64,000 bases of DNA, taken from IMG/VR virus record IMGVR_UViG_3300042731_004976, positions 32,001 to 96,000 of that record; one strand, given 5' to 3'. Position 1 is the first letter of the stretch; every line of letters starts with the position of its first letter. Positions 1-64,000 of this stretch are shown piece by piece. Position numbers and translations under genes: made by a program. This DNA comes from a virus. The notes beneath the pieces were generated by a model, which was not told where the DNA came from, made no database searches, and saw only the letters and a list, made by a program, of their open reading frames with translations.

Positions 1-1
1 C

Positions 2-337
2 GAAGAACCCTCCCCTGAGGATCCCGAGGGAGCCCCTGTGGAGACACCCCCCTTCGTGAATACCGAAGGCGCTCCAGCGGAGGAACCTGTGGTGGTTCAA
101 ACGAACGCGAAGCCTCTGGACGTGGCCCGTACGCTGGTGGCAGCTCTGGATCGTCTACAAGGCTACGTTGCGGAGGTTAGGGACGCTGCTCAAGCTCTTT
201 GCGACGTGTTGGACCCATCGTCCAACGGCGTGTCAGAAACTGCTCAGGAGCCCACTCCTGAGCCCCCAACAGAGGTTCTAGACGAACCCACGGACGAAGG
301 AGACGACGAGGATGCCTCGGTACCGCAAGAGCGCTGA
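2..337 (+). CDS. Acidic Pro/Glu-rich hypothetical protein, 5'-truncated by the window edge
   Basis: Frame is open from position 2 (EEPSPEDPEGAPV...) into ORF 38..337; overlaps the next gene. Confidence 0.5.
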   Translation, partial: EEPSPEDPEGAPVETPPFVNTEGAPAEEPVVVQTNAKPLDVARTLVAALDRLQGYVAEVRDAAQALCDVLDPSSNGVSETAQEPTPEPPTEVLDEPTDEGDDEDASVPQER

Positions 338-764
338 CAAGGACGTAGTGATCATTCCCGGGGTGGGTCGGGTAGCTCCCGGACAAATCCTCGATGGGCT
401 GGAGTATCAGCGTTTCGCTGACCTTGGGCTACTCGAAGAGATCAAGGGCGCGGCTCCGCCTCAGCCCGTTACCTCACTTCCGAAAGAAGTGAAGGTCCAG
501 AAGGGCGTAACAGTGTCGGTGCCGGATCCTGTGCCCGTCATAGCTCCCGACATTCAAGAGATTTCTCCACCAAAGTCCTCTGGTGTCGAGATTCCGGACA
601 CGTCTGAGATCGAAGATCCAGACCTTCGTAGGGGCTGGAAGACGGACGAAGAGAAGGACGTCGGAGAGCCCGATGAGGTCCCAGAGGAGACGGACGACTC
701 CGAAGAGGCTAAGCTGAAGAAGCGAGCCGAGGTCCGGCGGAAAGGATCGAGGAAGAAGAAATGA
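312..764 (+). CDS. Hypothetical protein (head-region gene)
   Basis: 150-aa ORF, ATGA-coupled to the next gene; acidic middle and basic tail. Confidence 0.6.
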   Translation: MPRYRKSADKDVVIIPGVGRVAPGQILDGLEYQRFADLGLLEEIKGAAPPQPVTSLPKEVKVQKGVTVSVPDPVPVIAPDIQEISPPKSSGVEIPDTSEIEDPDLRRGWKTDEEKDVGEPDEVPEETDDSEEAKLKKRAEVRRKGSRKKK

Positions 765-958
765 ACTGTCCCAAGTGCAACGCGCCGGGCTTGATCGTGG
801 AATCGAGTTCGGACGGTAAGACTCGACACATCAAGTGCAACTCTTGCGGGCTCAACGAGGTGAAGGACGTGCAGGGTCGATCCCTCTTGACGGAGGTACC
901 TACGAGCCCCCACCTTCAGAGTACACCCGGAGGTCGCCAGCTTCTGACCGAGGGGTGA
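761..958 (+). CDS. Small Zn-ribbon protein
   Basis: CPKC...CNSC. Confidence 0.6.
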   Translation: MNCPKCNAPGLIVESSSDGKTRHIKCNSCGLNEVKDVQGRSLLTEVPTSPHLQSTPGGRQLLTEG

Positions 959-982
959 AAATAGCCCCTTGGAGACGAAGCC

Positions 983-1753
983 ATGGGAAATCCTACCAAC
1001 GCCGGGAATCTGACATCCGAAGGACCGTTTCAGTCGAGACAGTTCGACTTGGACACGTTCACCGATTGGATTCTCCGCCGCCTGGGGGCTCCCTTCTTCA
1101 AGGTCGAACTCACGTGCGAGCACGTCCACGAGGCTATCGAGGGGGCTATCCGTTGGTTCGCTGCCAAGAAGGGGGTCTTCAAGTTCGGCACGATCCCCAT
1201 CCAACCAGGACGGGTCGAATACCAACTTGCTGATGAAGTGGACATCGTTCTCGACGTAGCCTTCCGCGCGCCGCAGAGCGACATCAGCCTTATCTTCTCT
1301 CCGTATCTCCTATTGGACGAGAAGGTCCCGTACGACGTCTTCGCTGCCCCTCAGAGCGTTGGGCTCTACTCCAGCTACGTGCAGACGTTGCAGTACATCG
1401 AGACGGCAAAGCGCATTCTAGGAGCTGAGCTGGATTGGGAACAAAGAGGACGCTGCTTGTTCGTGTCCCCCACGCCCCGCCAAGCTTCGGTCGCCTTCCT
1501 CGAAGTCAAGAGCAGCAAGTTCAATTACAACGAGCTGCCGGAACGGGATGCGTATCTGATCCGTCAGTACGCTCTGGCTTGGGCGATGCGCGATTTGGGC
1601 ATGGTGCGTGGGAAGTTTTCTTCGTTCCCTGGTGCCCAAGGCGACCAGACGTTGAACGCAGACTACCTCCTGAGCGAGTCGAAGGACATGTTCGAAAAGC
1701 TCAACGAGGAGATCATTCTCACTGGGTACCCCATGAAGTTTGCGGTGGGTTAG
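983..1753 (+). CDS. Neck/head-tail adaptor, T4 gp13-like
   Basis: ILRRLGAP-x-x-KVELT N-terminal motif and FPG...TLN...L.E...E.L.EE...P..F.VG C-terminus typical of gp13. Confidence 0.85.
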   Translation: MGNPTNAGNLTSEGPFQSRQFDLDTFTDWILRRLGAPFFKVELTCEHVHEAIEGAIRWFAAKKGVFKFGTIPIQPGRVEYQLADEVDIVLDVAFRAPQSDISLIFSPYLLLDEKVPYDVFAAPQSVGLYSSYVQTLQYIETAKRILGAELDWEQRGRCLFVSPTPRQASVAFLEVKSSKFNYNELPERDAYLIRQYALAWAMRDLGMVRGKFSSFPGAQGDQTLNADYLLSESKDMFEKLNEEIILTGYPMKFAVG

Positions 1754-1773
1754 GGCATACTATGAAGTATGCC
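1754..1773 (+). promoter_or_regulatory. Hairpin sequestering the start codon of the HNH gene
   Basis: GGCATACT-atga-AGTATGCC perfect 8-bp stem; ATG 1769 lies in the 3' arm. Confidence 0.45.
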
Positions 1774-2281
1774 ATACGCCGATCCTGAGAAAGCAAGAGC
1801 CTACCGTCGTGAGTGGAAGAAGAGCCCAGAACAAAGAGCCAAAGCAGCGAAGCGTGCTCGCGAGCGCTATGCTGAGGACTCAGAATTCCGGGAGCGGAAC
1901 AAGGCCGCAGCGCGTCGATACCAGCAGGAGAATCCTCTCTCACCTGAGGAAGTCGAGAAGCGTAACAAGAAAAATGCAAAGCTCATTCGAGCCTCTCAAC
2001 TCAGGCGCCTCTATGGAATCACGGTGGAGGACTACCAGCGCCTATTTGCCAAGCAGAAAGGTTGCTGCGCGATCTGCGGTTCGAAGGAACCACGTCGAAC
2101 AGGCAGGAAACACTTGTGCGTGGATCATTGCCACGAAACCGGCAAAGTTAGGGGACTTCTCTGCGACCCATGCAACAACGGGTTTGGTCGATTTGGCGAC
2201 GACCCTCAACTTCTCAAGAGGGCAGTAGCCTACCTGGAACGCTATGACCAAAAAGAATTGCTGTCCCCCGAGTCCTCGTGA
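1769..2281 (+). CDS. Endonuclease VII-family HNH (probable free-standing homing endonuclease)
   Basis: YGIT.EDY..L...Q.GCCAICG...VDHCH.TGKVRGLLC..CN.G.G.F.D. Confidence 0.9.
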   Translation: MPYADPEKARAYRREWKKSPEQRAKAAKRARERYAEDSEFRERNKAAARRYQQENPLSPEEVEKRNKKNAKLIRASQLRRLYGITVEDYQRLFAKQKGCCAICGSKEPRRTGRKHLCVDHCHETGKVRGLLCDPCNNGFGRFGDDPQLLKRAVAYLERYDQKELLSPESS

Positions 2282-2843
2282 CTGCCTTCCGTGCTTGAAC
2301 ATGCCGAAGCGCATCGAAGGGACGTGCGACTTCGATCTATCCGCGGAGAACGAAGACCTGTTCGCCTGTTGGAACCAGGAGCACACGGATGTGTCGGGCA
2401 CTACCGTGGACTACTGGGTGCAGGATCTCATCAACTCGAAGCTAGATCCGCTATACAACGAACCGGAGCTTCGTGTGTGGGCCGGACCGTTTCGCTTCAA
2501 GGCGTTCTTGGAATGGCCTGAGAAGACGTTCGAGACGCGAGAAGAAGGTGCTCGGGCTCTCTGGGAGACACAGATCTACGTGCCCCGTCTCAGCATCGAA
2601 GAATCCAACCTCCCGGGGTTCCCTCGGGAAGGAGACGTCGCGCGCATCTGGCAGATCCCCTTCTTCGACCAGTACGCTCAGGGCGTAGACTTCAACATTC
2701 CTGGGGCTGGATACTACTTCGACGTGATCAACGTCAACGAGGATGGACACGCTCTCGACAACTTCGAGTTCACTCGCTTCAAGCTCACCCTCAAGCGTCG
2801 CACGGAGTTTACGCCCGAGCGCCGTGTTCTCAACCAGACGTAG
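2244..2843 (+). CDS. Neck/head-closure protein, T4 gp14-like
   Basis: DPLYNE, P.EGD and YFDV..V motifs; follows the gp13-like gene. Confidence 0.65.
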   Translation: MTKKNCCPPSPRDCLPCLNMPKRIEGTCDFDLSAENEDLFACWNQEHTDVSGTTVDYWVQDLINSKLDPLYNEPELRVWAGPFRFKAFLEWPEKTFETREEGARALWETQIYVPRLSIEESNLPGFPREGDVARIWQIPFFDQYAQGVDFNIPGAGYYFDVINVNEDGHALDNFEFTRFKLTLKRRTEFTPERRVLNQT

Positions 2844-2855
2844 GAGATCGAAAGA

Positions 2856-3140
2856 ATGGCTAAGAAGCAAATCGTCGAGGAGGCGTGGCCTCACGGGAGG
2901 CGTCGTGTCTTGAAAGAAGAGGACACAATGGATGCGGCCTCTCAGAAGATCGTTCAGCAGATCGCTCTCGGAGCGAAGGCTGCGGGACTACTCGACACCG
3001 AGAATCCTTTGGAGGACACGATGTTCGTTCTTCGCGACATCGTTCGTCATCCGAACGCTCTGAAGATGGAACTGAAGAAGATGGCGAAGTCCGGTAGTCG
3101 CGCGGCTCAGACTCTGCGAACGGTTCGCAAGGAGATCTGA
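2856..3140 (+). CDS. Hypothetical protein
   Basis: 94-aa ORF with upstream AGGAG, in the structural operon. Confidence 0.6.
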   Translation: MAKKQIVEEAWPHGRRRVLKEEDTMDAASQKIVQQIALGAKAAGLLDTENPLEDTMFVLRDIVRHPNALKMELKKMAKSGSRAAQTLRTVRKEI

Positions 3141-3143
3141 GCG

Positions 3144-3659
3144 TTGCCCATCACTACCGAGATGATGCAAGCAGCTGCTGCTGGCGGCCTCTCGGTAGTG
3201 TGTGCTTCCTGCGAACGTTACTGGGAAGCCCGGGAGAAGGGTATCCAAGGGGATCGATGCCTGGCTACGGACGGCTGTGGTTCTCCCCTGGCTCGTGGAA
3301 CATTCCACGAGTACCGAGGTCCCATGACTCCCGAAATGATGAAGCGCTGTTGCTTCGTCTGTGGTTCCCCCTCCGTGAAGGGTCTACGAGCTACCGGAAG
3401 TCCGCGTGTCATCGGAGTATGTGCCGAGCACTTTGCGTGGATGAACGATCCCGAAATGCGAAACCCGCTACCGTCTCAGGTTACTTCCAAACCGAAACGG
3501 AACTACCTCGACATCGATCCCAAGGTCCTGAACGGACACAAGCTGCCCTCGGAAAAATCTCTCCTGGGGACGATGCTCAAGACCGAAAAGGAGTGGGCGG
3601 ACAAGGACGGGGTCGAGTTCGACGCCATCCGCTTCCTTGGTCTGAAGCATGAGCATTGA
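3144..3659 (+). CDS. Cys-rich hypothetical protein
   Basis: CASC, CFVC, CAEH motifs; AGGAG upstream. Confidence 0.6.
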   Translation: MPITTEMMQAAAAGGLSVVCASCERYWEAREKGIQGDRCLATDGCGSPLARGTFHEYRGPMTPEMMKRCCFVCGSPSVKGLRATGSPRVIGVCAEHFAWMNDPEMRNPLPSQVTSKPKRNYLDIDPKVLNGHKLPSEKSLLGTMLKTEKEWADKDGVEFDAIRFLGLKHEH

Positions 3660-4485
3660 CGTTCGAGTCCGCAGTCCGCAGGCGGGCAACCTAGACAAGC
3701 TGCTCCGGGAATGGCCGAAGCGACTGGAGCACGTCAAGGCGCAGCTCACTTACCTCGCAACCGAGTACGTACACGAGGAGATTCAGAGTCGGATCCCAAA
3801 CGATCAGGAGTACGGGAGTTATCGACGAGGGTTGACCTTCTCCAGGGTAATGGGGACCGGGAAGGACGTCGTCTATGCAGTACATATCAACCCGAAGAGC
3901 ACCAAAGTCCGGAAAATAGAGGCGAAAAATACGCTCCTCTACGTCAAAGCAAAGAGACGATCTCGAAGGACTCCTCCGGAGATCGCTGTTCTGGAGCGCT
4001 ACAATCCGTGGACTGTCCGTACTTTGCCCTTCGCGCCCAACAAGCGCTGGGCGATCGTAGTTTCTCAGAAGGCAAATCCCACCACCGTTGCGAAGGTGGA
4101 GGCTAAAAGGCAGCACCAACGGCCTGAATGGAGGCGCGCCCTGACCGAAGTCGGCGTCCGAACCATCAAAAAAGATCAGGGGATCAAGCTGTCCAAGAAG
4201 CTCGAAGCACTTCCCGATGTAGCTCTGGACGGTATTCGGCTAGAATTCGGTCTCGGTAATAGAGCAGAGCCTCACTGGCGACCTGCTATCCTAGGTCTCA
4301 GGAAGACCTTCTTCCGGAGACTGTTACGAACACGAAGAGGCAAGGAACTGATCGCAGCGCTCACAAACTCTCGCTTCAAGAAATGGACGAAGTGGCCTAA
4401 GAGGATGAGAGGAAAACTCCGCGCGGGCGAGGCGAAGAAGTTCGTAGGATTCCAGAAGCGCCTCGGCATACGGGGACAGAAGTAA
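3649..4485 (+). CDS. Basic virion morphogenesis/tail-completion-like protein
   Basis: Very basic 278-aa ORF between neck and tail terminator; ends with PHWRPA motif; function inferred from position. Confidence 0.45.
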   Translation: MSIDVRVRSPQAGNLDKLLREWPKRLEHVKAQLTYLATEYVHEEIQSRIPNDQEYGSYRRGLTFSRVMGTGKDVVYAVHINPKSTKVRKIEAKNTLLYVKAKRRSRRTPPEIAVLERYNPWTVRTLPFAPNKRWAIVVSQKANPTTVAKVEAKRQHQRPEWRRALTEVGVRTIKKDQGIKLSKKLEALPDVALDGIRLEFGLGNRAEPHWRPAILGLRKTFFRRLLRTRRGKELIAALTNSRFKKWTKWPKRMRGKLRAGEAKKFVGFQKRLGIRGQK

Positions 4486-4497
4486 GGAGAACGATCG

Positions 4498-4908
4498 ATG
4501 AACAACCGGATCAATGCGGTACTCGAAAACATCCGAGCGACCATGGAAGGCGAGGGCGACGACGCCACTGCTTACGGTCCTTCGGTTTCCGGAGACGTTG
4601 GAGGTGCAACGAACGCCGATGCTGAGGCAGGTGCCGGCGGAGCGGTGAACCCGAGCGATGTCAGCAACACGCTCGACCTCTACCTCTCGGAGATCTCCGA
4701 CCTCCTCACCCTGGAGTACGGCAAGAACGAGAACGAAGCGATGAACTTCGTGTTCAGTGCAGCTTCGGCTCTCGCTCGTGAAGGCGTCATTCCCGAGGTT
4801 CCGAGCGACAGCGCTACGGACGACGAGGTGGCTCAGTGGCTCGGCAAGGCCAAGAGCGTCCAGTTCGCGTCCCACGTGCTGAACCGCGCTCGTGAGATGA
4901 GCAAGTAG
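4498..4908 (+). CDS. Hypothetical acidic protein (possible head protein)
   Basis: AAGGAG RBS; 136-aa ORF. Confidence 0.6.
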   Translation: MNNRINAVLENIRATMEGEGDDATAYGPSVSGDVGGATNADAEAGAGGAVNPSDVSNTLDLYLSEISDLLTLEYGKNENEAMNFVFSAASALAREGVIPEVPSDSATDDEVAQWLGKAKSVQFASHVLNRAREMSK

Positions 4909-4927
4909 GGGGTAACACCAGGGCCCC

Positions 4928-5707
4928 ATGGCTCAGGAGCTACCCACCCTATCGCCTGTAGAACGGGCACGCTTAGTCGCTCGACGCTTCGGTGCTGAGC
5001 GACAAGGGCGGGTGACCATCCGAGACTTCGACCAAGGAATGGTCGAGACCCTTGGTGCTTGTGTCTACCCAGACCTCTCGGTCCCGGACAACCAGCGGTA
5101 CTGGTTGAAACTCGACGGCATTGATCCCCCTCCGGGAAAGCCGGGCGTCCTCGTGACGTTCAGCTTCCCGGAGGCCGAGTTCAAATCGTACGTCGTTCCT
5201 CTCGTACTCTTCCGTAGGGACGATATCTCGCCAGCGAACGAGCGATGGCACTCCGTTGGGCACGAAGGGTACCGGGCTCCAGCCCCCGACGCCAACAAGG
5301 TGATCGTTCCGAATACAGCTCCCGCCAGTGTCGCTGGCAAGACTGGGTACGATCGCGTTGAGGTGGGCCTAGCACCCATCCCCTTCGATATCACCTACAC
5401 GATCTCGATCTTCTGTCATTACCGCGGAGCCATCGGGCAACGTGGGCAGGTGAATTCGATCCTGGGACATGTCCTCCGGATCTTCCCGCCGTATGGGAAG
5501 GTTTACGTGAAGGACGACATCGGAGACTACCGCGGGTACTACACCTTCACGGAGTCGACTTCCGTTCTGGACGAACACCCCGAAGTTGCGGAGCGCATAA
5601 TCGGTTTTGGTGTAACCGTTCGTGTTGAGGCTGAACTCGATCTATCGGAACCGACGATCCACAGAACAGTCACTCAACCATTGACCGTCAACCTCAAGCA
5701 ACTGTAA
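4928..5707 (+). CDS. Tail terminator/sheath stabiliser, T4 gp15-like
   Basis: IPFDITYTISIF...QVNSILGHVLRIF motif, upstream of the sheath. Confidence 0.7.
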   Translation: MAQELPTLSPVERARLVARRFGAERQGRVTIRDFDQGMVETLGACVYPDLSVPDNQRYWLKLDGIDPPPGKPGVLVTFSFPEAEFKSYVVPLVLFRRDDISPANERWHSVGHEGYRAPAPDANKVIVPNTAPASVAGKTGYDRVEVGLAPIPFDITYTISIFCHYRGAIGQRGQVNSILGHVLRIFPPYGKVYVKDDIGDYRGYYTFTESTSVLDEHPEVAERIIGFGVTVRVEAELDLSEPTIHRTVTQPLTVNLKQL

Positions 5708-5718
5708 GGTGGTGACAG

Positions 5719-6051
5719 ATGGGCAGGTACTTCAACAAAGGACGCGGCAGTCTTCCTCTGACTCTGAGTGATGGGAAGTCCGTCTCCGTACCTGGCAATT
5801 CTTGGATCGTCCTCGAAGGACGTGACGAAACGACCGCAAGCGTGCGGCGTGCTGTTCGGAAGGAGCAACTCTTCCAGCAGATCGCAAAGAAGCAGCCTGC
5901 GGCTTCAGCAACGAAGAAGACAGAGGTGAAGACCACGGCAACTCCTGCCGGGGAAGAGGCTCCTGCGGATACCGCAGCCGAGGAGTCGAAGCCTACAGAA
6001 GCGGCACCGAAGAAAGCGCGGCGCAGCCGTGCTCGCGCAACAGCCGAGTAG
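5719..6051 (+). CDS. Hypothetical protein
   Basis: 110-aa ORF with Ala/Lys/Glu-rich tail, just before the sheath. Confidence 0.6.
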   Translation: MGRYFNKGRGSLPLTLSDGKSVSVPGNSWIVLEGRDETTASVRRAVRKEQLFQQIAKKQPAASATKKTEVKTTATPAGEEAPADTAAEESKPTEAAPKKARRSRARATAE

Positions 6052-6085
6052 TTCGTAGGTTTCCAAAAAACCCAGGAGGTAGACC

Positions 6086-9000
6086 GTGGCAGAATTTCTG
6101 AGCCCGGGAGTTTTCATCGAGGAAGTCCCGTCGACAGTCCAGACCATTGCGGCTGTCTCCACCTCGAACTTGGGGATCATCGGTTTCACGACCAAGGGTC
6201 CGGTGGACGAGGCGACGCTGGTCACTTCTCCGGATCAGTTCTTCCGAACCTTCGGAGAGCTGTCCCCCGATACCTTCACGGGTCTCTCGGTTCTGGCCTT
6301 CTTCGCCAACGGTGGTCGTCGAGCCTTCGTGGTTCGTGTCGTTCCAAGCGATGCGGTCACTGCCGATGCCGACCTTCAGAGCAAGACCTACTCGCAGCAA
6401 ATCGAGACGGGTGACGGGTCCACAGTCAACTTCACGAAGACCGATCTCAACACCACGCTCAAGGTGAACGGGGGTCTGTCCCCGATCATCGCCTACAACG
6501 GTCTGGCCAACGCCGGTATCCTTCTCCAGTGGCGTTCTGCTGGCGCAGCGATTGCTGCGGAGCGGGTGAAGGACATCACGGACGGTACCACGGATCTCGA
6601 CCTGGTCGACAGCCAGGCGGAGTACGGGTTCACCATCGATCCCACGCAGCTTCCCGCCCTCGCCGAAGAGGACTGGGAGCAGCTCGCCGTCGTTCCGGGT
6701 ACGGTCACCCTCTCGTTCGATCCGGACGGTGGTGGTGCACGCACTCTCGTCCTGGCCAATCCCACTTCTGGATCGGTATCCTCCACCCCAGGGGACGGAG
6801 CCACGACCGACTCCGAGACGGTTGTGGTCTTCGACTACGCTACGGGACGTGGATCCATTCTCTTCGGTGCTTCCGACATCAACGATGTGCCCGATGCCTC
6901 CGTGGTCGCAGCGTCTCTGACACTCGCCTACACCCCGACGACAACTTCGCGTCAGGCTCGGGACGATGGTTCCGGGAACATCATTCAGATCACAACGAGC
7001 ACGATCGATGCCGGTGGTACCAACACCATCGACTACAACGACGGTTCCTACGACTTCGACACTACGGTGGGGGCCACCCCTCACGACGGTGCGCCCATTC
7101 TGGCGACGTACTTCATCGAAGCGTTCGACCTGAACCCCGTCTCTCCCGGCGAGTGGGCGAACAACATCAAGCTCCAGGTGCAGGGCAACGCGAACTACTT
7201 CGATGCGTCTACGCAGACGTACACGAAGTTCGACGTCAACGTCACGGAGTTGAACTCGCAGAGTGGTCTCTTCGAGGTCGTCGAGTCCTACGAAGCCCTC
7301 GACTTCTCGGATTCAAGCGCCGTCGACTACTTCGTCGATGTCATCAACGAGCTGTCCGACCTGATCGAAGTCACGTCTCCCGCAGGGGACGAGGCTCCTG
7401 GTACCCTCAACGGGCGCTCGGTGACTCAGGAGATCGGTGCTGGCGGAGCCAACTTCACCCCGGCAACCTTCGGTGCTGTGGATCTCCTCGGAGATGACCT
7501 TCGAGACCAAGGCTTCGCCATTGGGCCTCGGAGCGTCGTTCTCACGGCAACCGACAAGGGTCTCGCTGCAACGGGAACCATCACCACGGTGGCGGAAGCA
7601 AGCCTCATCGATGGCGAGACCTTCACGCTCGACGACGGTGTGAACCCGGCCATCACCTTCGAGTTCGATGTCGGAGGCGGTGGTGTAGTTGCAGGCAACG
7701 TGGCGGTAGTCATTGCTGCCATGGACACGGCGGACGTTGTCCGGGATGCCATCATTACTGCGGTCAACGGTGAGGCTGCTGCTGGCAACATCCTCATTCG
7801 TGCCGCAGACGGTGGTGCCGCGACTGTCGACCTCACCCACGCTCGTACGGGTGTGGTGGGCAACCAGGCCATCACGGACACGGTGGCCGATGCAGGCTTC
7901 GTTGTCGTAGGCATGGCCGGCGGTACTGCCGACACCACGCTCACCGTCAACGATGATGGTACGGGTGCTCTCACGGGGGATATCGATCCGACCTACGCCA
8001 CTACGGTGACGGTGTCGGGTACGGACATTCCCCCGAACGAGATCAACTACGCGCTAGGCTGGGCGAACTTCCAGTTCAACACGACCAACGGTCTCAAGGG
8101 CGGAACGCTCGTGGAAGCGGCCTTCTACACCGACCCCGAGGAATCCGTTCGGGAAGACCAGTTCGGCGACACCGACAAGCAGTTCACGGATACGGCTGCT
8201 GTTCCCGTGGATCACTACGCTGCCGGCTCCGACGGAACCTTCACGTCGAGCACGTACTCCAGGACGCAGTTCTCGGATCCGACTCTCCAGTCGGGCGACC
8301 GTGGTCTCTATGCCCTGAACAAGGTCGACGAGATCATGCAGGTCATCATCCCGGACTTCGCGGGTGATGTGACGGTGACAGGAGATCTTCTCGACTACGC
8401 CGCTGCACGAGCTGCTCTGCCCTCGGGTGGAGACCGCTTCATCATCCTGGCGGTTCCCGTGGGATCCGATGCTCAGGAGGCGGTGGACTGGTTCCGTTTC
8501 GACCTGGGACGGTTTAGCAAGTTCGCGGCTCTCTACTGGCCTTGGATTCGGGTTGCCGATCCTCTGGCGGACGGGCGACCGCTGCTCATGCCGCCTCTGG
8601 GCCACGTTGCAGGTGTCTACGCACGTACCGACACGACTCGAAACGTGGGCAAGGCCCCTGGTGGTACCGTGGACGGTGCTCTCAACTTCCTGATCGGTCT
8701 GGAAACGGAACCGACACAGGGGGATCGAAACTTCGTCTACCCGAACAAGATCAACCCGCTCATTTCCAGCCCGCAGACGGGTCTGGCGGTGTGGGGTGTC
8801 CGTACCATCGCCATCGAAAGCGAGTGGCGATACATCCAAGCACGTCGGCTCTTCATGTTCTTGGAGAAGTCGGTGTTCAACGCCACCGGGTGGATCGTCT
8901 TCGAGAACAACGGTCCTGGCCTCTGGTCTCGCATCAAGGGTCAGCTCGATGGCTTCCTCTCGAACCTCTTCAACGAGGGGCTGTTCTTCGGGGCTTCGCC

Positions 9001-9151
9001 TACCGATGCGTACTTCGTCGTCGTGGACGAGACCAACAACGATGCGGCTTCCATCGAAGCAGGTCAGGTCATCATCGACATCGGAGTCGCCCCGAACCGC
9101 CCGGCGGAGTTCGTTCGCTTCCGCTTCCAGCAGAAGACGATCTCAGGCTAG
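6086..9151 (+). CDS. Contractile tail sheath protein with large internal insertions
   Basis: FLSPGVFIEE N-terminus; WGVRT, WRYIQARRL, FENN, GVAPNRPAEF C-terminal sheath motifs; AGGAGG RBS. Confidence 0.95.
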   Translation: MAEFLSPGVFIEEVPSTVQTIAAVSTSNLGIIGFTTKGPVDEATLVTSPDQFFRTFGELSPDTFTGLSVLAFFANGGRRAFVVRVVPSDAVTADADLQSKTYSQQIETGDGSTVNFTKTDLNTTLKVNGGLSPIIAYNGLANAGILLQWRSAGAAIAAERVKDITDGTTDLDLVDSQAEYGFTIDPTQLPALAEEDWEQLAVVPGTVTLSFDPDGGGARTLVLANPTSGSVSSTPGDGATTDSETVVVFDYATGRGSILFGASDINDVPDASVVAASLTLAYTPTTTSRQARDDGSGNIIQITTSTIDAGGTNTIDYNDGSYDFDTTVGATPHDGAPILATYFIEAFDLNPVSPGEWANNIKLQVQGNANYFDASTQTYTKFDVNVTELNSQSGLFEVVESYEALDFSDSSAVDYFVDVINELSDLIEVTSPAGDEAPGTLNGRSVTQEIGAGGANFTPATFGAVDLLGDDLRDQGFAIGPRSVVLTATDKGLAATGTITTVAEASLIDGETFTLDDGVNPAITFEFDVGGGGVVAGNVAVVIAAMDTADVVRDAIITAVNGEAAAGNILIRAADGGAATVDLTHARTGVVGNQAITDTVADAGFVVVGMAGGTADTTLTVNDDGTGALTGDIDPTYATTVTVSGTDIPPNEINYALGWANFQFNTTNGLKGGTLVEAAFYTDPEESVREDQFGDTDKQFTDTAAVPVDHYAAGSDGTFTSSTYSRTQFSDPTLQSGDRGLYALNKVDEIMQVIIPDFAGDVTVTGDLLDYAAARAALPSGGDRFIILAVPVGSDAQEAVDWFRFDLGRFSKFAALYWPWIRVADPLADGRPLLMPPLGHVAGVYARTDTTRNVGKAPGGTVDGALNFLIGLETEPTQGDRNFVYPNKINPLISSPQTGLAVWGVRTIAIESEWRYIQARRLFMFLEKSVFNATGWIVFENNGPGLWSRIKGQLDGFLSNLFNEGLFFGASPTDAYFVVVDETNNDAASIEAGQVIIDIGVAPNRPAEFVRFRFQQKTISG

Positions 9152-9179
9152 CCTCGCTCACGAATGAAGGAGTAGATCA

Positions 9180-9548
9180 ATGCAAGTTACGTTCACGAAT
9201 GCATCGGGAGACGACCTCTTCCTTTCGCAGCTGTACCGCAACCTCGCTGCCGGCGAGTCGCTCACCACGAGCCGTACTCCCCTCGACATCGACGGAGACC
9301 AGGCACTCAAGGCTCTCATCGAAGCAGGTGACATCACCATCTCGGCAGTCACCGAGGCTGGTGACACCATCTACTTCGCTCGAATCGCGGGTTCCGACGC
9401 TCTCGTGCCTCTGGCGGTCTACGATGATGCAGGACGTCCGGATCCCACAGCGGTTCCGGCTGGTACTGCCATCTTCAACTCGGATGACGGCTTTCCGAAC
9501 TACAGCGACGGCACCAACTGGGTCGACGCTGCCGGCGTAACCACCTGA
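9180..9548 (+). CDS. Putative small virion protein (paralog of 9645..10256 at the N-terminus)
   Basis: In tail operon; C-terminus P.GT.IFNSDD..PNYSDGTNW resembles tail-fibre repeat ends. Confidence 0.6.
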   Translation: MQVTFTNASGDDLFLSQLYRNLAAGESLTTSRTPLDIDGDQALKALIEAGDITISAVTEAGDTIYFARIAGSDALVPLAVYDDAGRPDPTAVPAGTAIFNSDDGFPNYSDGTNWVDAAGVTT

Positions 9549-9549
9549 T

Positions 9550-9620
9550 GGGGCTCTTGAGCCCCTGAAGGGGCTCATGCTAGAACGGACGACTTGGACG
9601 CTCAGCGCAAGCTGCGCTGA
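9550..9620 (+). other. Intergenic inverted repeats (alternative hairpins)
   Basis: GGGGCTC/GAGCCCC/GGGGCTC (9550-9576) and TCAGCGCA-agc-TGCGCTGA (9602-9620). Confidence 0.5.
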
Positions 9621-9644
9621 AATCTCACGGACGGAGGCCCCATC

Positions 9645-10256
9645 ATGGCACAGCTGACGATCACGAACATCTCCACGGAACGCAAGTACCTAGGGGATCT
9701 CTACACTAGCGTCGAGCCTGGATCTTCGATCGAGGTGACGAGGTCCGCTGCGGACCTTCCCCAGATGACTGCCTTGCAGAAGGCAGTGGCAGATGGAGAC
9801 TTGACACTCTCGGTGGCCTACTCCGCTGAAGAGGCTGCGTCGGGCCTCCATTTGCCTCCATCTGTTGTCGAGGCAGGAGACATCGCACCCGTAGCTGGGT
9901 CGAATCCAGCTTCCGGTCTCGTGACGATTTTCTCCTCCTTTGCGGCAGGTGGTGGGGGAAGTGCAGATGACGTGGAGATCTTCCCGGCAGGAGCGCTCCC
10001 CTTCAAGTTCCGCGTTCTCGATTTCCTCGTCTACGTGGCCACTGCTGTGGGAGCCTCCACGATCGAAGCCAGGGACGAAGCCGGAGGTGCCGGAAACGTG
10101 CTGGCTTCAGCAGATTCGGCAACGACTGGTCGACAGACGAACGCCGAGACGGTCACAGGGGTCGCCGACCCTGGATCAACCAAGGGACTCTTCCTACGAC
10201 GATCTGACAGTGGAGTGGCTGGTGAAGCCGTTCTGATCGTTAGGCCCGAGTTGTAG
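9645..10256 (+). CDS. Putative virion protein
   Basis: GGAGG RBS; N-terminus similar to the 9180 protein. Confidence 0.6.
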   Translation: MAQLTITNISTERKYLGDLYTSVEPGSSIEVTRSAADLPQMTALQKAVADGDLTLSVAYSAEEAASGLHLPPSVVEAGDIAPVAGSNPASGLVTIFSSFAAGGGGSADDVEIFPAGALPFKFRVLDFLVYVATAVGASTIEARDEAGGAGNVLASADSATTGRQTNAETVTGVADPGSTKGLFLRRSDSGVAGEAVLIVRPEL

Positions 10257-10316
10257 GAGGCTGGAAAACTCCCGAGTACTACGCTAGAGTCGAGGTAACT
10301 CCAAGGAGGAGCGCAC

Positions 10317-10898
10317 ATGGTTCGTCCCGTATCTCAAGACTTCCTGCACTCGATGCGCTTCCACGTATCTGTGTTGGGTACCAACGCCGCGGGTTACCTC
10401 CAAGGAGGTGGTCGTGACGTAGGGACCAAGCCAGAGGCAGGATTTTCGGCATGCTCCACGCCCGAAGCTTCGCTCGAAGCGGTGGAGTACAAGGAAGGAA
10501 ACTTCGTCTACACCCGCAAGTACGCTGGCGTACCGACTGTCTCGGACATCACCATGTCCCGAGGCGTCGCTCGTCAGGATTCGTCCTTCTGGGGTTGGAT
10601 GAAGGCTGCCATCGAAGGCGGTCCCATCGCAGGCACAGGCACGTATCGCGAAGACATCCAGATCAGCCACTACCACCGAGATCGATTCTTGGAGGCGACG
10701 GTTCCGACCGTTCCCACCACGATCATCGACATCGGAAGCAGTGGTCCCGAGCCGGGTCGTCGCTACACGTGTCGCGAGTGCTTCCCCATCCGTCACAAGA
10801 CGGCTGCGGACCTCGATGCCACGGCGTCCGAGATCTCCATCATGGAGCTGGACGTCTCGATGGAATACTTCGAGGTCGAAGAGATCGCTCCCCCGTGA
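10317..10898 (+). CDS. Tail tube protein (T4 gp19/Afp1 family)
   Basis: AGFS.CS....EY.EG...G....ITMSRG...FW.W...LDA.ASEISI.EL. Confidence 0.9.
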   Translation: MVRPVSQDFLHSMRFHVSVLGTNAAGYLQGGGRDVGTKPEAGFSACSTPEASLEAVEYKEGNFVYTRKYAGVPTVSDITMSRGVARQDSSFWGWMKAAIEGGPIAGTGTYREDIQISHYHRDRFLEATVPTVPTTIIDIGSSGPEPGRRYTCRECFPIRHKTAADLDATASEISIMELDVSMEYFEVEEIAPP

Positions 10899-10938
10899 TT
10901 CAGAGCCAACGCCTCCTGCGTAGGCAATAGGAGGACGC

Positions 10939-11658
10939 ATGGCTCGAAATCCGATCTCGGACTACCTCCAGGTCTACTCCTTCTGGTTGATGGACCTGGG
11001 GCCTATCGACACAGTCGCTCTACCCATCCTGACTCCGCTCTTTGGGTTCAGCTCCATCACTGCACCCGAAATGGTGATGGAGACTCAGGACATCCCCGAG
11101 GGCAACTGGTACTTCGACCGCAAGGTCTTGAAGCGGGGTTCCATCTCGAACGTCACCCTCTCGCAGGGGGTGACGTTTTTCAATTCCGACTTCTACCGTT
11201 GGATGATCGCTGGAGTCACAGGCGATACGGCTGCGGTCAACAGCTCGTCTTTCATCCCCTTCCTTCAGATCGGTGGTCCGACGTACCGTCGCAACTTACT
11301 ATTGATCCAGTACTTCGCGCATACGACTTTCGGAGCGCAAGGAGGCATCAGCGCGGTAGTTGCGCAGTCTACCTTGACCGCGGGTATCGCCGCTTCTGCT
11401 GCTGGTCTGGAAGGCGCTTCTACTGCGGGACTCGTCGTTTCTGGTGCCATTGCGGGAGGAGCTGCTGCGCTCGGAGCCCTCAATGTAGGTCCTTTCGAGT
11501 TTGCTGCTCGCGTTCCCGCACGTGCGTGGATTCTGAAAGGCTGCATACCTGTTCGGTATAGGCCTTCGTCCGATTTCGATGCACTATCAGGGACTGTTTC
11601 TGTGGCCGAACTAGAGTTGGCCATGGAAATGTTCGAAGAAGTGGCATTGACAGCATGA
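10939..11658 (+). CDS. Second tail tube-family protein with Ala/Gly-rich insertion
   Basis: GFSSI.AP...EG...VTLSQGV...FY.W...RR...AW....C.PV.Y....DA....V...ELEL. Confidence 0.85.
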   Translation: MARNPISDYLQVYSFWLMDLGPIDTVALPILTPLFGFSSITAPEMVMETQDIPEGNWYFDRKVLKRGSISNVTLSQGVTFFNSDFYRWMIAGVTGDTAAVNSSSFIPFLQIGGPTYRRNLLLIQYFAHTTFGAQGGISAVVAQSTLTAGIAASAAGLEGASTAGLVVSGAIAGGAAALGALNVGPFEFAARVPARAWILKGCIPVRYRPSSDFDALSGTVSVAELELAMEMFEEVALTA

Positions 11659-11678
11659 TCGGATGAAGGAGAAAATAC

Positions 11679-11855
11679 ATGGGAGAGATGACAGAGTTGA
11701 ACCCGAACGATCCCCCCTCCACCCTCGAAGAGCTGAGCCTTCTGGCAGGCTCCCGTGGATCTGTGATCTTGTCTCGTGCTCCACAGCACGACGAGTTCGG
11801 AGTGGAAATGCGCATGGAGCCTTCCCCGTGCGCTGAGGAGCACAAAGCTCTCTGA
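11679..11855 (+). CDS. Small hypothetical protein (58 aa, below ORF-track cutoff)
   Basis: AAGGAG RBS, ATG 11679, TGA 11853-11855; fills the gap. Confidence 0.45.
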   Translation: MGEMTELNPNDPPSTLEELSLLAGSRGSVILSRAPQHDEFGVEMRMEPSPCAEEHKAL

Positions 11856-11866
11856 AGGAGGTCCGT

Positions 11867-12700
11867 GTGTCCTTTGCCCGATCCCAATTGAGTTCCCGTA
11901 TGGAAAGCGCTCGCCGCAAGCGTCACGAACAGACGACTTCGGGGAACGCAGGTGCCATACCGGGTCGGCCCCTCGGTCCTCCTCTGACGCCCCTGTTTCC
12001 CAAACAGGACGACGAGGAAGACGATTGGGAAGAGTGCGAGGAGTGCACGGAGGCCCGAGAGGGCGACGTCGCCGAGATGGAGGTTCCTTTCGACATCGGC
12101 GACGTTGTCCTCTTCGGGAAGTACAAGAACAAGCGGGGAAAGATTCTGAGCTTCGGGACCAACGACCGGGGTCAACCAGTCGTGGAGATCGAGCCTGTTC
12201 CCAAAGGCCGGAAGCAGAACAAGACCCTCGGGCTGTACAAGGTCTGGACCTCCGAGGAAGTCCTGGCGGACTGCTGGGAGAGGATGGTCACCGTGGGGCC
12301 CCCTGACGAGTGGTCTGGAGGCGTTGCGTCCTCCATGGCAGCGGAGGAGCGCCAAGTACTCCAAAGGGCCTGGGAGAGCCTCTCAGAGGCCCAGAAAGGG
12401 CAGCTCCAGCAAGAATGGCAGGACGAGGTGGAGGAGGCCGCTCCGCGGCGCGTCAAGAAGCGCAAGCCCCGCAGCGGTGCTCGGAAGCTGGTCAAGGTCT
12501 GTCCGACCGGAATGCACATCAAGGGTGGACGTTGCTCCCGGGTTCCTCGGTCCCAGCTTGCCAAGATGCGTCGCAAGAAGAAGAAATGGCGCCGAAGCGG
12601 AGCTGGGAAGCGGAGCGCCAAGCGGAGCGCCATGTACAAGAGACGCTTCGGAGAAGCGCTGGAGGGATTCATCGCCGAAGGTCGGGATCTCCTGGAGTGA
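11867..12700 (+). CDS. Putative internal head/prohead-core-like protein (KOW-like segment plus basic Cys-containing tail)
   Basis: GGAGG RBS; IGDVVLFGKYKNKRGKI KOW-like; CPTG...GGRC...RRKKKK tail reminiscent of gp68-type core proteins. Confidence 0.5.
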   Translation: MSFARSQLSSRMESARRKRHEQTTSGNAGAIPGRPLGPPLTPLFPKQDDEEDDWEECEECTEAREGDVAEMEVPFDIGDVVLFGKYKNKRGKILSFGTNDRGQPVVEIEPVPKGRKQNKTLGLYKVWTSEEVLADCWERMVTVGPPDEWSGGVASSMAAEERQVLQRAWESLSEAQKGQLQQEWQDEVEEAAPRRVKKRKPRSGARKLVKVCPTGMHIKGGRCSRVPRSQLAKMRRKKKKWRRSGAGKRSAKRSAMYKRRFGEALEGFIAEGRDLLE

Positions 12701-12706
12701 AATCCC

Positions 12707-13630
12707 ATGCCCATTCACAAGGTCAAAGGGGGGTGGAAGTGGGGCAAGCACGGCAAGGTCTACCGCTCCCGTAAGAAGGCAGCAAAGCAGGCAGCGGCTG
12801 CCTACGCCCATGGGTACAAGGAGGATCTGGGAGACCTTGTTGCCGAAGCACACGCCATTCTCGAAGGCGTGTCAGTCAAGTACGACACCAAGGCAGTCGA
12901 AGGTCTGTTGGACGACCTGATCGACTCCCTTCTGGACCGGACAGCTGCTGGCAAGTCCGAGTACTCGAAGCAGGATGCGGCCAAGGATCGAACGCACTAC
13001 GTTCGGGAGCTGAAAAAGAGTGCCGAGAAGATCGGCAGACTCATGACGAGTGCTGCGGGACGCATTCCGACGTGGACGGGATCGAAGATCGCGGTGAAGC
13101 TGCTTCCTCTCTCCAGCAGTTTCGGAGACACCTTCATGACTGACGAGGGGGACGTCACCGACTTCGCCGAGATCAGTGTCTTCAAGAAATCCGAGAACAA
13201 CGCTCCCTCGTTCACCTATTTCGGAGGAACGACGGTGGACGATGTTCTCGATGCAGGCGACTCCGACTTCTTTGGGGACCCAGAGGTGGAGCAGGACTAC
13301 TTCGCTCTCGTCAATGAGATCCGCAACCCGGGGAAGTCCAAGCGCGAGGGCGAGAAGGTCATCCGTCTGTTCACGGCGCGCCCGTCAAAGGATCGGCAAC
13401 AGTTCCAGAGGTCCAAAACGCTGCCCTCCAACCTGTTCCTCACAACGAGCGAAGACGAGGCAGAGGGCTACGCCCGCGATTTCGGTTCGAGGGACATCTG
13501 GGTGGTTCGCATCAAGAAGAAGCACCTCGTGCAGACGTTGGACACACCACGCGCGAAGAACTACCAAACGTTCGGAGCCGGGGGAAAGGTCCCTGTTGAG
13601 GCTATGGACCTGGTAGCCCCTGGGAATTGA
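12707..13630 (+). CDS. Putative virion protein with C-terminal ADP-ribosyltransferase-like fold
   Basis: RLFTAR...LFLTTSEDEAEGYA...IWVVRI pattern of ART folds. Confidence 0.45.
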   Translation: MPIHKVKGGWKWGKHGKVYRSRKKAAKQAAAAYAHGYKEDLGDLVAEAHAILEGVSVKYDTKAVEGLLDDLIDSLLDRTAAGKSEYSKQDAAKDRTHYVRELKKSAEKIGRLMTSAAGRIPTWTGSKIAVKLLPLSSSFGDTFMTDEGDVTDFAEISVFKKSENNAPSFTYFGGTTVDDVLDAGDSDFFGDPEVEQDYFALVNEIRNPGKSKREGEKVIRLFTARPSKDRQQFQRSKTLPSNLFLTTSEDEAEGYARDFGSRDIWVVRIKKKHLVQTLDTPRAKNYQTFGAGGKVPVEAMDLVAPGN

Positions 13631-13655
13631 CTATTCTCAGTACCCCTGGTATCTC
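13627..13655 (+). promoter_or_regulatory. Sigma70-type promoter
   Basis: TTGACT-N17-TATCTC. Confidence 0.55.
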
Positions 13656-13663
13656 GAATTCCG

Positions 13664-13888
13664 ATGGCGAAGGCGAAAGCCCTGTCTCTTGCGGCGTGGT
13701 TGAAGCGTTACGATGCTCGGTGCGTGGGTCTCCGCTACGACCCGGATACGAAGAGACACGTGGTAACAGTTCAGATCGAACGAGAGATCCCGAAAGACGT
13801 GCTCGTGTCCCCCGAGGATGAGGACGCGCACAGCGGAAATGCGACACGCAAGCACCTGCTCTTTCCCTTCGCTGAACCTGAGGCTTGA
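13664..13888 (+). CDS. Hypothetical protein
   Basis: 74-aa ORF directly after a promoter. Confidence 0.55.
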   Translation: MAKAKALSLAAWLKRYDARCVGLRYDPDTKRHVVTVQIEREIPKDVLVSPEDEDAHSGNATRKHLLFPFAEPEA

Positions 13889-13913
13889 CAATCGTGAGGC
13901 TGTAGCATAGCCT
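13885..13913 (+). promoter_or_regulatory. Sigma70-type promoter
   Basis: TTGACA-N17-TAGCCT. Confidence 0.7.
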
Positions 13914-13922
13914 CCGCGAGCA

Positions 13923-14330
13923 TTGGCCTCGTTCATTCAGCTCGACTTCGCGAAGGAGCGTGCGGAGCAGATCCGTACCTTCGCTGAGAACCCCGACAAC
14001 TGGTACCGCGCGTTTCAGAGCAGTGCGAAGGTTCCGGGGTTGCATGACGAGTACGTCTTGGAATCTGGGACGATACGCGCCGTGTTCTCGTGGACGCTCG
14101 TCCCGGACGGCGACATCTTTCGACAGATGACCGTGTCGTCGAAGAATCCAGGTAAGTGGGCCCAACCGCTTATCGTCTGGACGTTGGCGCACTACTTCGG
14201 CTTCACGGGAGCCACGACCAACGAGCATGACTTGGTCGAAGAGGCGGCTTCCTCTTGGCAAGTTCAGATGGTCGAGGAAGAGAGCTGCGTCATGGTCGTT
14301 GAAAAGGTCGAGGAAGAAGCACCCACGTGA
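13923..14330 (+). CDS. Hypothetical protein
   Basis: 135-aa ORF after a promoter. Confidence 0.6.
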   Translation: MASFIQLDFAKERAEQIRTFAENPDNWYRAFQSSAKVPGLHDEYVLESGTIRAVFSWTLVPDGDIFRQMTVSSKNPGKWAQPLIVWTLAHYFGFTGATTNEHDLVEEAASSWQVQMVEEESCVMVVEKVEEEAPT

Positions 14331-14343
14331 AGATCTGCGTCCC

Positions 14344-14649
14344 GTGATCTACTACACACTCTACCCACACATCGTGGAGAAGGTCAGAGAACGCCTTCGT
14401 GACTACGGCCGCATCCACGGCTCCGAGGTTCGCGATCTCTTCATTAGACACAGCTCCGCTGCGGTAGACGATCACGCAGAACGGCTCCTAACCGAGATGG
14501 TCGAATCCGGGGAGCTGAAAGTCTTCGGCGGTCCGGCCCCGACACACAGCCAGGCAGCGTTCATCGGCCTCCAGTACTCGCAAAAAGCCTACAAGGACGC
14601 TGGATGGGCTCCCGGGCTCAAGGAGCACTTCTACTACGAGACCGCCTAG
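14344..14649 (+). CDS. Hypothetical protein
   Basis: 3' part of ORF 14227..14649; GTG start chosen to avoid overlap. Confidence 0.5.
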   Translation: MIYYTLYPHIVEKVRERLRDYGRIHGSEVRDLFIRHSSAAVDDHAERLLTEMVESGELKVFGGPAPTHSQAAFIGLQYSQKAYKDAGWAPGLKEHFYYETA

Positions 14650-14663
14650 GCTACCCTTGGAGA

Positions 14664-15002
14664 ATGAAGATCATCGAGGGCTTGGAACTGGATCCCGGCG
14701 AGTTTCACACCCAGGTGCGGGGCTTGCGCCATCTGCCAAGGCTCTTCGAGCAAGACGAAGAGCCTAGCGCTGCGGTACGAGCAAAGCAGGCCCGTCAGGT
14801 GATTTCCGACCGATTGAAAGACGCCGAGGGATCCGGAGACTTCGGTATCGGAGGAGGGGACGAAGTCGTCTACGTCAACGTCCAGCCGGAGGATACTCAC
14901 GAGTACGGTATCCAGCTCAACATGATCGCCCGCGAGTTGGGTTACTCGATTCGAGCCGAGCCAAGTGGTGAAGGGGTGCGGTATGTCCTCACCCGGCGCT
15001 GA
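14664..15002 (+). CDS. Hypothetical protein
   Basis: ATG 14664 within ORF 14604..15002. Confidence 0.55.
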   Translation: MKIIEGLELDPGEFHTQVRGLRHLPRLFEQDEEPSAAVRAKQARQVISDRLKDAEGSGDFGIGGGDEVVYVNVQPEDTHEYGIQLNMIARELGYSIRAEPSGEGVRYVLTRR

Positions 15003-15243
15003 GCCCCCGCTAGTCGGTTACGTCTACGGACACCTGGAATGCGAGCCGGACGCGCCTCCAAAGCACATGATCTTGGAGATCGAAAAGGATCCCGAGAGCC
15101 CTGGTTACCGCGTGAAGAAGGTGCTCGCGTCAGCCGAAACCCTGTCCCTCGCACTCGAACGCTACGAAGCGTTGAACCGCGACGATGATATGCCCTCGGA
15201 CCTCTCGTACGCAACGGTGGTGAGGTTCCAAGCGCAGCCTTGA
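14983..15243 (+). CDS. Hypothetical protein
   Basis: ATG 14983 within ORF 14965..15243. Confidence 0.5.
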   Translation: MSSPGAEPPLVGYVYGHLECEPDAPPKHMILEIEKDPESPGYRVKKVLASAETLSLALERYEALNRDDDMPSDLSYATVVRFQAQP

Positions 15244-15269
15244 CAATCCCATACCGTACCTGATATGGT
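15240..15269 (+). promoter_or_regulatory. Sigma70-type promoter
   Basis: TTGACA-N18-TATGGT with extended TG. Confidence 0.65.
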
Positions 15270-15275
15270 TCTGGT

Positions 15276-15581
15276 TTGATGTCAGAACGTGTCTGGGTTC
15301 CGTACGCTCCTTTTCAAGGAGGGCTTACACCAAGCCCGATACGACGGAGGTTTGTTGTGGCGACTCCTGAAAAAGTAGAGCACGCAGAGCTACGTCAACT
15401 ACTGAAGCGCTTGGAACAGGTCTCTGGCTCTGCTGCCTCTGAGATCCGGATGGCTGCCGATGTGCTCTCCGAAATGGAGGGTGAAGAGGAAGCGGATATG
15501 TCTCGGGAGCTAGCCGACGACCTGGCTTCAACCGTGAGCGATACCATTGCAGCGGTCAACCGTCTGCTGGACGGGAAGTGA
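15276..15581 (+). CDS. Hypothetical helical protein
   Basis: 101-aa ORF after a promoter. Confidence 0.55.
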   Translation: MMSERVWVPYAPFQGGLTPSPIRRRFVVATPEKVEHAELRQLLKRLEQVSGSAASEIRMAADVLSEMEGEEEADMSRELADDLASTVSDTIAAVNRLLDGK

Positions 15582-15582
15582 C

Positions 15583-15981
15583 GTGGTCTTCGTTACCGCA
15601 GATCAACTGCTGCTCCATGCGGTAGGAGACTATCTCCTCCAGTCGCACTGGATGGCTACGGCCAAGACCTCTCGCAAGACGGCGGCTCTGGCTCACGCGC
15701 TCGTATACACAGGACCCTTCTGGTTCCTCACCCAGTCGTGGGCCGCGCTCCTCTTCATCTTCGGCACGCACTTCGTGATCGATCACTGGCGCCTTGCTCG
15801 TTACGTGTGCTGGTCCAAGAACTTCTTGGCGCCTCCGGGCGAATGGCCTGCGTCTTGGAAGAAGTGCTCGGCTACGGGGTACGATCCCAGCTTGCCGGCT
15901 TGGTTGGCGATCTGGTTGATGATCATCGCCGACAACACGATGCACATCATCTGTAATGCGGCGGCCCTCCGATGGTTCTGA
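15583..15981 (+). CDS. DUF3307-like membrane protein
   Basis: H..GDY.LQ..WM..K, H..VY, HF.ID, D...H motifs in hydrophobic segments. Confidence 0.8.
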   Translation: MVFVTADQLLLHAVGDYLLQSHWMATAKTSRKTAALAHALVYTGPFWFLTQSWAALLFIFGTHFVIDHWRLARYVCWSKNFLAPPGEWPASWKKCSATGYDPSLPAWLAIWLMIIADNTMHIICNAAALRWF

Positions 15982-16028
15982 ACGTACGCGACGAATTCAA
16001 AGGGTCTCCAGCCTCTGGAGCCGAGATC

Positions 16029-16559
16029 ATGAGCGAAGTGAAGACATGGCGGTACAGTCTCCCAGGTCAGAAGGAGCCGTACGATAGCTGGACGATCGCG
16101 TTAATCGATTCGACGGGTTGCGTGGCGATCCTCTCTGACTACGGAGACTGGTGCTACCGTTGGTCCACGCCAAACACAGGCCATGAGGACTTCCGCGAGT
16201 TCTTCATCGGCATCGATGCGAGCTACGCCGCGCGCAAGCTAGCCAACGAGAGTGATCGAAACCAGTTCGACGGAGAGGCCACGAGGAAGCGTATTCGTCA
16301 GGACATCCTGAGAGACCGTCGCGCGCGTGCCTGCTCTGCGGATTGGGCTCGCCAAGAGTGGGACCTCGTGGATGTGATCGAGGATGACCACGAGTGCTCT
16401 TTCAGTGCATTTCTGGCAGAGACCTCCATCGAAGATGCTTTCGAGTACGCGATCACCAGGATGGGGCGCGGCTTGACACACTGGGTTCACGTGTCACTAC
16501 CTCGGCTACAACAACTGATTCGAGAGGAGCTGGCGAGCGAAGCCGGCGAAACGTTATGA
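16029..16559 (+). CDS. Phage hypothetical protein
   Basis: ORF 15972..16559; I.SDYG.W.Y.W...F..F motif; ATGA-coupled to rtcB. Confidence 0.6.
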   Translation: MSEVKTWRYSLPGQKEPYDSWTIALIDSTGCVAILSDYGDWCYRWSTPNTGHEDFREFFIGIDASYAARKLANESDRNQFDGEATRKRIRQDILRDRRARACSADWARQEWDLVDVIEDDHECSFSAFLAETSIEDAFEYAITRMGRGLTHWVHVSLPRLQQLIREELASEAGETL

Positions 16560-17962
16560 GCTTCAAGTACCAAGCGATCAAGCACGGAGACAGCCACTAC
16601 GTATTGCCGAAGATCGGCGACATGCGAGTGGAGGCCCACGCCTTTCTTTCCGATGCTCTCTATGAGTCGTCAGATGAGGGCCTGTGGAACCAGCTTGCGA
16701 GCGGAGCTTCCTACGAGGGTGTCATCGGAGCCTACGTCATGCCCGACACGCACCTGGGCTTCGGAGTTCCGGTAGGTAGCGTCATCGTCACCGAGAACAC
16801 CATCATCCAGGCAGGCTCCGGCTACGACATCTCGTGCGGCGTCGTCTACATGAAGGTTCCGGGGCTCAAAGCCCGAGGCGTGCGTGGCTGGTACGATCGC
16901 GAGCGCTGGATTCGAGAAGTCGAGAAGCGGGTAGCTACGGGTGTGGGTTCCAACCGCCCCAAGCTGATGCCCAAGTTCTCGGTGAAGAAGAGCGACGAGA
17001 TCTTCCACCAGGGGGCCAAGGCTCTCGGAGTCTCGGCTGATGTGTGTGAACGCCAGTTCATCGAGGTCCCCAGCGATACAGATCCTTCGAGGATCGAGAA
17101 GGCCTACGCAAAGTCCCTCGATCAGCTCGGAAGCGTGGGAGGGGGAAATCACTTCGTCGAGATGCAAGTCGATCGCGACACGGGCGAGGTCTTCGTCATG
17201 GTTCACTGCGGCTCCCGCGGCTATGGCTGGCAGGTCGCCAACCACTTCTTCTACGAGGGTGCGCTTGCTCGCGGTCTTCCCACGAATCGCCGAGAGGACT
17301 CGTGGCTCTACGCAGACGAGCCCCTCGGGAAGGACTACTGGGCCCTTCACAACACGGCTGCCAACTACGCCGTGGCCAACCGACACATCATCGTTCGTGG
17401 CGTCCAGGAGGCCCTCCAGGAGGTTTTCGGGGTTGAGGGTGAGGTCTACTACGAGATCAGCCACAACCTCGTGCAGGAGGAGACTCTGGTCCTCCCCGAC
17501 GGGACTCAGAAGAAAGGCTTCGTGCACAGGAAGGGCGCGACACGTGCGTTCCCGGCCGGACACCCGGACTTGAAGGGTACGAAGTGGGAGTCCACGGGGC
17601 ACCCCTGTCTGATTCCCGGCTCGATGTACGAGGGGGCAGCGATCCTCTTTCCGAAGCAAGGCGCCTACAAGTCTGGGTGCTCCGTCAACCACGGTTCTGG
17701 TCGTCTCATGGCTCGGGGAAAAGCACGGAAGACCCTCGGGCACAAGCAGGCACGCATCGACGAGGAGATGCGTACGGTCAAGCGTACATTCAACGGTGTT
17801 CAGATCGAAGGGATTGTCGGAAACACCAAGAAGACCCCCATCGACGAGTGTGGGCACGTCTACAAGGATCTGGACGAGGTGCTTGCTGTCCTGGAGGACA
17901 ACGGCATCGCAGAGGTGCGCCACCGGCTCTATCCGGTGGCCAACATCAAGGGAACGGACTGA
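16556..17962 (+). CDS. rtcB: RtcB RNA ligase
   Basis: MPDTH.G.G.P, DISCG, GGGNHF.E, HCGSRG, HRKGAT, PGSM, HGSGR, YKD motifs. Confidence 0.95.
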   Translation: MSFKYQAIKHGDSHYVLPKIGDMRVEAHAFLSDALYESSDEGLWNQLASGASYEGVIGAYVMPDTHLGFGVPVGSVIVTENTIIQAGSGYDISCGVVYMKVPGLKARGVRGWYDRERWIREVEKRVATGVGSNRPKLMPKFSVKKSDEIFHQGAKALGVSADVCERQFIEVPSDTDPSRIEKAYAKSLDQLGSVGGGNHFVEMQVDRDTGEVFVMVHCGSRGYGWQVANHFFYEGALARGLPTNRREDSWLYADEPLGKDYWALHNTAANYAVANRHIIVRGVQEALQEVFGVEGEVYYEISHNLVQEETLVLPDGTQKKGFVHRKGATRAFPAGHPDLKGTKWESTGHPCLIPGSMYEGAAILFPKQGAYKSGCSVNHGSGRLMARGKARKTLGHKQARIDEEMRTVKRTFNGVQIEGIVGNTKKTPIDECGHVYKDLDEVLAVLEDNGIAEVRHRLYPVANIKGTD

Positions 17963-18567
17963 TGAACGGGGAAGCGAAGGAAGAGGAATGTAAGAAGCGC
18001 GGTTGGTTCTGCCAAGACGGCTACGGACCTCACCGACGCTGGGGTTCCTTTTGCCCCTGTCCCCCAAACGCTCCAGAGGCGATGCCAGACTTCAATCGCT
18101 TGGCTCACTTCAAGAGGACAGGTCGAGACGACCTGTACGAGGGCTGTGAGCGTCAGTACATGAAGAAGATCACTGCTGCGGTCGCCATCATCACGCAAGA
18201 AGAGAACGGCAAGACGAAGATCTTGGGCGTGTCTCGGAAGGACGACCACGAAGCATGGGGACTCCCTGGAGGATCCATCGAAGAAGGCGAAACCCCCGAA
18301 GACGCCATGGTGCGTGAGGTACGAGAGGAAACAGGGCTGATCGTCTCCGAGGCTCGGAAGGTGTTCGTACGCATCGACGACTGGGGCGTTGCTGCTGCTG
18401 CGTTCGAGGTTCTGGAATGTTTCGGGGAGCCGCGCACGGTCGAGCAGGGCCTGGTCCGATGGCTCGACCTCAACGAGCTGATTGAAGAAAAGGCTCCTTT
18501 CCGAGAGTACAACGCCCGGCTATTCCACCGTCTCGGCTGGATGGTAGACTCGGGAGCATGTCCCTAG
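17962..18567 (+). CDS. Nudix hydrolase (start 17962 or 18160)
   Basis: Nudix box GLPGGSIEEGETPEDAMVREVREETG. Confidence 0.9.
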   Translation: MNGEAKEEECKKRGWFCQDGYGPHRRWGSFCPCPPNAPEAMPDFNRLAHFKRTGRDDLYEGCERQYMKKITAAVAIITQEENGKTKILGVSRKDDHEAWGLPGGSIEEGETPEDAMVREVREETGLIVSEARKVFVRIDDWGVAAAAFEVLECFGEPRTVEQGLVRWLDLNELIEEKAPFREYNARLFHRLGWMVDSGACP

Positions 18568-19913
18568 ACAGCTACCAGGATCGAATCAAGTGGGGCTCGT
18601 ACTCGAAGTACGAAGGTCCCTGGACCAAGGGAGTTTTCCACTTCAACGTTGGAGACAACCCAGACTTCACACGCAAGCAGCTCGCTGTCCTTACTGCTAC
18701 CGAAGGTGGGCGATACGGCGCGATCAACATGTACGATCGCTGCATCGTCTCCGTTGGTTTGATCCAGTGGTGCGAAGCGGCCAACTTGTACCTCGTGAGC
18801 AAAATGCTCGGGCGCATCGCGGCTGCGGGCAACTACGAAACGCTTCGTGCCTACATCAAGATGATCGGCCCGGATGCGGACTTCCGAAAGAATTCCAGAG
18901 ACCAGTGGCGTTTCTTCCTCGAAGAGAAGGAAGTCGACTCGAAGGCACTGCAACGGGAGCTATTCTTCGCCGGAGGCTCCGGGCTCAGAGGACAGTGGAC
19001 TAAGGAGCAACGAACCCACGCTGAGCGTGTGTGTGCTCTCCTCAGCATGATGTGGCAAGAGCCGTCATTTCGAAAGGCTCAGGAGGACTACACGGGAGAG
19101 CGCTTGCTCGGTTTCGCGATGGCGAAGTCGAAAAAGATCCTGTTTCCAGAAAACTTCCCGACTGGGGGTTGGGACGGCGCTCTTCGGGCCGCGTTCACAT
19201 CCTTCGCTGCCAACCTTCCCGCCGTGGCGGATGAACACTTTCGTATTGCTTACGAGAAGGCGGGAGACGCCTCCATCGAAGACCTGACGATTGAAGCTCT
19301 TCGCGAGATGACCTTCGGCCCTGGTATCTCGATCTACCCTCATCGCTACAATGCCATCCGCCCTGTCTTGGAGAAGCAGTTCGGCATCGATCTCCCCGAT
19401 TTCGCCAAGGAGCTGGAGCAGTTCGAGTACCAAAATCCTTGGGCCGAGCTGTATCCAACGGTAGCTCACTTTCAGACAGCTCTGCTGGAGTTGGGCATCT
19501 ACGATCTAGGCCCTAGCGGGGCAGACAACAAGATGGGGAAGCTCACCAAGGCAGCCATCGCTCAGTTCGAGGAGGATCACAATCTACCTGTGGATGGCAA
19601 ACCTGACCGCAAGTTCGCCGAAGCCCTTCGCGACGCGGTCAACGAAGCACGTGAAAACGGTCTTGCTGCCAACGCCAGCACCGACGTGGAAGAAGAAGTT
19701 CCGGAGGAGGACCCCTTCGACGCTCCGGATCCAGACGTTCCCGACGTGATGTCCATTCCGGACCCAAGACCCCCGGGAGACGGACATAGTACCCCTCCCC
19801 CTCCAACAAGCGAACCTGTACCAAAGAAGTCGTCGGGGGCTGCCAAGACCACAGGCATCGTGGTATTCGTGGTGGGCTTGCTCGGAGCGCTATGGAAGCT
19901 CTTCAGTGAGTAG
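18558..19913 (+). CDS. Putative endolysin: lysozyme-like domain, peptidoglycan-binding domain and C-terminal TM helix
   Basis: EG...AIN.YD...S.G.IQW; Q..L...G....G.D..G..T..AI..F...L..DG PG-binding motif; hydrophobic C-terminus. Confidence 0.75.
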   Translation: MSLDSYQDRIKWGSYSKYEGPWTKGVFHFNVGDNPDFTRKQLAVLTATEGGRYGAINMYDRCIVSVGLIQWCEAANLYLVSKMLGRIAAAGNYETLRAYIKMIGPDADFRKNSRDQWRFFLEEKEVDSKALQRELFFAGGSGLRGQWTKEQRTHAERVCALLSMMWQEPSFRKAQEDYTGERLLGFAMAKSKKILFPENFPTGGWDGALRAAFTSFAANLPAVADEHFRIAYEKAGDASIEDLTIEALREMTFGPGISIYPHRYNAIRPVLEKQFGIDLPDFAKELEQFEYQNPWAELYPTVAHFQTALLELGIYDLGPSGADNKMGKLTKAAIAQFEEDHNLPVDGKPDRKFAEALRDAVNEARENGLAANASTDVEEEVPEEDPFDAPDPDVPDVMSIPDPRPPGDGHSTPPPPTSEPVPKKSSGAAKTTGIVVFVVGLLGALWKLFSE

Positions 19914-20232
19914 CGAAAGGACGATGGACATGAGCACGGACGCCAAGGATCTGAGGAACGAAAACGATCGCGTACAGCTTCTCCAAAACCTGTACGGGAT
20001 GATTGGCGAGGTGAATAGCGCGGCGTACTTCGCTGCCCAGTTCGCAAAGGCGACTCTCGAAGGAGCTACTCCTCAGAGCGTCAAGACCAGCGGTCCTGAC
20101 TACAACGTGTTGAAGTTGGGGTTGCAGGCTCTAGAGGCCGCAACGGCGGCGGCCGTGGCGATTAACGATCTGAGCGAGAAAGCGGTTCGCCTTTCTCAGG
20201 AGATTCGGAATGGGCAACAACTCAACGAGTAA
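19906..20232 (+). CDS. Hypothetical helical protein
   Basis: 108-aa ORF. Confidence 0.55.
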   Translation: MSSERTMDMSTDAKDLRNENDRVQLLQNLYGMIGEVNSAAYFAAQFAKATLEGATPQSVKTSGPDYNVLKLGLQALEAATAAAVAINDLSEKAVRLSQEIRNGQQLNE

Positions 20233-20303
20233 CTTCGAGGAGTACCTGAAGTCCGACCCAAGAGCAGTAGAGCGCTTGAATCAGGTCTGCGACGTTCCGG
20301 AGA

Positions 20304-21506
20304 GTGTCGATGGCGAAAGCACACGCCCGCCCGCCCCGCGAAAAAAAGAAAGCACCCCCGCTCGACCCGAGTAACAGGATCTTTTCGGGTCCTTGTCTGA
20401 ACCACCTGCGTCTCTTCCCTGACAACAGCATAGATGCCGTTGTCATGGATCCTCCGTACGGCTTGGGTACGAAGGAGCCGACGCTAGACGAGATCCTCGC
20501 GTACCTACAGGGAGCGGACCTCGATACAGGCGGGGATTTCATGAGCACGGATTGGGAGATCCCGTCCGTACTCGTATGGCGAGAGCTGTACCGAGTTCTC
20601 AAACCCGGAGGGTACGTGCTGACGTTCGGAGGGACTCGAACGTGGGACTTGATCAGCTTGGGTGCGCGAGCAGCGAGTTTCGAGTATCGAGACTCGATCC
20701 CGAACATCTTCCCCGACCTTCCTGGCTTCCTGTGGCTCTACGCCCAGGGACGAGCCAAGATGAGCTTGGCGAACACGCTCGCAAAGAAAGCCACCAAGGA
20801 AGAACAAGAGGCGTGGAAGGGGCTCGACGTTGGGCTGAAGCCTGCTTGGGAACCGATCTTGATGTATCGCAAACCTCTCGAAGGTTCGATACTCGACAAC
20901 CTACGGAAGTGGGGTACCGGAGCACTCAACATCGACGGTACGCGGGTCTTCACTGATTGGAATGAGCCCGACCGCTCTGACAGTTGGAAGCGTAGCGGGC
21001 ACACTAAGAAGCCGGATGCGAAGAAGATCGCAGCTCCTCCGGGACAGGGCATCAACCTACATCCGCTCGGCAGGTGGCCTCCAAACGTAATCTTCGTTCA
21101 CGCTCCCGAATGCAAAGAGATCGATGCGGCTTCGGAGAAATGGAAATGCGCTCCGGGGTGTCCCGTAGAGGACCTCGACGAGGGCACACGCAGGTTCTTT
21201 CCACGGCTACCTCCCTTCCAGTACGAGGGCAAAGTGAGCCGGAAGGAAGCGACCCTAGATGGGGAGCTGAAGAACGATCACTTGACCAAGAAGCCCGTGG
21301 CCGTGATGAAGCGGTTGGTTACTCTTGTTACCCCTCCCGCTGGGTTGGTCCTAGACCCTTACTGCGGATCTGGGTCGACGCTTCACGCCGCCGTCGAGGC
21401 AGGCTTCCGGTTCTGTGGTATTGAGAAGGATCCGGAGTCGTTCAAGACGTCCGTGAAGCGAATTCAACTGGTGGCTGCCCGTCAGGGGCGCATCTGGAAA
21501 CAGTAG
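20304..21506 (+). CDS. DNA N6-adenine/N4-cytosine methyltransferase (beta-class order)
   Basis: DPPY precedes H.T.KP and VLDPYCGSGST. Confidence 0.9.
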   Translation: MSMAKAHARPPREKKKAPPLDPSNRIFSGPCLNHLRLFPDNSIDAVVMDPPYGLGTKEPTLDEILAYLQGADLDTGGDFMSTDWEIPSVLVWRELYRVLKPGGYVLTFGGTRTWDLISLGARAASFEYRDSIPNIFPDLPGFLWLYAQGRAKMSLANTLAKKATKEEQEAWKGLDVGLKPAWEPILMYRKPLEGSILDNLRKWGTGALNIDGTRVFTDWNEPDRSDSWKRSGHTKKPDAKKIAAPPGQGINLHPLGRWPPNVIFVHAPECKEIDAASEKWKCAPGCPVEDLDEGTRRFFPRLPPFQYEGKVSRKEATLDGELKNDHLTKKPVAVMKRLVTLVTPPAGLVLDPYCGSGSTLHAAVEAGFRFCGIEKDPESFKTSVKRIQLVAARQGRIWKQ

Positions 21507-21519
21507 GAGGCAGCAGAAG

Positions 21520-21723
21520 ATGAAGGGCTTCCCCATACACACGAAATCCGACGAAGGACCAAAAGTCGAGCCGAATCGCTATCAACGCCGTGCGCAAGCT
21601 GCCTTGGATCGGAAGGAGCACCGCAAGACGGTCAAGGCGTTGGAACGTCAGGCGAAGGTCGCTTACGAACGAACACGGTTGGTCTCAAAGGAGGAGGCTG
21701 AAACCGACTACGACTTCGGGTAA
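21520..21723 (+). CDS. Hypothetical protein
   Basis: AGGAGG RBS; NRYQRR motif. Confidence 0.55.
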   Translation: MKGFPIHTKSDEGPKVEPNRYQRRAQAALDRKEHRKTVKALERQAKVAYERTRLVSKEEAETDYDFG

Positions 21724-21728
21724 CCTGT

Positions 21729-22100
21729 ATGCCCATGCACGCCCTTGCATCAGCTGCCGACTCCGGAGGGGGAGCTGTCGATGGGATCTCGGAGCTAGCC
21801 AAGCAAGGGGTCCTAGGGCTCGTAGCCAGTCTTCTCATCCTCGCGCTCATTTGGGTCACGAAGAACTGGAAGACTTCGATGGAAGATCGTCTTGCAGACG
21901 CCAAGGGCTACGGTGCAGATCTCAAGGCTATCAACGACGCGGCTACAAATCTCGTCGTCGAAACGAACAGATCGTCAGACGCGCTACGCACCACGTGCGT
22001 GGAGTTGAAGGCCGATGTGACAGGGACCAAAGAAGAACTGGGGAAGCTTCGCGAAAGACAGGCGGAGTTCATTGCAGCCGCAAAAGGACTCAACGGGTGA
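21729..22100 (+). CDS. Putative holin-like membrane protein
   Basis: One TM helix (GVLGLVASLLILALIWV) followed by a coiled coil. Confidence 0.45.
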   Translation: MPMHALASAADSGGGAVDGISELAKQGVLGLVASLLILALIWVTKNWKTSMEDRLADAKGYGADLKAINDAATNLVVETNRSSDALRTTCVELKADVTGTKEELGKLRERQAEFIAAAKGLNG

Positions 22101-22105
22101 TCGCC

Positions 22106-22348
22106 ATGAGTTTCGCTTCCTGGTTCAAGGATTGGCTTACCCTGGGTTCACGCTCCAACGATGTGATCCGAGAGTTGGAAGAGCAGCGGCGGCGCGCTGC
22201 GGCAGTGAGGATGGATATGGAACGCGCCGCAGGCGATCAAGCGGACCGCCGGACGAAAATGCGTGCTACATTCCATCCGGAGGAAGCTGATGACGGACAA
22301 AAGATCAAAATCCCCCACCGACCCGAGTTCAAGTCCTCCGCAGGATGA
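22106..22348 (+). CDS. Hypothetical protein
   Basis: ATG 22106 within ORF 21590..22348. Confidence 0.5.
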   Translation: MSFASWFKDWLTLGSRSNDVIRELEEQRRRAAAVRMDMERAAGDQADRRTKMRATFHPEEADDGQKIKIPHRPEFKSSAG

Positions 22349-23243
22349 ATCCGCCTCGAAGATCGAATCGGTACCGTCCCAGAAAGCCTCTTCCGTATCC
22401 GGATCACATCGTTTCGATCTGAGCAAGACGTTGAGCACGAGTGTCGCTGCGGAGAGCATCGCCTCCGGCAAGAAGACTATGACGGAGCGCGCAGAAGAGA
22501 AGGCCAAGACCGTCATGCCTATGCCAAAGCCTATCAGAGGGGCTCCGGTTGCAGTTCCCGCGAGCCCTCCTCCGCCGGACGAGAAAGCTCCCAAGGAGGA
22601 TCGAGTCTCTCTCGTCGAGTCCGGAGAAGAAGATGCGACGCAGGGGATGAACACGTTCACGCACTACGCGGACACGATCACTGACGCACTCTTTTACATC
22701 ATCGGAGTTTTCGACAAGGCTACCGCAAGGATCAACCTCGGGGTTGGACTGCTGTTCCTAGTAGTGGCTGGTCAGTCTGTTCTCCTCTACCGCTTCGAAG
22801 GTGCACTCGCTGACCAGAAGATAGATCGAAAGAAGAACAAAGAGCTTCTCGTTGAGCTTCAGAAGCTCAAAGACGAGTTGGTGACGGTGAAGACCGACGC
22901 GAAAGAAACCAAAGAGAGTGTGGCCGAGGTCAAGGAAGCCGCAGATCAAAAAGCAAACATCGACATCGAGGTCGATGAGACGGGCGCTGCGAAGGTTGTG
23001 ATTCTTCCGAAGACGTACAAGGCGAAGGTAACCGAGGCGAAGAAGTCCAAAGCGTCCAAGAAGCGCAAGTCGTCCTCCTCCTTCTCAGCACCTCCTGCCC
23101 CGAAGCCTGCTCATAAGGTGGTGGAAGCTCCGTCACCGAAGGCTATCGAGATTCCGCTGAAGCTGCCTCCGGGAGCGCGTGTGGTAGACGCGCCCGAGTC
23201 TGTCGTTCAGCCGCCGATGGCGGAAAAAACGCCGAAGAAGTAG
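22290..23243 (+). CDS. Membrane protein with TM helix and coiled coil
   Basis: GGAGG upstream; central hydrophobic helix; low-complexity flanks. Confidence 0.6.
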   Translation: MTDKRSKSPTDPSSSPPQDESASKIESVPSQKASSVSGSHRFDLSKTLSTSVAAESIASGKKTMTERAEEKAKTVMPMPKPIRGAPVAVPASPPPPDEKAPKEDRVSLVESGEEDATQGMNTFTHYADTITDALFYIIGVFDKATARINLGVGLLFLVVAGQSVLLYRFEGALADQKIDRKKNKELLVELQKLKDELVTVKTDAKETKESVAEVKEAADQKANIDIEVDETGAAKVVILPKTYKAKVTEAKKSKASKKRKSSSSFSAPPAPKPAHKVVEAPSPKAIEIPLKLPPGARVVDAPESVVQPPMAEKTPKK

Positions 23244-23248
23244 CCCCA

Positions 23249-23277
23249 TTGGCTATCCGATAAGTATGTGATAGCTT
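23249..23277 (+). promoter_or_regulatory. Possible promoter (variant -35)
   Basis: TTGGCT-N17-TAGCTT with extended TG. Confidence 0.45.
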
Positions 23278-23287
23278 CCGGCAACAC

Positions 23288-23785
23288 ATGCCGCAAGCTG
23301 GTTTCACAAGCGCTCCGGTTTTGACTCCCGAGGCGATCGATGAGGTCGAGATGTGGGCGCAAGCCGCCCTGGAAGACGATCCCGACGACGCTCTCGCGAA
23401 GATCTCCCTTGCTCTCGTTCAGGAGAACAGGGAGCTACGCATGTTTCTTCATAGAGATGCGGACGGTCAGCTATCGATCTTGCAGAAGGTTCAGCTTGAG
23501 AACGAGCGCTTGGAGAAGAAGCTGCGCGACCAGGAAGATATTATCGGGCGTCGATCCAAGGAACTTCGGGAGAAGAGCCAAGAGCTGAGCGGGTTGAAAC
23601 AGCGTTTGGATCGCTACACGAAGATCCTACACAAGGTAGAGGTCCTGTTGCACATCGCTCGAACGCGCATGGCGGATGACGGCAGCATCGACCACGGAGG
23701 TCCGGAAGAGATCGGACGCCTCATGGGGTTGGTGGAGAAAGAGTACGACAGAGTGGCAGAACAACAGCAAGGGCCTCAGGGATGA
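23288..23785 (+). CDS. Coiled-coil hypothetical protein
   Basis: 165-aa ORF coupled to dcd. Confidence 0.6.
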   Translation: MPQAGFTSAPVLTPEAIDEVEMWAQAALEDDPDDALAKISLALVQENRELRMFLHRDADGQLSILQKVQLENERLEKKLRDQEDIIGRRSKELREKSQELSGLKQRLDRYTKILHKVEVLLHIARTRMADDGSIDHGGPEEIGRLMGLVEKEYDRVAEQQQGPQG

Positions 23786-24336
23786 TTCTATCAGACGGTG
23801 ACATCGAGACTCGCTTGGAGAGCGGAGACCTCGTCATACACCCCTTGATCAATTCCAAGTTACAGGTCCAACCAGCGAGTGTGGACCTTCGACTCGACAA
23901 GAACTTCATACGGGTGCGCAAGTCGCACGTTGGGGTGATTGACTTGGCCGATCCCGTTCAGGAGCTGGACCGCGTCACCACTGAAGACTCCTTCGTAATC
24001 GAGCCGTGGGAGTTCGTGCTCGCTTCTACTGCGGAAACGATTCGCATGCCCAACGATCTTGTGGGGCGTGTCGAGGGACGCAGTAGCTTAGGTCGCTTGG
24101 GTCTCATCATCCACGTCACCGCAGGTTTCGTGGACCCGGGATTCGAGGGACAGATCACATTGGAGATGACGAACTTCAATCCTTCGCCTCTTCGACTTCA
24201 CGTCGGTATGCGAGTCTGTCAGCTCTCGCTGGAGCAGATGACGAGCCCGGCCAAGCGCCCCTACGGAAAAGAACGAGGCAGCAAGTACATCGGAGAGGCT
24301 GCGGTGGGCGCAGTCCCCTCGCGGTACCGGCCCTGA
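23782..24336 (+). CDS. dcd: dCTP deaminase
   Basis: ILSD..I, QPASVDLRL, EGRSSLGRLGL, AGFVDPGFEG.ITLE, SKY. Confidence 0.95.
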   Translation: MILSDGDIETRLESGDLVIHPLINSKLQVQPASVDLRLDKNFIRVRKSHVGVIDLADPVQELDRVTTEDSFVIEPWEFVLASTAETIRMPNDLVGRVEGRSSLGRLGLIIHVTAGFVDPGFEGQITLEMTNFNPSPLRLHVGMRVCQLSLEQMTSPAKRPYGKERGSKYIGEAAVGAVPSRYRP

Positions 24337-24340
24337 ACCC

Positions 24341-24362
24341 GATGCGTCCATATGGACGCATC
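24341..24362. repeat. Perfect palindrome, copy 1
   Basis: GATGCGTCCATATGGACGCATC, intergenic. Confidence 0.9.
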
Positions 24363-24380
24363 CCACGGACGGAGGAATAG

Positions 24381-25055
24381 GTGAGCCGGTTCTTTCTCGA
24401 CACTGAATTCATCGAAGACGGACAAACCATCGAGTTGATCTCCATCGGAGTCGTTTCGGACGATGGCCATGAGCTGTATCTCTGCAACAGCGATTGCGAT
24501 CTCTCGCGTTCCGGTGATTGGGTACGCGCTCATGTGTTGCCTCACCTGCCGGAGAAGAAGTGGGAGCTACGGAAAGATCCGTGGTTTTCGATGATGCGTC
24601 GTCACAAGGACGCTGGGCATTGCTACTACCTGTCATCACGCCAGTGTAGTCGGGCTCACCTAGTTCGGCCTGCCTACGGAGAAGCGGAGATAGTTCCAAA
24701 GCCTCTGCTGCCCTGGGCGACGAAGCTCGACTTGAGATCGCACTTGTGCGCCTTCATCCAGGAACACACCCCGAAGGGGAACCGTCCCGAGTTCTGGATG
24801 TACCACGGCGCCTACGACTGGGTTGTCGTCTGTCAGCTCTTCGGACGCATGATCGATCTCCCTAGCGGTTGGCCGCACCACTTCATGGACCTGAAGCAAT
24901 TCGCAGTCATGTCCGGAAACGAGCGCCTGATCGAGCAACCCATTCCGAAGCACCACGCCTTGCAGGATGCGCACTGGGTCCGGGACGCCTACCTCGATTG
25001 CTTGAAGCGTGATGCCCAGAAGATGCTCGACTGGGTGAGAATGCAGGAAGCGTGA
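24381..25055 (+). CDS. DEDDh 3'-5' exo(ribo)nuclease, Rv2179c/RNase AS-like
   Basis: FLDTEF...LISIG, YDW...LFG, DLKQ, HHALQDA. Confidence 0.85.
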   Translation: MSRFFLDTEFIEDGQTIELISIGVVSDDGHELYLCNSDCDLSRSGDWVRAHVLPHLPEKKWELRKDPWFSMMRRHKDAGHCYYLSSRQCSRAHLVRPAYGEAEIVPKPLLPWATKLDLRSHLCAFIQEHTPKGNRPEFWMYHGAYDWVVVCQLFGRMIDLPSGWPHHFMDLKQFAVMSGNERLIEQPIPKHHALQDAHWVRDAYLDCLKRDAQKMLDWVRMQEA

Positions 25056-25456
25056 TCGTCTACATTCGGCAATTTCGAATGGAGCAGTCAGCGATGTCTG
25101 CTTACAGTAGCTACATGGGTCCGGGCCCGGTCACGATAGAGATAGAGCTGGTGGCAGAGGGTTCGGAGGGCTACGAAGACCTGAAACACCACGGTCCCTT
25201 CATCTTGGAGCCCTTGAACAAGCATACCCAGAGACGCGAGGCGCCTCGTCCCGAGACACTCGCTCCGTCGAACGCTACGATGGCGAATCCGGAGATGCTC
25301 GCTGTCGATACTCCCTCGCCTACCGAGGCGCAGGCCGAAGCCGATCAAGAAAGGATGCATCGTATGACGACGCCATACGAAGAAGACTATCAATGGTCAG
25401 GATGTCCTGACTGCAACACCAAACCCTGCTGCTGTGCACTGCCGGATCTATTCTGA
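25052..25456 (+). CDS. Hypothetical protein with C-terminal Cys cluster
   Basis: GTGA overlap with the upstream gene. Confidence 0.55.
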   Translation: MIVYIRQFRMEQSAMSAYSSYMGPGPVTIEIELVAEGSEGYEDLKHHGPFILEPLNKHTQRREAPRPETLAPSNATMANPEMLAVDTPSPTEAQAEADQERMHRMTTPYEEDYQWSGCPDCNTKPCCCALPDLF

Positions 25457-25755
25457 TGGGCCTATTCGACTACATCGACATGTTGATGACTGAGGAACAG
25501 GCGCAGGAGTGCGCCAAGTCGGGTGTGATCTACACGCCGTACGTCCCTCTCCAGGTCTCCAAGGTCATGATCAAAACCACCGTCACCCTCCACCTCGAAG
25601 AGTGTGACTGTCCTGCGTGTTGTCCCTATCACGTAGCAGCACGCCGGCATCCGTACGGACCCGGGCAGGTACTCTCAGTCTCCCTAGCCGATGGCGAATC
25701 TCCTCCAAAGGGCTGGAAACGGGTACCAAAAGATCCGAACAGTTCTCTTCCTTGA
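25456..25755 (+). CDS. Small protein carrying a gp23 major-capsid C-terminal motif
   Basis: GVIYTPYVPLQVS resembles gp23-family G(I/Y)xYAPY(V/I)(P/A)L. Confidence 0.55.
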   Translation: MGLFDYIDMLMTEEQAQECAKSGVIYTPYVPLQVSKVMIKTTVTLHLEECDCPACCPYHVAARRHPYGPGQVLSVSLADGESPPKGWKRVPKDPNSSLP

Positions 25756-25780
25756 CAATTCCAAAGATATACGGTAGGGT
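25752..25780 (+). promoter_or_regulatory. Sigma70-type promoter
   Basis: TTGACA-N17-TAGGGT. Confidence 0.75.
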
Positions 25781-25789
25781 CAGATCACT

Positions 25790-26731
25790 ATGAATGAAGA
25801 GACCCTCCGCGACCGTCGACTTGGGACCATTCTCGCCGGAGCTATCGGCGATGCCCTCGGACACCCGACCGAGTTCATGTCCCTGTCCTCGATCTACGAG
25901 AAGTACGGGGTGGATGGCGTTCAGGGCTTCTCTCTCTGGCGGAAGGACCCCGAGACGGGCAAGGAGTACTCCCCCTACACCGACGACACCCAGATGGCGG
26001 AGGTGGTCCTCCGAACCATCCTGAGTGCCCAGTTGGCCGACTTGGACGAGGAGCACATGTTCGAGAAGATGGCTGAGGGCTTCGTGGAGTGGGCCAGAAA
26101 CCCCCAGGGAGGCCACAGAGCGCCCGGAGGAGCCTGTATGAGCGGTTGCCGGGCCCTGGGCAGCGGAGTGCCCTGGAGAGAGGCTGGAGGCCCCTCTGCG
26201 GGCGGCTGTGGGTCGGTCATGCGCTGCTACCCCTTTGGGCTCTTCTTCGAGCCGGACGAGGCGGAGAGGCTGGCCGTGGCGCACTCGGCCATGACCCATC
26301 GGGACCCCATCGCGCTGGCTGCCTGTGCCGCCATGGCGAGGGGGGTGGCCCTCAACCTGAGGGACGTCCCCGTGGACGAGGTCATCCAGGAGATGATCGC
26401 TGCTGCGGCGCGTTATAGCGAGCAGACGGCTGAGATGATGACGGATGCTTGGGAGCAGGCCAAGGCCGGGACTCACGCGGACGTGGTGCTCTCTCGGTAC
26501 GAGGGCTGGGCAGCCCATGATGCCATCGCTGCGACGGTCTACCTGTTCGCCTGCTTCCCCGAGGATCCCAAGGGAGCCATGCTCCGCGGCGTGACCAGCA
26601 AGGGGGACTCCGACTCCCTGGGAACGCTTGCTGGGGCCATCGTGGCCTCGCGTACGGGGCTCAAGTCCCTTCCCGAGGACTTGGTCCGAGACGTCGAGCG
26701 CTCGGAGGTCTTCCTGAGCATTCTCGACTGA
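25790..26731 (+). CDS. ADP-ribosylglycohydrolase (DraG/ARH family)
   Basis: GAIGDALG..EF, YTDDTQM, GCGSVMR, GDSDS. Confidence 0.95.
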   Translation: MNEETLRDRRLGTILAGAIGDALGHPTEFMSLSSIYEKYGVDGVQGFSLWRKDPETGKEYSPYTDDTQMAEVVLRTILSAQLADLDEEHMFEKMAEGFVEWARNPQGGHRAPGGACMSGCRALGSGVPWREAGGPSAGGCGSVMRCYPFGLFFEPDEAERLAVAHSAMTHRDPIALAACAAMARGVALNLRDVPVDEVIQEMIAAAARYSEQTAEMMTDAWEQAKAGTHADVVLSRYEGWAAHDAIAATVYLFACFPEDPKGAMLRGVTSKGDSDSLGTLAGAIVASRTGLKSLPEDLVRDVERSEVFLSILD

Positions 26732-26741
26732 GACCTCTCCC

Positions 26742-27023
26742 GTGAGCGCTGTGGTCTTGAAAGACGAACGCTTCAAGCGTGTGCGCGCCTTCGACGCAGA
26801 TCCCGAGGTCTACCTGAACGGGATGCTGCTTCACGAAGGCATCGACTACTCATGGCTGGAGGGCGACCGCTTGCAGATAGGACCCCTGCCCGTCATAGAG
26901 TCGGACTTCCTCGCGCTGCAACCGAAGAATCTGATCACAAAGAAGTACATCGCAGAAGAGTCGATCAGCCTCGTGGTCATGGAAGTAGAGGAGAGAGATC
27001 TCCTCACTCCGGAGGTCGGTTGA
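26742..27023 (+). CDS. Small protein with virion-type VYLNG...G.DY beta motif
   Basis: VYLNGMLLHEGIDYSW. Confidence 0.5.
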   Translation: MSAVVLKDERFKRVRAFDADPEVYLNGMLLHEGIDYSWLEGDRLQIGPLPVIESDFLALQPKNLITKKYIAEESISLVVMEVEERDLLTPEVG

Positions 27024-27262
27024 TGACCGTTCCGAAAGTCGCTGACTACTTCCTCGTAGGAACACTCGACGAGCAATTCGTCGTGAACGCCCCGTCGCTT
27101 TCTGGGAAGCGAGAGAAGCTCGACTTTACCTGGCACGCGAGTCTCGCTTGGCACTTTCTGGATCGGCGACAGGCGGACGGGTTCATTCGAGATCATCCAG
27201 AACACAAGCTCGTACGATACCTATACGAGACTTGCACTTCCTTCGATGGATACCCCCGATGA
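27023..27262 (+). CDS. Hypothetical protein
   Basis: GGAGG RBS; TGATG coupling. Confidence 0.55.
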   Translation: MTVPKVADYFLVGTLDEQFVVNAPSLSGKREKLDFTWHASLAWHFLDRRQADGFIRDHPEHKLVRYLYETCTSFDGYPR

Positions 27263-27861
27263 AGCTCGACGACGTGAACCTTCTCCAGTTCGGAAACACG
27301 GTGCAACTCGTGGGGGCGATCTGGCAGGGCGAGGGCAAGACGTACCTCTGCATGTTCCCCGGCGAAGAGGTGCCTCGGGGCGAAGTTCGAGGAGTCGAGT
27401 TCCTCGACACAAGCCTCTTGGAAATGGATGCGGACGACTGGCAGCGCTTCCTTCGTCAGACCGACCTCATGGAGACCGAGGTGCTGGTCCAAGCAAAGGA
27501 CGGCACCACGACGAAGGCTATCCTTCGAAAGAGCGCTAGGCAGATCGATCAGGTCGTGTCATGGCGTGTGTTTCGTAGAGACGACTACACCTGTCGCTAC
27601 TGCGGCAAGGATGACGCGCCTCTGACTGTGGACCACCTCGTGCTTTGGGAAGAGGGCGGACCGAGCACCGAAGAGAACATGATCGCTGCGTGCAAGAAGT
27701 GCAATCGCAAGCGAGGCAACAAGCAGCTCGCGGAGTGGTTGACAGATCCCTACTTCCTTCGGATCAGTGAAGGGCTTTCAGCTTCTCAGCGGGGAGCACT
27801 ACACGCGCTCGTACCGAAGCTCGATTCTATCCCTCGCATGAAGCACAAGAGGTCTCGGTGA
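27259..27861 (+). CDS. HNH endonuclease
   Basis: VFRRD.YTCRYCG...TVDH....GG....N....C..CN..RG. Confidence 0.9.
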   Translation: MKLDDVNLLQFGNTVQLVGAIWQGEGKTYLCMFPGEEVPRGEVRGVEFLDTSLLEMDADDWQRFLRQTDLMETEVLVQAKDGTTTKAILRKSARQIDQVVSWRVFRRDDYTCRYCGKDDAPLTVDHLVLWEEGGPSTEENMIAACKKCNRKRGNKQLAEWLTDPYFLRISEGLSASQRGALHALVPKLDSIPRMKHKRSR

Positions 27862-28172
27862 CTCCTGACGTAGCAGAGCGCACGATCGCAATACTCGTGG
27901 TGCTGGTCGTAGTACTATCCGGTCTCGCCGTCGTTACCTGCATCTTTTGGAGTCGTGCACTACGGGAACTGAGTGCTGCTCGACTTCGAGCAGATCTAGC
28001 CGAGATCGATCGAGACTACGCCGAAGGGAAGGCTGAGAGAGCCGAAGAGCGCGTGAAGCATGCCGAGGTCATGAGAGAGTACTCTCGACAACGCGCAGCG
28101 ATACTACATGCGCTACTAGATCCTAGTTCCGTAACCATTGAGGTACGTCCCCGTGACGAAAAGCCCAACTGA
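27858..28172 (+). CDS. Membrane-anchored coiled-coil protein
   Basis: N-terminal TM helix. Confidence 0.55.
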   Translation: MTPDVAERTIAILVVLVVVLSGLAVVTCIFWSRALRELSAARLRADLAEIDRDYAEGKAERAEERVKHAEVMREYSRQRAAILHALLDPSSVTIEVRPRDEKPN

Positions 28173-28195
28173 GCTAGAGCGCAGAAAGGAAGCCC

Positions 28196-28420
28196 GTGGC
28201 CAAGCGACTACCTAAGCTCCCGCAGATCCGCGTCGTATGCTACGCGATGGACGGCGAGGAGATCAGCGATAGCGTCATCACGCTGGACAAGAGGGTGCTG
28301 AACAAGAAGCTCAGGCCACTCGACTTGTTCTACATTCTGAGTAGCGCGGGCGAGAAAGGTTCCGATCTAGTGACCTCCGCTTTCGAGTCTCTCATGACCC
28401 GTATGGGGATGCTCAAGTGA
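28196..28420 (+). CDS. Hypothetical protein
   Basis: 74-aa ORF with AAGGA RBS. Confidence 0.55.
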   Translation: MAKRLPKLPQIRVVCYAMDGEEISDSVITLDKRVLNKKLRPLDLFYILSSAGEKGSDLVTSAFESLMTRMGMLK

Positions 28421-28650
28421 TCTGTCCCTGCTGCTCTGCTCCTGCGATACGGACTCCGTTCCAGGACAAGTTCGAGGACGACGAGGAGGTCTTCTACTAT
28501 CTCGCGGCAGATCGCGACAGTTCCGCCGAGGTGTACGATGGAGATGTCGAGCGCTGGGAGTGCACGATGGACAAGGGACACGTGTTCTACTTGTCGACTG
28601 GTGCGGATGAGGAAGACGATGAGGACGAAAGAAGAGAGGACGCAGAGTAG
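28417..28650 (+). CDS. Zn-ribbon hypothetical protein
   Basis: CPCC...C....H; acidic tail. Confidence 0.55.
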   Translation: MICPCCSAPAIRTPFQDKFEDDEEVFYYLAADRDSSAEVYDGDVERWECTMDKGHVFYLSTGADEEDDEDERREDAE

Positions 28651-28653
28651 AAC

Positions 28654-29442
28654 ATGTCAAAGCTGATCATGAAGCACCGCTGCTGGTGCGGGAGCACGGA
28701 ATTCGAGATACCCGGGCCCGGGGAGGTCGTCTGCAAAAAGTGCTCTCGGGAACACGCCTACCAGGTCTTCTTCGCTGATGAAGAAGATCTGGTCTGCGCC
28801 TACTGCGACAAGCCGGCCAACTACGTGGCTTTGATCCCTTCAGTCTCCTTGTACGTGTGTGAGCAGCACAAGGACCGAACCGCGACATCGTGCCTAGTAC
28901 CTGTAGATGGTACGACGGCTCCCGACGGCACAGGTGGCTTTGCCTCTGAAGAAGCATCGAGCCCTGCCAGCGCTTCTCAGTCAACAGCGTCGAAAGCGGA
29001 CGAGAAGGGCCTCAAGTTGAGCCACCGACTCATCCTGCGCTTCGTCATGGAGTACGGGCGCTCGTTGAAAGCCTTCACTCGCTTGGAAGGATCTACAGAG
29101 CTAGCTACCATCGTGAACGAAGGGACGGTTCTGGCAGCGATCGGAGATTTGCTCGTGCTGGGTATGCGTATCGCAGAGCGACTCGGTTCTCCTAAGGAGG
29201 TGAGCGCCTACTTGGACGCGCACGAGGACGAGGACATAGAGCAGATTGCTCGCAGCAGGGAACAGCATTACCACCAAGCTCAGGAGATGCTGCACGAACG
29301 TATCAAGGGACAGGTTGAGGAGGTGCTTCTACGAGGAGATCCGTGCGCGAAGTGCGGGGCTCCCACGTGTCTCCAGTGCAAGACCTGCCACAGGTGCGAA
29401 GAGGCCAAGATCGAAGCCGCCAAGAAAGAGCAGCTCAACTGA
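28654..29442 (+). CDS. Multi-Zn-finger hypothetical protein
   Basis: Several CxxC pairs at both ends. Confidence 0.6.
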   Translation: MSKLIMKHRCWCGSTEFEIPGPGEVVCKKCSREHAYQVFFADEEDLVCAYCDKPANYVALIPSVSLYVCEQHKDRTATSCLVPVDGTTAPDGTGGFASEEASSPASASQSTASKADEKGLKLSHRLILRFVMEYGRSLKAFTRLEGSTELATIVNEGTVLAAIGDLLVLGMRIAERLGSPKEVSAYLDAHEDEDIEQIARSREQHYHQAQEMLHERIKGQVEEVLLRGDPCAKCGAPTCLQCKTCHRCEEAKIEAAKKEQLN

Positions 29443-30218
29443 TGAGCCAGGAAGTCGTGATCTGGTCGGGAGGTGCGGACTCTACGTATCTCCTCCACAA
29501 GCTGCTGACGAATTCGACGCAGCACTGGCCTGTGATCGCCTTGAGCATCGACAAGCACACCCAGCTGCATCAGGGACTTCTTGAAAAGCAGCGCGAAGCT
29601 CGCGAGAACTACAAGGCTTTCGTCAAGAAGAAGCACGTCGGATTCTTGAAACACCGCGTCGTGCGAGTTGAGACAGACGCGGCTCTCGACATAGGCAGTC
29701 AAGTAGCTCTCTGGATCTCCTCGCTGGTTCCGTACGTAGGCAAGGGACAGGAGCTGAACTTCGGCTACATTCGGGGAGACACCTTCTGGCACGAACGTAG
29801 GCACGCCGTAGCCATGATCGAAGCGATCCACTCTATCCACTACTACCCCAATGACGAAAAGATCACAGTCAAGTACCCCATCGAGTGGATGCAGAAACAC
29901 GAAGTTCTGGAGGGGTTGAAGAAGTTCGGTGTCCCGAACAAGTGTTGGTGGTCATGCGAGAAGCCCGAGAACGGAAAGGCGTGCGGTAGATGCGACAAGT
30001 GCTTGGAGCTGGAAGTCGGTCGCTTCGTGCTCAACGGGTCGAGAACCTATCGTCGGATAAACAAGCCAGGGAAGCTGTTGACGAAAGCCGTAGATGCCGA
30101 CGTGAAGCAAGCGCCTCAGCTAGACAAGGACTTCCAAAAGAAAAACGAGCCTGCGGTTCTAGGCGTCGGTCGCTCCATAGCCAAGAAGCGCAGCGCCAAG
30201 AGGAAGCGCAAGTCCTAG
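29442..30218 (+). CDS. queC: QueC-like PP-loop ATPase (7-cyano-7-deazaguanine synthase family)
   Basis: WSGGADST PP-loop; WSC.......CG.C.KC Zn site. Confidence 0.8.
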   Translation: MSQEVVIWSGGADSTYLLHKLLTNSTQHWPVIALSIDKHTQLHQGLLEKQREARENYKAFVKKKHVGFLKHRVVRVETDAALDIGSQVALWISSLVPYVGKGQELNFGYIRGDTFWHERRHAVAMIEAIHSIHYYPNDEKITVKYPIEWMQKHEVLEGLKKFGVPNKCWWSCEKPENGKACGRCDKCLELEVGRFVLNGSRTYRRINKPGKLLTKAVDADVKQAPQLDKDFQKKNEPAVLGVGRSIAKKRSAKRKRKS

Positions 30219-30298
30219 TACGGAAGTGCTACGTTCTCCTTGTCCATGCTCACCGAGATCTAGTCGATGCTGCTCGCTCTTGCCATCTACAGGTTGCC

Positions 30299-30535
30299 TT
30301 GAGCCCTCCGCCCGTCGAATGGCTGCCCGACGATCAGAGATGGCGGGCGCGTCTCGGACACGTGCACGCCGTGATCTACCGGATGGGTACTCGCTACACG
30401 TGGGAGGTCTGGAGGGACGACGATTCCGAGGAGCCCTGCGCTACGTGGGCTCCAGAGATTCCTGTGGACCTTGGAGGAGCAAAGAAAGGCGCGGAGATAG
30501 CTCTACGTCGCGCCTTCATGATCCCCAAACGCTAG
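30299..30535 (+). CDS. Hypothetical protein (start uncertain)
   Basis: 3' part of ORF 29990..30535. Confidence 0.35.
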   Translation: MSPPPVEWLPDDQRWRARLGHVHAVIYRMGTRYTWEVWRDDDSEEPCATWAPEIPVDLGGAKKGAEIALRRAFMIPKR

Positions 30536-30852
30536 CGGCAGCGTACGTGCTCGGTTGTCGAGAACAGCATGCCGAACTCGCCGCTTCCCAACTCGCAGTC
30601 CTGGTTGAGGGGCTCGCACTCGACCCAAGCAGAGAACGAGCTACACGGCGGTTGAGGGCACCGATTCCCGTGGGACTCGCTGAGGAGTTTCGAGAGCGTC
30701 TTCTCGCAATCCGCCTTGTCGACGGAACAGTGATCCTCCGCAGCATGATCCTCGGTGATGCTCTTGCAAAGAAGCTCTGGCTTCTCGGCCTCCTTGCAGG
30801 AAGAGAACAGAATCCCAACCAAGAACAGTACGGCGAGGGCTCGGAGCTTCAT
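30532..30852 (-). CDS. Cys-rich lipoprotein
   Basis: MKLRALAVLFLVGILFSS-C signal with lipobox. Confidence 0.65.
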   Translation of the reverse strand: MKLRALAVLFLVGILFSSCKEAEKPELLCKSITEDHAAEDHCSVDKADCEKTLSKLLSESHGNRCPQPPCSSFSAWVECEPLNQDCELGSGEFGMLFSTTEHVRCR

Positions 30853-30898
30853 GCGGTGCATGGTACCGTACTCACTACAGCAGGGCAAAGGACTAGGG

Positions 30899-31153
30899 AT
30901 GCTTCCTAGAACCGCGTTCGTTTTCACCTGCCGGGGCTGCGGCGAAGACGTGCTTCCCGCAGACGTTTGGGAACTTCAAGCGCTCAACGCGCAGTACCGA
31001 CCTACTGCTCTCAGGCTGCTCTCTTCTCTGCTGGACACCAACGCTAAGCGTGGGGTGCACCTGAAGCTCGTTAAGAAACCCGTAGGAAAGAGGATCAAGA
31101 TTGTTCGGGAGTGTTGCGGTCCTGTTGTGGAATCCCGCAAGGTAGTGTCTTGA
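30899..31153 (+). CDS. Hypothetical Zn-binding protein
   Basis: CRGC...CC. Confidence 0.45.
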   Translation: MLPRTAFVFTCRGCGEDVLPADVWELQALNAQYRPTALRLLSSLLDTNAKRGVHLKLVKKPVGKRIKIVRECCGPVVESRKVVS

Positions 31154-31154
31154 T

Positions 31155-31430
31155 CTACGTGCGATTTCTTCTGGGCACGTCTGCAATCACGTCGAGGTCC
31201 TCTGGCACGCCCTTGGTTCGGACTTCGCCCCCTTGAGGCCCCTGCCAGATGTACGTCATCGGTTCCCCGGGGCCGTTCCACTCGGTCTTCTTGAGCTTCC
31301 CCCTGAACTTACGCCCGCCGTGCGTGAAGCTGACTTCGGCATCTACGCTGATCCGAGGCTTCCGTTTCTCCAAGAGAGTTTTCGCAGACTCGACCATTTG
31401 CATGCCCTCGCGTACAGCGGCTCTATCCAT
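31155..31430 (-). CDS. Hypothetical protein with N-terminal LLE motif
   Basis: MDRAAVREGMQMVESAKTLLE start. Confidence 0.55.
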   Translation of the reverse strand: MDRAAVREGMQMVESAKTLLEKRKPRISVDAEVSFTHGGRKFRGKLKKTEWNGPGEPMTYIWQGPQGGEVRTKGVPEDLDVIADVPRRNRT

Positions 31431-31444
31431 GATCCTGGATACTA

Positions 31445-32167
31445 TCACGGTTCCTCCGAATAGACCTGACGAAGTATTCGTAGGTGCTCCGCATCTATCT
31501 GCCTCTCGGGGTGAGGCGTGAGAGCTACCTGCCGATCGATCATTTCTCCCCACGATCCCCAGATGCTCGGATCTGACGCACCTGCGTAAAGTGCCACGTC
31601 TGCTGCATAGAAAGCAGCGGGCTTGGTTTTTCCTCGGGCGGCAGCAGCGGCGCTCCTGTAGGCAGCATCACATGCTCGTACGGCGTTAGCGATCACTCGT
31701 CGATCGTCGTCTGTGAATCCTGAGCGTAACCGTTGGGCCAGCGCACGTGCCGTCTTCGAAGTCTGGGAAGCGCTCTCGCGGTCCTCCGTGATCGGCAATT
31801 CTTCTAGCTTCGGTACCTCGTCGTACAACCCCGCAGAGCGTAGTGCTCGGGGAGCCCCGACACGGCATGCCCAGTCCACAGCCAGAAAACTCCTGAGCTG
31901 CTCGTTATGTTTTGTGGATCTCGTGCCCAAGAAGGAACCGAGCCTGGGTAGGAAGATCTCGTGTCGGATGCGGTCTGGGATGATCCGTCCAGCGTTCGCT
32001 ACGCCTTCGGCGATGACCGGACAGACTGACGGAGGGTTTCCGAAAACTTCCCCTTCGAGGTAGGCGAGGATGCCGAGGACAGAGAATTCTCCGGTGTCCC
32101 TGTTGGTCCGTGCGCCGAGTGGAGGAATCGGTACCGAGCCTACCCCAGGTATCTCGATAGAGATCAC
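31445..32167 (-). CDS. Phage hypothetical protein
   Basis: P..VCPVI...D..R...L.P....GT...DW motif; Ala-rich. Confidence 0.6.
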   Translation of the reverse strand: MISIEIPGVGSVPIPPLGARTNRDTGEFSVLGILAYLEGEVFGNPPSVCPVIAEGVANAGRIIPDRIRHEIFLPRLGSFLGTRSTKHNEQLRSFLAVDWACRVGAPRALRSAGLYDEVPKLEELPITEDRESASQTSKTARALAQRLRSGFTDDDRRVIANAVRACDAAYRSAAAAARGKTKPAAFYAADVALYAGASDPSIWGSWGEMIDRQVALTPHPERQIDAEHLRILRQVYSEEP

Positions 32168-32177
32168 GCTCCAAGCT

Positions 32178-32735
32178 CTACAGCATCTCGAAGGTACTTG
32201 GCACTGTCTGACGAAACGTCAGGTTGATTCGTTCCCCCACAGGACGTGACGTCTTCGGTAACGTGTGCTGGTACTCGCGCTGCACGCCCTTGCCCATCAC
32301 GAGGAGCGTTCCGTCGTTCAGGTAGTAGTCCGTCTTCGAGTGACGGTCCGCTTTTCGTCTGAGGACGAACCGACGCGAGGCTCCGTAGCTCAGAGACGCC
32401 ACAACCGGGTCCGGCCCGAACAGTTCCTCGTCGTCAGAGTGCCATCCTACGGCGTCCTTCCCGTTCCGGTAGAGGTTGCACAGTACGGAATCGAAGGGCG
32501 CTCCTGCGGCCTCTGAGACGCGCTCTCGCAGTTCTTCGAGCCATGGAGGCATCGGGTCTGAAGGGAGCGTGAGACCGCTGTACGTGTACGCTACAGGCCC
32601 GTACCAGTGCACGAGACGAGGCTGGAGTACTTCGCGACCGAATACCCTGACGTTGTACTGCGCAAACGGGATCCTATCCCGGAGGTCTTCGAAGCGAACC
32701 CAGGCGCAGTGGGGAATGATGCGGCAGTCGATCAT
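32178..32735 (-). CDS. alkB: AlkB-family 2OG-Fe(II) dioxygenase (ALKBH2/3-like)
   Basis: PRL..WYG, YTYSG, NLYR.G.D.VGWHSDDE, H..PK, RINLTFR. Confidence 0.93.
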   Translation of the reverse strand: MIDCRIIPHCAWVRFEDLRDRIPFAQYNVRVFGREVLQPRLVHWYGPVAYTYSGLTLPSDPMPPWLEELRERVSEAAGAPFDSVLCNLYRNGKDAVGWHSDDEELFGPDPVVASLSYGASRRFVLRRKADRHSKTDYYLNDGTLLVMGKGVQREYQHTLPKTSRPVGERINLTFRQTVPSTFEML

Positions 32736-32944
32736 GCTGTGGGGAAGCGTTGCGATCCCAAGCACACGATGACACCACCCGAGCGCAGGGGACACCATTT
32801 CGGAGGCGACAGGGGCTTGGGAACCGTGCGGGTGTCCACTGACAGGGCTCGGTACTCGGCCGCCGCGCAGTGGGCTCTCATCGCTTCACTCTCGTTCTGA
32901 CGGAACGGGCATTCGGTGCAGTGCTTGACCTGTAGCTCTTTCAC
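32732..32944 (-). CDS. Small Cys-rich protein
   Basis: C.ECPF...C...P.WCPL. Confidence 0.6.
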   Translation of the reverse strand: MKELQVKHCTECPFRQNESEAMRAHCAAAEYRALSVDTRTVPKPLSPPKWCPLRSGGVIVCLGSQRFPTA

Positions 32945-33015
32945 GATCCCCTAGCCTACATCACTCAGCAGCCAAACCCGCCATCTGGGCGTCCAGACGC
33001 TCCAAATAGGGATTG

Positions 33016-33261
33016 TCAAGCAGAGATCGGATCCTTCTCTGCCTCGTTCCAGGTCCAACCGGACGCCCGTTCCACCAGGTCTCTGGCCGCTTCGTACGTC
33101 AACTGACCCCCTAGGCGCTGTTGCATGTGCCGCACCGCGAAGGGCTTGAGTGCGGGGGAGAGGCCCCCCTTGGCGATCATAGCGTCCGCGCGCTGATCTA
33201 GGGATTCCCATTCCTCGACGAGTCTCTTGGCCAGTCCGTGTACTTCCTCAGCGCTCTTCAT
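33016..33261 (-). CDS. Hypothetical protein
   Basis: ATG 33261 within ORF 33016..33351. Confidence 0.55.
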   Translation of the reverse strand: MKSAEEVHGLAKRLVEEWESLDQRADAMIAKGGLSPALKPFAVRHMQQRLGGQLTYEAARDLVERASGWTWNEAEKDPISA

Positions 33262-33292
33262 TGTGCCCCTCGTAGGTTTTCGCCTTGCGGCG

Positions 33293-33598
33293 TCAAGTCG
33301 GCCGCTTGGAGTGAACGATCCACCCTCGTCGGGCTTCGTACTCCATGTCAACGTCGAGCAGTTCTCGGATGACCTTCTGGATCATCGAGTACTCGCTCTC
33401 ATGCCGATAGCGAGAGTCCGCCAGACGGTTGAACAGCATCCGGTTGTCTGCCGTCGTGATCTCGTGGAGCACATCCTCTGCGAAGAGCCAGGTGCGTCCG
33501 CCTCCACGGATGCTCTCCACGATGATCATTTCTCCTTGGAGTCCTACGAAACGCATGATGTCGCCACCACGCAGTAGGCACAACGCTCCCGTCTTCAC
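33293..33598 (-). CDS. Hypothetical protein
   Basis: GTGA coupling. Confidence 0.55.
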   Translation of the reverse strand: MKTGALCLLRGGDIMRFVGLQGEMIIVESIRGGGRTWLFAEDVLHEITTADNRMLFNRLADSRYRHESEYSMIQKVIRELLDVDMEYEARRGWIVHSKRPT

Positions 33599-34044
33599 GG
33601 ATCGCTCCTACCCTTGGCGTGCTCCAACTCGGCAGGAGCCTCGACGACCTTGTAGAAGGTACCTCCGGAGAAGCTGGTGATGCGATCCCGGTACTTCTGC
33701 AAGACGTCCCGAATACCGTCTCGCCACGTGGAGTCGTGGTACCAGTAGCGGCGCCACTCCTCAGCCCCCTCGTCGTAGTCCTTCCCGGGCTTGATGCCGA
33801 TGCACTCTCCATCGTCTCCGTATGCCAGATCGTCCGGAGAGATCACGTTCCACCGCTCGCGAGCGTAGACGCCGACGTAGTTGAGCGGACCGTACAGGAG
33901 TAGGTCTAGATAGCGGTACCCTTCCTCCTTATCGAAGTCGATGCGGGTCCGGAAAGTGACCAGAAGAGAATGGCCGTCCTTCTGGAACTTCCCCACCTTC
34001 TCCTCGAAGGTCTGAGCCAGCATGTAGGCAACGAGGTCACGCAT
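33595..34044 (-). CDS. Hypothetical protein
   Basis: ATG 34044, 6 nt after a -10 box. Confidence 0.6.
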   Translation of the reverse strand: MRDLVAYMLAQTFEEKVGKFQKDGHSLLVTFRTRIDFDKEEGYRYLDLLLYGPLNYVGVYARERWNVISPDDLAYGDDGECIGIKPGKDYDEGAEEWRRYWYHDSTWRDGIRDVLQKYRDRITSFSGGTFYKVVEAPAELEHAKGRSDP

Positions 34045-34050
34045 GCTCAA

Positions 34051-34079
34051 ACCCTACCCCAAAGGATTGGGATTGTCAA
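34051..34079 (-). promoter_or_regulatory. Sigma70-type promoter
   Basis: TTGACA-N17-TAGGGT on the minus strand. Confidence 0.75.
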
Positions 34080-34261
34080 GAGGAGAGCTTGACCTTCTTC
34101 TCTTCGAAGAACTTGAGCAGCTCTTCTAGCTCGGGCTCCGTGAGCACCATGGTTCCCGCAATGCACGCGAGGAACCTGATCTCGTAGGTGTCCATACGCA
34201 GCAGCGAGCTATCGAGCCACGTGAGTAGCTTCCGACGCTCCCGTCGTTCGGCGTCCTTCAT
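34076..34261 (-). CDS. Hypothetical protein
   Basis: ATGA coupling at 34258-34261. Confidence 0.5.
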   Translation of the reverse strand: MKDAERRERRKLLTWLDSSLLRMDTYEIRFLACIAGTMVLTEPELEELLKFFEEKKVKLSS

Positions 34262-34665
34262 GCTCCGTCCTTCGCTTCGATGCCGAACTCCTTGAAGAGA
34301 CACGCACGCAGGGCCGCACACTCGTCTTTCGTTAACTCTCCGATGTGTTCGAATCCTAGCGCCTTCCTCATCCACGCATACGCCTGACCTCGCTTCATGG
34401 AAGCTTCCTTGCCCTTCCACAGCTGATCAAAAGCAGCGTGCGCTAAGATACGAGCTGCCTTGGTCTCCCGGTTCGCTGGGATTCCCAAAGGCTTGCCATC
34501 TGCGTGAGCCCCGTGCGTCCCTCGACATGCAGGGAACCGAGAGCACCCGTAGAAGAAGCCATGCCCTGCGAAGCGGTGAGAGCGACGTAGGCGCATAGGC
34601 GCTCTGCACTCTCCGCAGAAGATCTCGTACTCTCGGGCGGGAGGCGGTTCCGCCTCATCTGGCAT
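34258..34665 (-). CDS. DUF3268-like/topoisomerase-type Zn-finger protein
   Basis: C.EC...M.LR, FYGCS.FP.C, G.H...PLG.PA, R..AH..FD.LW, AY.W. Confidence 0.75.
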   Translation of the reverse strand: MPDEAEPPPAREYEIFCGECRAPMRLRRSHRFAGHGFFYGCSRFPACRGTHGAHADGKPLGIPANRETKAARILAHAAFDQLWKGKEASMKRGQAYAWMRKALGFEHIGELTKDECAALRACLFKEFGIEAKDGA

Positions 34666-34690
34666 CTCTTCGACGGGAGGTGCGGCCCAA

Positions 34691-35119
34691 CTAGGGCGTT
34701 GCGGACTTTTCTTTGACGTCGTCGAGCCAGTCGTCCGGAAGGAAGTTCTCGATGAAGAAGGTGTGGAGGGTCTGCTCATCGGAGATCTTTTGTCGTAGCT
34801 CCTTGTAGCCACTTATCCCCGGACCCATATCATCAAAGGCCGCCATAGTCAAGGGAGTGAACTCCCAGACCACAGGCTGCCCGTCGTCTCCGATGTTGTT
34901 CTTGTCGACGATTTGAACGCCATCCTCTGTGTCTTTGGGATCTCCGAGGATGTAGTGAGGACGTTCGGTATTCGTGACGAACTGGACACCCTTCGTCATC
35001 TCACCCGTCTCTTCGAGAGGGTACTCGACGGGTTTCACCCCCATCGCTACTGCGCTCCCATAGACGAAGTTGTGGGACTTGTCCCGGTATCGGTAGACGG
35101 CGTACGGATCCAAAGGCAT
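34691..35119 (-). CDS. Hypothetical acidic protein coupled to the large kinase/ART gene
   Basis: TGATG overlap at 35119. Confidence 0.65.
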   Translation of the reverse strand: MPLDPYAVYRYRDKSHNFVYGSAVAMGVKPVEYPLEETGEMTKGVQFVTNTERPHYILGDPKDTEDGVQIVDKNNIGDDGQPVVWEFTPLTMAAFDDMGPGISGYKELRQKISDEQTLHTFFIENFLPDDWLDDVKEKSATP

Positions 35120-38100
35120 CAGTCAGTCTCCACTACGGGCTTGATGTACTTCTCGTAGATCTTTCCGGCGTTCTTCTCGATGATGAAGAAGTCCTCGACG
35201 GGGACCCCGTTGACTTCTTGAATACCCGAAGCTCTTGCATTCTTGATCATGGCCTTTCGCGCAGACTCTGAGGGGGCAACGATGCGCATCATTCGCTCTG
35301 GGCGAACCCCCTTGCGGAAAGACAGCTCAGTCGTTGTGGCCGCGTTCTTCTGTTGAGCGTCCAAGCGAGCTTCGAGGCTCTTGCGTCCAGTCCAATCAGG
35401 AGAGTCCTCGCGGCACCTACCGTACGTGTCCTTCATGAACATGTACGTATCCATCCGGTCCAGCTCCTCCGGGTGGATCACCACCTGCCACGACTTGGCG
35501 AAGGAGTAACCGTTGATCGAGGTGTTGTCGCCGCTAGCACACACCGTGTGGCATAAAACACCGTCTCCGGAGCCGCTGTTCACGTCCTGCTCGTAGCTCA
35601 CTCCCGTCTTGGCGATGCCATGCTGGTTGCGCTCGTGGATTCCCATCGGGCCTGTCCTCAGGATCGATAGAATGGCGCCTTCGTCAGCACCGTGGAAGGC
35701 GAACCGGAAGTTTCCTCCCGCGAGCTTCTTGTGACGTCCCTTCTGAACGTGAGCCGAGTATCCAGGATAGACCTCTTCGTGAACCGTGGCTTTCATAGCA
35801 TCCTTCCCACCCTTGATCTTCTTGATCATACTGGTGAGGTTCTCCACGGTTCGATCTTCTTCCTTGAGAGCATCGGCTTTTTGAGGGCTCAGTGCCCACA
35901 AGATGCGGCTGAGTCGATGCGTCTCCTTCTCTTCCGGAGTGGGATCCCTGAGCACGTCCTTGGCTAGCCCAGGCTTCATGGTGTCTAGACTCTGCTTCAC
36001 GACGTCCTCGACAGTTTCTCCTTTCTTGGGACGCGCCTTCACGTAGACGCTACCCATATAGGCGTACTTGTGGGCGCCCGTAGCCAAGTGCACCTCGGAG
36101 TCGCCAATCTTCCACGTTCTAGTCGAGACGCTGTCGGAGTAACCGCCCACCTCAACGAACACATCGTTCTCCGAATCGTAGGAAGCGTGCGGGAATTTCC
36201 ACTGACCCTCGTTGCCAGAGTCTTTGAGACTCTCCCATTGGGGCTTTCTGAGCTTGAAGTGAACGTAGTGGTAGTCCTGACCGCTGGCGGTGCGGTATCG
36301 CTTAGCGCGCATGACAGAACCTTCCACCGAGGGACCGTCGGAGCTGAATCCTTTGCCCCACTTGCCCAAGGTCGTACTAGCGACTTGCTTGAACTCCTTC
36401 GCGTTGTCCGTTGCCTTGGGGTTTTCGTGATCGTCCGTGAAGTACCGAGGAGTAGAGGGGGCGTCAGCTATACCTTTGGGCTCTACGATTTCTTCGATCT
36501 CCGTAGAGGCGCTTTCCAAAGCCTTCTTGTCTACGAACATCATCATGTACTGACTACCCTCTATGTGATCCGCTTTACCTGTGAGTGGATTCACCAAGGG
36601 CTTCAGGTTGAGTTCGTCGAATAGCTTCTTCAGCTTGTCTAGACCGTTGAGATCGTCATTCGGGATCTTGATGGTCAGCTTCGAGTCGTCCTTCTCGGTC
36701 GGAGTTTTTGGGTTGTGGTAAGGGCGGATCTTCAACCCTTCGAAGCCTGTAGCCGAAATGTACCAACCCGACGGCTCCTTTTTCAGAGCGGAGTTAGGAG
36801 AATCAGCTTCGGATAGCTTGAACGAGATCTTCTTCTTGACCTTCTTGGGTCCGGATCCTTCGGGGACCCATCCCTTGTCGAAAGTGAAGACGCCCTTATC
36901 TGTATTCTCCTTCGACTGGTAGACGGTCGTAATGAGCTTCTCGAAGTCTTTGCGAAGATCGAGCTTACGCTTACGCATCTTCTTCAGGAGATCGTTCTGC
37001 GCTTGGATCTTTTTTGGGAAGATCGTCTCTGCGTAGGGACGAGTGGCCTTCATGTACGCGGCCGTGCTCATCTTCTCCAGCTTTTCGATAGTCTTCTTGG
37101 TGCCCTCCACCAAGGGCTCGATGGGGTAGTCCCCCTTCGCCGCTCCCTTCCACAAGGCGTTGTAGTACGGGGGCTTCTCTCCGTAGAGCTTTGAGTTGGG
37201 CGCGTACTCCGTACTCAACTCGTCTTCGCCAAAGAAACGGAAGCCCTGTTCCTTATCGACGCTAAGGATCTTACCGTCCTTGCGACGAACGAAGTTGGCT
37301 CCGTGGCTGTCGTGCTGGCTCATGAGCCAGTCGAGCACGTGCTCCTGTGTGATGGATGCGCGGTCCTCGTTAGAAAGCGTCTTGGGGTTGACGTTCGCTA
37401 GGTTGGGTTGATCTGGATCTAGATCGATAAGGGGCTGAAGCGTTCCGAACTTCTTGTTGACCTCGGTTACGCCTACCACCAGGTGCTGGTCGTCCACGGT
37501 ACGAGCGACTTCAGACCACAACTGCTGCGCGGCAGCCGAGTAGGGCTTGGCTTTTCCGCCTCCTTTTTCGTAGGCCGCCTTGTGCATCCACTTCTGACCC
37601 TTGTCGTCTTCGTAGATGACCTTGTCCCCTGCGCCTCCCAGGAAGTTGCCAGATCCAACCATCTTCAAGGAGTCGATTTCTGGAAGACCCTCGGGGGTCT
37701 TCATTTCCAGAGCGGCCTTCTTCTGATCGGAGAGCTTTACAGGTTCCGGTATCGCAGGAGCGACCGGAGGAGGAAGATCCTTCTTCGTCACCTTGCTTGG
37801 GGTGACGAAGATCTCAGGCTCGGGATGTTGGACTTGATCTTCGGGGGGCGCTTTCTTTGCCGCAGGAGTCGTCTTCACCTTACCGAACATCGTTTTTTCG
37901 ACCGTGTTCCCGGTAGGAGTGACCTGCTTGTTCTTTGCCTGCTTCCCTGTACTCGCTACGATGACGAATCCGCCCTTTGGATCCACGTACTCGGTGGGCT
38001 TGAGGTCGAGAACCTTGTAGACTTCATCGTTGGGAAGCACGAACTCGTCTTTGGCTAGCCCCAAAGATTTCTGGAACTCGAAAGCCTCGTCCGGCGATGG

Positions 38101-39099
38101 CGGTTCGTATCCAGCCGGAGCTTTGCCCTTCCAATCGAAAACGAAATCGGGATCGGGTTCGTTGACCTCGGGCGGCGGTGGTACCGGAACGTCAGGTTCC
38201 TTGGGGGCTTCGCCGATCATGGCAAGCGTGTAGCCCTCCAGAGCCTTCTGCCACTTCTGAATGTGTGCGGCGTACGCCGACTTCCCCGCGGGCAGCGTGG
38301 CCCCTTCTGCCTTCTTCTTGTAGTGATCGACTGCAACACTCGCGAGCCCTGCTGCTGTCTTGAAGTCGCCCTCGTCTCCCGCAGTCTCCGCGTAGTAGCC
38401 AAGAGAATCCACCTGCATCGACGTAAGCTTGTTCGCGTTCTTCTTGAAGTAGTCGACGTCCTTCTTGAGGACTGCGTTTGAGAATTCGACAGCAGGCAGA
38501 GCAGGTTGGTCCCCTGCCTTTGGCGAAGGTTCCGGTTCCGGAGTTTTCGTCACGTTCGGTTCTGGCTCTGCCGCAGGTTCTGGCTTTTCCGGTTCCTTGG
38601 GCTTGGGCATCCCGAGGAGATCGAGAAGGCCGTCTACGCCTCCTGCGGACGGCGGTACTTCCTTGGGCAAAGGTTCGCCAGCAGCCAACGCTTTCGAGAA
38701 AGTGTTCTGCGGCTTCACGCCTTGCGCCTTCAGCTTCTTCGCGAGGTTCTTGAGCTTGACACTGGGAATCCATCCGGACAGCTCGGGCACCTGGTTCTGC
38801 CCAGGGAGAGGCTCCAGCTCCCCGCCGCTACCGATGTCTCCTACTGGTGGATACTCATCCGTCGTACCTTCTGGGGGATCGATGAGGTCCGGAAGGTGCT
38901 TCTCCAGATTCTTCTGCTGGATCCACACAGGCTTGGCTCCGGAAGCGTAGTTCTTCCAGACGAGGATCTTTTCGCCTTTCTTGCCGATGATCTTGACCTC
39001 GTCTAGAGTTTCCCCGACGAAGGTTCGCGAATCGAGCAAGCGTCCCTGGGATTGCCAGATACGGAAGCCTGCGGGACGTTCCTTGAGTACGGCTCCCAT
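35119..39099 (-). CDS. Large polyvalent protein: Pro-rich N-terminus, HipA/PI3K-like kinase domain and C-terminal ART-like domain
   Basis: LGGAGDK..., W.HK, DWLMSQHDSHGAN, SVDKEQ (kinase); FHG...ILSIL..G...S...D...G...E..FR.G (ART-like). Confidence 0.65.
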   Translation of the reverse strand: MGAVLKERPAGFRIWQSQGRLLDSRTFVGETLDEVKIIGKKGEKILVWKNYASGAKPVWIQQKNLEKHLPDLIDPPEGTTDEYPPVGDIGSGGELEPLPGQNQVPELSGWIPSVKLKNLAKKLKAQGVKPQNTFSKALAAGEPLPKEVPPSAGGVDGLLDLLGMPKPKEPEKPEPAAEPEPNVTKTPEPEPSPKAGDQPALPAVEFSNAVLKKDVDYFKKNANKLTSMQVDSLGYYAETAGDEGDFKTAAGLASVAVDHYKKKAEGATLPAGKSAYAAHIQKWQKALEGYTLAMIGEAPKEPDVPVPPPPEVNEPDPDFVFDWKGKAPAGYEPPSPDEAFEFQKSLGLAKDEFVLPNDEVYKVLDLKPTEYVDPKGGFVIVASTGKQAKNKQVTPTGNTVEKTMFGKVKTTPAAKKAPPEDQVQHPEPEIFVTPSKVTKKDLPPPVAPAIPEPVKLSDQKKAALEMKTPEGLPEIDSLKMVGSGNFLGGAGDKVIYEDDKGQKWMHKAAYEKGGGKAKPYSAAAQQLWSEVARTVDDQHLVVGVTEVNKKFGTLQPLIDLDPDQPNLANVNPKTLSNEDRASITQEHVLDWLMSQHDSHGANFVRRKDGKILSVDKEQGFRFFGEDELSTEYAPNSKLYGEKPPYYNALWKGAAKGDYPIEPLVEGTKKTIEKLEKMSTAAYMKATRPYAETIFPKKIQAQNDLLKKMRKRKLDLRKDFEKLITTVYQSKENTDKGVFTFDKGWVPEGSGPKKVKKKISFKLSEADSPNSALKKEPSGWYISATGFEGLKIRPYHNPKTPTEKDDSKLTIKIPNDDLNGLDKLKKLFDELNLKPLVNPLTGKADHIEGSQYMMMFVDKKALESASTEIEEIVEPKGIADAPSTPRYFTDDHENPKATDNAKEFKQVASTTLGKWGKGFSSDGPSVEGSVMRAKRYRTASGQDYHYVHFKLRKPQWESLKDSGNEGQWKFPHASYDSENDVFVEVGGYSDSVSTRTWKIGDSEVHLATGAHKYAYMGSVYVKARPKKGETVEDVVKQSLDTMKPGLAKDVLRDPTPEEKETHRLSRILWALSPQKADALKEEDRTVENLTSMIKKIKGGKDAMKATVHEEVYPGYSAHVQKGRHKKLAGGNFRFAFHGADEGAILSILRTGPMGIHERNQHGIAKTGVSYEQDVNSGSGDGVLCHTVCASGDNTSINGYSFAKSWQVVIHPEELDRMDTYMFMKDTYGRCREDSPDWTGRKSLEARLDAQQKNAATTTELSFRKGVRPERMMRIVAPSESARKAMIKNARASGIQEVNGVPVEDFFIIEKNAGKIYEKYIKPVVETD

Positions 39100-39112
39100 C
39101 AGATTTCTCTCC

Positions 39113-39823
39113 TCAAACGATCTCGACGTTGCCTAGCTCGGGATCGGAGACCCACGGCGGCTTCCATCCCAGCTTGCTGTCCTCCATCATCATCAGTTCC
39201 CACGAGCGCTTGGACAGCTCTGCGGCACGTCGCATGATCCCGTTGGTTCTAGCGAAGACGTTGATGCTTACCTCGTCTCTGAAGTCGAGTCCGTCCTTCA
39301 CGAGGGCCTCCGCAAACTCCGCGGGTACGTCTTCGTTTTGCTTTGCGGCCATACGAAGAGATCGGGACAAGCCCGCGCCCTTGTTGAGCATGTACTGGAT
39401 GCCCTTGTCCATTCCGGTGGCGCTCTTCTTGAGATCATCTCGAAGTTTCTTGTCGTCGAGCATTTCGAGGGGAGTCGGCTTCTTCCCGTAGCTCGTACCT
39501 CCCGTCTTCGTGGAGATCTCGTAGAGCTTGGCCAGCTCGTAGAGGGCCTCGCGTCCCGTCTTGAAGTGTCCGTATGCTTTGCCCGTGACGCCTACAACGC
39601 TTCTCAGCGAGGAGCTGACATCAGAGACAGCCCTACGGGCGGTCAGCTCGTCTTCGGCCTCAGAAGCACGGTTCGCCGCGTCGACCACTTTGTGGATGCT
39701 CTCCAGGTAGAGATCCCCCAGGCGGATGAAGGCTCTCCACTCGTTGGCAGCATCCAAGAGAGGCTTCCGAGCGTTGTTGGCTTCCAGGAGGTGACGGGCT
39801 TCCTCGATTTGGGTACGCAGCAT
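39113..39823 (-). CDS. Helical hypothetical protein with N-terminal LLE motif
   Basis: GGGAG RBS; MLRTQIEEARHLLE start. Confidence 0.6.
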   Translation of the reverse strand: MLRTQIEEARHLLEANNARKPLLDAANEWRAFIRLGDLYLESIHKVVDAANRASEAEDELTARRAVSDVSSSLRSVVGVTGKAYGHFKTGREALYELAKLYEISTKTGGTSYGKKPTPLEMLDDKKLRDDLKKSATGMDKGIQYMLNKGAGLSRSLRMAAKQNEDVPAEFAEALVKDGLDFRDEVSINVFARTNGIMRRAAELSKRSWELMMMEDSKLGWKPPWVSDPELGNVEIV

Positions 39824-39881
39824 TGACTTTCTCCCAGGATCTCCGGTGGATACCCCCTGTTCTACCACACGGATTCTGGGC

Positions 39882-40676
39882 TCAGCTAGCCTGCGTCGAA
39901 GCTGACAGCTCCTCTTCTTCCTTCTCTTCTGCCGCTTTGAGCCATTTCTTCGTCACTTCCGGAATGATCTCGTTGATATCCCGGCCCCACTCCTTGCAGT
40001 GCTGGATCAACTTGTCCATCTGGGTCTTCGTTTTCTTGCTCATGGCGATGTAGAGATGTTCCTTCCCCCCGAAGGAAAACACCATGAAGCTGTACTCCAG
40101 CGTATCCCCGTGCTGGTTGAAGATCGTGTTCAGAATCGAGGATAGATCGGATACGCTGTTTGCGTTATCCGCAGCACTGTTGAACTGATCCTGAGCCGTC
40201 TTCGGTAGTCCGGAGGACTGGACCGCTTTCTTCATCGTCTTGACGAGCTTCTTCCAGGCATCCGAGTCGGTGTACGCGAACATGCGCTGCAAGGACTTCT
40301 CGCCGTACTTCTCCTCCATCTCCTTGTAGAGGGAGATCATCTTCTGCGTGTTCGCTTTGCCGTGGAGTTGGTTCAGACGGACCGTGACGAACTTCTGAAG
40401 ATCCTCCTCCTGCCACTTCTCGTCCGACAGCAGGGTGGCCGGGATCTCCTCCATCTCCAGAACCCGGGCTGCACGCCATCGGTGCTCTCCACCGAGTAAC
40501 CTGAAGCCCCCATCCATCATCGGAACTACTTGCACTGGATCAATGAATCCTACCTCACGGATCTCTTGCACGAGAAGGTCGAACTCCTCGGCGTTCATCT
40601 CGTTCGGGTTCCAGGCGTTCGGCTCGATCTCCTCAACAGGAAGGAGGCGAGTCTCTGGTATGTCGATCTCGTTCAT
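39882..40676 (-). CDS. ParB/Srx-like domain protein
   Basis: PN.WNPN...I.EVGF.DPV.V...LLGGEHRW.AA. Confidence 0.85.
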   Translation of the reverse strand: MNEIDIPETRLLPVEEIEPNAWNPNEMNAEEFDLLVQEIREVGFIDPVQVVPMMDGGFRLLGGEHRWRAARVLEMEEIPATLLSDEKWQEEDLQKFVTVRLNQLHGKANTQKMISLYKEMEEKYGEKSLQRMFAYTDSDAWKKLVKTMKKAVQSSGLPKTAQDQFNSAADNANSVSDLSSILNTIFNQHGDTLEYSFMVFSFGGKEHLYIAMSKKTKTQMDKLIQHCKEWGRDINEIIPEVTKKWLKAAEEKEEEELSASTQAS

Positions 40677-40915
40677 AGATCGTTGACGATAGCAGCACCA
40701 AGGATCTCTGCCAACGTGTCGCACTTTCCAGAGACGACTTGTAGCTCTCCGACTAGCGTACGGAGGAAGCTCTCCAAAGCATCCGGAGAGCCTGGTTGGT
40801 CGACCATGGGGATTCCCTCCCCAACGGCCTTGGTCCACTTCTCCAAGATGCTCCGAGCGGTCTCCAGTTCGTTGTAGAGAACGTTCGGGCTTACGGGGAG
40901 ACCTGCCTGGTTCAT
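40673..40915 (-). CDS. Hypothetical protein
   Basis: ATGA-coupled at both ends. Confidence 0.55.
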   Translation of the reverse strand: MNQAGLPVSPNVLYNELETARSILEKWTKAVGEGIPMVDQPGSPDALESFLRTLVGELQVVSGKCDTLAEILGAAIVNDL

Positions 40916-41844
40916 GAGTCTGCCATCGCCTTCACGGCCTTCGCGAACGCGCTCTTGCCGTGCACGATGTCCTTGCTCTTGGTATCGATCGCGACGAGCT
41001 TCACACCTAGGTGCGATTCGAGCTTGGAGAGGAACTTCACGCGCGTCTTCGGGTCCATGGGCTTGCCGAAGTCGTTCGTTGCCAAGAAGTCCATGCAGAT
41101 GAGCGAGAGGAGCTGACTCTTCTTGGCTGCCTCTCCCTCGCCCCCCTTGGCTGTGATCAGCTCTGCGGCGCGTTCCATAGCTTCTCGCACGTTGTCGATC
41201 TGCTCGTTGAAGCACAAGAAGTGAAACGTGTGCGTGCGTTCCAAATCCGGAAGGTCCTCGTCGTCGGGCACGTTCGCCTTCTTTCCACCGTACGAAGCCT
41301 TCTCTGTCTTCGTCTTCGCTTCCTTGTGGGAACCATCGGATAGATTGTCGACAGAGTCGAGGTACTTCCCCACAGCGTGAAGGAACTGCGGGTAGTTGAG
41401 CTGTTCGGCACGCTCTGTCCACTTGAGCACGAACTTCGGATCACTCTTGACCGCGAAGACTCGACGTAGCTCTCTCAGCTTCGACCAACCGACCTTCTTC
41501 AAGCGCTTCCGCAGACTCGGGTCGGTGTCGACGAGCAGAACGTCGAACATCTCACCGATGTTTCGAAGTCGTTCAGCCTTCCGCCGTTGAATGCCCAGCT
41601 CGACCTCTACGTACTCTCCGAAAGTTTTGAACCCCCACGCGGTGTAGGTCGAAGGCTTGTCGGGATCGTTGTCGATGGGGATCTTGTGGATTTCCCAGAG
41701 CAGCTTGCTGAGTTGTAGATACCCGTTGTCCACACCGTTTGCCAGATCCTTAGCTTTCTTCCGGATGCTGTCTCTCCACGACTTTGAACCTGGACCGATC
41801 TTCGTTACCTTCGCGCTAGCTCCCATGTTCTTCTCCTGCTCCAA
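40912..41844 (-). CDS. Hypothetical protein (possible DNA-binding)
   Basis: GFKTFGEYVEVELGI.RRKA..L motif. Confidence 0.6.
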   Translation of the reverse strand: MEQEKNMGASAKVTKIGPGSKSWRDSIRKKAKDLANGVDNGYLQLSKLLWEIHKIPIDNDPDKPSTYTAWGFKTFGEYVEVELGIQRRKAERLRNIGEMFDVLLVDTDPSLRKRLKKVGWSKLRELRRVFAVKSDPKFVLKWTERAEQLNYPQFLHAVGKYLDSVDNLSDGSHKEAKTKTEKASYGGKKANVPDDEDLPDLERTHTFHFLCFNEQIDNVREAMERAAELITAKGGEGEAAKKSQLLSLICMDFLATNDFGKPMDPKTRVKFLSKLESHLGVKLVAIDTKSKDIVHGKSAFAKAVKAMADS

Positions 41845-42133
41845 AGATCACGTGCTTGGCACGCACTTCGGTTAACTCGCCCATCTGTCCGCTTCGGTTC
41901 ATCAGTTCCCCCGATACGACGATCTCTATGCCCTTCTTCACACGCTCCTCGCAGATGGCTACGAGTGCCTTGTTGTAGACGTTGACCTTTACCCATGCCG
42001 TGATGGTCTTGTCTCGGGCACGCCTATCGGACGCCAGCATAAACGTACACACAGGATCTCCGGAGCCTGTTGTCGAGAACGTAACCCGACCGACGTTGCC
42101 GGAAATCGAAACGTGGTTGATGTGGTCGGTCAC
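41816..42133 (-). CDS. ssb: Short SSB-family OB-fold protein without acidic tail
   Basis: N.V.ISGNVG, G..VCTF.LA, W..V..Y, KKG..IVVSGEL. Confidence 0.8.
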   Translation of the reverse strand: MTDHINHVSISGNVGRVTFSTTGSGDPVCTFMLASDRRARDKTITAWVKVNVYNKALVAICEERVKKGIEIVVSGELMNRSGQMGELTEVRAKHVIFGAGEEHGS

Positions 42134-42675
42134 TGGAGCCTCCGAGCGATTCTGAGAACCTCGTCGTCCAGGCACGCGACTATAGCCCCTAGGGCATCAT
42201 ACGGGTGCTCGTGAACGGACGCGGGGAACCCATTGTCTAACAGCTCGGCCCCAAAGTCTCGTCCGAACCTCTCGTTGAGCGCTTCAGCCACTTCTTCCTT
42301 GGTTGCGGTCTTCTTTCCGCAGATCTCCCTTTTGAGGGCCATGGGGGAGACCTGAAGGATCGGCACATCTGTCAGTTCTGATATAGAGCAGATCACTCCC
42401 CAGCCCATACCGACTTTGGCGCTGCTCCCTGCGTTCCTGGGCCAGGACTGGGATTCGCTACAGATCGCTACGACTCCTTCCGTAAGGGGGTATAGGGATC
42501 GAAAAAGCTCGCGCCCTCTTCTCACGTTGTCGTCCGAGGCGCGTACTTTCCTTTTCTTGCTACTGGCTGCGGTACGGATACATCCCAAGGTTAGTACCTC
42601 TATGGTGTCCGCGCGGATTTCCGCCAGCGCGTAGCCCAAAGAGGAGAACCCAGGATCTGTACCTAGGACACGCAC
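42130..42675 (-). CDS. ruvC: RuvC Holliday junction resolvase
   Basis: VLG.DPG....GYA, E, K..I.G...A.KEEV, H..DA. Confidence 0.88.
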   Translation of the reverse strand: MRVLGTDPGFSSLGYALAEIRADTIEVLTLGCIRTAASSKKRKVRASDDNVRRGRELFRSLYPLTEGVVAICSESQSWPRNAGSSAKVGMGWGVICSISELTDVPILQVSPMALKREICGKKTATKEEVAEALNERFGRDFGAELLDNGFPASVHEHPYDALGAIVACLDDEVLRIARRLQ

Positions 42676-43080
42676 CTAGTTCTTCTCCGGAGATTCCTGT
42701 GTCGGTTGTCCTGCTTCTGCTGCTCGCGTTGCTTCATCGTGCATCTGAAAGGCGCGTGACGTGAGGGCAATGGAACCCAAGATACGGTCGGCGTCGCTAC
42801 ACGAAGCCAACGTCTGTCCATCCGCAGTACGCAAGAAGGACTCGCCGGTCTCTGTTTCGACGGCTCGAACCAACTCGTGGATGTCGTCCAAACGCTTCTT
42901 CCCCCAATTGGATTCGTAGAGGAAGCAAAGAGAGCATACGACGTGTTGCTCGTCTCCGCTGGGCGGTCCCATCTCCCACATGGCTTGCCTCTTGTCGCAT
43001 CTAGAGCACGCGGACTTGAACAACGCCTTAGGAAGAGGGCGTAGGTAGCGCGTGTCGATGATCACGGGTTTCAGGGTCAC
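42676..43080 (-). CDS. Zn-finger hypothetical protein
   Basis: CSRC...CSLC; GTG start overlapping the upstream TAG. Confidence 0.5.
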   Translation of the reverse strand: MTLKPVIIDTRYLRPLPKALFKSACSRCDKRQAMWEMGPPSGDEQHVVCSLCFLYESNWGKKRLDDIHELVRAVETETGESFLRTADGQTLASCSDADRILGSIALTSRAFQMHDEATRAAEAGQPTQESPEKN

Positions 43081-43931
43081 TAGAGTTCCTCCGTCGTTTT
43101 GAAGCACGGTTCTGCCAGCGAGCACTCCTCCGCCCGATTGCAGTCTGGAGACGAGCATATACGATCGGGTAGTACTCCCTTTTTGATGCCGTACCAGATC
43201 CCAGAGATCATCTCCTTGATCTTCTCGATGGTCTCGTCGTCTCGTTCGACGTAGTGCTCGATGAACGGCGACCTGTAGAGTCCCTTCACCCAGTACAGGA
43301 TCACACCCCACTTGCGTCCGGTAAGCCACATGTACGTTTGAAGCTGAACCACGTGTCCGAAGTCGGGGACGTCCCGTATCTCCTTGGATCGTCTCTCGCT
43401 AACGCTCTTTCCTTCGAGGACTCCTTCTTCGTCAGCATCGGGTAGACGAAGGAAGCCATCAGGGTGCCCTCCGATGCGGTACTCGTTGCTCTTGAAGAAC
43501 TGCTCCTGGTACTCGAAGTCGTTGTCGTCCCCGTCCCGAGGCTCTTTTCGATCCTTGCAGATGTTGCTGGTGCACGTCTTCGGTCGAGCGATGTTCCCTA
43601 CGTCAGTGTCTACCCCGCCGTAACAGGCTCCGCAGATCTTACATCGCCACCTGCCGAACAAGACTTCGATGCGGGAAAGCACTCGGTTCTGTAGCGCCCA
43701 GTGCAACCCGTGTCCGTGGTTGAACGTGAGCAGCAGATCGGTGTCGATGAAGTCATGCCGCTCGATATCCAAGATCGCCGCAAGGACTTCTTCGCGAGCG
43801 CAGAGCGACGATAGTGCAGAGACCCTCAGCCACCCTTGGGAAGTAAGCGGTTTGACCCGTCGCTCTTCCTTGAACTCGTCCTTGACCACCCGAAGAAGCG
43901 ATGGACCAGCACGCGCAATACTCTTCGCCAT
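43080..43931 (-). CDS. Cas4-like PD-(D/E)xK exonuclease
   Basis: S.L...C.R, G...H, GHPDG, E.KS, Q.Q.Y, C-terminal Cys cluster. Confidence 0.8.
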   Translation of the reverse strand: MAKSIARAGPSLLRVVKDEFKEERRVKPLTSQGWLRVSALSSLCAREEVLAAILDIERHDFIDTDLLLTFNHGHGLHWALQNRVLSRIEVLFGRWRCKICGACYGGVDTDVGNIARPKTCTSNICKDRKEPRDGDDNDFEYQEQFFKSNEYRIGGHPDGFLRLPDADEEGVLEGKSVSERRSKEIRDVPDFGHVVQLQTYMWLTGRKWGVILYWVKGLYRSPFIEHYVERDDETIEKIKEMISGIWYGIKKGVLPDRICSSPDCNRAEECSLAEPCFKTTEEL

Positions 43932-44230
43932 CGTCCGATTCCCTGCTTTCTTCTTACGTCCGTGAGAACGACGTCAAGACGCCGTCTTGCCAACTCTAAC
44001 AGCTCCTCTGCCTCTAGCGGAGTCATCTCGTAACCGCAACTGGGACACTCCCACCACGATTTCTCTGGTGCCCACAGGAGCAACTCTTCGCAGGGCTCGC
44101 ATTCGAAGACAGGGATGCGGTCCTGTCCCTCGAAGACGATGCGTACTTGAGCATCTGGATGTATTACGATAGATGCACGTACCTTCGGGTCCTGGATTGC
44201 AGGTACCCTGAGATCCTCTGGATCTTTCAC
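43826..44230 (-). CDS. Zn-ribbon hypothetical protein
   Basis: CEPC...CPSC; GTGA coupling. Confidence 0.5.
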   Translation of the reverse strand: MKDPEDLRVPAIQDPKVRASIVIHPDAQVRIVFEGQDRIPVFECEPCEELLLWAPEKSWWECPSCGYEMTPLEAEELLELARRRLDVVLTDVRRKQGIGRWRRVLRVLVHRFFGWSRTSSRKSDGSNRLLPKGG

Positions 44231-44517
44231 GAGATTTCCTCCTGTTCGGAGGCGAGCTGCGCGGAGTGCTCCCGATCCGCTTCCTTCATCCCTATGCGCA
44301 GACAGCGTTCCCTTAGCTCCGCTACGTCTTCGTGACTCATTCCTAGGATGATCGCTACGCTTTCGACGTAGCCGAGTTGGGTGCTTAGGCACTCCATCAG
44401 GACGAGGAGGATCTCCTCGGAGTCCTCCGGGCGCTCGTCCATCTTCGCCACGATCTTCTTCGTGGCTTGCACCAGGGTGCTCAGCACCTCGCTGCTCAAC
44501 TCCTTCTTGTCGATCAT
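44227..44517 (-). CDS. Hypothetical protein
   Basis: Coupled at both ends. Confidence 0.55.
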   Translation of the reverse strand: MIDKKELSSEVLSTLVQATKKIVAKMDERPEDSEEILLVLMECLSTQLGYVESVAIILGMSHEDVAELRERCLRIGMKEADREHSAQLASEQEEIS

Positions 44518-44936
44518 CCGCCATCGACTCCTGCGCTACGGCATAGCCGCTGAAAAACCTCCAGGGGGAGGATCATGTAGTCGTTGTGTTCTCTACCGTC
44601 CTCAGATTCGAAGGTGAATGCCAACGCTGGATCCTTCACCTGAACCTTGGCACCGTCCTCTACCTTACGTAACCACTCCTTCTTGATAGAGATCGACTTC
44701 TTGTTCGTGGTCCCCTTGTGCTCGACATGGAAGTCCATGGAGCCGATGTCGCCTCTCTTTGTGTTCTTGTCGTATGCCGAGTGCCTCCGGTTCCCCGAAC
44801 CCGAGTAGGTGCGTCCGTGCATAGCCGTAGCGACTCGTTTCTCGTTCTTTCTTGAGCGGCGCACCTTGTCGCGAGCCTCCCCATCATCCTCGAACCAACG
44901 AGGAGACGGTTTACGCGGAGGCTTCGAGTCCGACAC
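44514..44936 (-). CDS. Hjc-like PD-(D/E)xK resolvase/endonuclease
   Basis: E.RVA...G....GSG...GD......E.K.T...S.SI...WL.K. Confidence 0.7.
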   Translation of the reverse strand: MSDSKPPRKPSPRWFEDDGEARDKVRRSRKNEKRVATAMHGRTYSGSGNRRHSAYDKNTKRGDIGSMDFHVEHKGTTNKKSISIKKEWLRKVEDGAKVQVKDPALAFTFESEDGREHNDYMILPLEVFQRLCRSAGVDGG

Positions 44937-44939
44937 TGT

Positions 44940-46022
44940 TCAACCCTGAGAGGAGAGCGTTGCCATGACAGCCTTGTGCATCTTCGTGTAGAACGCTTTG
45001 TCTTCGATCAGGCGCATCTCCACGAGTGACTTTGCCTTGAACGTTTCGTCCAGAGCCGTCCACTTCGAGCCGCCTCCGGAAACCAGGCCGACCTTCTCTG
45101 CGAGCTTGACGAGAGGGCCCTCGTTGAAGATGTCTCCCACCTTACGGTTCTCCGTATCCATGAGGCACATCTTGTACTCGCCCTCCATCTTGGCGGGGGC
45201 GCTCTTGTTCTTCTCGACACGGTACTTGAATTCCGCAGTGAGAGGCATCCCTGTCAGGTCGTCCATCTCGTACTTGCCCGAACCGAGCTTGGTCTCTGTC
45301 GTGGCAGCGAATCCCGGAGCCATTCCTCCTGGTTGAGTCTCGGGAGAGCCGAACATGACACCGACCTTCATGCGGATCTGGTTCGTGAAGAACAGGGTGG
45401 GGCCCCTACCCGTTTCGTTCCGTCGTGCATTGACTGCCGATACGAACTTTCGAATACCCTTGCCCAAGATGCGTGCTTGCAGACCAACCGTCTCCTTGGA
45501 AACGCTCTCCTCGATCTCCTTGGCAGGCGTCATGAATGCGAGCGAGTCGATACACAACACGTCGCAACTATCTCGAACGACCGCTTCGGCAATGTCGAGA
45601 GTTTGCTCTGCGTATTCGGGAATGGACAAGAGCAACCGATCGAGGTTCACGCCCATCTTGGCTGCCCAGGGCAAGTCGAGCGTGCCCTCTACGTCCAGGA
45701 AAGCCACGACAGGCTCTCGTTTGGACCCACAGGTGCACTCCTCCAGGAGACTCCAACAGCTAGCACAGCGTCGTTGTGCTTGTCCGATGGCCTTGAGGAA
45801 GGTGGTGGTCTTTCCGGCGGACTTGTTTCCCCAGAGAACGTTCATGCGGCCAGCGGGAAACCCCCCACCGAGCGCGTAGTCCAGCATCATGATACCGGTG
45901 GGGATCCTCGGGACCTGCACCGCACCGAAGTCTGAGGCACGAGTGAAGATCGCATCACCCCAGTTCTTCTTCATCTTGGCAACAGCTTTGGATGCCAGCA
46001 GCTTGTCGAGGTCGTCAGCCAT
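44940..46022 (-). CDS. recA: RecA/UvsX recombinase with Zn-ribbon insertion
   Basis: IPTG...LD.ALGGG.P.GR, G.KSAGKTT, D.E, IDS, NQIR.KVG.MFG.PET.PGG, KNK. Confidence 0.93.
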   Translation of the reverse strand: MADDLDKLLASKAVAKMKKNWGDAIFTRASDFGAVQVPRIPTGIMMLDYALGGGFPAGRMNVLWGNKSAGKTTTFLKAIGQAQRRCASCWSLLEECTCGSKREPVVAFLDVEGTLDLPWAAKMGVNLDRLLLSIPEYAEQTLDIAEAVVRDSCDVLCIDSLAFMTPAKEIEESVSKETVGLQARILGKGIRKFVSAVNARRNETGRGPTLFFTNQIRMKVGVMFGSPETQPGGMAPGFAATTETKLGSGKYEMDDLTGMPLTAEFKYRVEKNKSAPAKMEGEYKMCLMDTENRKVGDIFNEGPLVKLAEKVGLVSGGGSKWTALDETFKAKSLVEMRLIEDKAFYTKMHKAVMATLSSQG

Positions 46023-46084
46023 AGGGCCCTTCCTTCTTGGAGTTTCCGTTAGACTCGATGAGTCGATCATTCCCGCACTAGCTC

Positions 46085-46471
46085 TCAGAACGGATCATCG
46101 TCGCTTCCGAAGATGCTTTCCTTCTTCGAAGGCGCCCCGCCCTTTGTTTCAAGAGCTTCTTGTTCTTTCGATATGATCTTGCCGGCCCACGAGCGCGCGT
46201 AAGCGTACGCCTCGCTGATCTCTTCTCGGTAGCACGGAACCGTGACTCCTACCGTCACACGAGCAGACTCGTAGTTGCCCATGTTCTTCGTGACTCCTAC
46301 CTCGAAGCGCACCAGCGCCGGTTCGGTCACGAACTTGTGGACCGCTAGAGGTTTTTCTTCCTCCTCGATGTCCCCCTCACCGTCCTTGTCTACGAATTGA
46401 CGGTGAACGAGAACCAACGATTCCACTACCGTGGATCCCTCGTCGAGGGAGCCATTCTCTTCGTCGCCCAT
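46085..46471 (-). CDS. Hypothetical protein
   Basis: G.TKNMGNYESARV motif. Confidence 0.6.
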   Translation of the reverse strand: MGDEENGSLDEGSTVVESLVLVHRQFVDKDGEGDIEEEEKPLAVHKFVTEPALVRFEVGVTKNMGNYESARVTVGVTVPCYREEISEAYAYARSWAGKIISKEQEALETKGGAPSKKESIFGSDDDPF

Positions 46472-46489
46472 GTCTTTCTCCGTCCGTGT

Positions 46490-47317
46490 TCAGCGGACGA
46501 GCTTCGCGCCCATCACGCCGAGCTTCTTCCAACCGTCCAGTACTTCGTCGTGGAAGGACTTCCACGCAGCCTTCCCCCGAATGTGCCCGAGGCGCTTGTC
46601 CATGGCAGCTTTCACGACGTTGATCATCTCTACTGTGTAGAGGCGGTACTTGGTCTTCGATGCGCGAAAGGGAGTTTTCGGCAACCGGCCCAGCTCTTCC
46701 ATCTGGTCGACCGTAACAACGGTGCGGCTGATGGCGCGGGCTAGCTCTCCTACACGAAAGAGGTCAACAGTCTGGGGGTTCTTCTTTCCTTTGAACAGCA
46801 CGCTGCGAGGGAAAGATCGAATCTCTGGGGTTTCCAGGGTTCTATTGGGATCTACTTTTCCCTTAGCCACGAAGAGATCGTGGATGAACGTGACCTGCTC
46901 CTCGGTGTATAGACGATCGCCCTTTGTGTTCTTGAGCGGGGTTTCCGGCAGTAGGCCCCGCTTCTCCCAGATTCGGACAGCCTGTACGGAACATCCGAGG
47001 GTCTTGGCTACCGCACCGATGGAGAACAGGCGTGACGTGGCCTCGCCCACTCCGGCTGTGACCACCTTGTAGGATTGCTTGTCTGTATCCCGCAGCTTCT
47101 GCGCCTGCCGCTCCTTGAACTTCTCCTCGCGTTCCTTCTTACGACGCTTCTCGCGACTCTCTCGGTTGGCGTCGAGGACCCTCTGTCGGTACTCGGGATC
47201 GGTCTGGTAGCGGTTACGCCGGCTCTTGTTCAGAGCCTCACCGTTTTCTTCGTACCACTCCTTGAAGTCAAATCCCTCCTGACTGTCTTGGGAGGAGCGG
47301 GAGCTGGGAGTAGCCAT
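46490..47317 (-). CDS. Protein with two tandem MerR-type HTH domains
   Basis: FSIG.VA..LG.S...VR.WE..GLLP...R.Y, repeated as F.VGELA..I......E..G.LP...R.Y. Confidence 0.8.
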   Translation of the reverse strand: MATPSSRSSQDSQEGFDFKEWYEENGEALNKSRRNRYQTDPEYRQRVLDANRESREKRRKKEREEKFKERQAQKLRDTDKQSYKVVTAGVGEATSRLFSIGAVAKTLGCSVQAVRIWEKRGLLPETPLKNTKGDRLYTEEQVTFIHDLFVAKGKVDPNRTLETPEIRSFPRSVLFKGKKNPQTVDLFRVGELARAISRTVVTVDQMEELGRLPKTPFRASKTKYRLYTVEMINVVKAAMDKRLGHIRGKAAWKSFHDEVLDGWKKLGVMGAKLVR

Positions 47318-47323
47318 ACTTGA

Positions 47324-47352
47324 GCAATACAAATAGGTTATAGAATTGTCAA
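47324..47352 (-). promoter_or_regulatory. Sigma70-type promoter
   Basis: TTGACA-N17-TATTGC. Confidence 0.7.
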
Positions 47353-48695
47353 GTTACCTTAGCGTAGAGCCGGTCCCGGGACCGGGCCGCCGCTTGGAAG
47401 GGCCTGACGTTGTCATCTCGTATATCGACGATGATGGGGTCCTTTTTGCCCTCATAGGGCCTCTGGATGCGACCTACAGCCTGTTCCACGTCGCTCATGG
47501 GGGTAGCCAAAACGAGGGTGTCCAAAGCCGGTATGTCGAGTCCCTCGGCTGCGTACTGGCTGGTGGCGAAAATCACGGTGGCTTTGGCGTCTTCTGCCAA
47601 CTCCTCCTTGGATCGCCCTCCCACATAGTAGCCTGAGGACGGCGTGGGGGTGTCCGGGTACTCTTGGAGCCACAGGGCTCTATAGTGTTTGTCGATCTCG
47701 TCCAGGTGCTGTAGGCGCTCGCTCAGGACCAGAACTTTACGCCCCGCAGCCACAGCACGAACTATCTGGTTTGCGATCACGCTGTTCCGTTGCTGAGAAG
47801 CTACGAGGAACTTGAGGATGAGGGAGCGAGGAGCCAGCTTGGGATTGAATCTCGGGGTCTTCACCAGACGGAAGGTCGACCACACCCGCTTGACCTTCAC
47901 CTTGAGTCGTTGCTCTTCGCTCGTGAAGATGACGGGCCCGATGTGTTGCAGGAAAACGTTGTCCGCCCCGTCTTTCCTCCTTGGAGTAGCGCTGACACCC
48001 AAACGCCACCTCGCCCAGAATTGAGGAGGGACCGCAGACCAGGTTTCAGCTCCTATTCGATGGCACTCGTCCGTGAGGAGTAGACCGAAGTAGTGATATA
48101 GCGCGTCCGGGTACGTCTTCTGCGCCAGAGAGTGCACCATCGCCATGACGATGTGCTTACCCTCGAAGTCGCACGTATCTTTCTGAACCAGGCCGACCTT
48201 AGCATCCGGAAGGAATTGCTCTATGCGCTCTCGCCACTGGTTCATCAAAAACTCCTTGTGAACGAGTACAAGGGTAGGAACCTTCAACTGAGAGATCGTG
48301 GCACAACTGAAGACCGTTTTGCCCCATCCGGGCTTGGCTCGAACGATACCTCCCGTGTTGTATGGGTCGGACAGCATCGTCGTTACCTGATCAAGTCCCT
48401 TTTGTTGCTCCGAACGAAGGATGCCTTTGAACTCGATGTCTCCTGGCCAAGGGGATCCTTTCGAGTAGCTCAACTCGATCTCGTGGTACGGCTTCCGTCT
48501 CGGCAGGAAGTAGCCTCTGGGAACGCCGATGTGCGTCTCAGTTTCTCGCCACAGCTCGATAGGGGCAGGAGGGTCTCCTGGGTGATCTCCGATCTTACGA
48601 GGAATCACCAAGCACTGCTCTTTGATGGCACGTAGCTGTACCACCGTCAGCTCCTCCTTCGGGAGCCAAGCGTACCTGTCTACGGTGACCTTCAA
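47349..48695 (-). CDS. SF2 DExH helicase (UvsW/XPB-like)
   Basis: PG.GKT, DECH, SATP.R, EGLDIP, Q.VGR..R. Confidence 0.92.
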   Translation of the reverse strand: MKVTVDRYAWLPKEELTVVQLRAIKEQCLVIPRKIGDHPGDPPAPIELWRETETHIGVPRGYFLPRRKPYHEIELSYSKGSPWPGDIEFKGILRSEQQKGLDQVTTMLSDPYNTGGIVRAKPGWGKTVFSCATISQLKVPTLVLVHKEFLMNQWRERIEQFLPDAKVGLVQKDTCDFEGKHIVMAMVHSLAQKTYPDALYHYFGLLLTDECHRIGAETWSAVPPQFWARWRLGVSATPRRKDGADNVFLQHIGPVIFTSEEQRLKVKVKRVWSTFRLVKTPRFNPKLAPRSLILKFLVASQQRNSVIANQIVRAVAAGRKVLVLSERLQHLDEIDKHYRALWLQEYPDTPTPSSGYYVGGRSKEELAEDAKATVIFATSQYAAEGLDIPALDTLVLATPMSDVEQAVGRIQRPYEGKKDPIIVDIRDDNVRPFQAAARSRDRLYAKVT

Positions 48696-48949
48696 GGTTG
48701 CTTGTTCTTCCTCAAAGCTGCCCGGCTCATGCTTTGCACATCGGGAGTCAGCTTCTCACTGTCTTGGAAGGCCATCTCTCGTTCGACCATCGTGGCCCAG
48801 TTAGACGGCGGTTCGTCCCCCTTGTCTTTCGCGTGCCAGGTGATGTTGACCTTGCGCCGTTCCCCCGTCTTGTCCGAAGCGCAAACCTCGATGCCAGACT
48901 TACCCAGGTAGAGAACGGACCAGATCAGTTTCATCGCACGTGTCCTCAA
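48692..48949 (-). CDS. Hypothetical protein
   Basis: 85-aa ORF coupled to the helicase. Confidence 0.5.
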   Translation of the reverse strand: MRTRAMKLIWSVLYLGKSGIEVCASDKTGERRKVNITWHAKDKGDEPPSNWATMVEREMAFQDSEKLTPDVQSMSRAALRKNKQP

Positions 48950-48998
48950 GTAGATCTAAGCCCGGAGAGCCGAAACCCTCCGGGCCCGAAAACTCCGA

Positions 48999-49811
48999 TC
49001 AGAAAGGAACGTCGTCCTCGCCACCGCTTCCGGCCGACACGTCCTTCTTCCCGTTGTCTCCGTCTTCGCTCTGCCCTGTGGCTTCCTCGCGAGTGACTCC
49101 TCCGAGAAGCTGCCGGATGAAGTCGTTCCCTCGGGGCTTCAGGATCTCCATGTAGTTGAATGGAACGACACGGCGGAGGAGCCGCCCCTCGTCGTCGAAG
49201 TCCAACTGGAAAATCTGTTTGAGCAAGTCCATCGACTGCTCGTTCTCCTCGGCCTTGTCCCAAAGCTCGGAAAGCTTCTTGCCCTTGTAGTTGGCGACGG
49301 AGAAGAGCGCGTCGTGGTCTTCGACCGGCTTGACGTACTCCCACTCGTCTCCCGTTGAGGGCTTGTTGTCGTCCTCGCGATGGACCTTGGTCTTCATCAT
49401 GACCAAGGAGCCGCGTTCATCCTTCTTACGGCGCCACTTCTTCAGCATGCCGAGCTTCGCACCGCAGAGCTTCAGCTCGTACTGGTACTTGTTGCCCTTC
49501 TTGCTGACGTACAGAGTGCAGTCGACCACGGTGAGGTAGCCGATGTAGTACCGGCTTCGTTCCCCGAGACGGACGCACGACTCGCAGGGATCTTCCACAC
49601 CCTTCATGCAGGTGTGCTCGTTCTGCCAGTTGCCGTTGATCTTGGCGTTGTGCTCGTAGATGCAGAACGCCTCGTCGTCGACTAGGACCAGATCTCGTCC
49701 AGTCCCCGGAGGAAGCCACAGTCGCTGCGGTCCCGACAGCGATTGAAGCCGCTGCTCCTCCTTGTTGATCCCATCGTATCCCTGGTTGTACCAACTGGGT
49801 GTTTCAGACAT
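48999..49811 (-). CDS. Phage ssDNA-binding protein (gp32-like)
   Basis: H...C....C..C Zn ligands; acidic tail ending EDDVPF; position in replication cluster. Confidence 0.7.
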   Translation of the reverse strand: MSETPSWYNQGYDGINKEEQRLQSLSGPQRLWLPPGTGRDLVLVDDEAFCIYEHNAKINGNWQNEHTCMKGVEDPCESCVRLGERSRYYIGYLTVVDCTLYVSKKGNKYQYELKLCGAKLGMLKKWRRKKDERGSLVMMKTKVHREDDNKPSTGDEWEYVKPVEDHDALFSVANYKGKKLSELWDKAEENEQSMDLLKQIFQLDFDDEGRLLRRVVPFNYMEILKPRGNDFIRQLLGGVTREEATGQSEDGDNGKKDVSAGSGGEDDVPF

Positions 49812-49869
49812 GTTGTCTCCTTCTTCGCCTTTACGGCACTTGATTGCCCTATCTCCGGGCAGGACGCGA

Positions 49870-49898
49870 AAGCTATCAAGAGAAGTTCAGATTGTCAA
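49870..49898 (-). promoter_or_regulatory. Sigma70-type promoter of the SSB gene
   Basis: TTGACA-N17-TAGCTT. Confidence 0.7.
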
Positions 49899-50997
49899 AG
49901 GCAAGCATCTCGTCCAACTCGTCCTGTTCGTAGTTGTCTGGATCCTTACCTGGGGTCACATCCGCAACTGCTACGGGAATGCGACCTTTCAACGTATGGG
50001 ACCAGGCTTCGGCTGCTTTGGCTCCAGCCTCGTCTCCGTCCGGTAGAATGATTACACGCTTGAAGAACTGCACGATCTTTGAGGCTTGAACAGCGCTCAT
50101 GTGACTCCCCATGATTCCACACGTGCTCGGGTAGCCCATCTGGTGCAAGTACAGAACATCGAAGTGGCCTTCCACGAGGATGCCCTCATCCGTCTTGTCC
50201 GCTAGGTGCTCTCCAAAGAGGAAGTAGTCCCTCTTGAACCCTTTCGAGTGGAGGAACTTCGGTTCCTGTTCAGGGATCCACTTTATCTCCCCGGTTTCTG
50301 GATCTTTTACCTTCTTGTCGAGAGCGCGCCCCGTGATTGCTACCAGACCTCCCTCGTGGTCTCGGACAGGAATCACTACGCGGCGTCTATGCGGTTGCCA
50401 GCCCAGTTCGAAAACCTCGATGGTGGTGGTCGTTAGCCTCCGGCGGGGACCCATCAGGTAGTCTCGTACCGCGGGAGGTATTTCAGCGAAGGGCTTTAGA
50501 TCCTTCTCGGGGAGGAGACCGTACTCCAGCGAGTCGATGGGGGGTGGTTTTGGCATCTCCAGCGAAGAGGGAGATCCCAACCAGTAAGCCGTACGGGAGA
50601 TCTTGACGGGGCTTGGGTCTTCGGCGAACTTGCTCTTGTACTCGAACTCTGCGGTACTGGGACAGTCTCCGGACACAAGACGACAGGCACGGGCGTACCA
50701 AGGAAGTGGTTTCCAGTATCGCTTGCCATCGTCTCCTTCCTTCCAAACCCCAGAGGAGCGAAAGCGAGCAAGAAGCCAGATCATGTCCCTCGCGCTGCCT
50801 GTGACGCCGCAGGAGTGACAGAACACATGGCTCTCCCCTCCTGCGTTGATGGCGATGCCGAAAGAAGGTCGACGATCACGTCCCTTACTGTGGCGCCATT
50901 GCGCAAACGGGCACGTCCCGTTCACCCAAGCAGCTGTGTGTTTCGTCCGTTCACTGCCGAGAACTGAGAACAGCCTCTCGATCTTTCCAGCGTCCAT
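49876..50997 (-). CDS. DNA primase (Zn-binding and TOPRIM domains)
   Basis: CPF...H...D..PSF...C..CG; LVEG.FD; D.D.AG; KDP. Confidence 0.92.
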   Translation of the reverse strand: MDAGKIERLFSVLGSERTKHTAAWVNGTCPFAQWRHSKGRDRRPSFGIAINAGGESHVFCHSCGVTGSARDMIWLLARFRSSGVWKEGDDGKRYWKPLPWYARACRLVSGDCPSTAEFEYKSKFAEDPSPVKISRTAYWLGSPSSLEMPKPPPIDSLEYGLLPEKDLKPFAEIPPAVRDYLMGPRRRLTTTTIEVFELGWQPHRRRVVIPVRDHEGGLVAITGRALDKKVKDPETGEIKWIPEQEPKFLHSKGFKRDYFLFGEHLADKTDEGILVEGHFDVLYLHQMGYPSTCGIMGSHMSAVQASKIVQFFKRVIILPDGDEAGAKAAEAWSHTLKGRIPVAVADVTPGKDPDNYEQDELDEMLAFDNLNFS

Positions 50998-51006
50998 AGG
51001 TTAGTC

Positions 51007-51312
51007 TCACAGAGTGTCTTCGCGGTCTACTTCGGGAGCCAGGCTTAGTCCGAGCTTATCTCCCTCCTTTCTTAGAAGTCGATCGAACGCCAACACGGCT
51101 CTGGCGGGTTTGCGCATGTGCTCCTGATTGCGCTTCCGCCCCTTGAGTGTGAGACGTATCGTCGGTCCTTTCTCAGATCCTCTCTCCAGGTACCCTTGGT
51201 TTGTCAGGGAACCCCTGGCGATCTCGAACGCGATGGGGAACTGGTGGCCCTTCTTCATGATGGCCATTGTCACATGCTTCAGCATCACGGGTATGTCCCC
51301 AGGAGCAGTCAT
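51007..51312 (-). CDS. Small basic hypothetical protein
   Basis: TGATG-coupled to the helicase. Confidence 0.55.
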   Translation of the reverse strand: MTAPGDIPVMLKHVTMAIMKKGHQFPIAFEIARGSLTNQGYLERGSEKGPTIRLTLKGRKRNQEHMRKPARAVLAFDRLLRKEGDKLGLSLAPEVDREDTL

Positions 51313-52628
51313 CAGAAAGGCAACTCCGTGTTGCTACCCCCTTCGTCTCCGATTCCGGTTCCGAACGGGTCGTCGTCGTTGTTCTCGTTGCCGCCTACCT
51401 TAGGAAGTTCGGTGAAGTTCATGACATCGAGATCCCAGTTGACCTCGAACTCCTCCCCCACACCCTCTCGAACCTTGAGGGGCTTGAAGATCATCCTCTT
51501 ATCCGCCTTCATGTCTTCTGTTTGAATGAGGCCGTAAATTAGGTCCGCGTTCCAGGCAGCGACGTCGGTCAGAGCGATGCGTTCTGCCGATACGCTGGAA
51601 GAAACGTTGGCCTTCACCTCCCTGTTGAACTGCATCGTCACTAGGTTGGGGACAGAAGTCCGCTTGCAAACGCGCTTCAGCTCGTCAAAGGCATTGGCTG
51701 CGCGCTCGATTCGATTGTGGCCGTCAACCTTGAGGAGGTAGGCACCATCTAGGATGGCCAGAACCTTGTCCTCTTCTCCTGCGTCCTCCGCGGTTGCTTC
51801 GACTGCTGCTTCGTAGCTCTCCACCTTGAAGTCGAAGTCACCACCGATGACCTTCAGACCCTCGGAGTCCATGACCTCCGCGACGCCGTCCTTGAACTTC
51901 TTCTCGTTGAAGGCGTCGAGAGTTCCCATGCGGAGATCTCGATAGGAGATGTTGAAGTGCAACGCAGCGAAGCGCATGGCAATGCGCAGCTTGCTGATCT
52001 CTGTCGTACCAAACAGTACATGACAGCCGCCGGTCCAGGCATGGTGCCCTACCTTTGCAGCCGACCATGTCTTTCCGATACCAACACGGGCTACGATAAG
52101 AGCCAAGTCCTCCGGCCAGAGACCGAGGGTCTCTGCGTTCACCGTAGGCCACGGAGTCTCGATGCCGCGCTCTCCAGACTTGATGCGCTCGTAGTACGCC
52201 TCGACATCCTTGAAGAGCTTGGGAAGTTCTTCGACCTTTCCGGATCCTCCTTGACGATGCGTCTTGCGCATGGCCCGCAACAGAGTCTCCAAGGAGTCAA
52301 GGGCCTCCTGCGGTTTCGCCTGCTCCATGAGCCCCGAGAAGTCGTCGGCCCCTTTCTTCAGATCGAGAAATAGCGCGCGGTTCAGTACCTCTTGCGCGAA
52401 GAAGGCCGCAGGCTCCTGGACAATGTCCAGCGCTATGCCGGTCTTGGCCTGGATGGTTGGTACGGAGGGAAGATCGCCGTACGTTGCGCTGTGATCGACG
52501 ATCAGCTCGAAGAGCGTCTTTCCTTGCCCGTCGAGGTGGTTGGCACTTACTCCCAGGTCTCGAACTTGGTTCAGCGCCTGCTTACCTTCGCTGATGATTG
52601 CCGATACCAGTGCCTTGTCGAGATCCAC
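51312..52628 (-). CDS. dnaB: DnaB-like replicative helicase
   Basis: AR.G.GKT, E, D..YL, QFNR, K.R.G. Confidence 0.9.
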   Translation of the reverse strand: MDLDKALVSAIISEGKQALNQVRDLGVSANHLDGQGKTLFELIVDHSATYGDLPSVPTIQAKTGIALDIVQEPAAFFAQEVLNRALFLDLKKGADDFSGLMEQAKPQEALDSLETLLRAMRKTHRQGGSGKVEELPKLFKDVEAYYERIKSGERGIETPWPTVNAETLGLWPEDLALIVARVGIGKTWSAAKVGHHAWTGGCHVLFGTTEISKLRIAMRFAALHFNISYRDLRMGTLDAFNEKKFKDGVAEVMDSEGLKVIGGDFDFKVESYEAAVEATAEDAGEEDKVLAILDGAYLLKVDGHNRIERAANAFDELKRVCKRTSVPNLVTMQFNREVKANVSSSVSAERIALTDVAAWNADLIYGLIQTEDMKADKRMIFKPLKVREGVGEEFEVNWDLDVMNFTELPKVGGNENNDDDPFGTGIGDEGGSNTELPF

Positions 52629-52671
52629 TCGCCCGCTCCCAGAACCCTCGGTTACGTTGACTGCTAATCAG

Positions 52672-53292
52672 TCACTCTATGCCGAGGACAGCTCTCTTCA
52701 ACTCTTCGCTCTGTGCCCGTCGCAAGTCCTCGCCCGTAACGGGAAGGACCACCATGCACCCTTGCACGGCTTCTAGCAAGCCCGGAAAGAACTTATCGAT
52801 TCCTCGCATATCCAACCGCGAGGTCACTATGGAAACGCGCTTACGTGTTCCCCGGCCGACCAGCAACTCTTCGATGGCTCGGCTTCCGAAGGTGTAGTCC
52901 TTCTGATCTTCTTCTCGGAGACCGTCCAGAACGAGAACATCGACTTCGCGGCATCTGTCGAGAACGCTCGTGGTTTCCTCGAACATCACCTTGGACTTCA
53001 CGCATTCCCTCAGCTCCCATACCGATGTGAAGTAGACGGTGTAGCCCCTAGATCGCGCTTCCTTGCACACGAGGGAGGCGATTCCAGTCTTACCTACTCC
53101 GGCAGGACCTGTGAGGAACATACCGGCGCCTCGATCGAGCATGATGTCCGTGTTCACGAGGTACCGATGGATCGTAGTCCGCATGGACTCCGGCACGCCT
53201 TGCACTTTCGCGGTCCAGTACTCCCGCGGCAGGTTCATGCGCTCGAAATCCGAGCGTGTGTTCGGTCGGCGTAGCCGCTGCACGTTATTCAT
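52672..53292 (-). CDS. DnaC/IstB-like helicase loader ATPase
   Basis: G..G.GKT, VLVLD.L, V.G.D.R; adjacent to the initiator. Confidence 0.85.
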   Translation of the reverse strand: MNNVQRLRRPNTRSDFERMNLPREYWTAKVQGVPESMRTTIHRYLVNTDIMLDRGAGMFLTGPAGVGKTGIASLVCKEARSRGYTVYFTSVWELRECVKSKVMFEETTSVLDRCREVDVLVLDGLREEDQKDYTFGSRAIEELLVGRGTRKRVSIVTSRLDMRGIDKFFPGLLEAVQGCMVVLPVTGEDLRRAQSEELKRAVLGIE

Positions 53293-53304
53293 TGCTTCTG
53301 GTCG

Positions 53305-54492
53305 CTAGAGTCCGAGCGCCTCCATGGCTTTCTCCGCCTGGCTGTAGCGAGCCTTCAACTCGGGGGGAGGTAGATCGTGTGGGTGCTCTTTGCACCAGGC
53401 GTCGTACTCGTCTCGAACGGTTCTGACCTTCTCCCACTGCTGCGCTTCTGGGATGAGCGCGTCGTGAAACTTTCGCAGCGTCCCGATTCGAGGAAAGGAG
53501 CCCTTGCCTCGAAAGAACCGGTCGTTGATTTGGTCCCATTGTCTTACCATATAGTGTAGGGCATATTCAACGACGGGGCCAGAATAGAGCTGGATCATCT
53601 CTTTGAGCTGCTTCCGCTCCTTCGGCTCCCAGCGGGCGAAGTCGAACTCCGGCCACCGCGCCTTCAGATCTTCGCGCCACTGGACTTGAAGGTGATCCAG
53701 GAACTTCTTGGTGCTGATGGTCTCCGTCTGTCCTTGGAGATTCTCCTTGAGACGCGCCTTCTTCTCCTTCTTCGCTACCTGCTCGCTTCGATGCTTCAGG
53801 AGACGCTGCTTGCTCGCCGCCGTGATTGCGTCGAGGCGAGACTGGTCCAAGGACGAGGGGGACAATGTGGGAGTTTTCCCCACATCCGGCGGAATTTCTT
53901 TCTTCGATTTCTCGCCGGCCGAGGGTGAAGTGTTTTGGAGGGGAAGACTCTCGGCGAGCGAAGGCTCGCCAAGTGATTCTCCTTTCAATGACTCTTTTCC
54001 ATGACTCTCTTTTTGTCCGGAAATATCCTTCCAGGGGGTGTGGAAGGATAGTTCCGGGGGGTGCGGAACGATACTTCCGGGGGTGACAGATCCGTCACCA
54101 CCCTGTGAGGACTTCTCCTGGGGCGGCGGGGGCTCCTGAACGGCCTCCTGGTCAGTCTCCGTCGGCGCCTGTGCCTCGGTCTCCCCTCCGTGCATCCAGG
54201 GGTGGTCTAGGAAGTAGACGAGGTCTGGAAGGCTCTTGTTGGTCTGCTTGACCTGCTCGATGAGACCCCACTTCGCGAGGTCTGTGAGGTAGTTCCGTAC
54301 CTGTCGGTCTGAGACTCCTAGGGCGCTCGCTATCGTCTTCTGCCGCGGGTAGCACTTGCCGTTGTTTCCGGCGTAGCGGGTGAGGCGCGCGTAGCACATC
54401 TTGGCTCCGGGGCTCAGCTCGGGTCGGGGTTCGAGCCACTCAGGCAGCATGGATCCGTGGAACTTCTTCCAGGGGTTGATTCGCTCGCTCAC
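53305..54492 (-). CDS. Replication initiator (lambda O-like, N-terminal wHTH)
   Basis: LSPGAK..Y..L...C.P.Q..IA..LGVS.RQV...L..L...GLI; internal iterons; followed by the loader. Confidence 0.8.
   Translation of the reverse strand: MSERINPWKKFHGSMLPEWLEPRPELSPGAKMCYARLTRYAGNNGKCYPRQKTIASALGVSDRQVRNYLTDLAKWGLIEQVKQTNKSLPDLVYFLDHPWMHGGETEAQAPTETDQEAVQEPPPPQEKSSQGGDGSVTPGSIVPHPPELSFHTPWKDISGQKESHGKESLKGESLGEPSLAESLPLQNTSPSAGEKSKKEIPPDVGKTPTLSPSSLDQSRLDAITAASKQRLLKHRSEQVAKKEKKARLKENLQGQTETISTKKFLDHLQVQWREDLKARWPEFDFARWEPKERKQLKEMIQLYSGPVVEYALHYMVRQWDQINDRFFRGKGSFPRIGTLRKFHDALIPEAQQWEKVRTVRDEYDAWCKEHPHDLPPPELKARYSQAEKAMEALGL
53974..54099. repeat. Putative replication origin: three 23-bp iterons plus adjacent pyrimidine-rich repeats
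   Basis: GGAA-N6-TTCC-(A/G)GGGG units at 54019, 54042, 54065; TGA(C/T)TCT at 53974, 53989, 54002. Confidence 0.7.
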
Positions 54493-54833
54493 GACGCAAC
54501 CTCCTCGCGCTGCTCTTCCAGGTAGAAGCCCTCGTACATCCAGCCGTGGTCGTAGAACTCGACCTTGTTCGGCTTGTTGCCGGTCTGTGGGATGATGGCG
54601 ATCAGGTTGAAGTTGGATAGCTCCGCAAGGTAGCGCTGTACCTGACGCTCACTCACTCCGAGGTCCGTGGCCATCTCAGCGACGGAGGGCTCGTCGTTTT
54701 CCTCCTCACCGAAGATGGCAGAGAGCAACGAGTAGCAGAGCTTAGCTCCTGGGCTTACTTCCTCACGACGAAGCAGCCACGGGGGAATGCAAATTCCTCC
54801 CTGCCACAACCAGGGGTTGATCCTGTTCTCCAT
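54489..54833 (-). CDS. Stand-alone paralog of the initiator's N-terminal wHTH domain
   Basis: RINPW...P.WL...E.SPGAK.CY..L...LGVS.RQV..YL..L...DH.WM shared with 53305..54492. Confidence 0.85.
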   Translation of the reverse strand: MENRINPWLWQGGICIPPWLLRREEVSPGAKLCYSLLSAIFGEEENDEPSVAEMATDLGVSERQVQRYLAELSNFNLIAIIPQTGNKPNKVEFYDHGWMYEGFYLEEQREEVAS

Positions 54834-54851
54834 GTCCTCTCCTTCACAGCT

Positions 54852-55058
54852 CTATGGGCACTCGTCGCATCGTTGCATGAGCGCGACTTTTTGGTCTTCG
54901 ATCTTTCCCGCAAACTCCCAAAGCAGGGCGCGAGCGGAATCCCCAGGCTGCAACACTTCGGCCGCCCGGTAAAGAGCATCTCGTGCGATGCTCAGTTCCT
55001 CGTTGATTCTGCTCGATTGCTCGCGGGTAAGCTCGGGCTCACTTCTCGACGAAGCCAC
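54852..55058 (-). CDS. Hypothetical protein
   Basis: 68-aa ORF. Confidence 0.45.
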   Translation of the reverse strand: MASSRSEPELTREQSSRINEELSIARDALYRAAEVLQPGDSARALLWEFAGKIEDQKVALMQRCDECP

Positions 55059-55356
55059 GACCCTGGCACTTCGGGCAGATCTTTGCCTGGGCGGTGGTCC
55101 ACCGACCGTTGACCACCTTGATCTTGCCCTGCCGCCGCAAACGCTGAAGAGTGCGTCCGAGTACGGAATCGTTGGAGAGGAGTTGGTCCTTCAGCTCACG
55201 GTTCGTCTTCGGTCCGTTCTTCAAGGCAGAGAGCGCTTCCTTCTCGACCTTGAGATCTTCCTCCGAGACACTCCGTTGCCTGCTTGCCTTCTTGGCGACT
55301 CCTACCTTCTTTACGATCTTCTTCTTCGTTCGCGACTTCGTCTTCTTGGCTGCCAT
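55039..55356 (-). CDS. Small basic wHTH protein with Lys-rich N-terminus
   Basis: AAGGA RBS; L..LK.GP.T..EL...L.RL...G.I; CPKC.G.G. Confidence 0.6.
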   Translation of the reverse strand: MAAKKTKSRTKKKIVKKVGVAKKASRQRSVSEEDLKVEKEALSALKNGPKTNRELKDQLLSNDSVLGRTLQRLRRQGKIKVVNGRWTTAQAKICPKCQGRGFVEK

Positions 55357-55394
55357 CGTCCTTCTCCTTATCCGGCGGTACCCGGATGCGTCCT

Positions 55395-55952
55395 TTAGAA
55401 GAGACCTTCTACCTCATCTGTCCCAGAACCGCCGTGGGTTTCGGGATCCTCGTAGGAAGGTAGGGTCTCCGGTGTGGGTTGATTCGTGAAGATGAGCTGG
55501 ATGTTCTCGAAGCTCGTGATCACGTAGTAGAGGGGGAAATTGAAACCTGCCCCATCCTCGTGCTCGAACTCGGTCTTGTAGATAGGCCAGCAAATACCGC
55601 AGAAGGGGCCGGAGAGCGACTCGTCCATCTCCCCGACTTTCCCCTGGACGGCGACCCAGACGAGCTTCTTGGTGATCAGACCCTCGTGTGCGTGCTTTCG
55701 ACACTTCTTCGTGCGTTGGCACACGACCACTTTGCCGGACTTGTACTTCTTCCCCTCGGCCGTCTTGACGTAGCCTCCTCCGTCCTTCGCGATCTTGCGA
55801 ATGTGCTCATAGATGGCGAAGATCAACTCTTCGGAGGCAACCCACTTCTTCAAGGAAGGCTTGTCTACGAGGGAGCCCAAACGGATGAGGGTTTTCTTGT
55901 CGCAGTGCGCGCAGAATCCAAGAGGTCCGGGATACAGATTCGATCCGGCCAT
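55395..55952 (-). CDS. Cys-rich hypothetical protein
   Basis: CAHC, CGIC. Confidence 0.55.
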   Translation of the reverse strand: MAGSNLYPGPLGFCAHCDKKTLIRLGSLVDKPSLKKWVASEELIFAIYEHIRKIAKDGGGYVKTAEGKKYKSGKVVVCQRTKKCRKHAHEGLITKKLVWVAVQGKVGEMDESLSGPFCGICWPIYKTEFEHEDGAGFNFPLYYVITSFENIQLIFTNQPTPETLPSYEDPETHGGSGTDEVEGLF

Positions 55953-55955
55953 CGT

Positions 55956-57929
55956 TCATCGGTGTCGTAGGAAGTTGACGAAGCTTGAAGCCACCAGGTG
56001 CACCAGATCTCGGTCGAAGTGCTCAGGGTCGACGAACCTCCAGTTCTTTGAGGATCCAAACATGAACTGCATCTGTTTGGGAGTGACGTCGAATCTGAGC
56101 TGCGCCTTTCCTGCCCTGCGAGGATCTCTGAAGCGCTCACCCAGCATCACGCAGGTAACGTTGGTTCCGTTCTTTCGCATGGATCGTGATTCGTCCCGAA
56201 CGAATCCCATGAGCTGGTTCGAGTTGAACCACTTGCCGTCGCGGCGGCGGTGAGAAGGAAAACCGTCCGTGAGCAGGAAGCATTGCGTGCTTTCGGTGCC
56301 TTCCGAAAGCCGCCGTCCGGCGACACGTAGAGCGATGTGGATTGGCGTGAGACCTCCGACACCGAGACCCTTTGTGCGCATGATGATATCCTGATGAGGA
56401 TCGAAGCGTGTCAGGACTACTTCTCCTGCTTCCTGCGACGTGAAACCCCAGACCTCTACCGATACGTAGGGGAAGCGCAGCGCACGCTGGATGATGCGTG
56501 CTGCTCTCTCACATTGCACAGTCTTCTGTCCTTCCATCGAGCCTGACCTGTCGATGAGCAAGATTGCTCTAAAGCCTTTGCCAGACCCTTCCGCTTTGAA
56601 GACTGGTACCGGTATTCCGGTGAGCCGTCTCTCGATGAGAGCCCCTACGTCCACTTCTACGCCCGCGTCTTCGAGCGTCGCTTTGCGACGTCCTTCTACC
56701 CGGTGAAAAATGGAACGGAGCCGCATGACCGTGCGTTCGTCCTCCGCGGGGAAGGGCTTGTACTGTCCCGAGGTGTCCTCGTCCAGGAAACGAATTTTTG
56801 CCATGGCGTCCTTTTGGAGCCAGTCGTCTTCCTGGAGTTCTTGGCGCATGTTCTTCCGCGCCTTCTGGACGATCTCGTCCATCTCGTCTTCGGTCGATTC
56901 GAGCAGTTCTTCCATGCTCTGCTCGTCGTTGACGTTGGCCTTGATGGCTTGGTTCGCTTGCGCTTGCGCCTTGGGAGAGGGTCGACCCTTTTGGAACTTG
57001 GAATCTTCGACCGAGTCCTTCACTTGATCGGGAGCGTTGCCGAACTTCTTCAGCAGGTCTTGCAGTGCCTTTGTTCGATCCTGTCCTGACGGCTCTTGCT
57101 TTCCTTCCGGCTTCGGCTTGTTGTCCTTGTTCTTGCCTTGCTGCGGCTGTTTCTTCTCTTGCGGAGGAGCCGCTGCGTTCGGTTGCGGTGGTAGGAGCGG
57201 CGGCAGCTTCTCCTGATCCCGTAGGATCTGGTTCACCATCTGCATGACGAGCCACTTCGATACGACGAGGGTAGAAGCGAAGCCTCGTTGGTTCACTTTG
57301 CGGAACGCTTCCTCGACGAACGGTCGGAACTTGTCCATGTCTCCCGGAGGAATGTTCTCCGGATCGACTTCCAGACACGTGATGAATCCGAGGAGGGTCT
57401 TGTGTGCGTCGGGAAGGAGTTCCTGCACCTTGGTTTTGGCGATCTCCCTCATGTCCTCATAGCTGCCCTGATAGAGTCGACCCCACAGGGATCCGATGCG
57501 GCGCCGTTCGAGGAGCGTGATGATGTGCGTGAGGGCTGTGTGGAGGTAATGGGGTGAGATCTCTTGCCCCATCTTCTTGGAGATTTGCTCGATGCGCCCT
57601 ACATACTCCGAGACGAAGAGCTTCTTCGCTTTGGGATCGGTGCGGAAGAGAATGTGCGCGAGCTGTTCTTCGACCAACCGATAGAAGTTGGGGTCAGAGA
57701 AAGGTACACGGATCTCGTGTCCGTTCGTTGCGGGCTCCGGGCCGTTCTTCAACCACAAGCGCTTGCGTGTGATGCCCGCGAAGGTGTCGACCGTCTTGTA
57801 GGCAACGGTCTTCTTTTGTTGGAAGCGTATGAGGCGGTCGAGGGACTCCAGATCGATCTTCTCGTCCTTCGGTCCTTCGTGCTCCTCTAGAAGCTCCAGG
57901 GGGTCCTGTCCTGGTTGCTGTTGGCTCAT
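55956..57929 (-). CDS. vWA-domain protein (CobT/NorD-like partner of the AAA+ ATPase)
   Basis: MIDAS IDRSGSM, G.TP, LLTDG; ATGA-coupled to the AAA gene. Confidence 0.85.
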   Translation of the reverse strand: MSQQQPGQDPLELLEEHEGPKDEKIDLESLDRLIRFQQKKTVAYKTVDTFAGITRKRLWLKNGPEPATNGHEIRVPFSDPNFYRLVEEQLAHILFRTDPKAKKLFVSEYVGRIEQISKKMGQEISPHYLHTALTHIITLLERRRIGSLWGRLYQGSYEDMREIAKTKVQELLPDAHKTLLGFITCLEVDPENIPPGDMDKFRPFVEEAFRKVNQRGFASTLVVSKWLVMQMVNQILRDQEKLPPLLPPQPNAAAPPQEKKQPQQGKNKDNKPKPEGKQEPSGQDRTKALQDLLKKFGNAPDQVKDSVEDSKFQKGRPSPKAQAQANQAIKANVNDEQSMEELLESTEDEMDEIVQKARKNMRQELQEDDWLQKDAMAKIRFLDEDTSGQYKPFPAEDERTVMRLRSIFHRVEGRRKATLEDAGVEVDVGALIERRLTGIPVPVFKAEGSGKGFRAILLIDRSGSMEGQKTVQCERAARIIQRALRFPYVSVEVWGFTSQEAGEVVLTRFDPHQDIIMRTKGLGVGGLTPIHIALRVAGRRLSEGTESTQCFLLTDGFPSHRRRDGKWFNSNQLMGFVRDESRSMRKNGTNVTCVMLGERFRDPRRAGKAQLRFDVTPKQMQFMFGSSKNWRFVDPEHFDRDLVHLVASSFVNFLRHR

Positions 57930-58780
57930 GCACTCTTCTTCTTGGCTGCGGTGCCGAAGAGAGATCCCAGACGTTCCTCTACGGTATCTCGGTCTGCGCC
58001 CTCGAACTTGCCGAGAACGATCCGACAAGCGTTGGGGATGCCCAAGATTGCCATGTCGTCGAGGATCTGTACCACGTCTCTGGTCGATAGCGCGTACTCC
58101 AGTGCCTTCTGTCTGGTCTCATGCGCTAGAAGAAGTACGCGCTCGACCGTCTTCGGCGGTAGCTTCTTGCTGATCCCCTTTAGAGTCGCTTCGATGATCG
58201 CTTCCTCGTCCTTCGTCTTGGGGTAGTTGAGAGCAATCAGACGAAGACGGGACTTGAGGTCTTCGTTGAGCTGGTGGACTCCTCCGTAGACCGCAGAGTT
58301 CATCGTACCAACGATCCACACCTTGGCACCCTTCTCCAAGGTGAAGACCTTCTGTAGTTCGGGAACCTCGATGCGTGCTCTCCAGTCTGTTGCGGCGTTC
58401 AGCACCTTCTGCATTTGAGGCGTGAGCGCATTGATCTCTTCCATGCAGAGGATGCACTTTCCTACCTCGTTGGCAACCTCGAAAACCGTGGTGAGCGGAC
58501 CGAGAATGAAGGGGGTTTGATCTCCACGGAGTACCTGCATGCCGATGAGATGGGAGCGTCTCACGTCCTCAGAGCAGTCGTAGGTGATGATCGGGCAGTT
58601 GTTGGCATAGGCGAACGATTGGAAGCTCAAGGTCTTCCCGATACCTTTGGGACCCACGGCGACAGTGGGCGCTCGAAAGGACAAGCCCTCGTACAGCGGC
58701 ATCAGCTCGAAAACGTCCACGTACTGGACATCCTTCGGAGCGAAGAGCGATGAGGGCATGCGTTCCGTTGTTTGCTTCAT
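57926..58780 (-). CDS. MoxR/CbbQ/NirQ-type AAA+ ATPase
   Basis: GPKGIGKT, GPL, EEIN, GTMN..YGG...LNEDLKSR, STR. Confidence 0.9.
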   Translation of the reverse strand: MKQTTERMPSSLFAPKDVQYVDVFELMPLYEGLSFRAPTVAVGPKGIGKTLSFQSFAYANNCPIITYDCSEDVRRSHLIGMQVLRGDQTPFILGPLTTVFEVANEVGKCILCMEEINALTPQMQKVLNAATDWRARIEVPELQKVFTLEKGAKVWIVGTMNSAVYGGVHQLNEDLKSRLRLIALNYPKTKDEEAIIEATLKGISKKLPPKTVERVLLLAHETRQKALEYALSTRDVVQILDDMAILGIPNACRIVLGKFEGADRDTVEERLGSLFGTAAKKKSA

Positions 58781-58801
58781 GCGAGCGGTCTCCTTGACGG
58801 G

Positions 58802-58830
58802 AAGGTACTAGGTTGGTTTTGGATAGTCAA
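58802..58830 (-). promoter_or_regulatory. Sigma70-type promoter of the AAA+/vWA operon
   Basis: TTGACT-N17-TACCTT. Confidence 0.7.
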
Positions 58831-58840
58831 GAACGCCCCA

Positions 58841-58860
58841 GTGCGTCCATATGGACGCAC
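58841..58860. repeat. Perfect palindrome, copy 2
   Basis: GTGCGTCCATATGGACGCAC, intergenic. Confidence 0.9.
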
Positions 58861-58869
58861 GGCTTCGGT

Positions 58870-59427
58870 TTAGTTGAAGTGGGTGAGGAGTCCGGCAAAG
58901 GGGCTGTGCTCGTTCACGTCTTCTACCTCGTGAAAGTCCCCTAAGTAGGTCTTGCTGTTCTCATGCAAGACGTCTGCTGCCCAAGCCAAGGGGCGTCCGA
59001 AGCGCAGGTGTTCGAAGGCGAGGAGCACGACGTCCTTGATGCGCTGGTGCTCGTCCTTTTCGAGATCGAATAGTTGGTCGATACTCTCGTTGCCTGTGGT
59101 TCCTTGGGCAGGCTCCACTTCTTCTGCTTGAAACACCATCAGCACTCCTACAGCCTTGTGAATCTTCGCGGAGTGCCTCACAGCTTTTTCGAAGTGCGCA
59201 GAGAGTTCCGGTGTGGAGGTGTCTCCATCGATCCTTCCGATGATGGGTTTCTTGAGCATCTCGTGGGTCTGAGGGTCGACTGTCATGAGCACGAACGCCG
59301 CAGGTGATATGAATCCCACGGCGTCGAACATCTCGCGCACCTTCCCCTTGACCTGCTCAGCGAATATCAAAGCCCCCTCGCGCGTGAGCAGCTCTCGGGG
59401 GTCCCGCTTTTCTTGATCCTTCTCCAA
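58870..59427 (-). CDS. Hypothetical protein (start uncertain)
   Basis: 3' part of ORF 58870..59574. Confidence 0.55.
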   Translation of the reverse strand: MEKDQEKRDPRELLTREGALIFAEQVKGKVREMFDAVGFISPAAFVLMTVDPQTHEMLKKPIIGRIDGDTSTPELSAHFEKAVRHSAKIHKAVGVLMVFQAEEVEPAQGTTGNESIDQLFDLEKDEHQRIKDVVLLAFEHLRFGRPLAWAADVLHENSKTYLGDFHEVEDVNEHSPFAGLLTHFN

Positions 59428-59456
59428 GGTTCGGTAGCCTACCAGATGCTGCTTTC

Positions 59457-59948
59457 CTAGTCGGCTACTTTGCCGTCGACCAGATGCACAGCTGGTACAG
59501 GGACGTCGGCTTCGATGAAGTGTACGGATGCCAGAAGGCTGGGCTTGTTCTCCGGCGCGTCCATGTCCAGCCACTCTCGTGCGAACTCAGCCTTGCTCGT
59601 GTCGTCTCCTCCTGAGGATCCATTACACGCCCACTGCGCATGTTCGTTGACGGCTACCGCGATACGGACACGCACCATTTCTTGAGGAGGGTTCCGAACC
59701 GCATCGAGGGCCCGCTGAGTATCAGCGAGAGCGCCTGCTCGTCCGAGGTTTGGCTTGGCACCTTGCACTTCCTTGCTCAGCAGGGCTCGTCGAATGGCGA
59801 CGAGAAACGCTTCTGGGTGCTTTCGGATAGTGGCGTCGAGCACCTCATCCAAGGCGTCCAGTGGTTGTCCCCCCTCCTTTATCCGCTCCCTTATCCGACG
59901 AGACGCTTCGGCACCGAATTCGATTTTCCAATCAGGCTCGTCGGACAT
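59457..59948 (-). CDS. Hypothetical protein
   Basis: 163-aa ORF. Confidence 0.6.
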   Translation of the reverse strand: MSDEPDWKIEFGAEASRRIRERIKEGGQPLDALDEVLDATIRKHPEAFLVAIRRALLSKEVQGAKPNLGRAGALADTQRALDAVRNPPQEMVRVRIAVAVNEHAQWACNGSSGGDDTSKAEFAREWLDMDAPENKPSLLASVHFIEADVPVPAVHLVDGKVAD

Positions 59949-59960
59949 GGGAGGAGGTTC

Positions 59961-60500
59961 CTACTTGGTGGGTTTGCACTCGGCAAGGAGAGGCTTCATC
60001 TCCTTGGGCTCGGTTACCTTGAGGGCGTGGGTGACGCCGTGCAGGCTCTCCGCTTCCTTCGCCGTGATCTTCCCGGAGTCCACCAGGTACTTGATCTTCG
60101 ACGGGGACGCCTGGAGGACCTTCACCGTGTCGAACGCCTCCTCCAACGGGATACCGTGCTCTTCGAGGAGCGTCTTCAGCGTTTCGGCGTTGGGAGCCGA
60201 CTCCCGGCGGTGCTCTCGGGTCACACGGAAGCCGTCGATGACCACGTACTCGTTGAGGGACTTCTCCGCCTTGGCACCGTGAGCTTCGACGTGAGCGAGG
60301 AGGGAAGCGCGAAGCGGGCTCTTTCGTTCCTTGGCCTGCTTCTCGACGAAGTCCACAGCCTTGTAGGCTCGGACTTGATCGGCAATCGACATTTCGTCGA
60401 GAGGCGTGCTCATCATGCTGCCCCGGGTGAAGGGGGCCACCTCGGTTTGAAGAGCCTGGTGCTTGGTGGACGGAACGGGGGTCTTGGATTTCTTGGGCAT
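59961..60500 (-). CDS. Hypothetical phage protein
   Basis: AAGGAG RBS before ATG 60500. Confidence 0.65.
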   Translation of the reverse strand: MPKKSKTPVPSTKHQALQTEVAPFTRGSMMSTPLDEMSIADQVRAYKAVDFVEKQAKERKSPLRASLLAHVEAHGAKAEKSLNEYVVIDGFRVTREHRRESAPNAETLKTLLEEHGIPLEEAFDTVKVLQASPSKIKYLVDSGKITAKEAESLHGVTHALKVTEPKEMKPLLAECKPTK

Positions 60501-60566
60501 TCTCTTGTCTCCTTGAAGCATCAGCGGCCTTGCGGCGGCGTCTGCCTCACGTTCGAGTTGCTCGGG

Positions 60567-60595
60567 AAGATACAAGTCAGCGTGTGGATTGTCAA
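60567..60595 (-). promoter_or_regulatory. Sigma70-type promoter at the strand switch
   Basis: TTGACA-N17-TATCTT. Confidence 0.75.
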
Positions 60596-60643
60596 GCACA
60601 GCTAGGACAGGAAACGTCCTTGCTCTATACTTGACCCGGCCTC

Positions 60644-60889
60644 ATGGAGAAGCTCGTTCTCGAAGACCTCAGCGACCTGGAAGAAGAACGCTGTCCCCAC
60701 TCGAAGATCGTTCCCTACGGGGATGGCAAGTGGGGACGCTGTGTTCGTTGCGGGGATGCCTCGTTCCCGCTGGTGGCCGAAGACGATCCCGAAGTACCGT
60801 CCGAAGGTCTCGTGATGGTGCTGTACCCAGAGGACCGGGACGCCCTGCTAGACCGCTTGCGGGCTCGCTTGAAGAAACCTTCCCTTTGA
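60644..60889 (+). CDS. Small Zn-ribbon protein
   Basis: CPH...CVRC. Confidence 0.55.
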   Translation: MEKLVLEDLSDLEEERCPHSKIVPYGDGKWGRCVRCGDASFPLVAEDDPEVPSEGLVMVLYPEDRDALLDRLRARLKKPSL

Positions 60890-60914
60890 CAATCGTTCCC
60901 CTGCCTATTACCAT
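60886..60914 (+). promoter_or_regulatory. Sigma70-type promoter
   Basis: TTGACA-N17-TACCAT. Confidence 0.7.
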
Positions 60915-60926
60915 CCGGTTCTCTAC

Positions 60927-61148
60927 GTGGCTGAACCGAGCGAGATCATCGAAGCGATTCAGGAGGTATCGGCAGCAGCCAAGAAGCTGCTGGATTCCAA
61001 GCTCAACGATCGCGCGATCACGCTCTTGATTCAGCAGGCCATCCCTGGGAAGACGAAGCCCACGCAGAAGACCATCCAGATGGTTTTGGAGGCAGCGTCG
61101 AACCTGGACGTGACGTATCTCAAGGCAGAGGAGATCGACACGGAATGA
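60927..61148 (+). CDS. Hypothetical protein
   Basis: LL.S.LN.RAI.LLI motif. Confidence 0.6.
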   Translation: MAEPSEIIEAIQEVSAAAKKLLDSKLNDRAITLLIQQAIPGKTKPTQKTIQMVLEAASNLDVTYLKAEEIDTE

Positions 61149-61405
61149 AACTGATCCGCAAGCGTTGTGTGTACTGCGGGACGCCCTACCGCTACCAAGC
61201 TAGCGGGGGTGGTGCCGGTCGGTACAATCATCCGGACCACTGCCCGGCATGTCGCAAGGTGGTGTGCAAGGCGCTGGCTGAGGTCCCCGTCGTCTATCAA
61301 AGCCCTGGGCGGACCGCTTCTGGCCTGGGCGCGAAAGCGAAGCGGAGATCGAGATCGAGATGCAGGAACACGTTCCTACTGGGGAGCTACGTGGTCCGTG
61401 GGTAG
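61145..61405 (+). CDS. Zn-finger hypothetical protein
   Basis: CVYC...CPAC; ATGA coupling. Confidence 0.5.
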   Translation: MKLIRKRCVYCGTPYRYQASGGGAGRYNHPDHCPACRKVVCKALAEVPVVYQSPGRTASGLGAKAKRRSRSRCRNTFLLGSYVVRG

Positions 61406-61409
61406 AACC

Positions 61410-61925
61410 ATGAGTTGGACTCCGGTAGACCTTACGTTGGAGCAGCTGCGAGCCTCCAAGGACTTCGTGGAGTGTGAAGAGTCCTCGGAGGCGCCTGAGT
61501 TCTCGGGAACCGCTCTGCTCGACGGGCGGTTGTACAAGTATCAGTACGTACACGGGAATCCAGAGAAGCTTCTCCAGGTCCTGGTGTCTGATCAAAAGGT
61601 TGAGGGCAAAGTACGTCGGGTGAACATTCTTCGGCGTGTTGTAGGGAACACCTACCTTCTCGTTCGCGAAACCTGGGAGGCGACTGGCGAGCGTCCAGGG
61701 AAGGACGAGTTGAATCCAGACGCCAAGCGTTTGCTGCTACGCAAGCGACTGGGTCAATATGAGTGGACTCGTCGTGTGCCTCAGGGCCTACCGTACCGAC
61801 TGAATACGGGAGAGCACGTGATCTGTTTCGATCCCTCGTCTTTCGATGCCGTTCTTTTCTCTCGTCTTTCTGGGGACGAGCATGAGGTTCACACTTACTC
61901 TGACGAAACGGAGTGGCCTACATGA
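61410..61925 (+). CDS. Hypothetical protein
   Basis: ATG 61410 within ORF 61167..61925. Confidence 0.5.
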   Translation: MSWTPVDLTLEQLRASKDFVECEESSEAPEFSGTALLDGRLYKYQYVHGNPEKLLQVLVSDQKVEGKVRRVNILRRVVGNTYLLVRETWEATGERPGKDELNPDAKRLLLRKRLGQYEWTRRVPQGLPYRLNTGEHVICFDPSSFDAVLFSRLSGDEHEVHTYSDETEWPT

Positions 61926-62191
61926 GCGAGTTGAAGATCGGCGTCTACTCGGACGACAACATTTGGTACCAAAGCGAAGACGAAGATGGCGAGCTAGGTA
62001 CCGCCGAAGCCTCTTTTCTGGTGGCTTTGCCGGACGGTACGAGGCTTCCTCTGAACGTGAACTACGGGGACAATGGGTGGGAGTTCACCATGAGGTTGCC
62101 CGAGGGGGCGCACCTCATAGAGGTGGAAGACGAGTTGGCTAGCGACGAGGACGACGAGTCCGAGGAGGGGGTATTCTTCGATGAAGACTGA
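61922..62191 (+). CDS. Acidic hypothetical protein
   Basis: ATGA coupling. Confidence 0.55.
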   Translation: MSELKIGVYSDDNIWYQSEDEDGELGTAEASFLVALPDGTRLPLNVNYGDNGWEFTMRLPEGAHLIEVEDELASDEDDESEEGVFFDED

Positions 62192-62360
62192 GCTGGAAGC
62201 GCTGTTCGCTTCGCTCGACACCGAGACCCTGTTGAAAGAGGTTCTTTTGGACGGCTACGAGACGCAGCAGGACTACGAGAAGTACGGAGATGCCTTCGTT
62301 CCCTTGAAGCCTTTGGCACCTACGTGTACTGCCCTCGTGAAGGTGTCAAACGATGAGTGA
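62181..62360 (+). CDS. Small hypothetical protein (59 aa)
   Basis: GAGGAGG RBS; fills the gap. Confidence 0.45.
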   Translation: MKTELEALFASLDTETLLKEVLLDGYETQQDYEKYGDAFVPLKPLAPTCTALVKVSNDE

Positions 62361-62667
62361 TCTGACCTCGTTGGCTCCGTGCCCCTTTCCCCAATGCGGT
62401 TCCTCCCGTGTCGTGATGAAGGGGTCATTCGGTCTGCCGTCTTCCTACTGGGTCCACTGCAAGGACTGCGAAGCGACTGGTCCGAAAACTCCCACAATCG
62501 AGGAGGCGGCGGCTCGTTGGAACGGTGTCTTGGTTCGAGGGCGTGCCGACGGATTAGAGTTAGCTGCGGATTCCGTTAGTGTGGTGAGCATGAACGGCGA
62601 CCAGCGAGCCGTCATTCGAGCACGGAACGCCATCTATGAAACCCGAGATCGATTGGAGTCCGCATGA
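62353..62667 (+). CDS. Lar-family restriction-alleviation-like Zn-finger protein
   Basis: L.PCPF..CG...V.C..C.A.GP.....EA...WN. Confidence 0.75.
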   Translation: MSDLTSLAPCPFPQCGSSRVVMKGSFGLPSSYWVHCKDCEATGPKTPTIEEAAARWNGVLVRGRADGLELAADSVSVVSMNGDQRAVIRARNAIYETRDRLESA

Positions 62668-63239
62668 AACGCCGTACGTTCCTCCAAGGCTTGAGTGTTC
62701 TTCCTGCTGTGGGGAGTGTTGCAGAAGCTCCCCGGGCGGCGGAAGTTCCTTTCAATCACGCGCTGACGGACGACGAGGCCAAGATCGTCTCCATGAGCCA
62801 GTTGCTCGTTCAGAACTTTCGCGACTACGTGAAGCAAAAGGGTTGGGATCTCCCTGTAGCCGAGCACTTGTTCATAGAGCAAAACGCGAGGCTCTTCTGC
62901 CAGTACCTCGCTGATTGGACGCTTAGCGACCCTCTATTCGAGGAGCACGACCGTTCCCTGTTCGTTCCCTCGGTGCTATGGGTCACGACTGTTCCCGGAG
63001 TCTCCCGCAAGCTGCGCGTCCCTTGGATTGGAGACGAGGAGGCGGATCCTGAGGAGGTGTGGGCGAAAGAAGCAGCCCTCGATGTTCAGCACGAGATCAG
63101 GAAGGAGGCCGAGGAGGTTGGTCGTCTTCAGGGGTACCTGATTTATCTCCCTCCGTTCTTGCCTCCGTCCTACTTGGATCCCAGGGACTTCTCTGTCCAT
63201 CGGCGGTTCTTGCTCAACTACACGAAGGTGCGTGCGTGA
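62664..63239 (+). CDS. Tat-signal protein with collapsed gp23 major-capsid motifs
   Basis: MKRRTFLQG...AEA signal; SRKLRVPW and DPRDF-x9-YTK motifs. Confidence 0.6.
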   Translation: MKRRTFLQGLSVLPAVGSVAEAPRAAEVPFNHALTDDEAKIVSMSQLLVQNFRDYVKQKGWDLPVAEHLFIEQNARLFCQYLADWTLSDPLFEEHDRSLFVPSVLWVTTVPGVSRKLRVPWIGDEEADPEEVWAKEAALDVQHEIRKEAEEVGRLQGYLIYLPPFLPPSYLDPRDFSVHRRFLLNYTKVRA

Positions 63240-63508
63240 TGCCGATCTGGGGAGCGTCGTTCCACGAACCTGACGAGACTCCTGAGGAGCGCGAAGCGCG
63301 CTTTGCGGAGATACAGAAGCAGATCGAGAAGGTTGTTGCGAAGGTCATCAAAGAGAACGCAGAGCTGTCCGCTTTGTGGGCGCACGCAACGGGCCGTATC
63401 GTCGGAGAGGTCATGGTGCAGGAGCACTTCCCTCCGGAATGGATCGAGCAGGTGCAGCGGGCTGTGTTGTCCTGCCTTGCGAGGGAGTCGGGTATCAATG
63501 AAACGTGA
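63239..63508 (+). CDS. Hypothetical protein
   Basis: TGATG coupling. Confidence 0.55.
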   Translation: MPIWGASFHEPDETPEEREARFAEIQKQIEKVVAKVIKENAELSALWAHATGRIVGEVMVQEHFPPEWIEQVQRAVLSCLARESGINET

Positions 63509-64000
63509 CGCGAGGGGGAACTATCACCCTGAGGCGTTCTGCTTGATGCAGTACGCAAGCAAGGACGGGTCTGAACGTGAGTTGATCTGGAACTCTCGCG
63601 ACGGTGTGACTCCCTTCTGCATCCTCTCTCGCAGCAGTGTGGAGATGCAGCACGTCAACTGGAAGCAGGATCGCTACGTTCCGCAGCACCTTCCGCGTGT
63701 AGGGGATCGCATCTTCGTGGATCTCACCTTCGAGCGGGCCATCGAGACGCAGCGTCAGAACGTCGAGCGCTGGTGGGACGAAGAGGAGATGCCCATGAAG
63801 GACGACCCTGAGTTGGGGCCCATGGGCAAGGAGGGTGCTGCACGACACCTGGCTCACGAGGAGATGAAGCAGTTCCAGGTGAACGCGACGGCCGAGGAGC
63901 TGATGGAGTACGGTGCAGGTCCGCCAGATCTCGTCGAGGTGACCGAGGAGCTTTTGAAAAGTCTGAAGACCATGAAGCGCCCAGAGTACCGCCCGAGGCG
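63498..64000 (+). CDS. Phage hypothetical protein, 3'-truncated by the window edge
   Basis: Open frame from ATG 63498 (EAFCLM.Y...IWNSRDGVTPF...GDRIFVD) to the end. Confidence 0.65.
   Translation, partial: MKRDARGNYHPEAFCLMQYASKDGSERELIWNSRDGVTPFCILSRSSVEMQHVNWKQDRYVPQHLPRVGDRIFVDLTFERAIETQRQNVERWWDEEEMPMKDDPELGPMGKEGAARHLAHEEMKQFQVNATAEELMEYGAGPPDLVEVTEELLKSLKTMKRPEYRPR

Follow-up and report, generated by a model that had tools for sequence, protein, structure and literature searches.

What use would a phage have for a fragment of its major capsid protein (MCP) that sits behind an export-type leader and far from the genes that build the head? The question is raised by a 191-aa open reading frame (ORF) close to the end of the window, the 64,000-bp stretch of viral DNA analyzed here, which corresponds to bases 32001 to 96000 of a virus record of 167,992 bp (G000). 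The source phage is of the myovirus type, with ~58% G+C, and its genes include those for a tail sheath, RtcB, a DnaB-like helicase, and a methyltransferase. The original prediction described the ORF product (P0001) as a twin-arginine (Tat) signal fused to a collapsed version of the T4 capsid protein gp23 and proposed a decoy function against capsid-triggered defenses. The gene and its surroundings are listed below; coordinates are those of the window unless marked G000.

60604..60914, plus strand: two promoter matches of the sigma-70 type heading the small-ORF array (AGGACA-16-TATACT and TTGACA-17-TACCAT)
62353..62667, plus strand: Lar-like zinc-ribbon protein of the restriction alleviation family, the coupled upstream neighbor (PF14354, phrog_599)
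62655..62666, plus strand: GGAG ribosome-binding site, 5-nt spacer, and ATG of P0001, read from the sequence
62664..63239, plus strand: P0001, the leader-bearing mini capsid-protein paralogue of 191 aa, an intact open frame (stop codon included)
63239..63508, plus strand: downstream neighbor of 89 aa without a family, whose start shares 1 nt with the P0001 stop

The frame opening with MKRRTFLQG was confirmed on the plus strand, as was its placement beside a Lar-like gene, whose product matches PF14354 (E = 7e-6, just below the curated cut-off) and phrog_599 (E = 1e-9). The ATG of P0001 overlaps the TGA of this gene (ATGA), which implies translational coupling. No family match was obtained for the 89-aa downstream neighbor in Pfam or PHROGs. 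The P0001 gene belongs to a co-directional array of small ORFs that runs from ~60644 to the end of the window. Three sigma-70-like sites, recognized only by their fit to the consensus, were found, compared with 0.8 expected in shuffled sequences. Nowhere in the record does the T4 late-promoter consensus (TATAAATA) occur. The array is accessory and probably early, and 63 kb separate the P0001 and MCP genes, in agreement with the predicted distance from the structural genes. P0001 is very likely a real gene under selection.

We investigated whether the resemblance to gp23 reflects descent. By itself, P0001 has no family in Pfam (PF07068 included, at E ≤ 1), PHROGs, or NCBIfam, except for a sub-threshold match to the TAT_signal model. 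The relationship becomes visible with a family alignment and profile of 20 sequences that include P0001. The phage's own gp23-type MCP is encoded just upstream of the window (G000 30181-31689) and is a clear member of the gp23 family (PF07068, E = 7e-73). When all six-frame ORFs of the genome were searched with the family profile (hmmsearch), the MCP was recovered at E = 1.4e-20 in two collinear domains, the first spanning a strand and the spine helix (PRRLKALWSAEAAEDL...EIALEIDREI; i-E = 6e-14) and the second the C-terminal PYIPLQVTPTFLDPNDFSFRKGLRTRYAK (i-E = 8e-5). Profile alignments with hhalign gave 98.1% (E = 9e-14) for the MCP itself and 98.7% (E = 3e-16) for an alignment of 12 capsid proteins of the phage's clade. 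The profile also matched the T4 gp23 chains in the PDB (E = 5e-7), aligning at KSRQLKAAYS...DADAELSGILATEIMLEINRE (the stretch KSRQLKAAYS...EIMLEINRE).

Individual sequences point the same way. PF07068 is matched by 6 of the 20 family members (best E = 1.5e-12), and plain BLASTP aligns members other than P0001 with the MCP at E values of 1e-9 to 6e-12. P0001 alone aligns with MCP residues 459 to 486 without a gap (11/28 identical; E = 1e-4 by BLASTP), and the spacing DP-x-DF-x9-Y is identical in the two C termini. Across the family, R-K-x-R and DP-x-DF-x9-Y are kept, R180 is invariant, and P173 and Y186 are present in at least 90% of the homologues. The three motif blocks that had been lined up with T4 gp23 are thus real and non-random, the homologues do keep the SRKL-type and DP-x-DF-x9-Y motifs, and the T4 motifs quoted in the original prediction, including the C-terminal GIYYAPYV..DPKNFQPVMGFKTRYG, were verified as correct. 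Judged from their sequences, the spine-helix and C-terminal P-domain segments share ancestry with the gp23 family, and P0001 is almost certainly derived from gp23. The family scores higher against the MCP of its own clade (49.6 bits) than against T4 gp23 (~31 bits) or gp24 (~12 bits), which suggests that it arose by duplication in phages of this type.

The protein can be divided into five parts.

62664..62729, plus strand: Tat-type leader, aa 1 to 22, with MKRR, 16 uncharged residues that include the invariant Pro14, and SVA/AEA small-x-small sites
62730..62771, plus strand: Pro/Ala/Glu-rich linker, aa 23 to 36, of low confidence (AlphaFold2 [AF2] pLDDT, variable columns of the family alignment)
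62772..62936, plus strand: N-terminal helical domain, aa 37 to 91 (AF2 helices 37 to 59, 65 to 83, and 85 to 91, pLDDT >90)
62982..63116, plus strand: gp23-derived strand (SRKLRVPW) and spine helix, aa 107 to 151 (hhalign, hmmsearch, T4 gp23 match)
63126..63233, plus strand: gp23-derived C-terminal P-domain strands, aa 155 to 190, YLIYLPPFLPPSYLDPRDFSVHRRFLLNYTK (BLASTP, hmmsearch, AF2 strands)

Compared with T4 gp23 and gp24 (PF07068; PDB 5VF3, 7VS5, and 1YUE), the elements held in common at the profile level are the strand with the spine helix and the C-terminal P-domain strands. The remainder is strongly reduced: P0001 has 191 aa, as opposed to ~430 to 520 aa in gp23 and gp24, and lacks both the E-loop/insertion domain and the A-domain. 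In the family profile alignment, MCP residues 319 to 457 (~139 residues, the A-domain equivalent) are replaced by ~10 residues, and nothing in the family corresponds to MCP residues ~112 to 262. With these two domains deleted, P0001 is without parts that are required of a capsomer subunit, and it cannot serve as a subunit of the shell. At the junction between the strand and the spine helix, a further ~12 residues that are found in the relatives and in the MCP are missing from P0001. The description of the protein as a collapsed gp23 spine helix and P-domain without the A-domain is supported by these profile matches and is consistent with the structure matches described below.

The AF2 model of P0001, built with the family alignment, is compact (pLDDT 79, pTM 0.75). 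It comprises a helix in the leader (residues 3 to 12), a disordered linker, and three helices within residues 37 to 91; beyond this N-terminal bundle there are only three or four strands and one long helix (strand 113 to 116, helix 129 to 151, and long strands 155 to 165 and 183 to 190). The linker is highly variable in length across the family, and pLDDT is <50 for P0001 residues 13 to 28. For the paralogue at G000 143142, the model reached a pLDDT of 76.7 and a pTM of 0.69. In an exhaustive structural alignment against 48,161 chains, T4 gp24 was the top match of both models (P0001, Z = 5.7, rmsd 4.3, 116 aa; paralogue, Z = 6.4, rmsd 3.9, 124 aa). It was followed for P0001 by encapsulins and the capsid proteins of lambda, 80alpha, and HK97, and ~40 of the top 50 matches of the paralogue were HK97-fold shells. 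Most of the top 50 matches of both models are capsid or encapsulin chains, with modest scores throughout (all Z <8). The structural check proposed in the original prediction therefore gave a divided answer: gp24 and other HK97-fold proteins were recovered by structural alignment, but a Foldseek search of the P0001 model against the PDB returned nothing at E ≤ 0.001. Taken together, the predicted structure and the sequence support an HK97-fold fragment made of N-terminal helices and the P-domain, without the E-loop/insertion domain and the A-domain.

The N-terminal helical domain carries a family motif of its own (N-L-x-x-Y ... C-x-x-F-C-x-x-L-x-D-W-S-L-S) and has no significant sequence match to gp23. 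In the structural alignment, P0001 model residues 52 to 191 are superposed on 1yue_A residues 11 to 384, with residues 52 to 91 on the N-terminal part of T4 gp24. Both P0001 and gp24 are intragenomic paralogues of an MCP. Unlike gp23 and gp24, however, P0001 has an export-type leader, lies outside the head cluster, and is not kept in close relatives of the phage.

To establish how widely the gene occurs, we searched its own genome and sequence collections. The genome contains two paralogues, at G000 143142-143852 (E = 2e-10) and G000 119516-120028 (E = 0.01), and P0001 also has a weak match inside the C terminus of the capsid gene. When 1.84 billion representative proteins were searched exhaustively with phmmer, 18 further relatives of 86 to 279 aa were recovered, all of them metagenomic; a word-indexed homologue search returned only the query and a few known members. 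The family thus has about 20 diverged members, which are 22 to 45% identical and keep the motifs and the leader, with P0001 as the shortest full-length member. No match was found by tblastn of P0001 and the better-conserved paralogue against 50,697 cultured-phage records, or in PHROGs for P0001 or its paralogues. The MCP itself belongs to a large, uncultured clade (>1,400 capsid-protein clusters at E ≤ 1e-20, the nearest with 74 to 94% identity), and the nearest cultured capsid proteins are ~31 to 35% identical to it. Four candidates were set aside. P0019, a DUF285 repeat protein of 1452 aa, gave the weakest match in the exhaustive search; its repeated F-x-Q-D-I-S-x-W-D-V-S resembles the N-domain motif, and we judged the match to be due to chance, boosted by the repeats. 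Three small ORFs (G000 57456-57752 [window 25456-25752], 105625-105903, and 124083-124568) were marginal (hhalign ≤36 to 55%; phmmer E = 0.09 to 0.4) and were not counted as family.

The family is sporadic. It is absent from five related IMG/VR records, whose MCPs are 69 to 88% identical to that of the phage and which are 42 to 83% complete. In two of the five, a conserved vWA/AAA block that ends at window ~60640 abuts genes that are found here at G000 144.4 to 148.4 kb. The intervening ~52 kb in G000 contains all three paralogues and both of the additional leader-bearing ORFs described below. As the flanking blocks abut in the relatives, this stretch is a variable accessory region. Every other readable member of the family likewise lies in a tightly packed array of small ORFs with no known function, and the contigs, which are phage-like, reach 101 kb in length; one of them (L061) has a second, leaderless copy.

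Capsid proteins are usually regarded as strictly structural and cytoplasmic. In the literature on Tat-linked capsid proteins, capsid decoys, signal-peptide gp23 paralogues, and P-domain exaptation, we found no description of the present design; as read from its sequences, the P0001 family is a new, undescribed variant of the gp23 capsid family with an export-type leader. The family places the core of a T4-type capsid fold behind a leader of the bacterial export type, is conserved, and is scattered over the accessory regions of abundant, uncultured large phages. It may be a starting point for working out the functions encoded in phage accessory "dark matter."

No part of the protein is as well conserved as the leader, which has a mean pairwise identity of 47%, compared with 27% in the N-domain, 33% in the spine region, and 43% at the C terminus. 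In 12 of the 20 members, it follows the pattern M-x-RR-x-phi-L-[QK]-x-L-A-x-L-P-phi-phi-G, and among 14 leaders compared, the RR pair is invariant and both the Leu at +3 and L-x-x-L-P are nearly so; Pro14 is also invariant. The sequence M-K-R-R-T-F-L-Q of P0001 fits the twin-arginine consensus (S/T)-R-R-x-F-L-K. The RR pair is followed by 13 to 18 uncharged residues with a mean Kyte-Doolittle hydropathy of 1.4 to 2.2, a basic residue is present in the c-region of about half of the leaders, and a small-x-small site (AKA, ANA, AEA, or SDA) lies near residue 26 in most relatives. P0001 therefore shares with the Tat signal peptides of TorA, SufI, and AmiA (PF10518/TIGR01409) the RR pair in its K-R-R-T-F-L-Q context, and the family leaders share with them a short, weakly hydrophobic h-region containing Pro and Gly, basic residues ahead of the small-x-small sites (in about half of them), and the flexible linker that follows.

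The claim of a twin-arginine signal held in one respect and not in the other. All of the sequence hallmarks are present, but the curated model PF10518 scores P0001 at 13.2 bits (E = 0.09), below its cut-off of 22.7 bits. Only 2 of the 20 members reach E <0.1 with this model, and P0001 has no match among the NCBIfam Tat models. A Pro directly after the cleavage site blocks signal peptidase I. The AEA site of P0001 has a Pro in this position, with SVA|E as an alternative site, and cleavage of the leader is therefore uncertain. Signal peptides usually evolve faster than the mature protein, so the high conservation of this one and its invariant Pro hint at a role more specific than generic export. 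The leader, for which export is predicted from sequence, further differs from typical Tat signals in being phage encoded, in being fused to a capsid-derived domain, and in being more conserved than its passenger. Eight of the 20 rows of the alignment lack the leader, four of which look like truncated gene calls and the others genuinely leaderless. Full-length leaderless members are the paralogue at G000 119516, P0003, and the second copy in contig L061, and their existence indicates that the module also works without export. Weighing these features, we regard P0001 as probably a true Tat substrate. Since no TatA or TatC gene was found in the phage record, any Tat translocation would depend on the host. 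As a separate observation, a Tat-signal cluster and the small subunit of a periplasmic hydrogenase are among the language-model look-alikes, which we take as a lead only.

The best explanation overall, which we put forward tentatively, is that P0001 may be a Tat-exported, core-only paralogue of a gp23-type MCP that acts at the cell envelope. Several features suggest dispatch to the envelope by the host Tat system: a conserved leader of the Tat type with a flexible linker behind it, an accessory context of the early type, and a sporadic distribution. P0001 would be transcribed early from the sigma-70-like promoters and would fold in the cytoplasm as a compact domain. Its RR leader would then be recognized by the host TatBC receptor, and the protein would cross the inner membrane, to be either released or left tethered on the other side. 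At the envelope, it could act in phage-phage or phage-host competition, most plausibly through superinfection exclusion or another envelope-level block. Such a competitive role seems possible, and we advance it with more reserve than envelope localization itself. The capsid fold would in that case be raw material rather than a component of the virion, and a virion fold would have been put to new use at the cell envelope. Small, early, non-essential envelope proteins that exclude superinfection and are sporadically distributed are exemplified by Sp and Imm of T4 and Llp of T5. These proteins use Sec or lipoprotein routes, however, are not capsid derived, and have no sequence or fold relation to P0001.

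A different reading takes the capsid fold itself as the functional part: the P-domain surface would bind a host sensor of MCPs, and the leader would dock the complex at the membrane or export the sensor as a hitchhiker. The mature part of P0001 does retain the segments with the highest conservation in genuine MCPs, a pattern that neutral exaptation explains no better than mimicry. The Lar-like anti-restriction neighbor is in keeping with a counter-defense function, and a sporadic, fast-evolving, multi-copy family is typical of counter-defense genes. According to published work, MCPs are commonly sensed, and the P-domain can be the part that is recognized: CapRelSJ46 makes contact with beta5 of the P-domain in its trigger MCP (PMC9712102), and Avs7 and Dsr1 sense MCPs (bioRxiv 10.64898/2026.01.04.697583). 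In the Gol/Lit and CapRelSJ46 systems, host factors recognize short parts of real capsid proteins, and no phage-encoded mimic has been described there; nor did we find such a decoy in the literature searched. No sensor partner of P0001 is known, a look-alike of the trigger might activate a sensor instead of blocking it, and export would remove P0001 from sensors in the cytoplasm. For Lit, which the original prediction had named alongside CapRel and PifA among the defenses concerned, a decoy role has no sequence basis. The family profile has no match in the Gol-equivalent region of the MCP (residues 81 to 119), and P0001 has neither this segment of gp23 nor a VQPM-type motif, which makes a Lit-type target unlikely. 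Overall, we consider a decoy of this kind unlikely, if still the foremost of the alternatives.

In a broader form, Tat-tagged capsid mimics would represent an unrecognized phage strategy in which a capsid-sensing factor, of the host or of a rival phage, is sequestered at the Tat translocase or removed from the cytoplasm, so that immunity is disarmed before the real MCP is made. We give this about the same low likelihood, or slightly less. Should the proteins be mimics, they would represent the first decoys encoded by phages against a growing list of capsid-sensing immune systems.

Envelope action following Tat export, which remains our preferred reading, also has to be weighed against targeting without translocation. 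The RR leader could be a phage-specific targeting or tethering peptide that directs the protein, for example, to the cytoplasmic face of the membrane or to TatBC. This would account for a leader that is more conserved than the mature domain, with its invariant Pro and near-invariant L-x-x-L-P, and for the reuse of the leader type on unrelated ORFs. The sub-threshold score with the curated Tat model and the Pro after the AxA site of P0001 are likewise in its favor. Every recognized hallmark of a Tat signal is present, however, among them Sec-avoidance basic residues (in about half of the leaders) and canonical AxA sites (in most relatives), and the disordered linker behind the leader resembles that of exported proteins. 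We therefore think a pure tethering function rather improbable.

Less probable again is a role in capsid assembly, as either modulator or poison, in which the P-domain fragment would co-assemble with the MCP of the phage or of a co-infecting relative and regulate or block the capsid. In HK97-fold shells, inter-capsomer contacts are formed by MCP elements that P0001 retains. Satellite MCP-like proteins, such as Ccm of SaPIbov5 (PDB 7RWZ), are among the structural matches. Like P0001, Ccm is an extra HK97-fold-related protein apart from the main capsid gene, but its capsid-like fold is complete and is incorporated into shells, whereas P0001 is a fragment with an export-type leader. That leader is hard to reconcile with an assembly role in the cytoplasm, and the gene is grouped with early accessory genes, is probably expressed along with them, and is separated from the head genes by 63 kb. 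Close relatives with 69 to 88% identical MCPs also lack the gene, which is therefore not required for this capsid. A complex prediction for the MCP (residues 60 to 502) and mature P0001 (residues 29 to 191) scored 0.00, with no controls run, and is evidence neither way.

That P0001 is a decaying, non-functional remnant of a duplicated capsid gene, or a spurious ORF, is very improbable: it is the shortest full-length member and has an additional 12-residue deletion at the strand-helix junction, but its frame is intact, with a ribosome-binding site and coupling, its predicted fold is confident and compact, and the diverged members of the family keep their motifs and leader.

The leader may be of interest beyond the capsid-derived family. 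The identical leader type is found on two ORFs of the same genome that are not capsid-like.

G000 98431-98601: leader-bearing ORF of 56 aa, not capsid-like
G000 141090-141806: leader-bearing ORF of 238 aa, coupled to an RNase II-like gene, not capsid-like

The 238-aa product is no recognizable copy of any other protein of the phage. Given its unusual conservation, the leader could serve as a portable targeting tag.

The twin-arginine (RR) leader of P0001, the 191-aa product that joins a Tat-type leader to a shrunken gp23-type capsid core, recurs on two further ORFs of the same phage (G000, the whole record):

G000 98431-98601 (L015:2431-2601), just past the window end: 56-aa ORF with the RR leader MKRRAVLQFLSSLPLLGWLAPEKA, as in P0001
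G000 141090-141806 (L014:2091-2807): 238-aa ORF with the leader MDRRSFLLGAVSIPVAGSAGAKA, of the P0001 type

No match was found for the remaining ~30 residues of the 56-aa ORF, which may represent either a remnant or an exported peptide of small size. The passenger of the 238-aa ORF is Cys rich and belongs to no known family. The gene before it encodes a 600-aa RNase II (RNB) and dsRNA-binding protein, and an alternative GTG start of the 238-aa ORF (L014 2064) overlaps the stop of this RNase II-like gene. In the related phage G001, a 138-aa ORF (L075:1501-1917; G001 35812 onwards) begins MNRRELIKLGALAPLMAWF; it matches the profile built from the RR leaders more weakly (E = 0.006), and the passenger that it carries has no relationship to capsid proteins.

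Every leader-bearing ORF of G000 lies within ~52 kb of accessory genes (G000 92.6 to 144.4 kb; window 60600 onwards, past its end) separating two blocks that adjoin each other in the related phages G001 and G005. This region includes thyX, RNase II, and HAD/kinase-like genes, the last possibly serving RNA repair, as well as what we take to be NAD-salvage genes.

Short stretches resembling motifs of the phage's own major capsid protein (MCP) were also present in three small ORFs, for example, SGVIYTPYVPLQVS versus SGFVWAPYIPLQVT in the MCP:

Window 25456-25752 (+): small ORF
G000 105625-105903: small ORF
G000 124083-124568: small ORF

Their similarity to the MCP is marginal only (hhalign, 36 to 55%; phmmer E values of 0.09 to 0.4), and the MCP is the best nonself match for two of the three. 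The N-domain motif of P0001 (F-C-x-x-L-x-D-W-S-L-S; residues 60 to 90) is like the DUF285/BspA-type repeat unit F-N-Q-D-I-S-x-W-D-V-S, as seen against P0019, a 1,452-aa DUF285 repeat protein; this likeness is probably due to chance.

Several other genes in the window were noted:

Window 35119-39099 (-): 1,326-aa ORF
Window 55956-58780 (-): overlapping pair, one encoding a 283-aa MoxR-like AAA ATPase and the other a protein of 690 aa
Window 6086-9151 (+): tail sheath protein, 1,021 aa
Window 16394-17962: RtcB-type RNA ligase
Window 25790-26731: ADP-ribosylglycohydrolase

The 1,326-aa ORF had no match in PHROGs at an E value of ≤0.001. The MoxR-like pair is kept in the relatives G001, G002, G003, and G005; its 690-aa member, which we read as vWA-like from the sequence, matches PHROGs of unassigned function through its C terminus only. 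In the tail sheath protein, the sheath-family match is limited to residues ~600 to 1015, which leaves a large N-terminal extension unaccounted for. The RNA ligase and ADP-ribosylglycohydrolase genes are located amid structural and accessory genes.
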